From NCBI RefSeq assembly GCF_032444005.1, contig NC_091285.1, positions 15,500,001 through 15,564,000 of the forward strand: a stretch of DNA of 64,000 bases, given 5' to 3'. The stretch is from Ranitomeya imitator (lineage: Eukaryota). The notes below the pieces were generated by a model that worked only from the letters and a program-made list of their open reading frames with translations, was not told the DNA's origin and did no database searches. Of the stretch, positions 1 through 64,000 are shown piece by piece (position 1 is the first letter of the stretch; each line of letters starts with the position of its first letter). Position numbers and translations under genes: made by a program.

Positions 1-1216
1 CAGTCACCACTAGGGGAGCTCCCCGTATACAGAGATACATGATAAGATTCTGTCTGCAGTCACCACTAGGAGAGCTCCCTGTATACAGAGATACATGATA
101 AGATCCCGTCTGCAGTCACCACTAGGGGGAGCTCCCTGTATACAGAGATACATGATAAGATCCTGTCTGCAGTCACCACTAGAGGGAGCTCCCTGTATAC
201 AGAGATACATGATAAGATCCTGCCTGCAGTCACCACTAGGGGGAGCTCCCTGTATACAGAGATACATGATAATATCCTGTCTGCAGTCACCACTAGAGGG
301 AGCTCCCTGTATACAGAGATACATGATAAGATCCTGCCTGCAGTCACCACTAGGGGGAGCTCCCTGTATACAGAGATACATGATAAGATCCTGTCTGCAG
401 CCACCACTAGGGGGAGCTCCCTGTATACAGAGATACATGATAAGATCCTGTCTGCAGCCACCACTAGGGGGGGCTCCCTGTATACAGAGATACATGATAA
501 GATCCTGTCTGCAGCCACCACTAGGGGGAGCTCCCTGTATACAGAGATACATGATAAGATCCTGTCTGCAGCCACCACTAGTGGGAGCTCCCTGTATACA
601 GAGATACATGATAAGATCCTGTCTGCAGCCACCACTAGGGGGAGCTCCCTGTATACAGAGATACATGATAAGATCCTGTCTGCAATCACCACTAGGGGGA
701 GCTCCCTGTATACAAAGATACATGATAAGATCCTGTCTGCAGCCACCACTAGGGGGAGCTCCCTGTATACAGAGATACATGATAAGATCCTGTCTGCAGC
801 CACCACTAGGGGGAGCTCCCTGTATACAGAGATACATGATAAGATCCTGTCTGCAGTCACCACTAGGGGGAGCTCCCTGTATACAGAGATACATGATAAG
901 ATTCTGTCTGCAGCCACCACTAGGGGGAGCTCCCTGTATACAGAGATACATGATAAGATCCTGTCTGCAGCCACCACTAGGGGGAGCTCCCTGTATACAG
1001 AGATACATGATAAGATCCTGTCTGCAGTCACCACTAGGGGGAGCTCCCTGTATACAGAGATACATGATAAGATCCTGTCTGCGGCCACCACTAGGGGGAG
1101 CTCCCTGTATACAGAGATACATGATAAGATTCTGTCTGCAGCCACCACTAGGGGGAGCTCCCTGTATACAGAGATACATGATAAGATCCTGTCTGCAGTC
1201 ACCACTAGGAGGAGCT
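1..1216 (+). repeat. 57-bp tandem repeat, about 21 copies, PRDM4 intron (CTCF-like core CCACTAGGGGGAGC)
   Basis: Unit cagtcaccactagggggagctccctgtatacagagatacatgataagatcctgtctg; an inverted arm follows at 1262-1289. Confidence 0.97.
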
Positions 1217-1328
1217 CTCTGTTTACTGTCCTATTAAGTTTTATGTATATACCATACGCATAGCTCCCCCTAGTGGTGGCTGCAGACAGGCAGAACAGAG
1301 ACACAATGCTAGAACACCCACTACTTAC

Positions 1329-3300
1329 CTACATTTGCTCCGGTCACCGACTGTCTCAGCACCAGCTGTTTGGGGAGGGACAGTCGCGCCCGGCTCTCGA
1401 TGGGGCTGTCTTCTATGAAGGTGATGGGGCCGTGCTCGGGGCAGTCGGCGGGATAGGCCCGGTTACACAGCGTGCACCCTGGGGAAACAGTAGACAGTAG
1501 GCAGACAGATGACTTAGGCACATATAGTCACATATTTCACTTTCTTATGCTTATTATATAAAAACATATTTTTTTATATAATAAAAATGTAAATAATTTT
1601 TTGTGTTTTTTTCACATTATTTTTTTTACATTTTCAGTAGATTGATGAGAAAAAGCTGCGGGGGACTCACAGATGGTGAACAGCGTGGCCATATTCTCCT
1701 TGTTGGAGTTGGAGTCCATGCGTAGGGAGGACGGGACGAAGGTCAGGCTGGCGGCGTCCACGTGCGGCAGGTCGACCACGTCCGGCGTGATGGAGGACAC
1801 GGTGACAGGCTCCAGGCTGAGGCCGTTCCCGTGTAAAGACACGGCGGTCAGGGAGGAGAGCGGGTGCGAGGTAGATAGGGCCACGCTGACTGGGTTACTG
1901 CTCAGGGCCACGGTGTGGATGGCGTCGGTGAGGGAGCTGTCCGACAGGCCGGACCTGGCGTCCATGTGATGCTCCGACTCCATCACGACGGGAAGCTCCA
2001 GGGACCCGCTGTGCAGAGGCAGCACCCCCGCGTGGCCCACGGCGTCGGGAGGCAGGTTGGCGTCCACGGCGAGAGGCTCGTGGGGACGTGACGTGATCTG
2101 TCCGTGCTCGCCCGTCACCCCCTCTATGGTCAGCTCCTCGCTTGTGATTGGGCTGTTCACCCGGGAGACGTTATCCATGCCCGAGACGTTATCCATGCCC
2201 GAGACGGTATCCATGCCCGAGACGGTATCCATGCCCATCCCTGCATCCAGCGCCACCTCGTGGGCGTCGCTGGGGTGTAAGCTCTGCCCGCCGTGGTCGC
2301 CCACCGAGCGGGAGTCCAGGGACACTATGCCGCTCTCCAGTCCTACAGAGGGTCCCGAATGGTACAAATCCAGGGAGGGATTACTGGAGGATACCGAGAG
2401 CCCGCCAGACGAGTCAACGCTCAGTGAGCTGGGGTGTATGTACTGAGGAGGAGGGCGGTCCGCCAGATACGACAAGATGCCTGGGGGGGGGGGGAAGAAA
2501 GAAGACGTCACGACCAGAAAGAAAAGGAGCCACGGAGGAGACAAGGCGTCCATGTTACCAGGACTTATACAGGCGTCATGTAATACCACAGCTCGTCAGC
2601 AGGGGGCATCGTACCGGGGAGTAAGTGACGGAAGTAGCTGTTCTCCAGGTGCGGGTACGGAGGCGGCGGGAGAGGGAAGTTACGTTCCGGGAGTCCACAC
2701 ATGACGCCGCACTCGCCGATCCCCATAGGAAGCATGACGGAGAGGGCCGAGGGCAGCGAGCCGAGAGACGGCCCCAGGTTAGGGATGGCCACCGGCAAAC
2801 CTGCGAGGGGGAAGAAGACAGGAAAAGAAACGTAACATATCGCTCTCTGTTATCAGCCACATAAGGACGGGAAGGAACTGGCGGATATCAGGGTTACTGG
2901 CCCTTTAACCCCAGTCCCACCAAGTGACATCCGTAAATCAACATCAAGGGAATGGAGTTTTTTGTTGCATTCCCCCCCCAAAAAAATTAAAATGTTTTGT
3001 GTGCCCCAATTTTGGACCGATAAAAACAAAAACAAAAGAACTGCATCTACCACCACGTACGTCTGCAGAAGGCGGCACAATACGGACTGGCCGGGTGGTG
3101 TTGCAGATTTGGCTGTGGGTGGAGGAGTAGACTTGGGCTGCTGCACACTGAGGAGTGCCCCTCTTACCTGTGGCGGTGAGAGCGTTGTGCGGCGGTGACG
3201 CCGTCAGACCCAGGTGAGTTCCCGCCACGGTCAGGGTGTTGGCCACAGAGGAGGGGCCCAGCGGCTCCATGCCCACCGCACTCAGGGTCAGCTCATTCAT
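1329..3300 (-). CDS. PRDM4: PR domain zinc finger protein 4, 5' coding exons (gene continues beyond the window start)
   Basis: GT-AG exons 3301-3168 ([14 protein letters not shown]...), 2800-2615 ([19 protein letters not shown]...[14 protein letters not shown]), 2480-1671 ([16 protein letters not shown]...[14 protein letters not shown]) and 1478-1329 ([18 protein letters not shown]...[16 protein letters not shown]). Phases join in frame, and the peptide matches vertebrate PRDM4 as I recall it, including the zinc knuckle before the PR/SET domain. Confidence 0.95.
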
Positions 3301-3357
3301 TCTGTGCAGACACAAGAAAGGAAACTCCTCAGTCAGTGCCGGACGCAGGTGAGGTCG

Positions 3358-5800
3358 CCCCCTCCTCCAGGGTCACAGGCATAGAACCTGCAGCTGCATC
3401 TCCCCCCTCCTCCAGGGTCACAGGCATAGAACCTGCAGCTGCATCTCCCTCCTCTCCCCGGTCACTGACATAGAACTTGCAGCTGCATCTCCCCCCTCCT
3501 TCCCAGTCACTGACATAGAACCTGCAGCTGCATCTCCCCCCTCCTTCTCGATCACAGGCATAGAACCTGCAGCTGCATCTCCCCCCTGATCGATCACAGG
3601 CATAGAACCTGCAGCTGAATCTCCCCCATCCTCCACGGTCACAGGTATAGAACCTGCAGCTGCATCTCCCCCCTCCTCCACGGTCACAGGCATAGAACCT
3701 GCAGCTGCATCTCCCCCCTCTCTCCAGTCAGACATAGAACCTGCAGCTGCATCTCCCCCTTCTCCCCGGTCACAGATATAGAAACTGCAACTGCATCTCC
3801 CCTCTCCTCCCCGGTCACAGACATAGAACCTGCAGCTGCATATCCCCCCTCTCCCCGGTCACAGATATAGAAACTGCAGCTGCATCTCCCCTCTCTCCTT
3901 GGTCACAGACATAGAACCTGCAGCTGCATCTCCCCACTCCTCCCCGGTCACAGACATAGAAACTGCAGCTACATCTCCCCCCTCTTCCTCGGTCACAGAC
4001 ATAGAACCTGCAGCTGCATCTCCCCCCTCCTCCCTGGTCACAGACATAGAACCTGCATCTCCCCCCTCCTCCCGGTCACAGAAAAAGAAACTGCAGCTGT
4101 ACCTCCTTCCTCTTCCCCGGTAACAGACATATAAACTGCATCTCCCCCCTCCTCCCCGGTCACAGACATAGAACCTGCAGCTGCATCTCCTCCATCATCC
4201 CCGTTAACAGACATAGAACCTGCAGCTGCATCTCCCCCCTCCTCCCCGGTAACAGACATAGAACCTGCAGCTGCATCTCCCCCCTCCTCCCTGGTCACAG
4301 ACATAAAATCTGCAGCTGCATCTCCTCCATCATCCCCGGTAACAGACAGAGAAACTGCATATCCCCCCTTTCCCCGGTCACAGACATAGAAACAGCAGCT
4401 GCATTTCCCCCCCTCCTCCCCGGTCACAGACATAGAACCTGCATCTGCATCTCCCCCCTCCTCCCCGGTCACAGACATAGAACCTGCAGCTGCATCTCCC
4501 CCCTCTCCCCGGTCACAGATATAGAACCTGCAGCTGCATCTCCCCCCTCCTCCCCGGTCACTGCCATAGAACCTGCAGCTGCATCTCCCCAATCCTCCCC
4601 GATCACTGACATACAACCTGCATCTCCCCCTCCTCCCAGGTCACAGACATAGAACCTGCAGCTGCATCTCCCCCCGATTACAGACATAGAAACTGCATCT
4701 CCCCCCTCCTCCTCGGTCACAGACATAGAACCTGCAGCTGCATCTCCCCCCTCCTCCCGGTCACATACATAGAACCTGCAGCTGCATCTCCTCCCCGGTC
4801 ACTGACATAGAACCTGCAGCTGCATCTCCCCCCTCCTCCCCGGTCACTATCATAGAACCTGCAGCTGCATCTCCCCCTTCCTCCTCGGTCACTGACATAG
4901 AACCTGCAGCTGCATCTCCCCCCTCCTCCCCGGTCACAGACATAGAACCTGAAGCTGCATCTCCTCCCTCCTCCCCGTTAGACACAGAACCTGCATCTCC
5001 CCCCTCCTCCCCGGTCACAGACATAGAACCTGCAGCTGCATCTCCCCACTCTCCCCGATCACAGACATAGAACCTGCAGCTGCATCTCCCTTCTCCTCCC
5101 CAGTCACAGACATAGAACCTGCAGCTGCATCTCCCCCTCCTCCCCGATCACAGACATAGAACCTGCAGCTGCATCTCCCCCCTCCTCCCCAGTCACAGAC
5201 ATAGAAACTGCAGCTGCATCTCCCCCCTCTTCCTCGACCACAGACATAGAACCTACAGCTGCATCTCCCCCCCTCCTCCCTGGTCACTGACATAGAACCT
5301 GCATCTCCCCCCTCCTCCTCGGTCACAGATATAGAAACTGCAGCTACATCTCCTCCCTCCTCCCCGCTAACAGACATAGAACCTGCATCTCCCCCCAACT
5401 CCCCGGTCACAGACATAGAACCTGCAGCTGCATCTCCTCCATCATCCCCGGTAACAGACATAGAACCTGCAGCTGCATCTCCCACCTCCTCCCCGGTCAC
5501 AGACATAGAACCTGCAGCTGCATCTCCTCCCTCCTCCCCGGTCACAGACATAGAACCTGCAGCTGCATCTACCCCCTCCTCCCCGGTCACAGACATAGAA
5601 CCTGCAGCTGCATCTCCGCCCTCCTCCCCGGTCACAGAAATAGAACCTGCAGCTGCACCTCCCCCCTCCTCCCCGGTCACAGACATAGAACCTGCAGCTG
5701 CAGCTCCCCCCCCCCCCCCCCGTTCACAGACATAGAACCTGCAGCTGCATCTCCCTCCTCCTCCCCGATCACAGACATAAAACCTGCAGCTGCATCCCCT
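3358..5800 (+). repeat. Approximately 45-bp minisatellite, PRDM4 intron
   Basis: Unit ccccggtcacagacatagaacctgcagctgcatctcccccctcct, with length variants. Confidence 0.95.
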
Positions 5801-5880
5801 GTCTCTATTCCAATTTAAACCACAGCCAGCGGATGAAAGGGAGAAAGAAGCCGACACCCCGAGAGCAGCCATTGCCGTAC

Positions 5881-5951
5881 CTGAATCATCCCCCGATACA
5901 GACCGACCTGGACAGGATCAATGGAGTGATGAAAACCCAGTCACAGCCGAC
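5881..5951 (-). other. PRDM4: Probable PRDM4 exon 2 (5' UTR, carries an upstream ATG)
   Basis: Acceptor tcttctgccttgctgcag| and donor CAG|gtacgg, in a short unique island between two minisatellite arrays. Inferred from splice signals only. Confidence 0.6.
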
Positions 5952-6000
5952 CTGCAGCAAGGCAGAAGACACAGTCACATCCGAGGCAATGACGCCAGTG

Positions 6001-9000
6001 AGTGAGTGCAGCTCTGGAGTATAACAAAGGATGTAACTCAGGATCAGTAATGTAATGTATGTACACAGTGACTGCACCAGCAGAATGGTGAGTGCAGCTC
6101 TGGAGTATAATACAGGATGTAACTCAGGATCAGTAATGTAATGTATGTACACAGTGACTGCACCAGCAGAATAGTGAGTGCAGCTCTGGGGTATAATACA
6201 GGATGTAACTCAGGATCAGTAATGTAATGTATGTACACAGTGACTGCACCAGCAGAATAGTGAGTGCAGCTCTGGGGTATAATACAGGATGTAACTCAGG
6301 ATCAGTAATGTATGTACACAGTGACTGCACCAGCAGAATAGTGAGTGCAGCTCTGGGGTATAATACAGGATGTAACTCAGGATCAGTAATGTAATGTATG
6401 TACACAGTGACTGCACCAGCAGAATAGTGAGCGCAGCTCTGGGGTATAATACAGGATGTAACTCTGGATCAGTAATGTAATGTATGTACACAGTGACTTC
6501 ACCAGCAGAACAGTGAGCGCAGCTCTGGGGTATAATACAGGATGTAACTCAGGATCAGTAATGTAATGTATGTACACAGTGACTGCACTAGCAGAACAGT
6601 GAGCGCAGCTCTGGGGTATAATACAGGATGTAACTCAGGATCAGTAATGTAATGTACGTACACAGTGACTGCACCAGCAGAATAGTGAGTGCAGCTCTGG
6701 GGTATAATACAGGATGTAACTCAGGATCAGTAATGTATGTACACAGTGACTGCACCAGCAGAATAGTGAGTGCAGCTCTGGGGTATAATACAGGATGTAA
6801 CTCAGGATCAGTAATGTAATGTATGTACACAGTGACTGCACCAGCAGAATAGTGAGCGCAGCTCTGGAGTATAATTCAGGATGTAACTCAGGATAAGTAA
6901 TGTAATATATGTACACAGTGACTGCACCGTCCGGCAGAATAGTGAGTGCAGCTCTGGAGTATAATACAGGATGTAACTCAGGATCTGTAATGTAATGTAT
7001 GTACACAGTGACTGCACCATCAGAATAGTGAGTGCAGCTCTGGGGTATAATTCAGGAAGTAACTCAGGATCAGTAATGTAATGTATGTACACAGTGACTG
7101 CACCAGCAGAATAGGGAGTGCAGCTCTGGGGTATAATACAGGAGGTAACTCAGGATCAGTAATGTAATGTATGTACACAGTGACTGCGCCAGCAGAATAG
7201 TGAGTGCAGCTCTGGAGTATAATGCAGGATGTAACTCAGGATCAGTAATGTAATGTATGTACACAGTGACTGCACCAGCAGAATAGTGAGTGCAGCTCTG
7301 GAGTATAATACAGGAGGTAACTCAGGATCAGTAATGTAATGTATGTACACAGTGACTGCACCAGCAGAATAGTGAGTGCAGCTCTGGGGTATAATACAGG
7401 ATATAACTCAGGATCAGTAATGTATGTACACAGTGACTGCACCAGCAGAATAGTGAGTGCAGCTCTGGAGTATAATACAGGAGGTAACTCAGGATCAGTA
7501 ATGTAACGTATGTACACAGTGACTGCACCAGCAGAATAGTGAGTGCGGCTCTGGAGTATAATACAGGAGGTAACTCAGGATCAGTAATGTAATGTATGTA
7601 CACAGTGACTGCACCAGCAGAATAGTGAGTGCAACTCTGGGGTATAATACAGGAGGTAACTCAGGATCAGTAATGTAATGTATGTACACAGTGACTGCAC
7701 CAGCAGAATAGTGAGTGCAGCTCTGGAGTATAATACAGGATGTAACTCAGGATCAGTAATGTAATGTATGTACATAGTGACTGCACCAGCAGAATAGTGA
7801 GTGCAGCTCTGGGGTATAATACAGGAGGTAACTCAGGATCAGTAATGTAATGTATGTACATAGTGATTGCACCAGCAGAATAGTGAGCGCAGCTCTGGAG
7901 TATAATACAGGAGGTCACTCGGGATCAGTAATGTAATGTATGTACACAGTGACTGCACCAGCAGAATAGTGAGTGCAGCTCTGGAGTATAATACAGGATG
8001 TAACTCAGGATCAGTAATGTAATGTATGTACACAGTGACTGCACCAGCAGAATAGTGAGTGCAGCTCTGGAGTATAATACAGGAGGTAACTCAGGATCAG
8101 TAATGTAATGTATGTACACAGTGACTGCAGCAGCAGAATAGTGAGTGCAGCTCTGGGGTATAATACAGGATATAACTCAGGATCAGTAATGTAATGTATG
8201 TACACAGTGACTGCACCAGCAGAATAGTGAGTGCAGCTCTGGGGTACAATACAGGAGGTAACTCAGGATCAGTAATGTAATGTATGTACACAGTGACTGC
8301 AGCAGCAGAATAGTGAGTGCAGCTCTGGGGTATAATACAGGAGGTAACTCGGGATCAGTAATGTAATGTATGTACACAGTGACTGCAGCAGCAGAATAGT
8401 GAGTGCAGCTCTGGGGTATAATACAGGAGGTAACTCGGGATCAGTAATGTAATGTATGTACACAGTGACTGCACCAGCAGAATAGTGAGTGCAGCTCTGG
8501 AGCATAATACAGGATGTAACTCAGGATCAGTAATGTAATGTATGTACACAGTGACTGCACCAGCAGAATAGTGAGTGCAGCTCTGGAGTATAATGCAGGA
8601 TGTAACTCAGGATCAGTAATGTAATGTATGTACACAGTGACTGCACCAGCAGAATAGTGAGTGCAGCTCTGGAGTATAATACAGGATGTAACTCAGGATC
8701 AGTAATGTAATGTATGTACACAGTGACTGCACCAGCAGAATAGTGAGTGCAGCTCTGGAGTATAATACAGGAGGTAACTCAGGATCAGTAATGTAATGTA
8801 TGTACACAGTGACTGCAGCAGCAGAATAGTGAGTGCAGCTCTGGGGTATAATACAGGATATAACTCAGGATCAGTAATGTAATGTATGTACACAGTGACT
8901 GCACCAGCAGAATAGTGAGTGCAGCTCTGGGGTACAATACAGGAGGTAACTCAGGATCAGTAATGTAATGTATGTACACAGTGACTGCAGCAGCAGAATA

Positions 9001-12000
9001 GTGAGTGCAGCTCTGGGGTATAATACAGGAGGTAACTCGGGATCAGTAATGTAATGTATGTACACAGTGACTGCAGCAGCAGAATAGTGAGTGCAGCTCT
9101 GGGGTATAATACAGGAGGTAACTCGGGATCAGTAATGTAATGTATGTACACAGTGACTGCAGCAGCAGAATAGTGAGTGCAGCTCTGGGGTATAATACAG
9201 GATGTAACTCAGGATCAGTAATGTAATGTATGTACACAGTGACTGCACCAGCAGAATAGTGAGTGCAGCTCTGGAGTATAATACAGGATGTAACTCAGGA
9301 TCAGTAATGTAATGTATGTACACAGTGACTGCACCAGCAGAATAGTGAGTGCAGCTCTGGAGTATAATACAGGATGTAACTCAGGATCAGTAATGTAATG
9401 TATGTACACAGTGACTGCACCAGCAGAATAGTGAGTGCAGCTCTGGAGTATAATACAGGATGTAACTCAGGATCAGTAATGTAATGTATGTACACAGTGA
9501 CTGCACCAGCAGAATAGTGAGTGCAGCTCTGGGGTATAATACAGGAGGTAACTCAGGATCAGTAATGTAATGTATGTACACAGTGACTGCACCGGCAGAA
9601 TAGTGAGTGCAGCTCTGGAGTATAATACAGGATGTAACTCAGGATCAGTAATGTAATGTATGTACACAGTGCACCAGCAGAATAGTGAGTGCAGCTCTGG
9701 AGTATAATACAAGATGTAACTCAGGATCAGTAATGTAATGTATGTACACAGTGACTGCACCAGCAGAATAGTGAGTGCAGCTCTGGAGTATAATACAGGA
9801 GGTAACTCAGGATCAGTAATGTAATGTATGTACACAGTGACAGCAGAATAGTGAGTACAGCTCTGGAGTATAATACAGGATGTATAATACAGGATCAGTA
9901 ATGTAATGTATGTACACAGTGACTGCACCAGCAGAATAGTGAGTGCAGCTCTGGGGTATAATACAGGAGGTAACTCAGGATCAGTAATGTAATGTATGTA
10001 CACAGTGACTGCAGCAGCAGAATAGTGAGTGCAGCTCTGGGGTATAATACAGGAGGTAACTCGGGATCAGTAATGTAATGTATGTACACAGTGACTGCAC
10101 CAGCAGAATAGTGAGTGCAGCTCTGGGGTATAATACAGGATGTAACTCAGGATCAGTAATGTAATGTATGTACACAGTGACTGCACCAGCAGAATAGTGA
10201 GTGCAGCTCTGGAGTATAATACAGGATGTAACTCAGGATCAGTAATGTAATGTATGTACACAGTGACTGCACCAGCAGAATAGTGAGGGCAGCTCTGGAG
10301 TATAACACATGAGGTAACTCAGGATCAGTAATGTAATGTATGTACACAGTGACTGCACCAGCAGAATAGTGAGTGCAGCTCTGGGATATAATACAGGGTG
10401 TAACTCAGGATCAGTAATGTAATGTATGTACACAGTGACTGCACCAGCAGAATAGTGAGTGCAGCTCTGGGGTATAATACAGGATGTAACTCAGGATCAG
10501 TAATGTAATGTATGTACACAGTGACTGCACCAGCAGAATAGTGAGTGCAGCTCTGGGGTATAATACAGGAGGTAACTCAGGATCAGTAATGTAATGTATG
10601 TACACAGTGACTGCACCAGCAGAATAGTGAGTGCAGCTCTGGAGCATAATACAGGATGTAACTCAGGATCAGTAATGTAATGTATGTACACAGTGACTGC
10701 ACCAGCAGAATAGTGAGTGCAGCTCTGGAGTATAATGCAGGATGTAACTCAGGATCAGTAATGTAATGTATGTACACAGTGACTGCACCAGCAGAATAGT
10801 GAGTGCAGCTCTGGAGTATAATACAGGATGTAGCTCAGGATCAGTAATGTAATGTATGTACACAGTGACTGCACCAGCAGAATAGTGAGTGCAGCTCTGG
10901 AGTATAATACAGGATGTAACTCAGGATCAGTAATGTAATGTATGTATACAGTGACTGCACCAGCAGAATAGTGAGTGCAGCTCTGGAGTATAATACAGGA
11001 TGTAACTCAGGATCAGTAATGTAATGTATGTACACAGTGACTGCACCAGCAGAATAGTGAGGGCAGCTCTGGAGTATAATACATGAGGTAACTCAGGATC
11101 AGTAATGTAATGTATGTACACAGTAACTGCACCAGCAGAATAGTGAGTGCAGCTCTGGGGTATAATACAGGGTGTAACTCAGGATCAGTAATGTAATGTA
11201 TGTACACAGTGACTGCACCAGCAGAATAGTGAGTGCAGCTCTGGAGTATAATACAGGATGTAACTCAGGATCAGTAATGTAATGTATGCACACAGTGACT
11301 GCACCAGCAGAATAGTGAGTGCAGCTCTGGGGTATAATACAGGAGGTAACGCAGGATCAGTAATTTAATGTATGTACACAGTGACTGCACCAGCAGAATA
11401 CTGAGTGCAGCTCTGGAGTATAATACAGGAGGTAACTCAGGATCAGTAATGTAATGTATGTACACAGTGACTGCACCAGCAGAATAGTGAGTGCAGCTCT
11501 GGGGTATAATACAGGAGGTAACTCAGGATCAGTAATGTAATGTATGTACACAGTGACTGCACCAGCAGAATAGTGAGTGCAGCTCTTGAGTATAATACAG
11601 GATGTAACTCAGGATCAGTAATGTAATGTATGTACACAGTGACTGCACCAGCAGAATAGTGAGTGCAGCTCTGGAGTATAATACATGAGGTAACTCAGGA
11701 TCAGTAATGTAATGTATGTACACAGTGACTGCACCAGCAGAATAGTGAGTGCAGCTCTTGAGTATAATACAGGATGTAACTCAGGATCAGTAATGTAATG
11801 TATGTACATAGTGACTGCACCAGCAGAATAGTGAGTGCAGCACTGGGGTATTATACAGGATGTAACTCAGGATCAGTAATGTAATGTATGTACACAGTAA
11901 CTGCACCAGCAGAATAGTGAGTGCAGCTCTGGGGTATAATACAGGGTGTAACTCAGGATCAGTAATGTAATGCATGTACACAGTGACTGCACCAGCAGAA

Positions 12001-13305
12001 TAGTGAGTGCAGCTCTGGAGTATAATACGGGACGTAACTCAGGATCAGTAATGTAATGTATGTACACAGTGACTGCACCAGCAGAATAGTGAGTGCAGCT
12101 CTGGAGTATAATACAGGATGTAACTCAGGATCAGTAATGTAATGTATGTACACAGTGACTGCAGCAGCAGAATAGTGAGTGCAGCTCTGGAGTATAATAC
12201 AGGATGTAACTCAGGATCAGTAATGTATGTACACAGTGACTGCACCAGCAGAATAGTGAGTGCAGCTCTGGAGTGTAATACAGGATGTAACTCAGGATCA
12301 GTAATGTAATGTATGTACACAGTGACTGCACCAGCAGAATAGTGAGTGCAGCTCTGGGGTATAATACAGGATGTAACTCAGGATCAGTAATGTAATGTAT
12401 GTACACAGTGACTGCACCAGCAGAATAGTGAGTGCAGCTCTGGAGTATAATACAGGATGTAACTCAGGATCAGTAATGTAATGTATGTACACAGTGACTG
12501 CACCAGCAGAATAGTGAGTGCAGCTCTGGGGTATAATACAGGAGGTAACTCAAGATCAGTAATGTAATGTATGTACACAGTGACTGCACCGGCAGAATAG
12601 TGAGTGCAGCTCTGGGGTATAATACAGGATGTAACTCAGGATCAGTAATGTAATGTATGTACACAGTGACTGCACCAGCAGAATAGTGAGTGCAGCTCTG
12701 GAGTATAATACAGGATGTAACGCAGGATCAGTAATGTAATGTATGTACACAGTGACTGTACCAGCAGAATAGTGAGTGCAGCTCTGGGGTATAATACAGG
12801 ATATAACTCAGGATCAGTAATGTAATGTATGTACACAGTGACTGCACCAGCAGAATAGTGAGTGCAGCTCTGGAGTATAATACAGGATGTAACTCAGGAT
12901 CAGTAATGTAATGTATGTACACAGTGACTGCACCAGCAGAATAGTGAGCGCAGCTCTGGAGTATAATACAGGGTGTAACTCAGGATCAGTAATGTAATGT
13001 ATGTACATAGTGACTGCACCAGCAGAATAGTGAGTGCAGCTCTGGAGGATAATACAGGATGTAACTCAGGATCAGTAATGTAATGTATGTACATAGTGAC
13101 TGCACCAGCAGAATAGTGAGTGCAGCTCTGGAGGATAATACAGGATGTAACTCAGGATCAGTAATATAATGTATGTACACAGTGACTGCACCAGCAGAAT
13201 AGTGAGCGCAGCTCTGGAGTATAATACAGGGTGTAACTCAGGATCAGTAATGTAATGTATGTACACAGTGACTGCACCAGCAGAATAGTGAGTGCAGCTC
13301 TGGAG
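6001..13305 (+). repeat. 86-bp minisatellite array, about 85 copies, PRDM4 intron 1
   Basis: Unit gcagaatagtgagtgcagctctggagtataatacaggatgtaactcaggatcagtaatgtaatgtatgtacacagtgactgcacca; the ORF track repeats every 86 nt. Confidence 0.98.
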
Positions 13306-13400
13306 AGCGATTACAATAGAGAGCCGTCTATGGCTGGCAGGGCATGCTGGGATATGTAGTCCATTCCTTAGCTTAGTGAAAACCTGCATGGACGACTCAC

Positions 13401-13620
13401 CCCTAAAATCCCTGAGGACACCTGTCCCCGCCGCCGTCACTCACACCCGTCTCTCCCGGCGCTCCGCTCTTTCATTCTTTGCTTTTTTCCTTCAACCCTC
13501 CCCTCACTGTTCTCTATTTCTTCCACTCCCAAGATGGCGCACGCGGAAGTGACGTCAGAGAGACCGAAGGAGCCAATCACGCCCTACTGGGAGGTGTCGC
13601 CGACTGGGTGGGCGGGGCTT
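13401..13620 (-). promoter_or_regulatory. PRDM4: PRDM4 promoter and non-coding exon 1
   Basis: Donor GG|gtgagt at 13400. Motif cluster at about 13531-13620: AAGATGGCG (YY1), CGGAAGT (ETS), TGACGTCA (CRE), CCAAT, GGGCGGGG (GC box). The TSS cannot be determined. Confidence 0.7.
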
Positions 13621-13808
13621 CAGTGGAGTGTGCTTCTTTGGTGTTGCTATGGAGACGAGAGAGTCCAGTGCGCGCTGCTATGAGCGTGCGTGTATAGTAA
13701 TGGGGGGGGGGGTCTGCGCCAATTTTTTTTATGTTGCCATTTTACATTGTGTTGTGCATTTATTTATTTTCCTTCCTTTCTTCCAAGAGTCAGCTTTTTT
13801 CGGTCCAC

Positions 13809-14386
13809 ATCGTAGCACGGGGACTCGCAGGACGGGGGCTCGCAGGACGGGGGCTCGCAGGACGGGGGCTCGCAGGACGGGGGCTCGCTGGACGGGGGCT
13901 CGCAGGACGGGGGCTCGCAGGACGGGGGCTCGCAGCACGGGGGCTCGCTGGACGGGGGCTCGCAGGACGGGGGCTCGCTGGACGGGGGCTCGCTGGACGG
14001 GGGCTCGCAGGACGGGGGCTCGCTGGACGGGGGCTCGCTGGACGGGGGCTCGCAGGACGGGGGCTCGCTGGACGGGGGCTCGCTGGACGGGGGCTCGCAG
14101 GACGGGGGCTCGCTGGACGGGGGCTCGCTGGACGGGGGCTCGCTGGACGGGGGCTCGCTGGACGGGGGCTCGCAGGACGGGGACTCGCAGGACGGGGGCT
14201 CGCTGGACGGGGGCTCGCAGGACGGGGGCTCGCAGCACGGGGGCTCGCTGGACGGGTGCTCGCAGGACGGGGGCTCGCAGGACGGGGACTCGCAGGACGG
14301 GGACTCGCAGGACGGGGGCTCGCTGGACGGGGGCTCGCAGGACGGGGGCTCGCTGGACGGGGGCTCGCAGCACGGGGGCTCGCAGG
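13809..14386 (+). repeat. 15-bp G-rich tandem repeat (gacgggggctcgc[a/t]g), about 38 copies
   Basis: Read directly; gives 5-aa periodic ORFs in all frames. Confidence 0.97.
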
Positions 14387-15498
14387 ATCCTTGGCTGATC
14401 TCCTGAGACACACAGATTTCTTTATTTCTCAGTTTTCCTTGTGACATAAAGGCGAAGTAGGATCAAACTGGGGCATAAATTCTTTATGTCTGTATCCACC
14501 ACTAGGGGGAGCTCACTGCACCCGGCTCTTATGCTCCACCTAGTGGTAGCTGGTTTTTGTAAAAAAAAAAAAAAATCTCCATAAAAACTGCAAAAAAATA
14601 AAAATCACTCAGTTTTTGCTCCTTGTGACATTTTTTAATGGCAAAATAAAATAATTAATTTGAACAGAAATGTCATTATTTCCCCCAACTTGAGTCACGG
14701 AGTATACAGAGGACTTACTGCAGTCTTTCCCAAATCTTAAAGAACATTGCCCAAAAGGGTTCATATACTTTTGAAACAATTTGTTTCATTTTTATAATAA
14801 GCACAAAATTAAAAAGGTGTAAGTGCAAAATATTCCAATTAGAAAGGTTCAGTCCGTTTTGTGTATACAGCTCTCATGCAGTCCTGCGTGGCTCCATGGT
14901 ATCAGCTAACCATGCCCCGTGTGGCAGATCCTGCAGTCTGGTGTCAGTCGGCTCCCAGGTGGCAGAGGGAGGGATCAAAGTGCACATGGTCAGTTTGTAG
15001 TCTGTAACCATGGAGACACATAGGTCTGCATTGGAGCTGAAGACCCAAAACGGTAGATTTCTGGGGTGTATAGAAAAGAAGGGGGGCAGCAACCAAAATT
15101 CATCAGAGCCGATAAGTGGCTGCCATATAATTAATGCCCCGTGGTGATCCAGAGCCACTAAAATAGGAGCTGAGCTGCAGTACTGATAGCCGCCACTGCA
15201 CGTCCAGCCGCCACTGCACGTCCAGCCGCCACTGCACGTCCAGCCGCCACTGCACGTCCAGCCGCCACAGGTGCTGAACAGCTGAACCAAGCAGGGTGGG
15301 GGACAGTTATCAGATCAGTGGGGGACTGACATGGAGTCCTGGACAGCCCCTTTAAGTGCTGCCATTTCTCAGTGGCACACATAGAGGTTTAAGAGCTCCT
15401 AGTTCTAACGATAGGAGACGGTTCAAGAGGTGGGACGCCGTGCCATCAGGTTATTTTTGTGGGAGAGCATTGCCTGTGAATATGCCATCAATTCTTAA

Positions 15499-15677
15499 AG
15501 GGATATTCCAGTACTGCTCACTTCCTCAGCGGGAGGTTGGCAGCACCCGGTGACGTCTACAGATACCTGGCGGGTCGCAGGCACGATACACGAGGAACAA
15601 TCCCAGCAGGTATCTGTAGACATCATCGGGTGCTGCCAACCTCCCGCTGAGGAAGTGAGCGGTGCCGCAATATCCCT
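15499..15677. mobile_element. 179-bp hairpin MITE (T2/Kolobok-like)
   Basis: TTAA flanks at 15495-15498 and 15678-15681; termini AGGGATATT...AATATCCCT; near-perfect internal arms of about 54 bp. Confidence 0.85.
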
Positions 15678-15881
15678 TTAATTTATACTTTCATATCCTG
15701 CGTCTGTGGTCTGGACTGATCGCTTCCCGGAGCAGGGGAGCCATGTCTAGGTCTCTACATGAGGATGGGATCGAAAAGGTTAACTTAAAGGGAAGTAAAC
15801 AAATGTTCCGGATTTCGGCTCCAGTCCTGTTGCGGGGCGGGGGGGAAGGAGACTCCGCGTTCGGCCCTTTAGAGTTCGTGC

Positions 15882-18800
15882 TCAGCCCTTGATGACAGCG
15901 ATGGGGCGCAGCTTGATGGCTTTCTTACTGATCCCGGCATCATGGCAGGTGTTCACTACGTCCGTCACGTTCTTGTACGATTCGGGGGCCTGAGGGGACA
16001 CAATGGATGTGAGTCGTCGTTCCCTCCGCGTCACTGACGGCGATAATATATACGCCGCACGGGTCCGCTCACCTCCTCCATCACCAGCTTGGGAGAGGCC
16101 ACGCGGATGGCTATGCCCAGGTCCGCCAGCTTGTCCAGAACGTCTTGGAAGTCCAGGTTGCGTCTAGATTTGGCTCTGGACAGCGCCCGACCCTGAAGAA
16201 TGGAAGAGGGGGTGTCAGAGACGCCATCTTATTAACCCCCACGCGGACGGGAGGACGGCGGCGCTACTCACCGCTCCGTGGCAGGTGGTCCCGAATGTCT
16301 CCGTCATGCCTTGCTCGGTGCCGGTCAACACGTAGCTGCAGGTGCCCATGGTGCCGCCGATCAGCACCGGCTGCCCGGTCAGCTGCGGAGAGGAGACACG
16401 GCCTCACATCAACAGCATTTTACTTTTATTTTTTTTTTAATTTTACCAGTTTAAAACAAATAAAATATTATCGGGCTACGACATCGGCGCTTCCATCACG
16501 TCCCTCCTACCGGATCGAAACGATGGCAGCAACGATTGGACTCCGATAGATCTCACCTGGTAATCGACGGCGATCAGTGGGTGGTGCGGCGGGAAGGCGC
16601 GGGTGGAGCCCTTCCGGTGGACCAGCAGCGTCATCTCCTTCCCGTCCACCACGTGCTGCTCCACCTTGGCGATGTTGTGCGACACGTCGTAGATCACGTG
16701 CATGTCCAGGTCGTCGGGGGTCGTGTTGAAGACTTTGGCGAACGCCTTGAAGACGGAAAACAGAATGAGCCCCCCCCCGGAGATCTCAGAAGCCGAATAT
16801 TACCCCCGCTCCAGCCCCGTCCTCCTTACTTGTCTGGTCAGGAAGGTCATGGAGGAGCGGTTCACCCAGGCGTAGTTCCCGGCGCCGGCCATACCCTTCA
16901 AGTAGTCCTGTCCCTCGGGGGAGGAGATCCTGGCGCACGCCAGCTGCCGGTCGTTCACGGTAATCTTGTCTCGCTTCATGGCTTTCTCCATGGCGACGAG
17001 GGCATCTGGAGAGGAGACCGATATGGGTGAGCGGCTGATAACAGGGAGCCATAGAGAGGATCTACGACGGATACACGCACCTGTCGCCACCTGGTGGCCG
17101 AGGCCGCGGCTGCCGCTGTGAATCATCACGCACACCTGCCCCTTGTGGTCGATGCCCATTTTCTTGGAGGCGTACTCGTCGTAGATCTCGTCCACCACCT
17201 GAATCTCTGCGTAGTGGTTTCCGGCTCCCAGGGTGCCGAGCTGCAAACCGAAAACGGCAAGGAAAAGAAAAATCAGGGAGGAATTCATTGCAGAATTATG
17301 AGTTCAGCTCCTGAGGTCCCCTACCTGCGGCAGCCCCCGCTTCTTGGCCTTGGAGGACACCTTGCTGGGGTCGGCCTGCAGCATCCGGCCGTACTCCTCG
17401 CAGTGCTCCTTGTCTTCGGCCCATGCGTAGCCCTCCCGGAGGGACCAGTCCACCCCCATCTCCAGCGCTTCTTCTAGGTCTCTGGGTAAGAAGAGAGGAC
17501 GGATTAGGACCCCAGGCCGATAGCTTAGGACCCCTTTAAGATTTAGGCCCCCCACATACTTGGCGGTCATGGGGATCACCCCCTTCGATCCCACCCCGAC
17601 GGGAATGTGGTCGAACATGGACTGTGCGAGCTGCTCCTTCACCGGCTGCACGTCCCCCTCATCCAGATTGGTGCGAAGCAGACGGACCCCGCAGTTAATG
17701 TCAAATCCGACGCCCCCTGCAGGGCAATGGACGAAACGGCAGCTGAGCAGGCGGAATGATGAGGGGCCAGGGTCTCTTTTAAAAGTTCATAGATCTGTTC
17801 CCTCCTACCTGGGGAGACCACTGCATCCGGGTTATCCATATCGAAGGCCGCCATGTTTCCGATAGCGAAGCCGTAGCCGGAGTGAACGTCGGGAAGCCCG
17901 ATGGATCTCTACAGGGGGAGAGAATGAAAGGTGAGGATGGTACGACACAGGCCGGGACCCCCGCAGCGCCCCCAACACTCCCTGCACGTCATCACACATA
18001 TCCCTCAGCTTACGTGCACGATTCCGGGCAGAGCCGCCACGTTCCCAATCTGCTTCATCGCAGGAAGAAAACCGCCAGCGCCTGAGAAAGGAAAGAGAAG
18101 AAAGGTCGCTCTACACCGGTGTAACGGATCACAGAGGAATGAACAACCGCTGCCATCGCTTCTTGTACGCAGCTCCTGTGCAGAACGATGTGTCTCCACG
18201 GTTACAGACTACAAACAATAACGTGGCACTCATCGATTAATCCATCATAAGAGATAAGGGGGAGAAATAACACAGGGAAGACCCCCGATATTACAGACAC
18301 GATCCCCTATAGAAAATCAGCTACTGGATCTAATAGAAAGATACCACAACGTACCGCCACCTCGACAGGCGTTCCTCAGCTCCTCAAACATCAACTTCTC
18401 CAGGGGATCATTCACATAGAAAACACCTTCCACCTGAGAGCGAGACGGACAATTACCTCCTGTATTATACTCAAGAGCTGCACTCACTATTCTGCTGGTG
18501 CAGTCACTGTGTACATACATTACATTACTGATCCTGAGTTACATCCTGTATTATACCCCAGAGCTGCACTCACTATTCTGCTGGTGCAGCCACTGTGTAC
18601 ATACATTACATTACTGATCCTGAGTTACCTCCTGTATTATACCCCAGAGCTGCACTCACTATTCTGCTGGTGCAGCCACTGTGTACATACATTACATTAC
18701 TGATCCTGAGTTACCTCCTGTATTATACCCCAGAGCTGCACTCACTATTCTGCTGGTGCAGTCACTGTGTACATACATTACTGATCCTGAGTTACATCCT

Positions 18801-21800
18801 GTATTATACCCCAGAGCTGCGCTCACTATTCTGCTGGTGCAGTCACTGTGTACATACATTACTGATCCTGAGTTACATCCTGTATTATACCCCAGAGCTG
18901 CGCTCACTATTCTGCTGGTGCAGTCACTGTGTACATACATTACATTACTGATCCCGAGTTATATCCTGTATTATACTCCAGAGCTGCACTCACTATTCTG
19001 CTGGTGCAGTCACTGTGTGCATACATTACATTACTGATCCTGAGTTACATCCTGTATTATACCCCAGAGCTGCACTCACTATTCTGCTGGTGCAGTCACT
19101 GTGTACATACATTACTGATCCTGAGTTACATCCTGTATTATACTCCAGAGCTGCACTCACTATTCTGCTGGTGCAGTCACTGTGTACATACATTACATTA
19201 CTGATCCTGAGTTACATCCTGTATTATACTCCAGAGCTGCACTCACTATTCTGCTGGTGCAGTCACTGTGTACATACATTACATTACTGATCCTGAGTTA
19301 CATCCTGTATTATACTCCAGAGCTGCACTCACTATTCTGCTGGTGCAGTCACTGTGTACATACATTACTGATCCTGAGTTACATCCTGTATTATACTCCA
19401 GAGCTGCACTCACTATTCTGCTGGTGCAGTCACTGTGTACATACATTACTGATCCTGAGTTACATCCTGTATTATACCCCAGAGCTGCACTCACTATTCT
19501 GCTGGTGCAGTCACTGTGTACATACATTACTGATCCTGAGTTACATCCTGTATTATACTCCAGAGCTGCACTCACTATTCTGCTGGTGCAGTCACTGTGT
19601 ACATACATTACTGATCCTGAGTTACATCCTGTATTATACTCCAGAGCTGCACTCACTATTCTGCTGGTGCAGTCACTGTGTACATACATTACATTACTGA
19701 TCCTGAGTTACATCCTGTATTATACTCCAGAGCTGCACTCACTATTCTGCTGGTGCAGTCACTGTGTACATACATTACATTACTGATCCTGAGTTACATC
19801 CTGTATTATACTCCAGAGCTGCACTCACTATTCTGCTGGTGCAGTCACTGTGTACATACATTACTGATCCTGAGTTACATCCTGTATTATACTCCAGAGC
19901 TGCACTCACTATTCTGCTGGTGCAGTCACTGTGTACATACATTACTGATCCTGAGTTACATCCTGTATTATACCCCAGAGCTGCACTCACTATTCTGCTG
20001 GTGCAGTCACTGTGTACATACATTACTGATCCTGAGTTACATCCTGTATTATACTCCAGAGCTGCACTCACTATTCTGCTGGTGCAGTCACTGTGTACAT
20101 ACATTACATTACTGATCCTGAGTTACATCCTGTATTATCCCCCCAGAGCTGCACTCACTATTCTGCTGGTGCAGTCACTGTGTACATACATTACATTACT
20201 GATCCTGAGTTACATCCTGTATTATACTCCAGAGCTGCACTCACTATTCTGCTGGTGCAGTCACTGTGTACATACATTACTGATCCTGAGTTACATCCTG
20301 TATTATACTCCAGAGCTGCACTCACTATTCTGCTGGTGCAGGCACTGTGTACATACATTACATTACTGATCCTGAGTTACATCCTGTATTATCCCCCCAG
20401 AGCTGCACTCACTATTCTGCTGGTGCAGTCACTGTGTACATACATTACATTACTGATCCTGAGTTACATCCTGTATTATACTCCAGAGCTGCACTCACTA
20501 TTCTGCTGGTGCAGTCACTTTGTACATACATTACTGATCCTGAGTTACCTCCTGTATTATACTCCAGAGCTGCACTCAGTATTCTGCTGGTGCAGTCACT
20601 GTGTATATACATTACATTACTGATCCTGAGTTACATCCTGTATTATACTCCAGAGCTGCACTCACTATTCTGCTGGTGCAGTCACTGTGTACATACATTA
20701 CTGATCCTGAGTTATCTCCTGTATTATACTCCAGAGCTGCACTCACTATTCTGCTGGTGCAGTCACTGTGTACATACATTTACATTACTGATCCTGAGTT
20801 ACATCCTGTATTATACTCCAGAGCTGCACTCACTATTCTGCTGGTGCAGTCACTGTGTACATACATTACATTACTGATCCTGAGTTACATCCTGTATTAT
20901 ACTCCAGAGCTGCACTCACTATTCTGCTGGTGCAGTCACTGTGTACATACATTACTGATCCTGAGTTATATCCTGTATTATACTCCAGAGCTGCACTCAC
21001 TATTCTGCTGGTGCAGTCACTGTGTACATACATTACTGATCCTGAGTTACATCCTGTATTATACCCCAGAGCTGCACTCACTATTCTGCTGGTGCAGTCA
21101 CTGTGTACATACATTACTGATCCTGAGTTACATCCTGTATTATACTCCAGAGCTGCACTCACTATTCTGCTGGTGCAGTCACTGTGTACATACATTACAT
21201 TACTGATCCTGAGTTACATCCTGTATTATCCCCCCAGAGCTGCACTCACTATTCTGCTGGTGCAGTCACTGTGTACATACATTACATTACTGATCCTGAG
21301 TTACATCCTGTATTATACTCCAGAGCTGCACTCACTATTCTGCTGGTGCAGTCACTGTGTACATACATTACTGATCCTGAGTTACATCCTGTATTATACT
21401 CCAGAGCTGCACTCACTATTCTGCTGGTGCAGTCACTGTGTACATACATTACATTACTGATCCTGAGTTACATCCTGTATTATCCCCCCAGAGCTGCACT
21501 CACTATTCTGCTGGTGCAGTCACTGTGTACATACATTACATTACTGATCCTGAGTTACATCCTGTATTATACTCCAGAGCTGCACTCACTATTCTGCTGG
21601 TGCAGTCACTTTGTACATACATTACATTACTGATCCTGAGTTACCTCCTGTATTATACTCCAGAGCTGCACTCAGTATTCTGCTGGTGCAGTCACTGTGT
21701 ACATACATTACATTACTGATCCTGAGTTACATCCTGTATTATCCCCCCAGAGCTGCACTCACTATTCTGCTGGTGCAGTCACTGTGTACATACATTACAT

Positions 21801-24800
21801 TACTGATCCTGAGTTACATCCTGTATTATACTCCAGAGCTGCACTCAGTATTCTGCTGGTGCAGTCACTGTGTGCATACATTACATTACTGATCCTGAGT
21901 TACATCCTGTATTATACTCCAGAGCTGCACTCACTATTCTGCTGGTGCAGTCACTGTGTACATACAATACTGATCCTGAGTTACATCCTGTATTATACTC
22001 CAGAGCTGCACTCACTATTCTGCTGGTGCAGTCACTGTGTACATACATTACATTACTGATCCTGAGTTACATCCTGTATTATACCTCAGAGCTGCACTCA
22101 CTATTCTGCTGGTGCAGTCTCTGTGTACATACATTACATTACTGATCCTGAGTTACATCCTGTATTATACCCCAGAGCTGCACTCACTATTCTGCTGGTG
22201 CAGTCTCTGTGTACATACATTACATTACTGATCCTGAGTTACCTCCTGTATTATACTCCAGAGCTGCACTCACTATTCTGCTGGTGCTGTCACTGTGTGC
22301 ATACATTACATTACTGATCCTGAGTTACATCCTGTATTATACTCCAGAGCTGCACTCACTATTCTGCTGGTGCAGTCACTGTGTACATACATTACTGATC
22401 CTGAGTTACATCCTGTATTATACTCCAGAGCTGCACTCACTATTCTGCTGGTGCAGTCACTGTGTACATACATTACATTATTGATCCTGAGTTACATCCT
22501 GTATTATACTCCAGAGCTGCACTCACTATTCTGCTGGTGCAGTTACTGTGTACATACATTACATTACTGATCCTGAGTTACCTCCTGTATTATACTCCAG
22601 AGCTGCACTCACTATTCTGCTGGTGCAGTCAGTGTACATACATTACATTACTGATCCTGAGTTACCTCCTGTATTATACTCCAGAGCTGCACTCACTATT
22701 CTGCTGGTGCAGTCACTGTGTACATACATTACTGATCCTGAGTTACCTCCTGTATTATACTCCAGAGCTGCACTCACTATTCTGCTGGTGCAGTTACCGT
22801 GTACATACATTACATTACTGATCCTGAGTTACATCCTGTATTATACCCCAGAGCTGCACTCACTATTCTGCTGGTGCAGTCACTGTGTACATACATTACA
22901 TTACTGATCCTGAGTTACCTCCTGTATTATACCCCAGAGCTGCACTCACTATTCTGCTGCAGTCACTGTGTACATACATTACATTACTGATCCTGAGTTA
23001 CATCCTGTATTATACTCCAGAGCTGCATTCACTATTCTGCTGGTGCAGTCACTGTGTACATTACATTACTGATCCTGAGTTACATCCTGTATTATACCCC
23101 AGAGCTGCGCTCACTATTCTGCTGGTGCAGTCACTGTGTACATACATTACTGATCCTGAGTTACCTCCTGTATTATACCCCAGAGCTGCACTCACTATTC
23201 TGCTGGTGCAGTCACTGTGTACATACATTACATTACTGATCCTGAGTTACCTCCTGTATTATACTCCAGAGCTGCACTCACTAGTCTGCTGGTGCAGTCA
23301 CTGTGTACATACATTACATTACTGATCCTGAGTTACATCCTGTATTATACCCCAGAGCTGCGCTCACTATTCTGCTGGTGCAGTCACTGTGTACATACAT
23401 TACATTACTGATCCTGAGTTACATCCTGTATTATACCCCAGAGCTGCACTCACTATTCTGCTGGTGCAGTCACTGTGTACATACATTACATTACTGATCC
23501 TGAGTTACCTCCTGTATTATACCCCAGAGCTGCACTCACTATTCTGCTGGTGCAGTCACTGTGTACATACATTACATTACTGATCCTGAGTTACCTCCTG
23601 TATTATACTCCAGAGCTGCACTCACTAGTCTGCTGGTGCAGTCACTGTGTACATACATTACATTACTGATCCTGAGTTACATCCTGTATTATACCCCAGA
23701 GCTGCACTCACTATTCTGCTGGTGCAGTCACTGTGTACATACATTACATTACTGATCCTGAGTTACCTCCTGTATTATACCCCAGAGCTGCACTCACTAT
23801 TCTGCTGGTGCAGTCACTGTGTACATACATTACATTACTGATCCTGAGCTACATCCTGTATTATACTCCAGAGCTGCACTCACTATTCTGCTGGTGCAGT
23901 CACTGTGTACATACATTACATTACTGATCCTGAGTTACCTCCTGTATTATACTCCAGAGCTGCACTCACTAGTCTGCTGGTGCAGTCACTGTGTACATAC
24001 ATTACATTACTGATCCTGAGTTACATCCTGTATTATACCCCAGAGCTGCACTCACTATTTTGCTGGTGCAGTCACTGTGTACATACATTACATTACTGAT
24101 CCTGAGTTACCTCCTGTATTATACCCCAGAGCTGCACTCACTATTCTGCTGGTGCAGTCACTGTGTACATACATTACATTACTGATCCTGAGCTACATCC
24201 TGTATTATACCCCAGAGCTGCACTCACTATTCTGCTGGTGCAGTCACTGTGTACATACATTACATTACTGATCCTGAGTTACATCCTGTATTATACCCCA
24301 GAGCTGCACTCACTATTCTGCTGGTGCAGTCACTGAGTACATACATTACATTACTGATCCTGAGTTACCTCCTGTATTATACCCCAGAGCTGCACTCACT
24401 ATTCTGCTGGTGCAGTCACTGTGTACATACATTACATTACTGATCCTGAGCTACATCCTGTATTATACCCCAGAGCTGCACTCACTATTCTGCTGGTGCA
24501 GTCACTGTGTACATACATTACATTACTGATCCTGAGTTACCTCCTGTATTATACCCCAGAGCTGCACTCACTATTCTGCTGGTGCAGTCACTGTGTACAT
24601 ACATTACATTACTGATCCTGAGCTACATCCTGTATTATACCCCAGAGCTGCACTCACTATTCTGCTGGTGCAGTCACTGTGTACATACATTACATTACTG
24701 ATCCTGAGTTACATCCTGTATTATACCCCAGAGCTGCGCTCACTATTCTGCTGGTGCAGTCACTGAGTACATACATTACATTACTGATCCTGAGTTACAT

Positions 24801-26501
24801 CCTGTATTATACCCCAGAGCTGCACTCACTATTCTGCTGGTGCAGTCACTGTGTACATACATTACATTACTGATCCTGAGTTACATCTTGTATTATACCC
24901 CAGAGCTGCACTCACTATTCTGCTGGTGCAGTCACTGTGTACATACATTACATTACTGATCCTGAGTTACCTCCTGTATTATACCCCAGAGCTGCACTCA
25001 CTATTCTGCTGGTGCAGTCACTGTGTACATACATTACATTACTGATCCTGAGTTACATCTTGTATTATACCCCAGAGCTGCACTCACTATTCTGCTGGTG
25101 CAGTCACTGTGTACATACATTACATTACTGATCCTGAGTTACCTCCTGTATTATACCCCAGAGCTGCACTCACTATTCTGCTGGTGCAGTCACTGTGTAC
25201 ATACATTACATTACTGATCCTGAGTTACCTCCTGTATTATACCCCAGAGCTGCACTCACTATTCTGCTGGTGCAGTCGCTGTGTACATACATTACATTAC
25301 TGATCCTGAGTTACATCCTGTATTATACTCCAGAGCTGCACTCACTATTCTGCTGGTGCAGTCACTGTGTACACACATTACATTACTGATCCTGAGTTAC
25401 ATCCTGTATTATACCCCAGAGCTGCACTCACTATTCTGCTGGTGCAGTCACTGTGTACATACATTACATTACTGATCCTGAGTTACCTCCTGTATTATAC
25501 CCCAGAGCTGCACTCACTATTCTGCTGGTGCAGTCACTGTGTACATACATTACATTACTGATCCTGAGTTACCTCCTGTATTATACCCCAGAGCTGCACT
25601 CACTATTCTGCTGGTGCAGTCACTGTGTACATACATTACATTACTGATCATGAGTTACATCCTGTATTATACTCCAGAGCTGCACTCACTATTCTGCTGG
25701 TGCAGTCACTGTGTACATACATTACTGATCCTGAGTTACCTCCTGTATTATACCCCAGAGCTGCACTCACTATTCTGCTGGTGCAGTCACTGTGTACATA
25801 CATTACATTACTGATCCTGAGTTACATCCTGTATTATACTCCAGAGCTGCACTCACTATTCTGCTGGTGCAGTCACTGTGTACATACATTACATTACTGA
25901 TCCTGAGATACATCCTGTATTATACCCCAGAGCTGCACTCACTATTCTGCTGGTGCAGTCACTGTGTACATACATTACATTACTGATCCTGAGTTACATC
26001 CTGTATTATACCCCAGAGCTGCACTCACTATTCTGCTGGTGCAGTCACTGTGTACATACATTACATTACTGATCTTGAGTTACATCCTGTATTATACTCC
26101 AGAGCTGCACTCACTATTCTGCTGGTGCAGTCACTGTGTACATACATTACATTACTGATCTTGAGTTACATCCTGTATTATACTCCAGAGCTGCACTCAC
26201 TATTCTGCTGGTGCAGTCACTGTGTACATACATTACATTACTGATCCTGAGTTACATCCTGTATTATACCCCAGAGCTGCACTCACTATTCTGCTGCAGT
26301 CAGTGTCAGTAGCGCCACCTATAGCCCGTACTCCGGCATTACACTGGCTATACACAGCTGTGTGGCCCCTGCACTGCTCACGGCGCCCCCTCTCGGCCGG
26401 ATACGGACCTGCATGTTGGGGACGAATCCCTTGCGGATCCTCCAGCAGTTCTTGTGGATCTTGTCCAGATACTGTAACTCGTCATTGTAGCTGCGGCTCA
26501 T
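15882..26501 (-). CDS. RTCB: RNA-splicing ligase RtcB homolog (tRNA ligase complex catalytic subunit), complete
   Basis: Twelve GT-AG exons: 26501-26409, 18433-18355, 18081-18014, 17908-17809, 17716-17560, 17481-17325, 17240-17081, 17005-16830, 16745-16557, 16382-16272, 16192-16073, 15989-15882. Total 1518 nt = 505 aa + TGA. Runs [12 protein letters not shown]...PIAVIKG*, with motifs [24 protein letters not shown] and CHGAGR. Confidence 0.98.
18453..26297 (-). repeat. 86-bp (and 81-bp variant) minisatellite array, about 92 copies, RTCB intron 1
   Basis: Reverse complement of the 6001-13305 unit; 81-bp units lack one tacat. Confidence 0.98.
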
Positions 26502-27052
26502 GGTGACGGGTCCTCGCCTCACAAACACAGTCTGCCAGCCGGCACCGGAACTGAGTGGACGTCACTTCCGGAAGACGTTCCCTGCGTCACTCAAACCTAT
26601 TTTGTTCCGCCACACTCTCAATGGCCGTCATATTCGGACACCGCGTGCTACCACGTGATTTGACGTTTACACACGCGCGTTTCCTCCAGTTTTCCTTTTA
26701 GCTTGTGACCGTGATGTCATCACGTTTGGTGTGACGCTTTCTGTGTTGTTTGTGCGCAGGTAAGGAAAAGCAGCAGCGGCTCATTATCTCCCTCTGCTGG
26801 TAGAGGTTGGTATCACCTGGTTGTTTGGCGCTGGACCGAGGAGCTTGCGCTCTATTTGTGTACTGCGTCTCCTGGTTACCGACACCGCAGGCATTAACCC
26901 TTCATTACCGTGTGCTCCTTCCTATGTGGCAGCGTCAGGTTTCGCTCTCGGTCTTATATTTCTCACTTTGCGTTGCCTCGAAAGTGAAAGTGAAAGTCCC
27001 GGTCGGGGGCGGGGCGCGGAGCTGACGGCTGCTGTCTGCTATTAGTCGCAGG
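26502..27052. promoter_or_regulatory. Bidirectional RTCB/FBXO7 promoter region
   Basis: 551 bp between divergent ATGs, CpG-rich. Contains GACGTCACTTCCGGAAG (CRE half-site plus inverted ETS pair, about 26559-26575), CCACGTG (26651), TGATGTCA, (GAAAGT)x3 (26980-26997) and a GC box near 27006. Confidence 0.75.
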
Positions 27053-30000
27053 ATGAAGCTGAGGGTCCGCGCCGGGAAGCAGAGCGGCCGCCTGGAGCTG
27101 CGGGACGGCGAGGAGACGCTGGGGGCGCTGCGGAGCCAACTGCGCGGGAGCTTCCTGCCCGGCCTGGGGTTCAGGTAGGTGAGAGGGCGGCGGGCCCGGG
27201 GGCCAGAGGCTGAGGGGAGCCCGGGGGCCAGAGGCTGAGGGGAGCGCGGGGGCGAGAGGCTGAGGGGAGCCCGGGGGCCGGAGGCTGAGGGGAGCGCGGG
27301 GGCCGGAGGCTGAGAGGAGCGCGGGGGCCGGAGGATGAGAGGAGCCCGGGGGCCAGAGGCTGAGAGGAGCGCGGGGGCCGGAGGATGAGAGGAGCGCGGG
27401 GGCCGGAGGATGAGAGGAGCGCGGGGGCCGGAGGATGAGAGGAGCGCGGGGGCCGGAGGATGAGAGGAGCGCGGGGGCCGGAGGCTGAGGGGAGCGCGGG
27501 GGCCGGAGGCTGAGAGGAGCGCGGGGGCCGGAGGATGAGAGGAGCGCGGGGGCCAGAGGCTGAGAGGAGCGCGGGGGCCGGAGGCTGAGAGGAGCCCGGG
27601 GGCCGGAGGATGAGAGGAGCGCGGGGGCCGGAGGATGAGAGGAGCGCGGGGGCCGGAGGATGAGAGGAGCGCGGGGGCCAGAGGATGAGAGGAGCGCGGG
27701 GGCCGGAGGATGAGAGGAGCGCGGGGGCCGGAGGATGAGAGGAGCGCGGGGGCCGGAGGCTGAGAGGAGCGCGGGGGCCGGAGGCTGAGGGGAGCCCGGG
27801 GGCCAGAGGCTGAGGGGAGCGCGGGGGCCACAGGCTGAGGGACCGTGTCCAGCGGAGTACTGGGGCCGCGTCCGGGGGCCACAGGCTGAGGGGCGGCGTC
27901 CAGCGGAGTCCGAGGGCCACAGGCTGAGGGGCGGCGTCCAGCGGAGTCCGGGGGCCACAGGCTGAGGGGCCGCGTCCAGCGGAGTCCGGGGGTCACAGGC
28001 TGAGGGGCCGCGTCCAGCGGAGTCCGGGGGCCACAGGCTGAGGGGCGGCGTCCAGCGGAGTCCGGGGGCCACAGGCTGAGGGGCCGCGTCCAGCGGAGTC
28101 CGGGGGCCACAGGCTGAGGGGCCGCGTCCAGCGGAGTCCGGGGGTCACAGGCTGAGGGGCCGCGTCCAGCGGAGTCCGGGGGCCACAGGCTGAGGGGCCG
28201 CGTCCAGCGGAGTCCGGGGGTCACAGGCTGAGGGGCCGCGTCCAGCGGAGTCCGGGGGCCACAGGCTGAGGGGCCGCGTCCAGCGGAGTCCGGGGGCCAC
28301 AGGCTGAGGGGCCGCGTCCAGCGGAGTCCGGGGGCCACAGGCTGAGGGGCCGCGTCCAGCGGAGTCCGGGGGCCACAGGCTGAGGGGCCGCGTCCAGCGG
28401 ATTCCGGGGGTCACAGGCTGAGGGGCCGCGTCCAGCGGAGTCCGGGGGCCACAGGCTGAGGGGCCGCGTCCAGCGGATTCCGGGGGTCACAGGCTGAGGG
28501 GCCGCCTCCAGCGGAGTACGGGTGTCACAGGCTGAGGGGCCGCGTCCAGCGGAGTCCGGGGGTCACAGGCTGAGGGGCCGCCTCCAGCGGAGTCCGGGGG
28601 TCACAGGCTGAGGGGCCGCCTCCAGCGGAGTACGGGTGTCACAGGCTGAGGGGCCGCGTCCAGCGGAGTCCGGGGGTCACAGGCTGAGGGGCCGCCTCCA
28701 GCGGAGTCCGGGGGTCACAGGCTGAGGGGCCGCCTCCAGCGGAGTACGGGTGTCACAGGCTGAGGGGCCGCGTCCAGCGGAGCATGGGGGAAAATTAGTT
28801 TTCCTTAAACACCCTCCCTCGCCCACAGTGTTTCCTCCCCTGCAGAGCCCCCCCTCACACAGTATATAAGGACCCCCGCGCACACTGTGACATCCCCCCC
28901 ATGCACACTATGACGTGCCCCCCGGAGCCCACTAACCCTGCACAGGCGACTGTCCCCACAGAGCCCCTGTCGTCGGCCTATTCCTGTCTTATCCACCAGG
29001 GGAGATTATGAGCACCGGAGAAAGCTTCTCCCGAGAGCAGGGCGCCTGACCTTTGCCCTCTCCTGAGGCATGATGGGAGGCAGGGGGTCCCTTGTGTGCC
29101 GCTGCTCACGGTCGTTTCGCTCCGGTTCTTTCCGCCCTCAGCCCTGATGTGGATTTCTCCATCACACTGAATGGCAGCGACTGCCTGGCGGAGGACGAGC
29201 GCAGCCTGGAGTCCTTGGGGATCGTATCCGGGGATCTGATCGTCATAGTAACCGATGAGCTCCCCGCCCCGGAGCAGCCGGCGCCTGCAGCCGCCACCGA
29301 CACCAAAGATGTCGGGTACAAAAGACAGAAATATGAGGGAGAAGCCGCTGAGGTGAGACGGAGTCGGCGCTGCTGCAGGAATTGCTTTTCTAGCGATTGT
29401 CTCATGTAAACCTGTTTCTCTGCAGGTGGAAGCGGCGGCAAACCGCTGCTCCCCGGAGCCCATGCTGATCAGCGAGGCCGCGGACGGGAAGATTCCGCAC
29501 TCCCTGGAGGCGCTGTACCCCGACTGCAGCTGCGCCAGCGACGCCCTCGTAATCGTTACCCACCGCCTCATGGTGGAGACCGGATACAAGGAGCAGGTGA
29601 GGAGTGACAGCGAGCGGCCATCGGGGGGCAGCAGAATAGTGAGTGCAGCTCTGGAGTATAATACAGGATGTAACTCAGGATCAGTAATGTAATGTATGTA
29701 CACAGTGACTGCACCAGCAGAATAGTGAGTGCAGCTCTGGGGTATAATACAGGATGTAACTCAGGATCAGTAATGTAATGTATGTACACAGTGACTGCAC
29801 CAGCAGAATAGTGAGTGCAGCTCTGGAGTATAATACAGGATGTAACTCAGGATCAGTAATGTAATGTATGTACACAGTGACTGCACCAGCAGAATAGTGA
29901 GTGCAGCACTGGAGAATAATACAGGAGGTAACTCAGGATCAGTAATGTAATGTATGTACACAGTGACTGCACCAGCAGAATAGTGAGTGCAGCTCTGGAG

Positions 30001-33000
30001 TATAATACAGGATGTAACTCAGGATCAGTAATGTAATGTATGTACACAGTGACTGCACCAGCAGAATAGTGAGTGCAGCACTGGAGAATAATACAGGAGG
30101 TAACTCAGGATCAGTAATGTAATGTATGTACACAGTGACTGCACCAGCAGAATAGTGAGTGCAGCTCTGGGGTATAATACAGGATGTAACAGGATCAGTA
30201 ATGTAATGTATGTACACAGTGACTGCACCAGCAGAATAGTGAGTGCAGCTCTGGGGTATAATACAGGATGTAACTCAGGATCAGTAATGTAATGTATGTA
30301 CACAGTGACTGCACCAGCAGAATAGTGAGTGCAGCTCTGGAGTATAATACAGGAGGTAACTCAGGATCAGTAATGTAATGTATGTACACAGTGACTGCAC
30401 CAGCAGAATAGTGAGGGCAGCTCTGGGGTATAATACAGGATGTAACTCAGGATCAGTAATGTAATGTATGTACACAGTGACTGCACCAGCAGAATAGTGA
30501 GCGCAGCTCTGGAGTATAATACAGGATGTAACTCAGGATCAGTAATGTAATGTATGTACACAGTGACTGCACCAGCAGAATACTGAGCGCAGCTCTGGAG
30601 TATAATACAGGATGTAACTCAGGATCAGTAATGTAATGTATGTACACAGTGACTGCACCAGCAGAATAGTGAGTGCAGCTCTGGAGTATAATACAGGATG
30701 TAGCTCAGGATCAGTAATGTAATGTATGTACACAGTGACTGCACCAGCAGAATAGTGAGTGCAGCTCTGGAGTATAATACAGGATGTAGCTCAGGATCAG
30801 TAATGTAATGTATGTACACAGAGACTGCACCAGCAGAATAGTGAGTGCAGCTCTGGGGTATAATACAGGATGTAACTCAGGATTAGTAATGTATGTACAC
30901 AGTGACTGCACCAGCAGAATAGTGAGTGCAGCTCTGGAGTATAATACAGGAGGTAACTCAGGATCAGTAATGTAATGTATGTACACAGTGACTGCACCAG
31001 CAGAATAGTGAGTGCAGCTCTGGAGTATAATACAGGATGTAACTCAGGATCAGTAATGTAATGTATGTACACAGTGACTGCACCAGCAGAATAGTGAGTG
31101 CAGCTCTGGAGTATAATACAGGATGTAACTCAGGATCAGTAATGTAATGTATGTACACAGTGACTGCACCAGCAGAATAGTGAGTGCAGCTCTGGAGTAT
31201 AATACAGGATGTAACTCAGGATCAGTAATGTAATGTATGTACACAGTGACTGCACCAGCAGAATAGTGAGCGCAGCTCTGGAGTATAATACAGGATGTAA
31301 CTCAGGATCAGTAATGTAATGTATGTACACAGTGACTGCACCAGCAGAATAGTGAGTGCAGCTCTGGAGTATAATACAGGATGGATTTCTTTCACTCTCC
31401 TTATTGCCTGTTCTTGCACTTTCCAGGGTGTGACGCACAAGGTGTCTTCCATGCCTGAGGACTGGAGAAGTGGTGACGGCGTCTACAAGCTCCACTACTC
31501 CCATCCGCTGTGCGGTGACAGCTCCACAGCGCTGGTCTGTGTGCCAATGGGCAAACTTCTGATCATCAATGGTGAGCCCGGTATTACAGTGAGGGAGATG
31601 TCTCTTCTTCAGTCGGCTCCCGAGCCGCATTCACAACTCCACTGTGTCTTTTGTGGAGTGTCTTGCTGCGTTGTTATATACCATAGTCTGTGGGATCACT
31701 AGTAATCGGTTGTGGCTTGTGATGCAGCTTTAGATGTGAGTGGAGTACGGAGTCTCGCGTCTGATCTTACATTACTCTGTCTTGTCTCTTTGCAGCCACT
31801 TTAACCATCGGCGGTGAGCTGAGGTGCATGAAGAGGCTGCAGATTCTCATCGATTCCTACATCTCCTTCCCGCAAGAAGGTAAGAAAGTCACGGCAGGAC
31901 TGTACAGACTGGACAAAGGCCACATAACAGCCCACAGGGACCCCCTTCTCTGTACAGCGGCTGGTCTTGCTGTGATGCGAAACTGCGCTGTGAGCCAAAT
32001 AGATTGTGCCAGCTTCTCCTTCTACCCTCTCACAGCATGAGTCTCACAGGCTGAAATGACTCCTCATCTTCTTTCTCTCACAGCAGGAGTCTCGCAGAGA
32101 GGCTGTAATATGACTCCTCATCTTTCTCTCACAGAGAGGCTGTAACATGACTCCTCATGTTCCTTCTCTCACAGCATGAGTCTCACAGAGAGGCTGTAAT
32201 ATGACTCCTCTTGTCTCACAGCATGAGTCTCTCACAGTGGCTGTAATATGACTCTTCATCTTCCCTCTCTCACAGCATGAGTATCACAGAGGGGCTGTAA
32301 TGTGACTCCTCTACCTTCACCCCCTCTCACAGCATGAGTCTCACAGGCGTAATATGACTCCTCATCTTTTTCTCACAGAGAAGCTGTAACATGACTCCTC
32401 ATGTTCCTTCTTTCACAGCATGAGTCTCACAGAGAGGCTATAATATGACTTCATCTTCCTTCTCTCACAGCATGAGTATCACAGAGGGGCTGTAATGTGT
32501 CTCCTCTACCTTCTCCCCCCTCTCACAGCATGTGTCTCACAAAGAGGCTGTGATATGACTCCTCATCTTCCTTCTTCTCCTCCCCCATCCCCCCCCCCCC
32601 ATTTCACCCAGTGACTCATGTCTGTAACACCATCCCTCCTCCTTCTCTTTTTTTTTTCCCCCATCCCACAGCAAGAGTCTCAAGCAGACCGTGAATGAGA
32701 AATTCCTCTGCAGCTGCATCCCCCTCCTCCCTCTCTATCTGCCCTGAGACCGCAGTCATCATCACATTATACTACCAATGCAAATCACTTTCCTTTTAGA
32801 CCGTTCTGTGGCCTCGGTGTACAGGGACTTGCAGAAGTTATCACGCCTCTTCAAAGATCAGGTGGTGTACCCTTTACTTGCTGCTACTCGGCAAGGTAAG
32901 AGCTCAGCGGCGCCCCCATAGGGGACTGGGGGGAGGGCTGCAGCTAGTGGATCTGACCATTTCGCACTCCTCCATCCCACAGCCCTGGGTCTTCCCGATG

Positions 33001-33805
33001 TCTTTGGTTTGGTGGTTTTGCCCCCGGAGCTGAAGCTGCGGATCTTCCGTCTTCTGGACGTTCGCTCCATCTTGTCGCTTGGCGCCACATGTAAAAATCT
33101 GCACGCGGACGTCGAAGACCCTTCCCTGTGGAGGTTCCTCTACCGGCGAGATTTCAAGGGTAAAGCGATGGTGTTATGTAGTGTCTTATACTCCACTCCC
33201 ACACAAAGCTGCGTTCTCAGCTCTGCAGGATTCCTGAGGACTCTCAAGCATTCTAACTGCAGCTTTGGCTGTGACTAGAGTATAAGACGATCTTACTCCT
33301 GATGCGTTTGTGCTTGATAAGTAACCGTTGTCTCTGTTTATAATTAGATGGCAGCGAACGAGACCCCCACCACACAGACTGGAAGGAGGTAGGTGCCCAC
33401 TTCCCTATCCTCACACCCCTCTCCCCCCGGTCACACAGTGACTGACCCCTTAACAGACGCCGCTCGTCTCCTTCTTGTGTCTTGCAGCTTTATAAGAGTA
33501 AGCAGACTCAGCTCAGAGTCCTGCGCCTTACACGCCATCCCTACAACCCGGACTACCCACCGTTTCGCCCCGACCCTTTCCATCCTGACCAGTTGCCACC
33601 CAACTATCCCTACCCGCCGGGCATCATCGGGGGCGAGTATGACCAGCGCCCCACGTTTCCATTTCCTAGAGATCCCCTTTCATTATTAAACCCGCGCAGA
33701 CCTTACGACCCGGGACTTTTTCAGGTCCCCAGGCCCCGGTTTAACCCCCCGTTACCCGGTCATTTTGGTGAATCGTCACGTTCAAGACGGGGGCCTTTCT
33801 TGTGA
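27053..33805 (+). CDS. FBXO7: F-box only protein 7 (Ubl, FP domain, F-box, proline-rich C-terminus), complete
   Basis: Nine GT-AG exons: 27053-27174, 29142-29352, 29426-29596, 31427-31571, 31796-31879, 32800-32895, 32983-33159, 33348-33388, 33488-33805. Total 1365 nt = 454 aa + stop. Starts MKLRVR; F-box [26 protein letters not shown]; PI31-like [12 protein letters not shown]. Confidence 0.95.
27195..27825 (+). repeat. 25-bp GC-rich tandem repeat, FBXO7 intron 1
   Basis: Unit gaggagcgcgggggccggaggatga. Confidence 0.95.
27826..28785 (+). repeat. 38-bp GC-rich tandem repeat, FBXO7 intron 1
   Basis: Unit cacaggctgaggggccgcgtccagcggagtccgggggc. Confidence 0.95.
29628..31382 (+). repeat. 86-bp minisatellite array, about 20 copies, FBXO7 intron 3
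   Basis: Same unit as 6001-13305. Confidence 0.98.
32025..32560 (+). repeat. Degenerate tandem repeat, FBXO7 intron 5
   Basis: Recurring ctctcacagcatgagtctcacagagaggctgtaatatgactcctcatc with variable unit length. Confidence 0.85.
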
Positions 33806-36800
33806 AAGAGATCAAGTGCCCCCCTATCGTATTCGGGACCCTGGACCGATCCTACTGAGGTACGCTGGCCAATCGGAGGCACTACTACTCCCAGGAGAGG
33901 ATGGGAGGTCGCACCGCTCCTGTTTATCCTCTTCAGATGGAGTTTATGTTCTCATTTACTAATTTGTTAAAGGGAAAGTCCACCGAGGAGCAAACTGCCT
34001 TATTTACAGTTTACGTTTTTTTTTTCCCTTTTGAAGGGGGCTAGTAACAGCTGAGCCCCTTTTAATAACCCAGCGGGGTCATACCTAGGGGTACACTTAC
34101 TTCACTTAGTACATTATTGTACCCATCATCCAAAATTTTGAAAAAATTCTGGTGACTGCAATTTTCCCCCAATTTTTCACTCCCTTTGTCTGGCTCTATG
34201 GGGTCCAGGAAGCTGAGATTTGGGGGGTGGTTTGATGGGGTCCTTACACTGCCGAGCTGCTGGGAAGTTTGGTCGCTGGCAATTAATTCCTTAACGGGCA
34301 TCTCGTCATATAGCTCAACTTCCTATGATCGTTATTAAGTAGACCGCCCTCCATTTTTTTTTTCTTTTATGGCTTGAAAGCATCTAAAATAAAAGATGGA
34401 GCGAGACAGTGATTAAAAAAAAAAATCTACCGTTTTGCGTATACAGCTATTATGCAGAACTATGCATCACTGTGGTAACAGACTACAAACAAAACACCCC
34501 ATGTAGTCCGATCCTCCCCCAACGCCCTTCCAACTGTTCTCTTCCTGATGGAACGACAACTCCCATATTTCAGAGGGAGGGGCAGAGGCGAGGCAGCGAT
34601 GCTCACAAGATCTGACTACATGGAGTTTGTAGTCTGTTTCCATAGAGACAAGTTGAACCTAAAACTGAAATCTGTCCATCACAAAGTTATACTTTTTTTT
34701 TTTTGTGTGTGTGTGCGTTTCCATCAATAGACGATCAGCATAAGGTGGGGTAAAGCTCTCCGGCTGGTGTTAGATTGTAAGCTCTTTGGGGCAGAATAAG
34801 TTGGAAATATTTCAGATTTCAGTTGAATGAAGTTATAAAATGGCTTTTTACATTGTTTGTTGCTAATTTTGTCCTATACTGAGGACAATAATAATTAAAA
34901 AAAAGAAAAAAAAGTTGCTTATAAAAAGTTCCAGACTCTAATATCTTTAATTACAGTTGTGTCTGAGCTAGTGGGTAGAAACCAGCTGCTGTGATGTGTC
35001 TCCCATATACAACACACAGACATGAGGGATTCCTGCTCTCTTATCTAGCACATGTTCAGACCCAGCAGCTGCACAGATGATATAATACAGCAGTGTGGCT
35101 GTGAATCCAGCTGTAAGATAAATTAAAACACGGGGACATTATACAGCAGTACTGAGCAGTGTAGCTGTGCATCCAACACTGGGATGAGCTACAGCCCTTA
35201 CAATGCTAGTAAACATCTTCTCGCTTCTCCCCCCTCCCTCCCTCTCTGCTCTCCCTCTTGCTCACTGCTCTTCCCCCCCCCCCTCGCTCGCTGCTCTCCT
35301 TTCCCGCTCGCTGCTCTTCTCCCCATTCTCTTTTGCTGCTTTTTTCAATCTCTAGTGCCATCAATAAACGGCTTTGACCTGATTCCTCAGTGGGCAGCCT
35401 GTCTTGTATACAGCTGGATGGATTCGAGCCGTTTTTTAGAGTGGAGAAGTGGCTCATAAGTGGAGAAAGACAGTTTTTGTTTTTTTCTGAATTATATTGT
35501 ACTGTTGATTTTATGCAAAATTTGTTAAAACAAAAAAACATTTAGGCAGCTTTTATTTATTTTTTTTCTACTATCATCAAAATAAACACAAATACACAAA
35601 ACGTAAAGCAGGAAGATCCTGGAGTAAAACTGTGGAATCCAAGGCCACATCTTCCATCATCCACCCCCACCTTTTTCAATTACCCAAAAATCGCCTTCTC
35701 AGTGCTCCTTACTTGTCCAGAGTCCGGCTCTACCTCCACTTTCCAGGATTAGTGAAACATAGCTGCCATACCTGTTTATCGATTGTATCTTCAGTTCAGT
35801 TCCATTGAAGTAAATGAAACTGGACTGCAATACCATTAAAAACCTGTAGACAGGTGGGGCGCTGTTTCTAGAAGAAAACTCATGTTTCTATAACCCTGGA
35901 CAAGCTTCTCTAAAGGAACTGAAATGAAGCTGTGATTTGGAGAATGAGGAAAATAAATGTAAATTCTACAGGTGTACGAATTCAATAGTAGAAGATGGTA
36001 TCAAATACCCAGTTCTAAGTGCAAGCTGCAGAATCCCAATAAAGAACATTTTCTTCTTGATATATACATTGCTATGGGTTTGGGTTTCTTTTTTTTTATT
36101 TTTATCATTTGCATGTTGGTCTTCAAGCCAAGATGTGAAAAGTGGGAAATCTCTCTGAGGACATGAGTTAACGACTCACAGTATATGGCTCTGTTCTTGG
36201 TCTCTATATTACTTGAAGACCCAAAGGATGGGAAGCATTGATGACGTAACCTGATGTAACCGAGAAATTTCACATTTTTATGAATTATCTAAAATTCAGA
36301 TTTCAAGACTTGATTTTATATTTCTGTAATCAGCACCAATAATCCACAAATTTAGATCAGGGGACAGTAATGGGGTCCGACTTAACTCCAATTGAGAACT
36401 TTACCTGAAAATTCAAACTGCATAGAATGTCCTCATCTCCCATATGTTGGGGCATATGGACACAAGTGGATCAATGGCTTTTGTGGGATACATAAACCAA
36501 TTCAGACCTCTTTGAGGCCCAAAGGATGGAAGCATAAATTGTAAACCTGATTAAACTGAAAAATGTTGCATCTTGTATGCGAGTTAGATTCTTAAGACGT
36601 AATTTTATGCTTTTTTATTCGGACTCCCATGACAGCACACGAGAGAGGGGATCCGCCCTTAAGGAACAGGAAACCTACAGATACAAAAGGGCGGCACCTC
36701 TCCCCATGCATCAGTTGGTTTCCTGTTCCTGAAGGGACTGGATGCCTATAGAAACTACAGAAGTCCAGGCCGGCCGGACCGATTCTGGTGGCGAGAGGGT

Positions 36801-37287
36801 CTCCCACTTCGGCCGGTGCGGGTACCTGAAGTAGTCACGGTGGCCCTGGCAGGGCGGCACGGCGGTGACTAGGCAGCGAGGAGCGGTCGCCAGGGGGTGT
36901 CCGGTCTCCGGGGCCAGCGTCTGGTAAGTCGCCCTTCCCGTGGGCTGTGGGTCTCTCTGGAGCAGGGGGGAGCGCGGCGGCATCTGGGGGCGCCGATCGG
37001 ATCGTAGCTGGCTGGCCTCGGCGTTCCACGAGAGCTGCAGCGCTGACAGGAAGCGCTGTAAGCTGTGGTGACGTCGGGGGGCGGAGCCGGCGACGTCTTC
37101 CGGATCGGCGAGCTCCTGCGCATGCGCGGGGGCTCCAAGATGGCGGCGCCCACCGGAGATCATGCCGCAATCCCTCCGGAGCGACGATTGATTCCCCACA
37201 GCTGCGGGGGGGGCGGGAAAATTAAACAAACAAGCTGGGCAAGGTGCGCTGACCGAAGGAGGGGCCTTATAAGGCGGCTCCAGCAGC

Positions 37288-38888
37288 ATGTTCCCGGGTT
37301 CTGGCTCCAATTTACTGAAAATGGATTCAGATCAGGATCAGCAGGTTGTGCTGCTGGAACAAGCATCCCAGAAACCCAAGGAGAAGGAACATGAAAAAAG
37401 GAGCGATGGTTCGGGCCGCAGAAGCTCCTCCAGACAGGGGTCTGGAGGGTCAGTCAAAAAGGATCCCCCTCATGCTTCGGTATTTCTGGGTGTGAGCAGC
37501 CACTGGTAAGTGATCTTCGAGAAAGTTCACTTAGTGACTAGTCTCCCCTCATGTGTTTTATGCAGGGAAGGAAAAACGTCAGTAAGGCGAAGCATAGGGA
37601 ATGTGCCATCTGCGGGGTTCCCTTGCCTGACTCACACCCTAAAAAACTATGTGACCCCTGTATCCAGCAGACGGTGAGGTTCTGGAAGGAGGGGAGGGGG
37701 TATAGCATGTAGATTTTACACTCTAGTCTACCTTACTTATCCCCGTAGGTAGCCGAAGAATCCTCCTCTATTACGGCCAGTCTCAAGGAGATGATTAGAA
37801 TGGAGGTTAAGGAGTCCTTTAAAAACCTTTCACAGTCAGGAGGTTCTAGGCAGAGAACTGAGTGGGCATCTGATTCGTCTGTGGAAAAGGACAAGTCCGA
37901 AGAATCAGACAATTCAGCAGCATCATCCTCCTCTTCGGAAGAAGACGCTGCTCGGTTTTGCCTACCCCTAGAAAGGATAGACAAATTGGTAAAGGCGGTC
38001 AGAGGCACAATGGGTATATCGGAACCCAAGCCTCAACTATCCAAAGAACAAATGATGTTCAGTGGATTGGAGCAAAAGAAGCGCAGAGTGTTTCCTTTAA
38101 ATGAGAAAATACAAGATCTTATTAATAGGGAATGGAGGAAACCTGAGAGAAAAGGCTCCTTACCACCTGCGCAAAAACGCCGATACCCTTTTGATGACCC
38201 AGCAGTAGGTAACTGGGAGAAAGCACCCAAGCTGGATGCAGCAATTGCCAAGGTAGCTAAACGATCTTCTCTCCCATTTGAAGATATGGGAACACTTAAA
38301 GACCCCCTGGATAGGAAAGTGGATACCTTCCTGAAGGGAACCTGGGAGATGGCAGCTGGCTCCTTAAGACCTGCGGTAGCTTCAACCTGCACGGCAAGGT
38401 CAATGATGGTCTGGCTGGACCAGTTGGAGACCCAATTAAAACAAGGGGCCTCTAGAGAGTCCATTCTCTCAGCATTACCTGTAATCCAGGAGGGGGCGGC
38501 TTTTTTATCAGACGCCTCAATTGACTCCGTAAAGTTGGCAGCTAGAGCAGCAGGACTTTCTAATGCTGCAAGGAGAGCCCTATGGCTGAAATGCTGGCCG
38601 GGGGATATGCAGGCAAAAGCGAAGCTCTGCGCTATCCCTTGTAAAGGCGAATATTTATTTGGGCCTACCCTGGATGAACTCCTGGAGAAAGCAGGAGATG
38701 ATAAGAAAAAGTTTCCCAACCTGTTCAATCCATACCGTCGTCCCTTCAACAAAAGAAGGTTCAACCGGGGAGGAAAGCGAGCCTTTTCACCAGGGAGAGA
38801 TCGTCCCAGATGGGAGGATAGGCGAAAGCGAGGTACAGGTCTCATGTTTCGCCGTAACCAGACGGAAAATAAAAAACAAGACCAATGA
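37288..38888 (+). CDS. DIRS ORF1 gag-like protein (LAP2alpha-like domain), probably spliced
   Basis: The main exon 37749-38888 has VFPLNEKIQDLINREWRKPE...APKLDAAIA...LKDPLDRKVD, typical of vertebrate DIRS ORF1. Putative upstream exons are 37288-37491 and 37566-37673 (CAIC-x12-CDPC). Confidence 0.8.
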
Positions 38889-40781
38889 CTAGCAATTCCA
38901 GTGGGAGGGAGACTATTGCATTTCTCGGCAGAGTGGTCGAAAATCACAAACAGCGTTTGGATAAAAGACACTGTTTCCCATGGTCTCAAGCTGGAATTTG
39001 TTCATATTCCACAGGACAAATTTAGGTTAACACCCTGGCGCTCATCTCCCACTGAACAATTCGCCCTAGAAGAGGAAGTGAGGACTCTCTGTTCCAAAAA
39101 TGTTTTGGTAGAAGTGCCGTATTCTCAGGCAGGGGAAGGGTTTTACTCTCCCCTGTTCCTAATCCAGAAGCCTGATAAATCTTACAGGACCATTATAAAT
39201 CTTAAGGGTCTCAATAAGTTTTTGGTGAAACATACTTTCAAAATGGAGTCCATCAATTCGGCAATAAAAATGCTTTTCAACAACTGTTTCATGGTAGTAG
39301 TGGATTTGAAAGATGCCTACTATCATGTACCCATTCATGCTGATTTCCAACGATACCTGAGGGTAGCGATACTAATGGGGGGTAGGATTCGACATTTTCA
39401 ATTCAGAGCGCTCCCCTTTGGGATCACCTCGGCACCTAGGGTGTTTACTAAAATAATTGCGGAAGTTATGGCGCATTTAAGAGAGTCAAATATCCTTATA
39501 GTCCCCTACTTAGACGATTTCCTCATTGTAGGTAACTCGGTAGATCATTGTCTGTCACAATGGGAGATTGCTAAAACCAAACTAGAACGGTTGGGTTGGA
39601 TCATAAACTTTGAAAAATCTAAATTACAGCCCCTAAATGTTCAAAAATTCCTGGGGTTAATGTTGAATTCAGTGACACAGCAGTGTCTCCTCCCTATAGA
39701 GAAAATGGACCAAATTCAGAGTTTTGTATTAAGAGCAATCAATACACCTTCCATGACACTTAGGCAAGCAATGTCTCTACTTGGGTCACTCACATCTTGC
39801 ATCCCAGCAGTTAAGTGGGCTCAGTTCCACACCAGGTCCCTACAAAATGAAGTCCTGTTCCATGACAGAGCCTTAGGAGGCGCATTGAATGGAAAATTGA
39901 CATTGAGGCCGATAACATTGAATTCCCTTAGATGGTGGCTAGATAAACAAAATTTATCAGCAGGGGTTCCCTGGATGATAGATGTCACCCACGTGATAAC
40001 CACGGATGCCAGCTCTTCAGGGTGGGGAGCCTATATGGGGGACATGGTGGTCCAGGGACAGTGGGAACCCTTCACAACATTTTCATCAAATCAAAGAGAG
40101 TTGTTGGCGGTTGAACTGGCTGTTAAAAAATTCCTCGTATATCTGCAGGGCCAGCACGTCAGAATTCTGTCGGACAACAGAGTGGCGGTCGCTTACATAA
40201 ACCGGCAAGGGGGAACTCGTTCCGAAACTTTAATGCAGATCACGGATCGGTTGTTCCAGGTGGCAGAGCTCAATTTTCTATCTTTGACAGCTCTTCACAT
40301 CAAAGGAAAAGAAAATGTGGCAGCAGATTTCCTCAGCCGAAATGTGTTAAAACAGGGAGAGTGGTCTCTCAACGAGGACATTTTCAATCTTGTCGTCCGC
40401 AGATGGGGTCAACCAGTGGTGGATCTATTCGCCACCAGAAACAACAGAAAAGTAAAACTTTTTTGCTCCCTAAATCCCAGGGAGAATCCCCTGGCGGTAG
40501 ACGCGTTTCTCATGAAATGGGATTTTCCACTAGCCTATGCTTTCCCACCACTGAACCTGATACCTCTAGTGGTGAGGAAAATCAGGGAGGATCGAGCGAA
40601 AGTCATCCTTATCGCCCCCTTTTGGCCCAGAAGAACCTGGTTTGCCTGGCTCAAGACAATGTCTGTAGCGGTCCCCTGGGTACTGCCAGAGATCCCGAAC
40701 TTGCTTTCGCAGGGACCGATCTCCCATCCACAAGTGACGGGGCTCCATTTGACGGCATGGTGTTTGAACGGTCACTATTAG
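38889..40781 (+). CDS. DIRS ORF2: reverse transcriptase, RNase H and DNA adenine methyltransferase-like domain
   Basis: RT: RTIINLKGLN, DLKDAYYHVPI, LPFGITSAP, YLDD. RNase H: TTDASSSGWG, RELLAV, SDN, NVAADFLSR. MT-like: VDLFAT...YAFPP. In frame with ORF1 directly after the TGA at 38886-38888. Confidence 0.95.
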   Translation, partial: LAIPVGGRLLHFSAEWSKITNSVWIKDTVSHGLKLEFVHIPQDKFRLTPWRSSPTEQFALEEEVRTLCSKNVLVEVPYSQAGEGFYSPLFLIQKPDKSYRTIINLKGLNKFLVKHTFKMESINSAIKMLFNNCFMVVVDLKDAYYHVPIHADFQRYLRVAILMGGRIRHFQFRALPFGITSAPRVFTKIIAEVMAHLRESNILIVPYLDDFLIVGNSVDHCLSQWEIAKTKLERLGWIINFEKSKLQPLNVQKFLGLMLNSVTQQCLLPIEKMDQIQSFVLRAINTPSMTLRQAMSLLGSLTSCIPAVKWAQFHTRSLQNEVLFHDRALGGALNGKLTLRPITLNSLRWWLDKQNLSAGVPWMIDVTHVITTDASSSGWGAYMGDMVVQGQWEPFTTFSSNQRELLAVELAVKKFLVYLQGQHVRILSDNRVAVAYINRQGGTRSETLMQITDRLFQVAELNFLSLTALHIKGKENVAADFLSRNVLKQGEWSLNEDIFNLVVRRWGQPVVDLFATRNNRKVKLFCSLNPRENPLAVDAFLMKWDFPLAYAFPPLNLIPLVVRKIREDRAKVILIAPFWPRRTWFAWLKTMSVAVPWVLPEIPNLLSQGPISHPQVTGLHLTAWCLNGHY

Positions 40782-41791
40782 TGGGAAAAGGCTTCTCTCC
40801 AAACTTGGTGGAGACGCTCCTAAAGAGTAGAAAGCAAGTAACTACGAAAATCTACTCTAGGACTTGGAGAAAGTTCTTGTCTTGTTCAAAGTTTAATATC
40901 CAAGACGGGGTGCCAGTACAACAAATCCTAGAGTTCCTACAGAAGGGGTTCGAGTTGAAACTCTCTCCTAGTACCCTTAGGGTACAGGTCTCAGCTTTAG
41001 GTGCCCTGTTTTCCTGTAATATAGCGAATAACTACTGGATAGCGAGGTTTATGAAGGCAGTTAGTAGATCTACACCACTGCATAAAGACAGAACAGTTCC
41101 ATGGGATTTAAATTTAGTTCTGTCCTCTCTAACTAAACCCCCCTTTGAACCTCTGCAGGAGGCCTCGATCAAAATGTTGACACTTAAGACAGCCTTCCTG
41201 ATCGCCATAACCTCAGCTCGCAGGATAGGGAATATACAGGCACTTTCCAGAGCTCCTCCATACACTGAAATCTTGTCAGACAGAGTAGTCCTTAGACCAG
41301 ACCCAGCATATCTGCCAAAGGTGGCGACACGGTTCCATAGATCACAGGAAATAGTTTTGCCGTCCTTTATTCCTAATCCCTCTAATCCTAAAGAGCAGGA
41401 GCTTCATACGTTAGACGTCAGGAGATCTCTTCTTCAGTATATTTCAGCTACTGATAATTGGAAGAAGGATGGGGCACTGCTTCTTTCCTTCCAAGGTCCA
41501 AAGAAAGGATTTAGAGTATCGAAATATTTACTGGCTAAATGGATTAGGGAAACTATCTCTCTAGCTTATACAGCAGGTGGGGGGCCAGCTCCGCAGAACC
41601 TAAAGGCACATTCCACCCGGGCCATGGCGTCATCCTGGGCAGAAAGATCTGGAGTGTCAGTGGAGCAGATATGTAAGGCGGCCACATGGTCATCCCCTTC
41701 CACTTTCTTTAAACACTATCGGTTGGATTTGGGGTCCTCCTCTGATCTTTCCTTTGGGTTAAGGGTGCTACAATCTATAGTCCCTCCCTAA
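40361..41791 (+). CDS. DIRS ORF3 tyrosine recombinase
   Basis: Catalytic motifs ITSARR, AHSTRA (H-x-x-R), ATW and FFKHY. Overlaps ORF2 in another frame (40361-40781); an alternative ATG lies at 40757. Confidence 0.95.
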   Translation: MVSQRGHFQSCRPQMGSTSGGSIRHQKQQKSKTFLLPKSQGESPGGRRVSHEMGFSTSLCFPTTEPDTSSGEENQGGSSESHPYRPLLAQKNLVCLAQDNVCSGPLGTARDPELAFAGTDLPSTSDGAPFDGMVFERSLLVGKGFSPNLVETLLKSRKQVTTKIYSRTWRKFLSCSKFNIQDGVPVQQILEFLQKGFELKLSPSTLRVQVSALGALFSCNIANNYWIARFMKAVSRSTPLHKDRTVPWDLNLVLSSLTKPPFEPLQEASIKMLTLKTAFLIAITSARRIGNIQALSRAPPYTEILSDRVVLRPDPAYLPKVATRFHRSQEIVLPSFIPNPSNPKEQELHTLDVRRSLLQYISATDNWKKDGALLLSFQGPKKGFRVSKYLLAKWIRETISLAYTAGGGPAPQNLKAHSTRAMASSWAERSGVSVEQICKAATWSSPSTFFKHYRLDLGSSSDLSFGLRVLQSIVPP

Positions 41792-43362
41792 GGTAGCTTA
41801 CATCTCTGTAAATCTCTCGTGTGCTGTCATGGGAGTCCGAATAAAGCATTAAGCTACTTACTGGTAGCGGCATTTTTCGGAGGCCCATGACAGCACCCTT
41901 AGTTCCCTCCCTATTCACGTGGGGGTAGCACTTCCTGATATGTATATAGCGTAATATGTAAATCTCACGTATGGTGTCTTATTACAATAATGGGTTATTT
42001 TGTTTCAAATGTATATAATGTATATATTGTATATTTGTGTACCACTAACCGCGGCAGTCCTCTCAGGCTCTGAAATACAACTGATGCATGGGGAGAGGTG
42101 CCGCCCTTTTGTATCTGTAGGTTTCCTGTTCCTTAAGGGCGGATCCCCTCTCTCGTGTGCTGTCATGGGCCTCCGAAAAATGCCGCTACCAGTAAGTAGC
42201 TTAATGCTTTTGGCCAAAATATTGAATCTGATCTTAACATTTGTAATCTCTAAATTATTGCAAGGCCAATGTCTAAGGTACAGTAATGGGGTCTGACTTG
42301 ACCCAAGCCCATTATTGTTCCTTGATATTCAAAATATACAAACCCAACTCAAGTGTTTTTTTTTTTTTACCAAAGCCAGAGTAATGTGTAAAGTATTATT
42401 ACGGGCTATTGTTTTTTAGGTTAATATATAGTTGTGTTTTAGGAAGACACAATTTTTGGGGAACTACATGCACTACAGAAAAACTACCAGAAGCCATGTT
42501 GTACCTTTATATGGATTTTTCGTGGCGGGAAGACTTATTGGTAAACATAAACATAAGTCGCAATGACTGGAATGGCTTCAAGTTTTTGCATAAGTTATTG
42601 AGTGTAGGGGGGCGAGGAACAAGGTTTTTCTGGGTGGTTGAGGAGTATGAGATGGGTTGATGGATTTGAATGGCTCTAACTGCGCTGTGCAGCATTGTTG
42701 ATATGCCTGAGGCAATGGCAGCATAGACAGGATCGAGTATCAAGCATTGGTAAGGGTCGGCTTCACTTAATATTTGGACTACAGAGATCCGAAGTCGCGT
42801 AGAGAAGTTGAATACGAATGTTTTCTGGACTTAACTGCAGTAAGGGTCCGTGGTAAGATGGGCTACATGTTCTAGAAAGTCTTAGTCTGAAGCTAAATGC
42901 CAGTCTCTCCAGAACATTCCATGGTCTTCATCGGTTTTGGGTTCCTGAGGATGAGGGTTGAGCACCACAGGTACGAGATATCCGAACACATACTCATGCT
43001 GGGTAAACTGTAGATGGGTGGGGGGGACACCACAGGAAATATCTGGAAGGTTAGAAAACTGGAGATGATTCCACCAAGTTTAGGGATCTTTACTAGGTTT
43101 CAGGCTTTGACTCCCAACTAGTTACAAACATTCAAGAAGTTGAGGAACCATTGAGGGATGACCGAAAGATGACCAACTGTAAGATGTGGTTGGAGTTGGG
43201 GAAATATTCTATACAGACGTTTTTATGATAATCTTCTGGTAGTACAGAAATGTATCTGCATGATCCAACAGAATAAGGTGTCGTGATAAGGTCACACTTT
43301 CATGTGTTTGGGTGACTTTAGGAAGAGCAAAGCTCAACCGAAGAAAATATGTGTTTATTTAC

Positions 43363-46300
43363 TTAGTCGGAGAACAGGCTTGCAAATGATTTTCTCAGGT
43401 TGCGAATAGTTTCCGCTTTAGCTTCATCCTCATTTCCAGAGCTTCGCTGCGATGGATCCGAGATATTAAAGTTGTTGGTTAGTGACTGCGATTTACTGCA
43501 AAATAAACATATAAAAAGTCATATAACTACTATAATACTGCTCCTATGTACAAGAATATAACTACTATAATACTGCTCCTATGTACAAGAATATAACTAC
43601 TATAATACTGCTCCTATGTACAAGAATATAACTACTATAATACTGCCCCCTATGTACAGGAATATAACTACTATAATACTGCCCCTATGTACAAGAATAT
43701 AACTACTATAATACTGCCCCTATGTACAAGAATATAACTACTATAATACTGCCTCTATGTACAAGAATATAACTACTATGATACTGCTCCTATGTGCAAG
43801 AAAATAACTCCTATAATACTGCCCCTATGTATAAGAGTATAACTACTATAATGCTGCTCCTATGTACAAGAATATAACTACTATAATACTGCTCCTATGT
43901 GCAAGAATATAACTACTATAATACTGCTCCTATGTACAAGAATATAACTACTATAATACTACTCCTATGTACAAGAATATAACTACTATAATACTGCCCC
44001 TATGTACAAGAATGTAACTACTATAATACTGCTCCTATGTACAAGAATATAACTACTATAATACTGCCCCTATGTACAAGAATATAACTACTATAATACT
44101 GCTCCTATGTACAGGAATATAACTACTATAATACTGCTCCTATGTACAAGAATATAACTACTATAATACTGCTCCTATGTACAAGAATATAACTACTATA
44201 ATACTGCCCCTATGTACAAGAATATAACTACTATAATACTGCCCCCTATGTACAGGAATAGTACTGCTGCCCACAGTATTATGGCGGTTTTCAGCATATA
44301 TCGGTGACACACGACTCACTTGAGGTGCGGATGTGGCGCTGGCTGGGTCTTTGCTGTTGCTCCAGGTGGAGCCTGTTGGTTCTGCGCCTGCCCTTGTGCT
44401 GGAGGTCTTGGCTGTTGGGGGGATGGAGACTTAGTGGGGGTCTGGCCTGGAGGTGTTCCACTCGCAGGTCTTGGGAGCTGGGGAGAATTTGGAGACCTCT
44501 GAGGCTGTGGCGAGCTCGGCTGGGAAGTCTGGGTGGGCTGCTGTCCCTGTGGAGAAAGCCTTTGCTGTTGAGGGGCTGCTGTCCTGGGAGAGGGGGCACC
44601 CGGTGCTGGACGGACGCCACCTGTACAGAAAGACATACCGTAATTTAGGTTAATTCTGTAGAAAATAAATCTGATTTATTCCCATCTTCCCTTTTATTCA
44701 GTTAGTTTGGAGATGATTGTCCAGACTGGATGCTATAGCAGCAAACCCTCAGCTGTGGCATGTAAAAGTTTATGCACCCCTGGCCAAAATGTCTGTTATT
44801 GAGAACAGTTACGCAAATAGATGAAATGATCTAAAAGGCCTAAAGTTACAGATGAGACATTTCCTTTTGTTTTTTGGCAAAAAATATATATTGTCATTTT
44901 TTAAATTTTAAAAATTACAAAAAGGACGATGGATTGATGCAAAAGTTTGGGCACCCTTGGAGATTTAGGTGCTCAGATAACTTAGATCAAGGTCTCACAC
45001 CTTAATTAGCCAGTTAGTTATGGCTTGTTCACCATCATCATTCGGAATGGTCAGGTGATGAAAATTTCCACGGTTTATAAAGCCCAGCCTCCTCTAACCT
45101 TGTGCCAATAAACAGCAGCCATGGGTTCTTCTGAGCATCTGCCTAACACTGTGAAAATGGTGAAAGTCACAAAGCAGGAGAAGGCTATAAGAAGAGAGAG
45201 TTTTCAAGTTGCCCTTTCCTCAGTTCGAAATGTAATTAAGAAATGGTAGTTACCAGGAACAGTGGAGGTCAAGATAAGGTCTGGAAGACCAAGCAAAATA
45301 TCAGTGAGAGCTGCTCGTAGGATTGCAAGAGAACAAAATCAAAACCTCCGAGTGACTGCAAAAGACCTTCAGTAAAAATTCATGAGACTGGATTTGTGAT
45401 CATTGTTTTACTGTTCAGAGACATCTGCACAAATATGGCCTTCATGGAAGAGTCATCAGAAGAAAACCTCTCCTGCATCCTCCCCATAAAATTCAGTATC
45501 AGACGTATGCAAAAGAGCATCTAAACAAGCCTGATACATTTTGGAAACAAGTCCTGTGGACCGATGAGATAAGAAGTTTTTGGCCGCAATGATCAAAGTT
45601 ACAAGTATGTGTGGAGAAAAAAATGGCACAGAGTTTCGGGAAAAGAACATCTCACCAACCATTAGGCATGGTGGAGGATCAATCATGCTTTCAGGTTGTG
45701 TCGCAGCCAATGGCGCGGGGAACATTTCACGGGTGAAGTGAAGAATGGATTCAATAAAATGGATAATGATCCTAACCACACGTCACAGTCCACAAAAGAC
45801 GACCTCAGAAGGCTCAAGCTGAAGGTTTTACAATGGCCCTCACAGTCCCCCGATCTGAACATCATTGAAAATCTGTGGATAGACCTCAAAATAGCAAAAC
45901 ATGCAAGACGACCCGGGACTCTCACAGAACTGGAGCAATTCTCCAAGGAAGAATCATATAAAATGTAAAAGATTAAAAAAAATTTTTTTTGTCTAAAATA
46001 CAAAGGGAATGTGTCGTCTTTAAATTCAGGCCTTCTAGAGATCATGTCATCTTCAATTTGCTTAACTGTTCACAATAACAGTAATTCTGACTAGGTGCAC
46101 AAACTTTTACATGTCACTGTATATAAAGGTCTGTAATAGAGCATTACCTGCTATGACCAGCAGATGTCACCCGTGTACCAGAACATATTCCTGATGTTGC
46201 CTTGTTGGTGGGATAAAGGGGAACCCGGGCAGCGACATCGCCCCCTTGTGGAGGAGTTCTGCAGGGCTTCTGCAGACCTGTTAAAAGTTTACCTTGCGGG

Positions 46301-49300
46301 GAAGGTCTTGGTTGAGCTGAAGGTGGAGCGCCCCCCGCTCCTGGTGGTCCCGGCTGGGGCTGCATCTGTGGTTTGATCGCCTGCGGCTGCATCTGTTGCG
46401 GCTGGGAGAGAAGAGATGGAGTTTTTCATGGTCACTGTTGTTTTTCACCTTCTGGGCACAATCCGGGGTGCCCCTCACCCTCTGGAGTGGCACAAGGCCA
46501 GACTGGCACTGAAAATGAGGTATACACACAGTGTCGGGTACCAGGCCTCATAGGAGGGCAATTGCTAGGTTTCTTTAATAAACCGCCCCTTTAAGGTAGA
46601 TTAAAAAATGTGAAAACCGTTCTTAGATATTTTTCTTTAAAGCTGAGCTCTGACAACCGACAACCTCCTGCTTTCTGATGTCAGGGTCGGATCTGAATAT
46701 ACCTGATTTCTCTGACTCGGGGCTGCCGGAGATTTCATCAGGACGTGCTCTGTCATTCTAGCCACCACCAGATCGGCCACGAGCTGTCGGTCCTCCTCCA
46801 CGTGTTCTCCGATCAGCGGCATCGAACTGTCCATCACCTGGAGAGCAGGAGACAGAAAAAATGACAATATTCCTATCTCTCATCTGAGACTAAAAAGTAA
46901 AAAAAAAAATGTTTGGAAACCGTCGGCAAGTTGCTGTTGACAGATCTTTTTTCCTTTAGAATGTTTCTGAAAACTGTAAATTGACGTCCACACGACCCAT
47001 AATTAATACTTATTAATAAAAATCACAATCTGAAGTGGAAAGTTCACAAAAACATGCTTGGAAACTATCAGCAAGTTGCTGTTGACAGATCTCTTTTCCT
47101 TAGAATGTTTCTGGGTCTCTGAGAACTGTGAATTGACATCCACACAACCCATAATTAATATTTATAAAAATCACATAAGCTGAGACTGAAAATGCAAAAA
47201 CCGTGCTTGAAAACCACCAGCGAGTTGCTGTTGACCGATCTCTTATCATTAGAATATTTCTGGGGCTCTGAGAACTGTTAATTGACATCCACATGACCCA
47301 TGATTAATATTTATACAAATCACATCATTTGAGACTAAAAATTCACAAAAACATGCTTGGAAACCGTCAGCAATGTTGCGGTTGATAGATCGCGTCTCCT
47401 TACAAAGTCTCTGGGTCCCTGAGAACTGTAAATTGACATCCACATGACCCATAATTAATACTAATTTATAAAAAAAAATCACATCTGAGGCTAAAAGTTC
47501 CCAAAAACATGCATCAAAACCATCAGCAAGTTGCTGTTGGCAGATCTCTTGTCCTTAGAATGTCTCTGAGAACTCTGCATTGACGTTCACACAACCCATA
47601 ATTAATATTTATTCCTGCTTGTTGATTGTTTCCATGCAGATTTTCACAGTTGTGGCCTCTACATGCTGACTGTTTCCCTTCATCCTTGTATGATTGCGGG
47701 TTTTTGTGGTACTTCTGACGGTAATCTAGCACTAATAAAAAGGGTCTGTTGTAGCAGTTCTGCCCCTGAATGGAAATTATGTGCAGTTCCAAACATGGCC
47801 ACGAAGACAAGAGTGGCGCTGCTCGCTCCTTTACTAATTATTACTAGGAAAAGCGGTAAAATAATAATGAACAGGAAAGAAGTGACGATATGAGCGGCTC
47901 ATTAACGATGACAGCGTGACCCGACATCCACGGAAGCATCTGGTGCCGCCATCATTCCTCCTGCACAGCGTCACACCGCGACCAGAAATAGGGGCCGCGT
48001 CACCGATGGCCTCATGTCACACCAATAAAAGGAAAAGTGTCACGTTCAGTGGAAGGACTAGAAATGTAGTTCAGGTAGGCGGGGCCATAGAACGAGAGGT
48101 GGAGCTAAAACTATAGAAGGGGTGGAGCTAAAACTAGGAGAGGTGGTGCTAAAAACTAGAATGGGTGTGGAGCTAAAAACGAATGAGGGAAGGAGCTAAA
48201 AACTAGAATGAGGGGTGGAGCTAAAAAAGCTATATAAGGAGGGGTGGAGCTAAAAACTAGAATGAGGGGTGGGGCTATAAAAGCTATATAAGGAGGGGTG
48301 GAGCAAAAACTATAATGAGGGGTGGAGCTAAAAACTATAGAATGAGGGGTGGAGCTAAAAACTATAGACTGAGGGGTGGAGATAAAAATTATAGAATGAG
48401 GGGTGGGGTTATAAAAGCTATAGAATGAGGGGTGGAGCTAAAAACTAAAATGAGGGAAAGAGCTTAAAACTAAAAACTGGGGCTATAAACTATAGAATCG
48501 GGTGGTGAAAACTAGAATGAGGGATGAGGCTAGAAACTAAAATGAGGGGTGGAGCTAAAAACTATAGAATGAGGGGTGGAGCTAAAAACTAGAATGAGGG
48601 GTGGAGCTTAAAACTATAAAATGAGGGGGGAGCTAAAAACTATAGAATGAGGGGTGGAGCTAAAAATAGAATGAGGGGTGGAGCTTAAAACTATAAAATG
48701 AGGGGGGAGCTAAAAACTATAGAATGAGGGGTGGAGCTAAAAACTATAGAATGAGGGGTGGAGCTATAAAAACTAGAATGAGGGGTGGGGCAATACAAAC
48801 TAATCATGGCACACAGAAGGCGGTATTATTTGGAAGCTCCCTTTGTTTTAGGCATTAAATGCTGGTAGTGAGTGGGTAACTTATCAATACATTGTCTTGG
48901 CACTATATGGCGGTATTATGCAGCCTATTTAAGGGAGTATTATGTATAGATGCTGCACACTGGGAACAATATGGCGGTATTATGTGACCGGTATATAACC
49001 GATATTATCTCGGCACTATGTTGTGGTGTTATACGGCCCAATAGAAGGGATCTTATTTGGTTCTGCATATAGATAGGAAACTACATGGCGGTATTATAGG
49101 GAAGATACATGGCAGTACTTATTGGGGCACTGTATTGCAGTATGATGTAATTTGGTTCTGCAGACTATATTGTGCTATTGTTTAGAAACTATTTGGCGGC
49201 ATACGTGGACTGTATATAGCAGTAATATGTGGATTATTTAAAGGGTGTAGGTTTCGATACTGCATATTATTTAGGTATATTAAGGTTGTATATTACAGTA

Positions 49301-52300
49301 TTATTTAGCACTATATAGCGATATATTTTGTGCCTCATTCTCTCTACTTATATATGACTCTGTTCCTCACCTCGATAATATAATCCTTGTCATCTTTGCT
49401 GTGTACGGCTTTCACCGCGCAAATGTCCAAACCGCCAAACATCTCAGCGCAGGAGTCCGCCCACAGCCGGTACCTGAAACGACAATTACACAATATTCAC
49501 GATATACTTCTACTGTAATGGACTGATACAAAACTCCAAATCCTCAGCTCATAATGACTTCTCTGTAATGTTGTATTGTATCTGCCTGCAGCCACCACTA
49601 GGGGGAGCTCCCTGTATACAGAGATACATGATAAGATCCTGTCTGCAGTCACCACTAGGGGGAGCTCCCTGTATACAGAGATACATGATAAGATCCTGTC
49701 TGCAGTCACCACTGGGGGGAGCTCCCTGTATACAGAGATACATGATAAGATCCTGTCTGCAGTCACCACTAGGGGGAGCTCCCTGTATACAGAGATACAT
49801 GATAAGATCCTGTCTGCAGTCACCACTAGGGGGAGCTACTTGTATACAGAGATACATGATAAGATCCTGTCTGCAGTCACCACTAGGGGGAGCTCCCTGT
49901 ATACAGAGATACATGATAAGATCCTGTCTGCAGCCACCACTGGGGGGAGCTCCCTGTATACAGAGATACATGATAAGATCCTGTCTGCAGCCACCACTAG
50001 GGGGAGCTCCCTGTATACAGAGATACATGATAAGATCCTGTCTGCAGTCACCACTAGGGGGAGCTCCCTGTATACAGAGATACATGATAAGATCCTGTCT
50101 GCAGTCACCACTAGGGGGAGCTCCCTGTATACAGAGATACATGATAAGATCCTGTCTGCAGTCACCACTAGGGGGAGCTCCCTGTATACAGAGATACATG
50201 ATAAGATCCTGTCTGCAGCCACCACTAGGGGGAGCTCCCTGTATACAGAGATACATGATAAGATCCTGTCTGCAGCCACCACTAGGGGGAGCTCCCTGTA
50301 TACAGAGATACATGATAAGATCCTGTCTGCAGCCACCACTAGGGGAAGCTCCCTGTATACAGAGATACATGACAAGATTCTGTCTGCAGCCACCACTAGG
50401 GGGAGCTCCCTGTATACAGAGATACATGATAAGATCCTGTCTGCAGTCACCACTAGGGGGAGCTCCCTGTATACAGAGATACATGCTAAGATCCTGTCTG
50501 CAGCCACCACTAGGGGGAGCCCCCTGTATATAGAGATACATGATCAGATCCTGTCTGCAGTCACCACTAGGGGGAGCTCCCTGTATACAGAGATACATGA
50601 TAAGATCCTGTCTGCAGCCACCACTAGGGGGAGCCCCCTGTATATAGAGATACATGATCAGATCCTGTCTGCAGCCACCACTAGGGGGAGCTCCCTGTAT
50701 ACAGAGATACATGATAAGATCCTGTCTGCAGTCACCACTAGGGGGAGCTCCCGGTATACAGAGATACATGATAAGATCCTGTCTGCAGACACCACTAGGG
50801 GGAGCTCCCTGTATACAGAGAGACATGATAAGATCCTGTCTTCAGCCACCACTAGGGGGAGCTCCCTGTATACAGAGATACATGATAAGATCCTGTCTTC
50901 AGCCACCACTAGGGGGAGCTCCCTGTATACAGAGATACATGATAAGATCCTGTCTGCAGTCACCACTAGGGGGAGCTCCCTGTATACAGAGATACATGAT
51001 AAGATCCTGTCTTCAGCCACCACTAGGGGGAGCTCACTACATATACACATAATTCAGTGAGCTCCACCTAGTGGTGACTTTAAGCACCAAGTATTTAATC
51101 AATTAACTCTTTGTGATAAGCCTCTCACCTGTCAGTCATTGCGATCTGCTCCAACATGGCCGAGCCGGTGTTTGCCTTCCAGTTCCCAGAAATAGACGTG
51201 CGCCTTAATAAAAAATATAAAGCAACAGAAATAAATCCTGGTGTTTTACAATCTTCTGCTGTGAGAAAGACTTAGGGTTTTGGGTAAAAAGAAGGTTTCC
51301 ATTCACTGACTGCAAGTGTAGAAGTAAAGTGACTGTGGCCGGCTTCTCCCAGCTGGTGAGGTGGGTTTCTTGGGGGTCTTTTCATGGGTCTCTGCACCTG
51401 CGGTGATCAGCGGAGTTAACCCTCGCTGGGGCAGAGCTCGTTGCCATTCTCTCCACGCTCCCTATGAAAGGGCTGGAGGCAGCCGGGGCTCGCAGCTGAC
51501 GTTCCCATCATTGCGGCTTTATATTGGGCCGGTGGCTATTGGCTCGGGCCGCAGACCACGTCCCGGCCTCGCAGACAGCGCGGTATTGTTCGGTAGCCGA
51601 TTCCCCCCGGGGTGCGTGTCCTGCGCTTCCTGATGTGCGGATCTCCCACAAGGACCCGTGCCCGCCTGTGATGGCTTCATTGTGCCCTGTGCACCCACAT
51701 CATGCGGGGTCACCCGGCTGCAGCCATTAATCATACGAGTCACCAGGCGGATGATGAGAGTGAGAGTTACCCTCCGCACACACCATGTACAAGGGACAGT
51801 CCATCATGGGGGGCAGCGATTGGCACGGGGGTCCTGAACATCTTTGTTGGATCCTCGCTATGTAGTCACAGTATTTATTAGGGGTGAGAAAGGAACGAAC
51901 GATTAATAAACAGTATTCTATGGATATACTCCAGAGCTGCATTCATAATTCTGCAGGATTTCCTTCTTGGGCCCCCATATCATAGGAGCACAGCTAAACC
52001 GTATGGCTGTGTGCACATGTTGCAGATTTGTTGCCTTCTTTCTGCGTGGATTTGTGGCAAAACTTGAAGTGTCATTCACACGGGGAAGAAAATAATCTGC
52101 AGCGTCAATTCTCTGTGCATCACTGCCAAGAGATGGAGAAATGTTACTCAATGGCTGTGCCTGACAACAACCTAGCTGACTGTTTCATAATAACCAACAG
52201 AATTATGAATACAGCTCAGGATGTAACTCAGGATCAGTAATGTATGTACACAGTGCCTGCACCAGCAGAATAGTGAGTGCAGCTCTGGAGTATAATACAG

Positions 52301-55300
52301 GATGTAACTCAGGATCAGTAATGTAATGTATGTACACAGTGACTGCACCAGCAGAATAGTGAGTGCAGCTCTGGGGTATAATACAGGATGTAACTCAGGA
52401 TCAGTAATGCAATGTATGTGCACAGTGACTGCACCAGCAGAATAGTGAGTGCAGCTCTGGGGTATAATACAGGATGTAACTCAGGATCAGTAATGTAATG
52501 TATGTAACCAGTGACTGCACCAGCAGAATAGTGAGTGCAGCTCTGGGGTATAATACAGGATGTAACTCAGGATCAGTAATGTAATGTATGTACACAGTGA
52601 CTGCACCAGCAGAATAGTGAGTGCAGCTCTGGGGTATAATACAGGATGTAACTCAGGATCAGTAATGTATTGTATGTACACAGTGACTGCACCAGCAGAA
52701 TAGTGAGTGCAGCTCTGGAGTATAATACAGGATGTAACTCAGGATCAGTAATGTAATGTATGTACACAGTGACTGCACCAGCAGAATAGTGAGCGCAGCT
52801 CTGGAGTATAATACAGGATGTAACTCAGGATCAGTAATGTAATGTATGTACACAGTGACTGCACCTGCAGAATAGTGAGTGCAGCTCTGGGGTATAATAC
52901 AGGATGTAACTCAGGATCAGTAATGTAATGTATGTACACAGTGACTGCACCAGCAGAATAGTGAGTGCAGCTCTGCGGTATAATACAGGATGTAACTCAG
53001 GATCAGTAATGTAATGTATGTACACAGTGACTGCACCAGCAGAATAGTGAGCGCAGCTCTGGAGTATAATACAGGATGTAACTCAGGATCAGTCATGTAA
53101 TGTATGTACACAGTGACTGCACCTGCAGAATAGTGAGTGCAGCTCTGGAGTATAATACAGGATGTAACTCAGGATCAGTAATGTAATGTATGTACACAGT
53201 GACTGCACCTGCAGAATAGTGAGTGCAGCTCTGGGGTATAATACAGGATGTAACTCAGGATCAGTAATGTAATGTATGTACACAGTGACTGCACCAGCAG
53301 AATAGTGAGTGCAGCTCTGCGGTATAATACAGGATGTAACTCAGGATCAGTAATGTAATGTATGTACACAGTGACTGCACCAGCAGAATAGTGAGCGCAG
53401 CTCTGGAGTATAATACAGGATGTAACTCAGGATCAGTCATGTAATGTATGTACACAGTGACTGCACCTGCAGAATAGTGAGTGCAGCTCTGGAGTATAAT
53501 ACAGGATGTAACTCAGGATCAGTAATGTAATGTATGTACACAGTGACTGCACCAGCAGAATAGTGAGTGCAGCTCTGGAGTATAATACAGGAGGTAACTC
53601 AGGATCAGTAATGTAATGTATGTACACAGTGACTGCACCAGCAGAATAGTGAGTGCAGCTCTGGAGTATAATACAGGAGGTAACCGTGTGGTGGGATTAT
53701 TAGTGTACAGTAAAGGGCAGAGGCCTCGCACTCCTGGCCCAGGTGACCAGGTCTTCTGCTGACTTTTTGTACGTTATCCTCAAAAAATCTTCCTCCCTGT
53801 GAGTCATTGGGGTCCTCCCTTCACTTCCTGGGGATCCCCCATCACTTTCTCCGCAGTCATCACATGTTTGGTGTCTTTGGGACGGCGGTCTCTGACATCA
53901 GCTCGTCTTCCAGTAATTCCATCTGTGTAGACAGGGCAAGGACCCCGGGGCTGGGTCTCCGAAATGACGGCAGCAGATACATTAACTAAATAAACTCTGC
54001 ATCCAGGAACCTGCAGTGACCTTATCTGACACCGACACTGCGCACTTAACCCTTTACTGCAGACGTCCCACATATGAGGACTTGATTGACTTTAGCTGCC
54101 CCATTTTTGGCCCTGATAGATGCAACACAGAGAACATGGAGAAGTGCTGGGGAGGCAGAGACACGATCCCGGGGAAGCAGCAACACGATGCCGGGCAGGC
54201 CGCGAAACGATGCCGGGGAGGCAGCGACACAATGCCAGGAAGGCCACGACACGATGCTGGGGAGGCAGCGACACAATGCCGGGGAGGCCGCGACACAATG
54301 CCGGAGAGGCAGCGACATGATGTCGGGGAGGCCACAACACGATGGCGGGGAGGCCGCGAAACAATGCTGGCGAGGCAGCGACATGATGTCGGGGAGGCCA
54401 CAACACGATGGCGGGGAGGCCGCGAAACAATGCTGGCGAGGCCGTGACACGATGCAGGGGAGGCCACGAAATGATGCCGGGAAGGTCGTGACACAATGCC
54501 GGGGGGCAGCGACATGATCCCGGGGAGGCCGCGACACAAAATCGGGGAGGCAGCGACACAACACGATTCCGGAGAGGCCGTCACACAATGCAGGGAAGCC
54601 CAGACACGATGCCGTGGAGGCAGCAACACAATGCCGGGAAGACCACAACACGATGCCAGGGAGGCAGCGACAATTGCCGGGGAGGCAGCGAAACAATGCC
54701 GGGAAGGCAACGACACAATGCCAGGGAGGCAGCAAAACAATGCTGGGGAGGCCGCAAAACAATGCCGGGGAGGCCGCGACACGATTCCGGGGAGGCCAGC
54801 GACACGATGCCGGGGAGGCAGCGACACGATGCAGGTAAGGCCACGACACGATGCCAGGAGGCAGCGACACAATGCCAGGAATACCACAACACGATGCCGG
54901 GGAGGCAGCGAAACAATGCTGGGGAGGCTGCAAAACAATGCCAAGGAGGCCACGTCACGATTTTGGTGGAGGCCGCGACACGATGCCGGGAAGGCCGCGA
55001 CATGATGCAGGTGAGGCCGCGAAACAATGCCGGGGAGGCCGCAAAACAACAACGGGGAGGCCATGACACGATGCCAGGGAGGCAGCAACAAATGCCCGGG
55101 AGGCAGCGAAACAATGCCGGGGAGGCCGCAAAACAATGCCGGGGAGGCCACCACACGATGCCGGGGAGGCCGCGACACAATGCCGGGGAGGCCGCGACAT
55201 GATGCCGGAGAGGCAGCGACACGATGCCGGGGAGTCTGCGACACAATATCGGGGAGGCAGCGTCACAATATCGGGGAGGCAGCATCACAATGCTGGGAGG

Positions 55301-56399
55301 CAGCGACACGATGCCGGGGAGGCAGCGAAACAATGCCGGGGAGGCCGCAAAACAATATCGGGGAGGCAGCATCACAATATCGAGGAGGCAGCATCACAAT
55401 GCTGGGAGGCCACGACACGATGCCGGGGAGGCAGCGACAAATGCCGGGGAGGCAGCGAAACAATGCCGGGGAGGCCACAAAACAATGCCGGGGAGGCCAC
55501 CACACGATGCCGGGGAGGCCGCGACACGATGCCAGGGGGGGGCAGCGACACGATACCAGGGAGGCCGCGACACAATATTGGGGAGGCAGCATCACAATGC
55601 TGGGAGGCAGCGGCACGATGCCGCGAAGGCCACAACACAATGCCGGGGAGCCCAGACACGATGCCGGGGAGGCAACGTCACGATTCCACAGAGGCCGCGA
55701 CACGATATAGGTGAGGCCGCGACACGATGCAGGTGAGGCCGGGACACGATGCCGGGGAGGCAGCGACACGATGCAGGTGAGGCCGCGACACGATGCCGGG
55801 GAGGCCGCGACACGATGCCGGGGAGGCCAGCGACACGATGCCGGGGAGGCCAGCGACACGATGCCGGGGAGGCAGCGACACGATGCCGGGGAGGCAGCGA
55901 CACGATGCCGGGGAGGCAGCGACACGATGCAGGTGAGGCTGTGACACGATGCAGGTGAGGCTGTGACACGATGCAGGTGAGGCTGTGACACGATGCAGAT
56001 GAGGGCGCGACACGTTGCAGAGGAGGCAGCGATACGATGCAGGGGAGGCAGCGACACAATGCCAGGGAGGCAGCGACACCATGCAGAGGAGGCCACGGCA
56101 CGATGCCGAGGAGGCAGCAACATGATGCAGGGAGGCAGCGACATGATGCAGAAGAGGCAGCGACATGATGCAGGGGAGGCAGCGACATGATGCAGGGGAG
56201 GCAGCGACATGATGCAGGGGAGGCAGCGACATGATGCAGGGGAGGCACACACTCACATATAAGCCTTGTAGTTATTCCCGATCTTCTGGATGCGGATGTC
56301 GTATTTGGAATCTACAAACGGCTCGGTGGTCACGTAGGTTTTTGCCATGGCCACAATGCTGGACATATCCTGGAAGTCATATTGGTTTTCTACCTTTAC
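43363..56399 (-). CDS. SYN3: Synapsin III, last seven coding exons (5' part lies beyond the window end)
   Basis: Exons 56399-56257 ([11 protein letters not shown]...[14 protein letters not shown]), 51203-51129 ([22 protein letters not shown]), 49473-49371 ([27 protein letters not shown]), 46837-46703 ([19 protein letters not shown]), 46401-46293, 44620-44320 (Pro/Gln-rich) and 43495-43363 (KSQSLTN...[22 protein letters not shown]). Phases are consistent. The SYN3 paralog call rests on these motifs and adjacency to FBXO7. Confidence 0.93.
43520..44260 (+). repeat. 35-bp AT-rich tandem repeat, last SYN3 intron
   Basis: Unit aactactataatactgctcctatgtacaagaatat, about 21 copies. Confidence 0.97.
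44753..46119 (+). mobile_element. Degenerate Tc1-like DNA transposon
   Basis: TIRs c[a/t]gtggcatgtaaaagttt...aaacttttacatgtcactg followed by TA. Broken transposase fragments ([34 protein letters not shown]), with stops, frameshifts and an apparent internal deletion. Confidence 0.9.
46870..47610 (+). repeat. Approximately 150-bp degenerate tandem repeat, about 5 copies
   Basis: gcaagttgctgttg-like anchors near 46926, 47071, 47220, 47371 and 47526. Confidence 0.8.
48100..48790 (+). repeat. Approximately 27-bp tandem repeat (aaaactatagaatgaggggtggagcta)
   Basis: Read directly, with variable unit length. Confidence 0.9.
49582..51035 (+). repeat. 57-bp CTCF-like tandem repeat, about 25 copies, SYN3 intron
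   Basis: Same unit as 1-1216; an inverted arm follows at 51056-51078. Confidence 0.97.
51931..52220. mobile_element. MITE-like element with CCAGAGCTGCA arms; the right arm runs into the 86-bp array
   Basis: ccagagctgcattcataattctg (51931-51953) is the reverse complement of cagaattatgaatacagctcagg (52198-52220) at 21/23 positions. Confidence 0.6.
52198..53684 (+). repeat. 86-bp minisatellite array, about 17 copies, SYN3 intron
   Basis: Same unit as the other 86-bp arrays. Confidence 0.97.
54140..56245 (+). repeat. Approximately 22-bp GC-rich degenerate minisatellite, SYN3 intron
   Basis: Unit gccggggaggcagcgacacgat and variants. Confidence 0.93.
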
Positions 56400-56798
56400 C
56401 TAGAAAAAACAATTATAGAATCATCTAAAATTACATGAAAAGTGTAGAAAAACTTCCAATAATCCAGTAAGGCGAGAGCAACCCTTCCACCGCCACATGG
56501 GGCACATTCCCAACCACGTGCTGCAGTTATTAGCTCTACGTGAGTCATCGCCCAAACTGTGCGGTTTCCAAATGTGCAAGTTTGACAGAAATGAAGGTTT
56601 TTATGTTACTGGAGTGATTTATTTGGGCGTCACAGACAGATGAGGAGCACTCAGCATAGAGAGTCAGTCTCTTATTTAAGGAGTCATTAAAAACATCGAA
56701 GTGGAAAAAGAACCTGGGAACGGAGATGTTTTGGAACCGCGATGGGAACCTGTCTGACCCAAGGAAAATGTTATGACCTATTTATATATATATATATA

Positions 56799-58379
56799 CA
56801 GTGACTGGTAAAAGTTTGGGCACCCCTGGTCAAAATTACTGTTATTGTGAACAGCTGAGCAAGTTGAAGATGAAATGATCTCTAAAAGACCTAAAGTTAC
56901 AGATGACACATTTCCTTTGTATTTTAGGCAAAAGCAAAAAAAAAATTTAATCTTTAACAGTTAAATATTACAAAAAGGAAAATTGGCCGATGGTAAAGTT
57001 TGTGCACCTTGGATGGTTAGTACGTAGTAGTGCCCCCTTTTGAAAGCATCACAGCTTGTAAACTCTTTGCTGCCGGACATGAGTCTTTCATTTCTTGTTT
57101 GAGGAATTTTCATCCATTCTTCCTTGGAGAATTCCTCCAGTTCTGTGAGATTCCCGGGTCGTCTTCTATCCTCTGCTATTTTGAGGTATAGATACAGATT
57201 TTCAACAATGTTCAGATCAGGGGATTGTGAGGGTCATTGTAAAACCTTCAGCTTGTGCCTTCTGGGGTGGGCTATTGTGGATTCTGACTTGTGTTTAGGA
57301 CCATTATCCATTTGTAGAAACCGTCCTCTTCCTCTTTTCACCTACAGTTTTTTTTTACAAATGGTGTTATGTTTGCATCAAGAATTTAAATCCATTCTTC
57401 TCTCTACCCATGAAATGTTCCCTGTGCCATTGGTTGCAACACAACCCCAAAGCTTGATTGATCTCCACCATGCTTAATGGTTGGCGAGATGTTCTTTTAC
57501 TGAAATTCTGTGCCCTTTTTTCTCAACACATACCTGTGATCACTGTGGCTAAAGATTTCTATTTTAACCTTATTAGTCCACAGGACTTTTTTCCAAAAAG
57601 GATCAGGCTTGTTTAGATGTTCTTTTGCATACTTCTGATGCTGAATTTTTATAGTGAGGATGCAGGAGAGGTTTTCTTCTGATGACTCTTCCATGAAGTT
57701 CATATTTGTGCAGGTGTCTCTGAACAGTAGAACATTGTACCACAAATCCTCAGTCGGCTATATCTTCTATCTTGGAGGTCTTTTGCAGTCAAGCGGAGGT
57801 TCTGATTTGCGTCTTGAGCAATCCTATGAGCATCTCTCTCTCTCAAATTTTGCTTGGTCTTCCAGACCTTATCTTGACCTCCACTCTTCATGGTAACTGC
57901 AATTTCTTAATTACATTTTGAACTGAAGAAAGGGCAACTTGAAAACACTTTGCTATCATCTTATAGCCTTCTCCTGCTTTGTGTGCCTCCACCATTCTCA
58001 GAGAGCTAGGCAGCTGATTAGAAGAACCCATGATTGCTAGTTTTCGGTACAAGGTTAGAGGAGGCTGGGTTTTATAAAGCTGGGAAATTTGTATCACCTG
58101 AGATTTCCTAATGATGATATTGAACAAGCCATAATCCAAACAAGCTAATTAAGGTCTGAAACATTGGTCAAAGTTATCTGAGCACACAAATCTCCAAGGG
58201 TGCCCAAACTTTAGCATCGGCTCATTTTCCTTTTTGTAATTTTTTAAAAGAAAAAAACAACTATATATGTATATATATCTTTTACCTAAAATACAATTGA
58301 AATGTGACATTTAAATTGCTTAACTGTTCACAAAAAGAGTAAATTTGACCAGGGGTGCCCAAACTTTTACATGCCACTG
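56799..58379 (-). mobile_element. Degenerate Tc1-like transposon, same family as 44753-46119
   Basis: TA flanks; TIRs cagtg...aaaagtttgggcacccctggtcaaa. Minus-strand transposase fragments such as KPDPFWKKVLWT. Confidence 0.9.
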
Positions 58380-59944
58380 TATATATAGAGCATAACATTT
58401 TTCTTGGGTCAGACAGGTTCCCATTGCGGTCCCAAAATGTCTCGGTTCCCAGATACATTTTCCACTTCGATGTTTTTAATGACTCCTTCTGTACACTGTA
58501 CACCCATAACAGGAAGTAGCTTACCTGTCACATAGCCCCCTCCCCTTTAAAACTATGGAAGCAGAAAAAGAATCTGGAAACTGAAGAGTGTTGGAACCTT
58601 AAAGGGAATCTATCAATTTCAGTTGATTTATTTCACTTGGCACTCTTATTCCCCCATAGGCTAGCACAAAGTAGCTTGCTTGTCCCATGGACCCCTCCCT
58701 TTTAAAGTATAAAAGTGGAAAAAGAATCTGTTAACAAATACATTTTGCAACTTTAATGGAGACTTGTCTGCCTCCTTAAAGTGTTTTCGAATTCTTATAG
58801 CCATTCAACGGGACCAAGAGCAGTCACATGATCAAAAAGGTCACATATCTTGTATATCAGCGCCTGAAGGAGACATTTTTCTTAAGAGCCAAGGGAGGAA
58901 GGGAGGGCTACTATTCTGGCTAACTGCTATTATGTTATATACAGCGTAAAATTTTGTTGGGGGGGAGGTAGTCACATAGACCCCTTTTCATTAGACACAT
59001 CAAACAGCATTTGAGAAATAATGCATTTTGGAGCTTCAATGGCAACCTGTCTAGCCCACCTAAAATTAGATGCCATAGACCCTACAGTAACCCCAGTGGA
59101 AGTCTGTGTAGCCCATATAAAATTAAATCCCCTAGGCACTACTTTACCCCCACAATAGTGGAAGGAACATACGTAACTGTCGCATAGCGCCCTCTCCTTC
59201 TAATATCAAAGCAGAAACAGAATCTGGTAAACGAGACAGTTTGGAACCGCAATGGGTACCCGTCCAGCCCACTAAAAATATTTTATAGCTTTACTATGTC
59301 CTAAACATAGATTGACTAGGCTCTGTTGTACCCTAAACAGTATGTGAGAACCAAAACATTTTGGGACATTAATGGAGTCCTGCTCAGCCCACCAAAAATT
59401 GACCCATTAAACACTGCTATGCTCCCATTGCACCCTCACCATCCACCCCGTAACAGGTGCCAGAGAAGCTGAACATTCACATTGGCTCCTCACCATTAAA
59501 ATCATCACAGTGGTAACAAATTTTGGGAACAAAGTTTTGGACCCTTATCGTGAGTTTATGTATGTCTCTGCTATTCCTGTGGTTAACCGTATTCCTGCTG
59601 CAAGATACATGATTGCATATATAGCCCTGATGTTCCTATATGTATCTGCCCTCCAGCTGCATCTTCTGCTTCCATCCCTCCTTTTTATTTGTGCCAATTC
59701 AGCAGAGCCAAGAGATGTCACATGATTCAATAAGTTTTATATCCTGTCGATCACTTCCTGAAGGAGGAGACATGTTTCTAAAGAGCCGCAGGGTAGGGTG
59801 GTCGGGATGTGGGATCTACCTTGCATTGCACTCAGAGTTGGCATTTTAGGGAGTAAAGTAATGTCAGCAATGGCGGCTATAAGCTCAGGTCAGCTAGGAC
59901 ACTGTACTAATACAATAATCTATAATAATCTACATAAAGCTCTT

Positions 59945-60345
59945 ATCACATCCAGAGCTGCATTCAAAATGCTGCTGCTTTCCTGTTGCCAGAGAGATAC
60001 ACACCATAAGAACGAGATTGCACCATGTAGCTGCCTGATATTCATGGTGCTTGCTCCATTGGTAATTATGAGGGATTATAATGGTCTTTCATATCCTTGC
60101 TGCTGTGGGTATCATCCTCCAGTACTATCAGTGCCGTAGCGCAGATCAGCTGTGATCGGTGAAGGAAAAGGGAGAGTTCCATCTCCCTGCAGCGCCTCCA
60201 CAGGAGAAATGGAGTATTTCATCATCACCCTGCAGAAATCAATGAACTGGTGAGTTCTCCGGAGAGACAATCTTTTGTAGCATTCCCTGCTCTGTCTTTG
60301 TCAAATGGCAATCAGCAAAGTTTTGAAGGCAGCTCTGGATGTGAT
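59945..60345. mobile_element. MITE-like element with CCAGAGCTGCA arms (no array)
   Basis: atcacatccagagctgcattcaaaatgctgc (59945-59975) is a close reverse complement of gcaaagttttgaaggcagctctggatgtgat (60315-60345). Confidence 0.65.
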
Positions 60346-61841
60346 TGGAGTAAGACAAGGTGTAACTCTAAATCTACACAAAATAATGAACTCTATATTA
60401 TATGTACATAGCAGTCACGGGATATTTTAGCAGCAGGTACATAGACGACGGGTGCTGTACAGCCACACGCCGCCACTTCTCATCAAGATCTGCTCTGGAG
60501 GTGCTTGAGGATTTTATGGGAGATTCACAATCAAAGCCGCCGTCCAGCTGGGAAAACAGGGACTGTTGTCTTACATGTGGGAGTGGAGGCCGATGACATC
60601 ACTTGGCCAGATAGAAATTGGGGGCCGACAAGGGAAGTGGGGTGAGGACAGTAAAGCCATTATCCAGCTCCTGTTCTCGTTAGGGAAATGTTTATCAAGA
60701 TGCTGATGAGTCAGAAGGACACGAAGATAGAAAGATGGGCGCAGATAACGGCCGGTGCGTCACTGTTGGGCCGCACTTCTGCCAGATCACATCCTCTATG
60801 GTTTACTAGATCCAGCTTAAATTTATCTTCCCTTCTATAATCTTTATTTTATATATTCTTATTTCTTACCTATACATCTATCACTCTCTTATATCTATCA
60901 TTCGATCTTACCTATCGCCTATCTAGGCTCTGACTGGCCCACGGGAATCCGGTGAACCACCTGGTGGGCCTCACCTACTGAGCAACCACGTTTAGCACTC
61001 TGCTTGGGGTGGTGCACATGGATAATTCTGGTTCCCCTGCTGACTAATATAAAAAACATGTCCTGCTATTGTTATGGCTATCGATTCACATTGCCATGAT
61101 GACCCTGTATATTTGAATGGCTGAAAATACTGTATTAGAGGATGTGGTAAAGCATCAATATGTGAGCGTGAGTGCTGGGTATTGCTTCTACTGATCACGA
61201 TGATATCCTGTCTGAGGTCTGGGTCAATAGAGTGGGGCTCACTTCATCCTATTCTCAATTATCCTCCCAGCAACTCCTGTCTGATTTCCAGCATCCATCT
61301 ACTACTTCCTAGCTCAGTCGGCTGTTTTTGCTCTACAGTCTGCTAAGTCAAGCTAAAAACATATCTCTGCTATTAAGGTACCTGCTTTATTATCCATTAC
61401 TGCTTTATTAGCACTAATACACACACTACTACTTTGCTGTTCCTGTGGTTAACTGTGTCCTTGCTGCAAGATACCTGGTTTCTTGTATGTCTCTGCTATT
61501 CCTGTGATTAACTGCATACCTGCTGCAAGATACCCAATTTCATGTATGTCTCTGCTATTCCTGTGATTAACTGTATACCTGCTGCAAGATACCCAATTTC
61601 ATGTATGTCTCTGCTATTCATGTGGTCAACCGCATCCTTGCTGCAAGATACCCAATTTCATGTATGTCTCTGCTATTCATGTGGTCAACCGCATCCCTGC
61701 TGCAAGATACCCAATTTCATGTATGTCTCTGCTATTCCTGTGATTAACTGCATCCCTGCTGCAAGATACCCAATTTCATGTATGTCTCTGCTATTCATGT
61801 GGTCAACCGCATCCTTGCTGTAAGATACATGATTTCATGTA

Positions 61842-63011
61842 CAGTACAGACCGAAAATTGGACACACCTTCTCATATAAACATTTTTCTGTATTTTCATG
61901 ACTATGAAAATTGTACATTTACACTGAAGGCATCAAAACCATGAATTAACACATGTGGAATTATAGATTCATTCAAGAGAATGCCAAGAGTGTGCAAAGC
62001 AGTCATAAAGGCAAAAGGTGGCTACTTTGAAGAACCTAGAATATAAGACATAATTTCAGTTGTTTCACACTTTTTTGCTAAGTATATAATTCCACATGTG
62101 TTAAAGGGAACCTGTCACCCCGTTTTTTCAGATTGAGATATAAATACTGTTAAATAGGGCCTGCGCTGTGCGTTACAATAGTGTATGTAGTGTACCCTGA
62201 TTCCCCACCTATACTGCGAAATACATTACCAAAGTCGCCGTTTTCGCCTGTCAATCAGGCTGGTCAGGTCAGGTGGGCGTGGTGACATCGCTCTTTTCTT
62301 CCCCAGCTTTCCGTTGGTGGCGTAGTGGTGTGCGCATGTCCAAGTGCCGAATCCACTGCGCGCACGTGAAGAAACAGCGCGCGATCTGCGCTATTACCCC
62401 TGTCATCGGTGGGGGCAGCCATCTTCCTGGGGCCGCGCGTACGCAGATGGAGTGCTCTGCTGCACGGGGCTTCAGGAAAATGGCCACCGCGATCTCCATC
62501 TGCGCACGCGCGGCATCCCGCGGCCATTTTCCTGAAGCCCCGTGCAGCAGAGCACTCCATCTGCGCACGCGCGGCCCCAGGAAGATGGCCGCCCCCACCG
62601 ATGACAGGGGTAATAGCGCAGATCGCGCGCTGTTTCTTCACGTGCGCGCAGTGGATTCGGCACTTGGACATGCGCACACCACTACGCCACCAACGGAAAG
62701 CTGGGGAAGAAAAGAGCGATGTCACCACGCCCACCTGACCTGACCAGCCTGATTGACAGGCGAAAACGGCGACTTTGGTAATGTATTTCGCAGCATAGGT
62801 GGGGAATCAGGGTACACTACATACACTATAGTAACGCACAGCGCAGGCCCTATTTAACAGTATTTTTATCTCAATCTGAAAAAACGGGGTGACAGGTTCC
62901 CTTTAATTCATAGTTTTGATGCCTTCAGTGTGAATGTACAATTTTCATAGTCATGAAAATACAGAAAAATCTTTAAATGAGAAGGTGTGTCCAAACTTTT
63001 GGTCTGTACTG
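61842..63011. mobile_element. Non-autonomous Tc1-type element (about 370 bp excluding the nested MITE)
   Basis: TA duplication at 61840-61841 and 63012-63013; long TIRs cagtacagacc...ggacacaccttctcat / atgagaaggtgtgtcc...ggtctgtactg. Confidence 0.9.
62105..62902. mobile_element. 798-bp foldback MITE (T2/Kolobok-like)
   Basis: TTAA duplication at 62101-62104 and 62903-62906; termini AGGGAACCTGTCA...TGACAGGTTCCCT; arms of about 380 bp are near-perfect reverse complements around a short spacer. Confidence 0.95.
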
Positions 63012-63147
63012 TATGTCTCTGCTATTCCTGTGATTAACCACATCCCTGCGGCAAGATACCCAATGTTATGTATGTCTCTGCTATTCCTGTGATTAACCAC
63101 ATCCCTGCGGCAAGATACCCAATGTTATGTATGTCTCTGCTATTCCT

Positions 63148-63409
63148 CCATTCTCCATAAGGAGAAACGATACTCCTTAGACCCCAGTCCAGAGCCTCTC
63201 ACCTAGCCAAATTAGTTCTCATGCTTCGCACTGACGAGGGCCAACAGCCCGAAACACCGTGTCTGCGAATTGAGATACTGATTTGGCTTTTATCCTAAGT
63301 CATATTGCACGACTCGTTAAAGGGTTGATTGTGACTTGTAGGATCGCTACTTCCAACAGGTGGCGCTATAGAGTTTAAGTCCTCTTTTTCTCAGAAGAGG
63401 CAATTTGCA
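63148..63409 (+). mobile_element. 262-bp retrozyme-like or Penelope-associated insert
   Basis: Flanked by a 12-bp direct repeat tctgctattcct (63136-63147, 63410-63421) inside one 59-bp unit; contains a hammerhead ribozyme. Confidence 0.75.
63205..63288 (+). ncRNA. Type I hammerhead ribozyme
   Basis: Stem I TTCGCA/TGCGAA, core CTGACGA, stem II GGGC-caaca-GCCC, GAAA, short stem III ACA-ccg-TGT, GTC cleavage triplet (cut after 63263). Stem I extends through an internal loop (TCTCA/TGAGA, AGCCAAATTAGT/ACTGATTTGGCT). Confidence 0.88.
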
Positions 63410-64000
63410 TCTGCTATTCCTGTGATTAATTGCATCCCTGCTGCAAGGTACCTGATTTCATGTATGTGTCTGCTATTCCTGTGGTTAACCGCATCCTTGC
63501 TGCAAGATACACTATTTTATGTATGTCTCTGCTATTCCTGTGATTAACCGCATCACTGCTGCAAGATACCTGATTTCATGTATGTCTCTGCTATTCTTGT
63601 GGTTAACCGCATCCTTGCTGCAAAGTACGTGATTTCATGTATGTCTCTGCTATTCCTGTGGTTAACCCTATTCCTGCTGCAAGATACCAGATTGCATATA
63701 GAACCCTGATGTTTCTGTATTTATCTGCTCTCCAGCAGCATCTTTTCCTATTATCCTTGTTTGCATATCTGTTGCTCTGCACACCCTACTGTCATGGCCC
63801 TCACCATTCCACTTAAAAGTCCAACTCTGCTGTGTCATCACCTTCAGTCCGTAATGCTCACTATGACCTATGATTCAGTGAATAAACTATCTACCTCCTT
63901 TACATGTAGACTGTATGTTTTCCACTTGATTATCTAGAACACCCTTAGCCGGTCAGGATTGTATTAACGGCAGTGATTTACATTCCCACATAGCAGACCC

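Follow-up and report, generated by a model that had tools for sequence, protein, structure and literature searches.

DIRS1-like retrotransposons have been described in Xenopus (Gazolla et al., PMC9210276), and according to the available text of that paper they carry inverted terminal repeats (ITRs), an internal complementary region (ICR), a LAP2alpha gag, RT/RH/MT domains and an overlapping YR frame, as does the element described here, in which the MT and YR assignments are putative. However, three plain ORFs are described for the Xenopus elements, whereas gag of the present frog element lies in three pieces. The main text of that paper, as available, has 0 occurrences of the strings 'intron' and 'splic', and the supplements could annotate ORF1 exons. 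LAP2alpha itself derives from DIRS1 ORF1 (PMC4495291, in the portion available). For DIRS-1 of Dictyostelium, the accessible sections of the source (PMC7192593) report that a spliced marker RNA is copied into intron-free insertions, that the element needs the ICR and that its RT acts in trans. Because a spliced RNA can be copied in this way, any retention of introns by a DIRS element needs explaining.

Other retroelements make use of splicing in several ways. As far as the available sections of the sources go, BARE1 (PMC3735527) and EVD/Ty1-Copia with its short GAG RNA (PMC5580714) dedicate a spliced RNA to Gag, and BARE (PMC3735527) also uses two promoters and keeps the RNA for translation apart from that for copying, both of which resemble the arrangement proposed below. 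In the Copia elements, however, splicing truncates gag-pol so that Gag alone is made, whereas here splicing would assemble Gag from three exons, and unlike those elements the frog element is a tyrosine-recombinase element of a vertebrate. Penelope-like elements (PMC8557442, in excerpt) keep spliceosomal introns, and their 5'UTR intron overlaps an internal promoter, as a candidate intron at 36924-37201 would in our element; however, they differ from it in subclass, ends and integration, and their introns lie mostly outside the ORF. In retroviruses and in Cer1 of C. elegans (PMC10309623, likewise in excerpt), which makes spliced accessory RNAs, spliced and unspliced RNAs coexist and the unspliced form serves as the genome, but Gag is translated from the unspliced RNA, whereas here full Gag cannot be made from the unspliced RNA. 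Copia elements already provide examples of spliced Gag RNAs and of separate RNA pools, and Penelope-like elements of intron retention; at this locus, splicing is needed to build Gag.

An intron-split gag is odd, since elements that copy through RNA should lose introns. Our literature search found no report of introns in DIRS elements; Goodwin and Poulter (2004) and Poulter and Butler (2015), which lay outside the search, may reportedly mention introns in some recombinase retroelements. In the available text of an overview and of fungal and kinetoplastid papers (PMC3266345, PMC3783388 and PMC6681497) the word 'intron' occurs 0 times, and the available text of PMC5718144, PMC5890265, PMC13465315, PMC9341512 and PMC8547959 holds nothing on DIRS introns. 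Outside Dictyostelium, little is known of how DIRS elements express Gag, Pol and recombinase or select the RNA that is copied. The case described here would add a vertebrate to the short list of intron-keeping retroelements, together with a possible intron gain inside a retroelement. It would also explain many 'LAP2 alpha-like' genes and host-transposon fusion models in frog annotations, and why the N-terminus of these Gag proteins would go unnoticed in descriptions based on ORFs. In addition, stop-containing gag introns would form a built-in marker, by which spliced and unspliced RNA, cDNA and new insertions are distinguishable by PCR.

We analyzed a window of 64 kb (the whole stretch of DNA considered here; positions are given within it) from contig NC_091285.1 of the poison frog Ranitomeya imitator. 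It contains a complete DIRS1-like tyrosine-recombinase retrotransposon on the + strand (36614-42210), as are all of its features listed below, and the element was recognized by ends with 100% complementarity to an ICR, by long open frames and by domains. The left inverted terminal repeat (36614-36740) has a 126-nt arm that is 91% complementary to 42055-42180, and the right repeat with its extension, delimited by complementarity, spans 42055-42210; the two repeats are non-identical, as is usual for DIRS1-like elements. The ICR (41813-41896) is 100% complementary to both element ends, including the first 33 nt of the left repeat. Its halves (41813-41845 and 41843-41896), each 100% complementary, overlap by 3 nt at 41843-41845, in agreement with the DIRS1-like definition, which includes ICR halves overlapping by 3 bp (available text of PMC3266345). 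As in the ORF1 of DIRS1-like elements, the last gag exon encodes a LAP2alpha domain (PF11560, E 5.5e-18), and a fold search with the predicted model of a homologue returned LAP2alpha (2v0x) as its only matches at E<0.001. The pol frame (38889-40781) directly follows the gag TGA in the same frame and contains the RT and RNase H expected of this group (RVT_1, E 3.8e-21; RNase H, E 1.9e-7), followed by a weak Dam-like methyltransferase match (E 0.025, below the curated cut-off). The tyrosine recombinase frame (40127-41791) is open for 554 codons and overlaps pol; its Phage_integrase match is below the curated cut-off (E 0.025), and its position and its overlap with pol are as in DIRS1-like elements. 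Because the long frames are uninterrupted, this copy appears to be young. The nearest named proteins in the homologue search came from poison frogs, with Ranitomeya models at most 99% identical over short stretches. No second copy was found elsewhere in the 64-kb window, and scans of metagenome, prokaryote-genome and viral contigs returned no locus related to the element. Judged by its sequence, the element is an intact DIRS1-like retrotransposon.

An earlier note on this DNA had proposed that gag is split by two spliceosomal introns around a zinc-finger exon. Its three segments, their phase-0 boundaries and the gap lengths of 74 and 75 nt were confirmed on the sequence, as were the in-frame stops TAA 37507 and TAG 37710, to which TAG 37746 can be added. 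Exon 1 (37288-37479, possibly extending to 37491) encodes a low-complexity Q/S/R/K N-terminus homologous to the N-termini of the proteins P0046, P0033 and P0040. Exon 2 (37566-37673) encodes a C-x2-C-x12-C-x2-C zinc finger that is 72% identical to P0046 (in Pfam, a weak DZR_2 match, E 0.006, below the cut-off), and exon 3 (37749-38888) encodes the LAP2alpha domain, with its first Met 14 codons in, at 37791. Intron 1 (37480-37565; phase 0, 86 nt, or 74 nt if the donor is at 37492) is a GT..AG interval whose junction was set by homology and whose acceptor recurs in other families. Intron 2 (37674-37748; phase 0, 75 nt) was placed by splice signals and homology and contains two in-frame stops. 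If unspliced, the frame from ATG 37288 ends at TAA 37507, and the finger frame ends at TAG 37710, with TAG 37746, the acceptor itself, behind it. Removal of the introns restores a reading frame that is conserved in protein alignments, and the full-length spliced Gag would have ~479 residues comprising a low-complexity head, a C4 zinc finger and the LAP2alpha domain.

We ranked the 286 GT sites and 432 AG sites of the element using a vertebrate weight matrix. The donor of intron 2 (37674) ranked 3 of 286, and the acceptors 37565 and 37748 took places 7 and 14 among the 432 AG sites; sites scoring as high as this donor and the two acceptors make up 0.05%, 0.125% and 0.25% of positions, respectively. 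Intron 2 and the acceptor of intron 1 agree with the U2-type GT..AG consensus, but the donor of intron 1 has the GT and is otherwise weak: the two in-frame candidates ranked 34 (37491/92) and 79 (37479/80) of 286. They flank a much stronger out-of-frame donor after 37505 (37503-37511, intron start 37506, phase 2), which had been pointed out previously and here ties for rank 1 of 286. By arithmetic, joining this donor to both later exons gives a product that ends at TAG 37750 after 109 codons. The donor lies 60 nt from the intron-1 acceptor, and because this spacing is at or below the usual vertebrate minimum intron size, the two may not pair; the tuning of Gag output by donor choice that the earlier note suggested is conjectural. 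Use of an AAG at 37570 with the strong donor would restore the frame, and this candidate was rejected on its acceptor score (-6.08). For the 25-codon gap of intron 2, GT..AG ends were found in one of nine in-frame placements tried, which was the placement given by homology. By eye, the neighboring F-box gene has an intron of ~87 nt (32896-32982), so introns of this size appear normal for the host.

We then compared the inferred junctions with those in homologous proteins; the spliced homologues are gene models, so that this evidence comes from protein junctions and not from reads. Exons 2 and 3 adjoin without a gap when aligned with the RefSeq protein P0046. The C4 finger was present in 21 of the 50 matches of the homologue search, for which we measured the spacing between the last finger cysteine and the next conserved helix motif. 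This spacing was 15 residues, as in the spliced product, in 16 of the 21 (13 by pattern and 3 by eye), 14 residues in three and 18 in one, and one homologue was unalignable; spliced or near-spliced spacing was accordingly found in 20/21 and the unspliced spacing of 40 residues in 0/21. In a looser test, 43 of 78 representatives with the finger had kept a glutamate at the matching position. Between the acceptor stop and the first Met lie 14 codons whose encoded residues are conserved and that can be translated only after splicing. In the predicted model of the homologue P0005, the finger has a pLDDT of ~80 and the junction lies inside a helix (residues 93-103), from which it follows that, in this model, the finger exon is not a free-standing module. 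Six other gene models (P0036, P0040, P0120, P0257, P0258 and P0259) join differing upstream sequence exactly at the start of exon 3. Among contig-called frames, the finger runs straight into the body in 10/12 and 8/10 members of two clusters; read from these frames, intron 2 is absent or spliced in both lineages. The 12 matches of a profile search included no spliced protein of the exact same family, and a homologue search with the finger exon alone gave no candidate. For the Gag model (pTM 0.31, low confidence overall), no capsid-like structural match was obtained.

For intron 1, exon 1 aligned with the N-termini of sister families, and the RefSeq models P0046 and P0051 cross to the finger exon at the position matching 37479, whereas ab initio models continue there into a valine. 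The same intron-1 start is read in P0049, which comes from another locus. The earlier note had preferred the donor at 37491/92; since the sister-family models (models, not reads) cross to the finger exon at its second choice, the alignments make 37479/80, and hence an 86-nt intron, the more likely estimate. The intron-1 acceptor appears, from protein comparisons, to be widespread among frog families. For example, in Phyllobates P0110 the exon 1 of its cluster-mate P0008 is replaced by a hydrophobic, pyrimidine-coded stretch with a terminal Gln, the Dendropsophus model P0271 (versus P0127) has a host exon fused at the same point as the acceptor, bullfrog-cluster proteins read through at the acceptor in another phase, and in models of other frog families a break falls immediately ahead of the finger. 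However, the read-through signature was found in 25 of 157 finger proteins, corresponding to 9 of 86 distinct contexts, and was not enriched across all homologues (9/86 contexts versus a control of ~8%), as would be expected if most entries are spliced models. In the contig-called families the signature is partly selected, in that P0153 and P0232 (two of four families) were chosen after it had been seen. Taken together, we consider it probable that the two introns are real, with donor 1 at 37479/80. Separately, we observed that in the gene models P0271, P0165, P0138, P0177 and P0036 DIRS gag has unrelated exons attached at precisely the acceptor of intron 1 or intron 2, which suggests that these gag acceptors trap host splicing or mislead annotation.

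Sequencing data were examined for 4 of 18 runs, none of them on record as RNA; the four, one per study, were used as assembled contigs of guessed or unknown RNA status and unknown strand. All four runs covered the element with contigs ~99% identical to it that carried fixed differences and kept both spacers; three runs had contigs that spanned intron 1 without a break, and one run had such contigs across intron 2. A splice joint at either intron was found in 0/4 runs, although contigs drop minor forms and the RNA status was guessed, and no intron-less near-identical form was present among the contigs of these runs. Passive copies in host transcripts would look the same in such contigs. The proposal of spliceosomal introns around a zinc-finger exon is supported by protein homology and splice signals, whereas the contigs of the four runs did not provide the joint. 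The only joint listed (41322-41668, in a single contig) connects GG..CA ends and does not represent splicing. Among the variants listed (40 of 231), 9 of 11 gag differences were synonymous. In exon 1, two of the three listed were synonymous and a 9-nt deletion keeps the frame, whereas a 1-nt deletion at 37714 falls inside intron 2, so that, among the listed variants, the frame is preserved in exons and disrupted in intron 2. In three of the four runs the left repeat (36614-36740) had a contig depth far above that of the element interior, with related but different loose ends, which may come from shorter or sister elements sharing termini.

Upstream of gag, a CpG island at 36800-37200 (+ strand; GC 0.68-0.72, CpG o/e 0.84-1.09) contains clustered promoter-like motifs, from which we infer an internal promoter. 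The cluster spans 37069-37147, with five motifs within 80 nt, and lies 330-400 nt inside the left repeat; by their consensus sequences, we take the motifs to be CRE (37069), a GC box (37079), ETS (37098), NRF1 (37118) and YY1 (37137). The YY1 and NRF1 motifs are each the sole exact match in the window, and in 20000 Markov simulations YY1 appeared in 31, NRF1 in 50 and both together in 0. Similar motifs with one mismatch in an unrelated palindromic element are a point against the promoter reading. This element (62100-62910, ~800 nt) is near-perfect and GC-rich, has arms with one-mismatch YY1- and NRF1-like motifs, and looks like a foldback MITE. A speculative 278-nt 5'UTR intron (36924-37201, + strand; the donor ties for rank 1 of 286, the acceptor scores 3.84) would remove the promoter motifs; no joint for it was seen in the contigs of the four runs.

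We propose that full-length Gag would be made only after the host spliceosome removes the two phase-0 introns (37480-37565 and 37674-37748), and that the introns would survive retrotransposition because the element makes two RNAs. An mRNA from the internal CpG-island promoter, starting near 37070-37150, would be without the left terminal repeat and would be spliced and translated. Such an mRNA would be unable to complete ITR/ICR-dependent copying and, because under the DIRS model it is without the left terminal repeat, it could be spliced without intron loss. A second, longer RNA, with its start in the left repeat, would serve unspliced as the template for copying by trans-acting proteins; if it used donor 36924 and acceptor 37201, the promoter would be lost, as in the case of the Penelope 5'UTR intron. 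The analysis shows the anatomy, the exon boundaries set by homology and the presence of the spacers across the family, and to these the proposal would add splicing itself, two starts and a division of labor. As a whole (intact element, splicing-dependent Gag, two starts and division of labor), we regard it as probable on balance, if modestly so. The separate spliced and unspliced RNA pools suggested in the earlier note are thus plausible, and the internal promoter signature suggests how they might be kept apart.

Alternatively, the introns might be real while all RNA starts at a single promoter in the left repeat, with splicing made inefficient by weak donors and paired RNA, and with preferential packaging and copying of the unspliced fraction, for example through an intronic packaging signal; packaging of the unspliced RNA is the model of the earlier note. 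The same homology evidence applies to this model, the dominance of unspliced contigs agrees with it, and in the predicted fold the weak donors are base-paired to exon 2, and the purine run of intron 2 to that intron's acceptor tract (only at z = -1.97; 4/100 shuffles as good). However, given the behavior of Dictyostelium DIRS-1 (available text of PMC7192593), one full-length pool should shed its introns unless their loss is selected against, and the motifs of the internal CpG island are left unexplained; we consider this model rather unlikely. It is more doubtful still that the spacers are never spliced in the life cycle, with Gag being translated from Met 37791 (364 residues) on unspliced RNA, the finger being unused or encoded in a short frame of its own, and the joined proteins being prediction artefacts. 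Residues upstream of Met 37791 are conserved, the three homology-fixed boundaries all have good splice sites, and contig-called frames of other lineages join the finger and the body (the two clusters noted above), which together make this reading quite improbable, even though the contigs of the four runs lack a joint, several sister-family RefSeq models (the P0001 cluster) start at the equivalent Met, and a peptide with the finger alone could be initiated at the in-frame ATGs 37551 and 37560. Finally, although some distant lineages are without intron 2 or show it spliced, the view that this copy alone carries the gaps, as indels or insertions, in a family with one continuous ORF1, is largely refuted and very improbable, because ~99% identical contigs with fixed differences keep both spacers in 4/4 runs, which excludes copy-specific indels for the family, and because P0049 reads the same intron-1 start at another locus.

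The account with two starts could be extended further, and this extension is tentative, being in our view possible rather than probable. An intron before the Gag finger would have been carried across ranid, hylid and dendrobatid hosts by a frog DIRS1 lineage, of which a sub-lineage would have gained the second intron, in the helix, while active. The spliced, replication-dead mRNA of the internal promoter would supply all proteins, and the left repeat would give rise to a genome RNA that is non-coding cargo, an inversion of the retroviral plan; the strong 5'UTR donor would strip the promoter from any spliced genome RNA.

Pol continues in frame after the gag TGA, and its first Met, at residue 119, lies inside the RT match. 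Because it has no usable start codon of its own, Pol probably also depends on processed RNA, through readthrough of the gag stop or another splice. The UGA-CUAG context at the gag stop (38883-38892) resembles a readthrough signal; however, this reading is weakened by a variant at 38891, inside the putative motif, in 4/4 runs. With respect to its surroundings, the element lies between the 3' ends of an F-box gene (32800-33805, + strand) and a synapsin gene (43370-46879, - strand), which we take to be FBXO7 and SYN3, and is ~1.2 kb past the synapsin stop; antisense read-through could supply unspliced RNA. An 86-bp tandem repeat forms large arrays, in either orientation, at 5860-31300 of the window.

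Follow-up and report, generated by a model that had tools for sequence, protein, structure and literature searches.

A candidate readthrough site at the in-frame gag-pol junction of a poison-frog DIRS-like retrotransposon

DIRS1-like families of Xenopus have ITRs, an ICR, a LAP2alpha-type ORF1, an RT/RNase H ORF and an overlapping YR ORF, the last of about 584 aa in the passages of PMC9210276 that describe these families. A link between LAP2alpha and DIRS ORF1 has been drawn in the section of PMC4495291 that treats it. The retrotransposon analyzed here has the same components, namely, ITRs, an ICR, a LAP2alpha gag-like ORF1, RT and RNase H, and a YR ORF (554 codons) that overlaps pol. It differs from the DIRS1-like pattern in that its pol shares the frame of gag and is separated from it by one UGA, whereas pol is in the +1 frame in 11 distant loci and in those frog families that could be tested.

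Stop codons in the CUAG context are read through in AQP4, MDH1 and LDHB. However, CUAG alone is insufficient, as readthrough of DUS4L, which has the same motif, is >10-fold below that of OPRL1. The published readthrough context consists of UGA-CUA, adenines at -1 and -2 and an extended 3′ stem, and the junction of the element matches it (PMC3159437, in its part on this context). The likeness to the alphavirus nsP3/nsP4 and OPRL1 type covers UGA-CUAG, both adenines and a predicted 3′ stem within ∼120 nt, but the CUAG motif of the element differs in the second known copy of the family, the protein model P0074. In the gammaretrovirus MuLV a single stop separates gag and pol in one frame (PMC3159437, in its retroviral part), and a Gag-Pol fusion is likewise proposed for the element; the MuLV stop is UAG, followed after 8 nt by a compact pseudoknot, in contrast to the UGA-CUAG and predicted long stem found here.

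Two further systems bear on the comparison. At the weak stop of antizyme OAZ1, termination, readthrough and +1 shifting compete, and UGA_CUA increases readthrough at the expense of +1 shifting (PMC9841425, in its passages on this stop). For the +1 DIRS families antizyme offers a model, and the [NHYS]D signature of the frog relatives described below fits UGA-Y; unlike antizyme, the 11 distant loci have varied P-site codons, with none in common, and the family of the element requires no shift. Like the element, the Candida retrotransposon Tca2 has gag and pol divided by UGA. It belongs to the LTR elements, however, and in a yeast reporter its junction sequence on its own produced no readthrough (PMC2194720). 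Thus, a gag-UGA-pol layout is not proof of simple readthrough.

The host element is an intact DIRS-like retrotransposon at ∼36613-42210, a young copy of a poison-frog family (Table 1). No further copies were found within the 64-kb window, that is, the whole stretch of 64,000 nucleotides that was analyzed. The nearest named relatives are dendrobatid proteins, and a Ranitomeya imitator protein model, matched in pieces, shows 0 differences over 75 gag and 53 pol codons. When the exons of gag are joined at the inferred splice sites, the reading is stop-free, 468 aa long and 45-53% identical to 5/5 full-length frog gag models tested. Pol matches the Pfam families RVT_1 (E 3.8e-21) and RT_RNaseH (E 1.9e-7) and the RT of Ty3 (E 4e-16). 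The region in the methyltransferase position has no Pfam match; the AFPP and P-x-W motifs given for DIRS pol in the relevant part of the PMC3266345 supplement occur in the pol translation. An Rfam search returned nothing near the gathering score.

Table 1. Positions of features in the window, with the evidence for each
Feature	Coordinates	Strand	Evidence
Left ITR	36615..36740	+	126 nt, 91% complementary to 42055-42180
Inferred gag exon 1 (ATG 37321), followed by 86-nt GT-AG intron	37321..37479	+	joined reading compared with frog gag models
Inferred gag exon 2 with CxxC..CxxC motif, followed by 75-nt GT-AG intron	37566..37673	+	joined reading
Gag exon 3 (LAP2alpha), ending CAA-TGA	37749..38888	+	PF11560 E 5.5e-18; homolog C-termini align
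+1 open frame, 100 codons, ending ..KTND-stop; possible remnant of an ancestral +1 pol frame	38590..38892	+	P=0.125
Weak potential stop-skipping intron, in frame	38833..38901 (donor 38833; acceptors before 38893 or 38902)	+	crude scores
46-codon -1-frame ORF from stop-overlapping AUG	38885..39025	+	same reading begins protein P0074
Candidate readthrough site, single in-frame UGA with CUAG 3′ context	38886..38892	+	sequence
Pol ORF, 630 codons (RT, RNase H, C-terminal region in methyltransferase position)	38889..40781	+	AUG-free before codon 119
Extended 3′ stem (predicted), which might stimulate recoding	38891..39003	+	folding z -1.9 to -3.4, four runs
Candidate splice acceptor, phase-compatible with YR frame, where the frame opens	40125..40149 (exon start 40149)	+	crude splice score
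YR ORF, 554 codons, overlapping pol	40127..41791	+	HSTR motif; Phage_integrase E 0.094 only; tblastn similarity to YR of 10 loci
ICR	41813..41896	+	100% complementary to both ends, 33/33 and 54/54 nt
Right ITR and extension	42055..42210	+	complementarity to left end

The junction reads ...CAA GAC CAA TGA CTA GCA ATT CCA GTG GGA GGG AGA. An earlier, sequence-only reading of this DNA had ORF1 end in CAA-TGA at 38886-38888 and continue with CTA-GCA-ATT-CCA-GTG-GGA in the pol frame, and a frame scan confirmed this: between 37749 and 40779, frame 0 contains one stop only, the TGA at 38886-38888. Gag homologs from several frog genera have their C-termini at the aligned position, which identifies the gag stop as a genuine terminus of the family. 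The terminal residue is Gln in 12 of the 22 naturally ending Gags (taken from 50 matches) compared with a background of 5.5%, a contrast whose p value is overstated because the families are related. The presence of only one copy in the window would allow a nonsense mutation or an assembly error confined to that copy, but given the aligned ends of the Gag homologs in several genera, and the same TGA and spacing in P0074, we consider this exceedingly improbable. Judged by these homologous sequences, the stop is neither a nonsense mutation nor an assembly error.

The first in-frame ATG lies past the RT motif RTIINLKGLN, as had been proposed (ATG 39243 is pol codon 119, and the motif occupies residues 100-109). 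Because RVT_1 starts at pol residue 92 and matches to solved RTs begin at residues 41-85, initiation at AUG 39243 would truncate the RT. Furthermore, the residues immediately past the stop are conserved protein sequence. G6, R8, L9, F12 and W16 of pol are retained in 25-26/26 aligned pols, a partly circular comparison, and a VGGR-like motif stands at the same place in 8/11 distant loci, which were fetched by their RT motif. This conservation indicates that the codons directly after the stop must be translated, so that Pol would be reached by readthrough, by near-cognate initiation or through a splice to 38893 or 38902.

Two copies of the family are known, and the second, P0074, is a protein model with frame breaks. 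Its pol is 98% identical to that of the element, and it starts with an ungapped -1 reading of the junction, which implies the same TGA and the same 12-nt stop-to-V spacing. The sequence-only reading had regarded a sense codon in other copies as evidence against itself; P0074 instead has the same stop and the same distance to pol. Third positions of pol are visible where P0074 is read in the -1 frame, and there the two copies differ by 6 pol-synonymous and 5 pol-nonsynonymous changes over ∼68-84 and 570-646 visible sites, respectively (pN/pS 0.09-0.12, p 0.0002-0.001; p 0.007-0.02 without two CpG changes). Assuming that P0074 represents one copy, a pN/pS of ∼0.1 between copies with the same spacing indicates that pol was selected after the in-frame junction arose. 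The in-frame junction is thus inherited and functional, with pol under purifying selection between the two copies, both of which have the conserved stop followed by the in-frame ORF. An initial idea, that the junction reflected a deletion or assembly error in one copy, was abandoned in view of P0074 and the selection test. A search for family members with the +1 ORF found none among 28 candidates.

Loss of one base might instead have cut pol off, so that the subfamily would be mobilised in trans by the Pol of +1 families and the CUAG would be due to chance. All other families of known frame are indeed +1, CUAG is absent from P0074, and the RT of DIRS-1 is able to act in trans (PMC7192593, in its passages on that RT). 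However, the low pol pN/pS between two copies with the same spacing, the intactness of all ORFs and the 100% match of the ICR to both ends make mobilisation in trans improbable.

The probability that CTAG follows a given stop by chance is ∼0.004 at the base composition of the element, uncorrected for the number of windows scanned. The expectation that the leaky +4 to +7 context would be kept across copies did not hold: P0074 most likely reads UGA-CUG-G, retaining UGA-C-U only, and CUAG follows the stop in 0/11 distant loci, 6 of which have C as the base after the stop. Folding gave pair probabilities of 0.5-0.65 for the long-range pairs of the predicted stem and a z of +0.35 for the first 60 nt after the stop. 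In the distant loci the 120 nt after the stop reached z <= -3 in 6/11, and among 13 offsets this stretch had the most negative mean z (-2.9 versus -0.7 to -2.3), in loci that fold well generally. The modest strength predicted for the 3′ stem counts against readthrough.

Splicing that skips the stop would also place pol behind gag in frame. A donor at 38833 (or the phase-1 donors 38209 and 37582) could be spliced to an acceptor ahead of 38902 or of 38893, each of which is in the correct phase. The element has two inferred gag introns, donor 38833 is employed by gene models P0044 and P0052, and many frog gene models connect gag to pol via a donor at a CxGE motif. Yet the CxGE donor is GC in the element and missing from several families, and the gene models may be ab initio detours round the stop. 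Donor 38833 is outside the top 16 and its introns would be merely 60-69 nt long, the acceptor tracts are purine rich with scores of 5 and 10 versus 14-15 for the best sites (on a crude matrix), and the AG at 38891-2 is altered in P0074. We regard a spliced origin of Pol as unlikely.

Free Pol might also arise by termination followed by reinitiation at a near-cognate codon, GUG 38901 or AUU 38895, or from a junction promoter or internal entry. The GTG at 38901 has a +4 G and precedes all conserved pol residues but P4, a minor junction promoter is present in Tca2 (PMC2194720), and reinitiation at a stop-overlapping AUG is mentioned for the antizyme stop in the corresponding passage of PMC9841425. 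On the other hand, the -3 base of GTG 38901 is C, and the TGA overlaps a -1-frame ATG at 38885 (A-UGA), which opens an ORF of 46 codons; this neighbouring AUG, in the wrong frame, would capture reinitiation. Moreover, the V codon is GTG in 4/9 distant loci in which it could be placed but GTC, GTA or ATT in 5/9. Free Pol from any of these starts has, in our judgment, a low probability.

Comparison with other elements shows that pol following gag in frame is not the rule among DIRS. A GTDB scan with an RT-motif query yielded 13 loci of DIRS-like type, which presumably stem from eukaryotic sequence contaminating MAGs. Two (L011 and L013) were without the junction and were dropped; the remaining 11 cover it and come from five assemblies, six of them from one, so they are not independent. 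The pol frame is +1 in 11/11, and pol lacks an AUG ahead of its VGGR motif in 8/11, L003 being truncated at its contig end. The label "gag" in these loci denotes position and an R/G/K-rich tail, and the upstream ORF had no Pfam match in 6/6 tested.

Frog sister families that could be tested are also +1. In frog gag-pol fusion models the sequence before VGGRL is the +1 reading of the gag tail. By a codon-compatibility (dual-coding) test, 9/23 fusion models exceeded the top shuffle value (11 of 18) in the +1 frame, the best scores being 18, 17, 16 and 14 of 18; the remaining 14 were uninformative, and 0/23 exceeded the top shuffle in the -1 frame. The inferred stops of the frog +1 families are TAA-Y, TAG-R or TGA-Y, and the stop-to-V spacing is typically 13 nt, compared with 12 nt in the family of the element. 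Among 64 proteins that have 45 or more residues upstream, the dipeptide [NHYS]D, which is the +1 reading of UGA-Y, occurred 36 times in the last 14 residues versus 8 times in the preceding 31, an enrichment of about tenfold per position. The +1 frame of the element itself lacks stops from 38590 until the TAG at 38890; this opening was set aside as evidence, being nonsignificant by synonymous resampling both in the element (P=0.125) and in the 11 distant loci (P 0.17-1.0).

An RT tree of 48 rows unites the element with P0074 (100/97) and makes P0052 their sister (99/88); around them stand frog families with an inferred +1 pol. On grounds of parsimony this suggests that the in-frame junction is the derived state of the element's family, the deeper forks of the tree being weak. 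The junction is a real feature of a known type of element; it is not the DIRS norm and is probably derived.

In most of the distant loci the YR frame is the one that follows the gag stop. In 9/11 loci this stop is followed in frame by an ORF of 980-1003 codons that ends in YR. L002 has 382 open codons before its contig ends, and 11 stops close the frame in L012. Over pol, the YR frame has 0 stops in 10/11 loci compared with 13-26 predicted by synonymous codon resampling of pol, and none of 500 resamples reached 0 stops for any of the 10 open loci. The first YR-frame AUG ranges from codon 28 to codon 466 and is so variable and late that a conventional start close to the stop seems improbable, and readthrough would be the simplest way to reach YR.

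The YR frame of the element, which is -1, has 21 stops from the junction to 40126 versus 21.3 expected and 0 versus 6.4 from there to the end of pol. Alignments of seven homolog models start within 10 nt of the exon start at 40149. It is probable, from the phase and position of this acceptor, that YR of the element is made from spliced RNA via an acceptor near 40149.

We put the chance at roughly even that readthrough makes Gag-Pol in this element and that the junction was rewired from an ancestral weak stop, which probably gave Gag-YR by readthrough and Gag-Pol by a +1 shift. Most ribosomes would terminate at the gag UGA and yield Gag, whereas a minority would decode CAA-UGA-C as an amino acid and yield Gag-RT-RH-MT, possibly aided by the predicted 3′ stem. 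In other DIRS elements the corresponding stop separates gag from a YR ORF in the same frame, pol being in +1. In the lineage of the element the long YR overlap would have closed, with YR probably moving to splicing near 40149, and a junction shorter by one base would have let the output of readthrough fall in pol. The sequences show the frames, the conserved stop, the spacing common to two copies, selection on pol and the +1/YR layout of other elements; from these we infer the occurrence and level of readthrough, the part played by the stem, the splicing of YR and the order of events. Weighing against readthrough are the UGA-CUG-G of P0074, apparent splicing and the weak in-phase acceptors, the GUG codon and the Tca2 precedent.

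The DIRS ORFs are reportedly drawn in Goodwin and Poulter 2001 and Poulter and Butler 2015, where the gag-stop-YR layout may have been noted before. Full-text searches of other literature turned up neither readthrough nor frameshifting described for DIRS elements. The mode of translation of pol or the recombinase is unstated in the DIRS passages considered here from PMC9210276 (where stop codon, frameshift and splicing are unmentioned), PMC3266345, PMC7192593, PMC8547959 and PMC4495291, and likewise in those of PMC5633606, PMC6681497, PMC3783388, PMC8226300 and bioRxiv 10.1101/2021.04.08.439009; DIRS is unmentioned in the first 300,000 of the 449,034 characters of PMC5009743.

The canonical layout, with gag, stop and YR in one frame and pol in +1, is the larger lead, and its sequence features suggest a multi-output recoding site. 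It is possible, and we propose this tentatively, that one weak gag stop with 3′ structure yields three DIRS proteins, with termination giving Gag, readthrough giving Gag-recombinase and +1 shifting giving Gag-Pol, and that the frog family has been rewired from this state. If this is true, a widespread retrotransposon order would use a natural three-way recoding stop at which the readthrough and +1 products are both functional, and in the frog family frameshifting would have been replaced naturally by readthrough. Such a stop would also account for the YR/pol overlap of ∼650-700 codons, open from the first codon past the stop, and for the mis-annotation of DIRS elements by gene predictors.

In L010, one of the distant DIRS-like loci, a very stable extended stem (positions 2197-2320) was predicted to begin 6 nt past the UGA that ends gag, with folding scores (z) of -7 to -9 for the RNA after the stop. 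Among these predictions, it is the one best suited to testing whether such a structure stimulates recoding. A similar long-range stem was predicted in L008, and a 7-bp hairpin immediately 3' of UAG was predicted in both L001 (2942-2959) and L009 (1588-1605), preserved between the two apart from one G-U change.

The gag and pol stop contexts were alike within the same element in four loci (L004:5240-5246, L005:2372-2378, L006:5407-5413, and L007:3413-3419). TAG-CGG was found in L005, L006, and the pol of L004, and TGA-AGGT occurred twice in L007. This likeness may be due to chance. All 13 distant loci (L001 to L013) came from GTDB records of bacterial MAGs, with six in one assembly, and they are probably host contamination.

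The likely start codon of the tyrosine recombinase ORF (window 40757-40759) is altered in P0074, the protein model of a second copy of the window's family. Comparison of the two copies suggests either a more upstream start for the recombinase or a defect in P0074. Pieces of this family, 96 to 100% identical, are also spliced into unrelated host gene models of a Ranitomeya imitator annotation (P0044, P0047, and P0049), likely as a result of mis-annotation or exonization.

The 64-kb window holds tandem arrays of several kinds, and the 86-bp repeat among them may resemble the Xenopus Xstir repeat.

Tandem repeats and inferred gag introns in the window
Feature	Window positions	Remarks
86-bp tandem repeat arrays	6001-13305, 18453-26296, 29629-31383, 52217-53684	Both orientations
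57-bp minisatellite	1-1226, 49582-51035	Two sites
GC-rich tandem arrays	3358-5796, 27197-28782, 54145-56247	Several
Inferred gag intron	37480-37565	Short, GT-AG; CxxC..CxxC exon adjoins 3' side
Inferred gag intron	37674-37748	Short, GT-AG; CxxC..CxxC exon adjoins 5' side

Additional GTAAGT consensus donors lie at ∼36924 and 37506. For a retroelement that keeps its introns, unspliced RNA has to be packaged.
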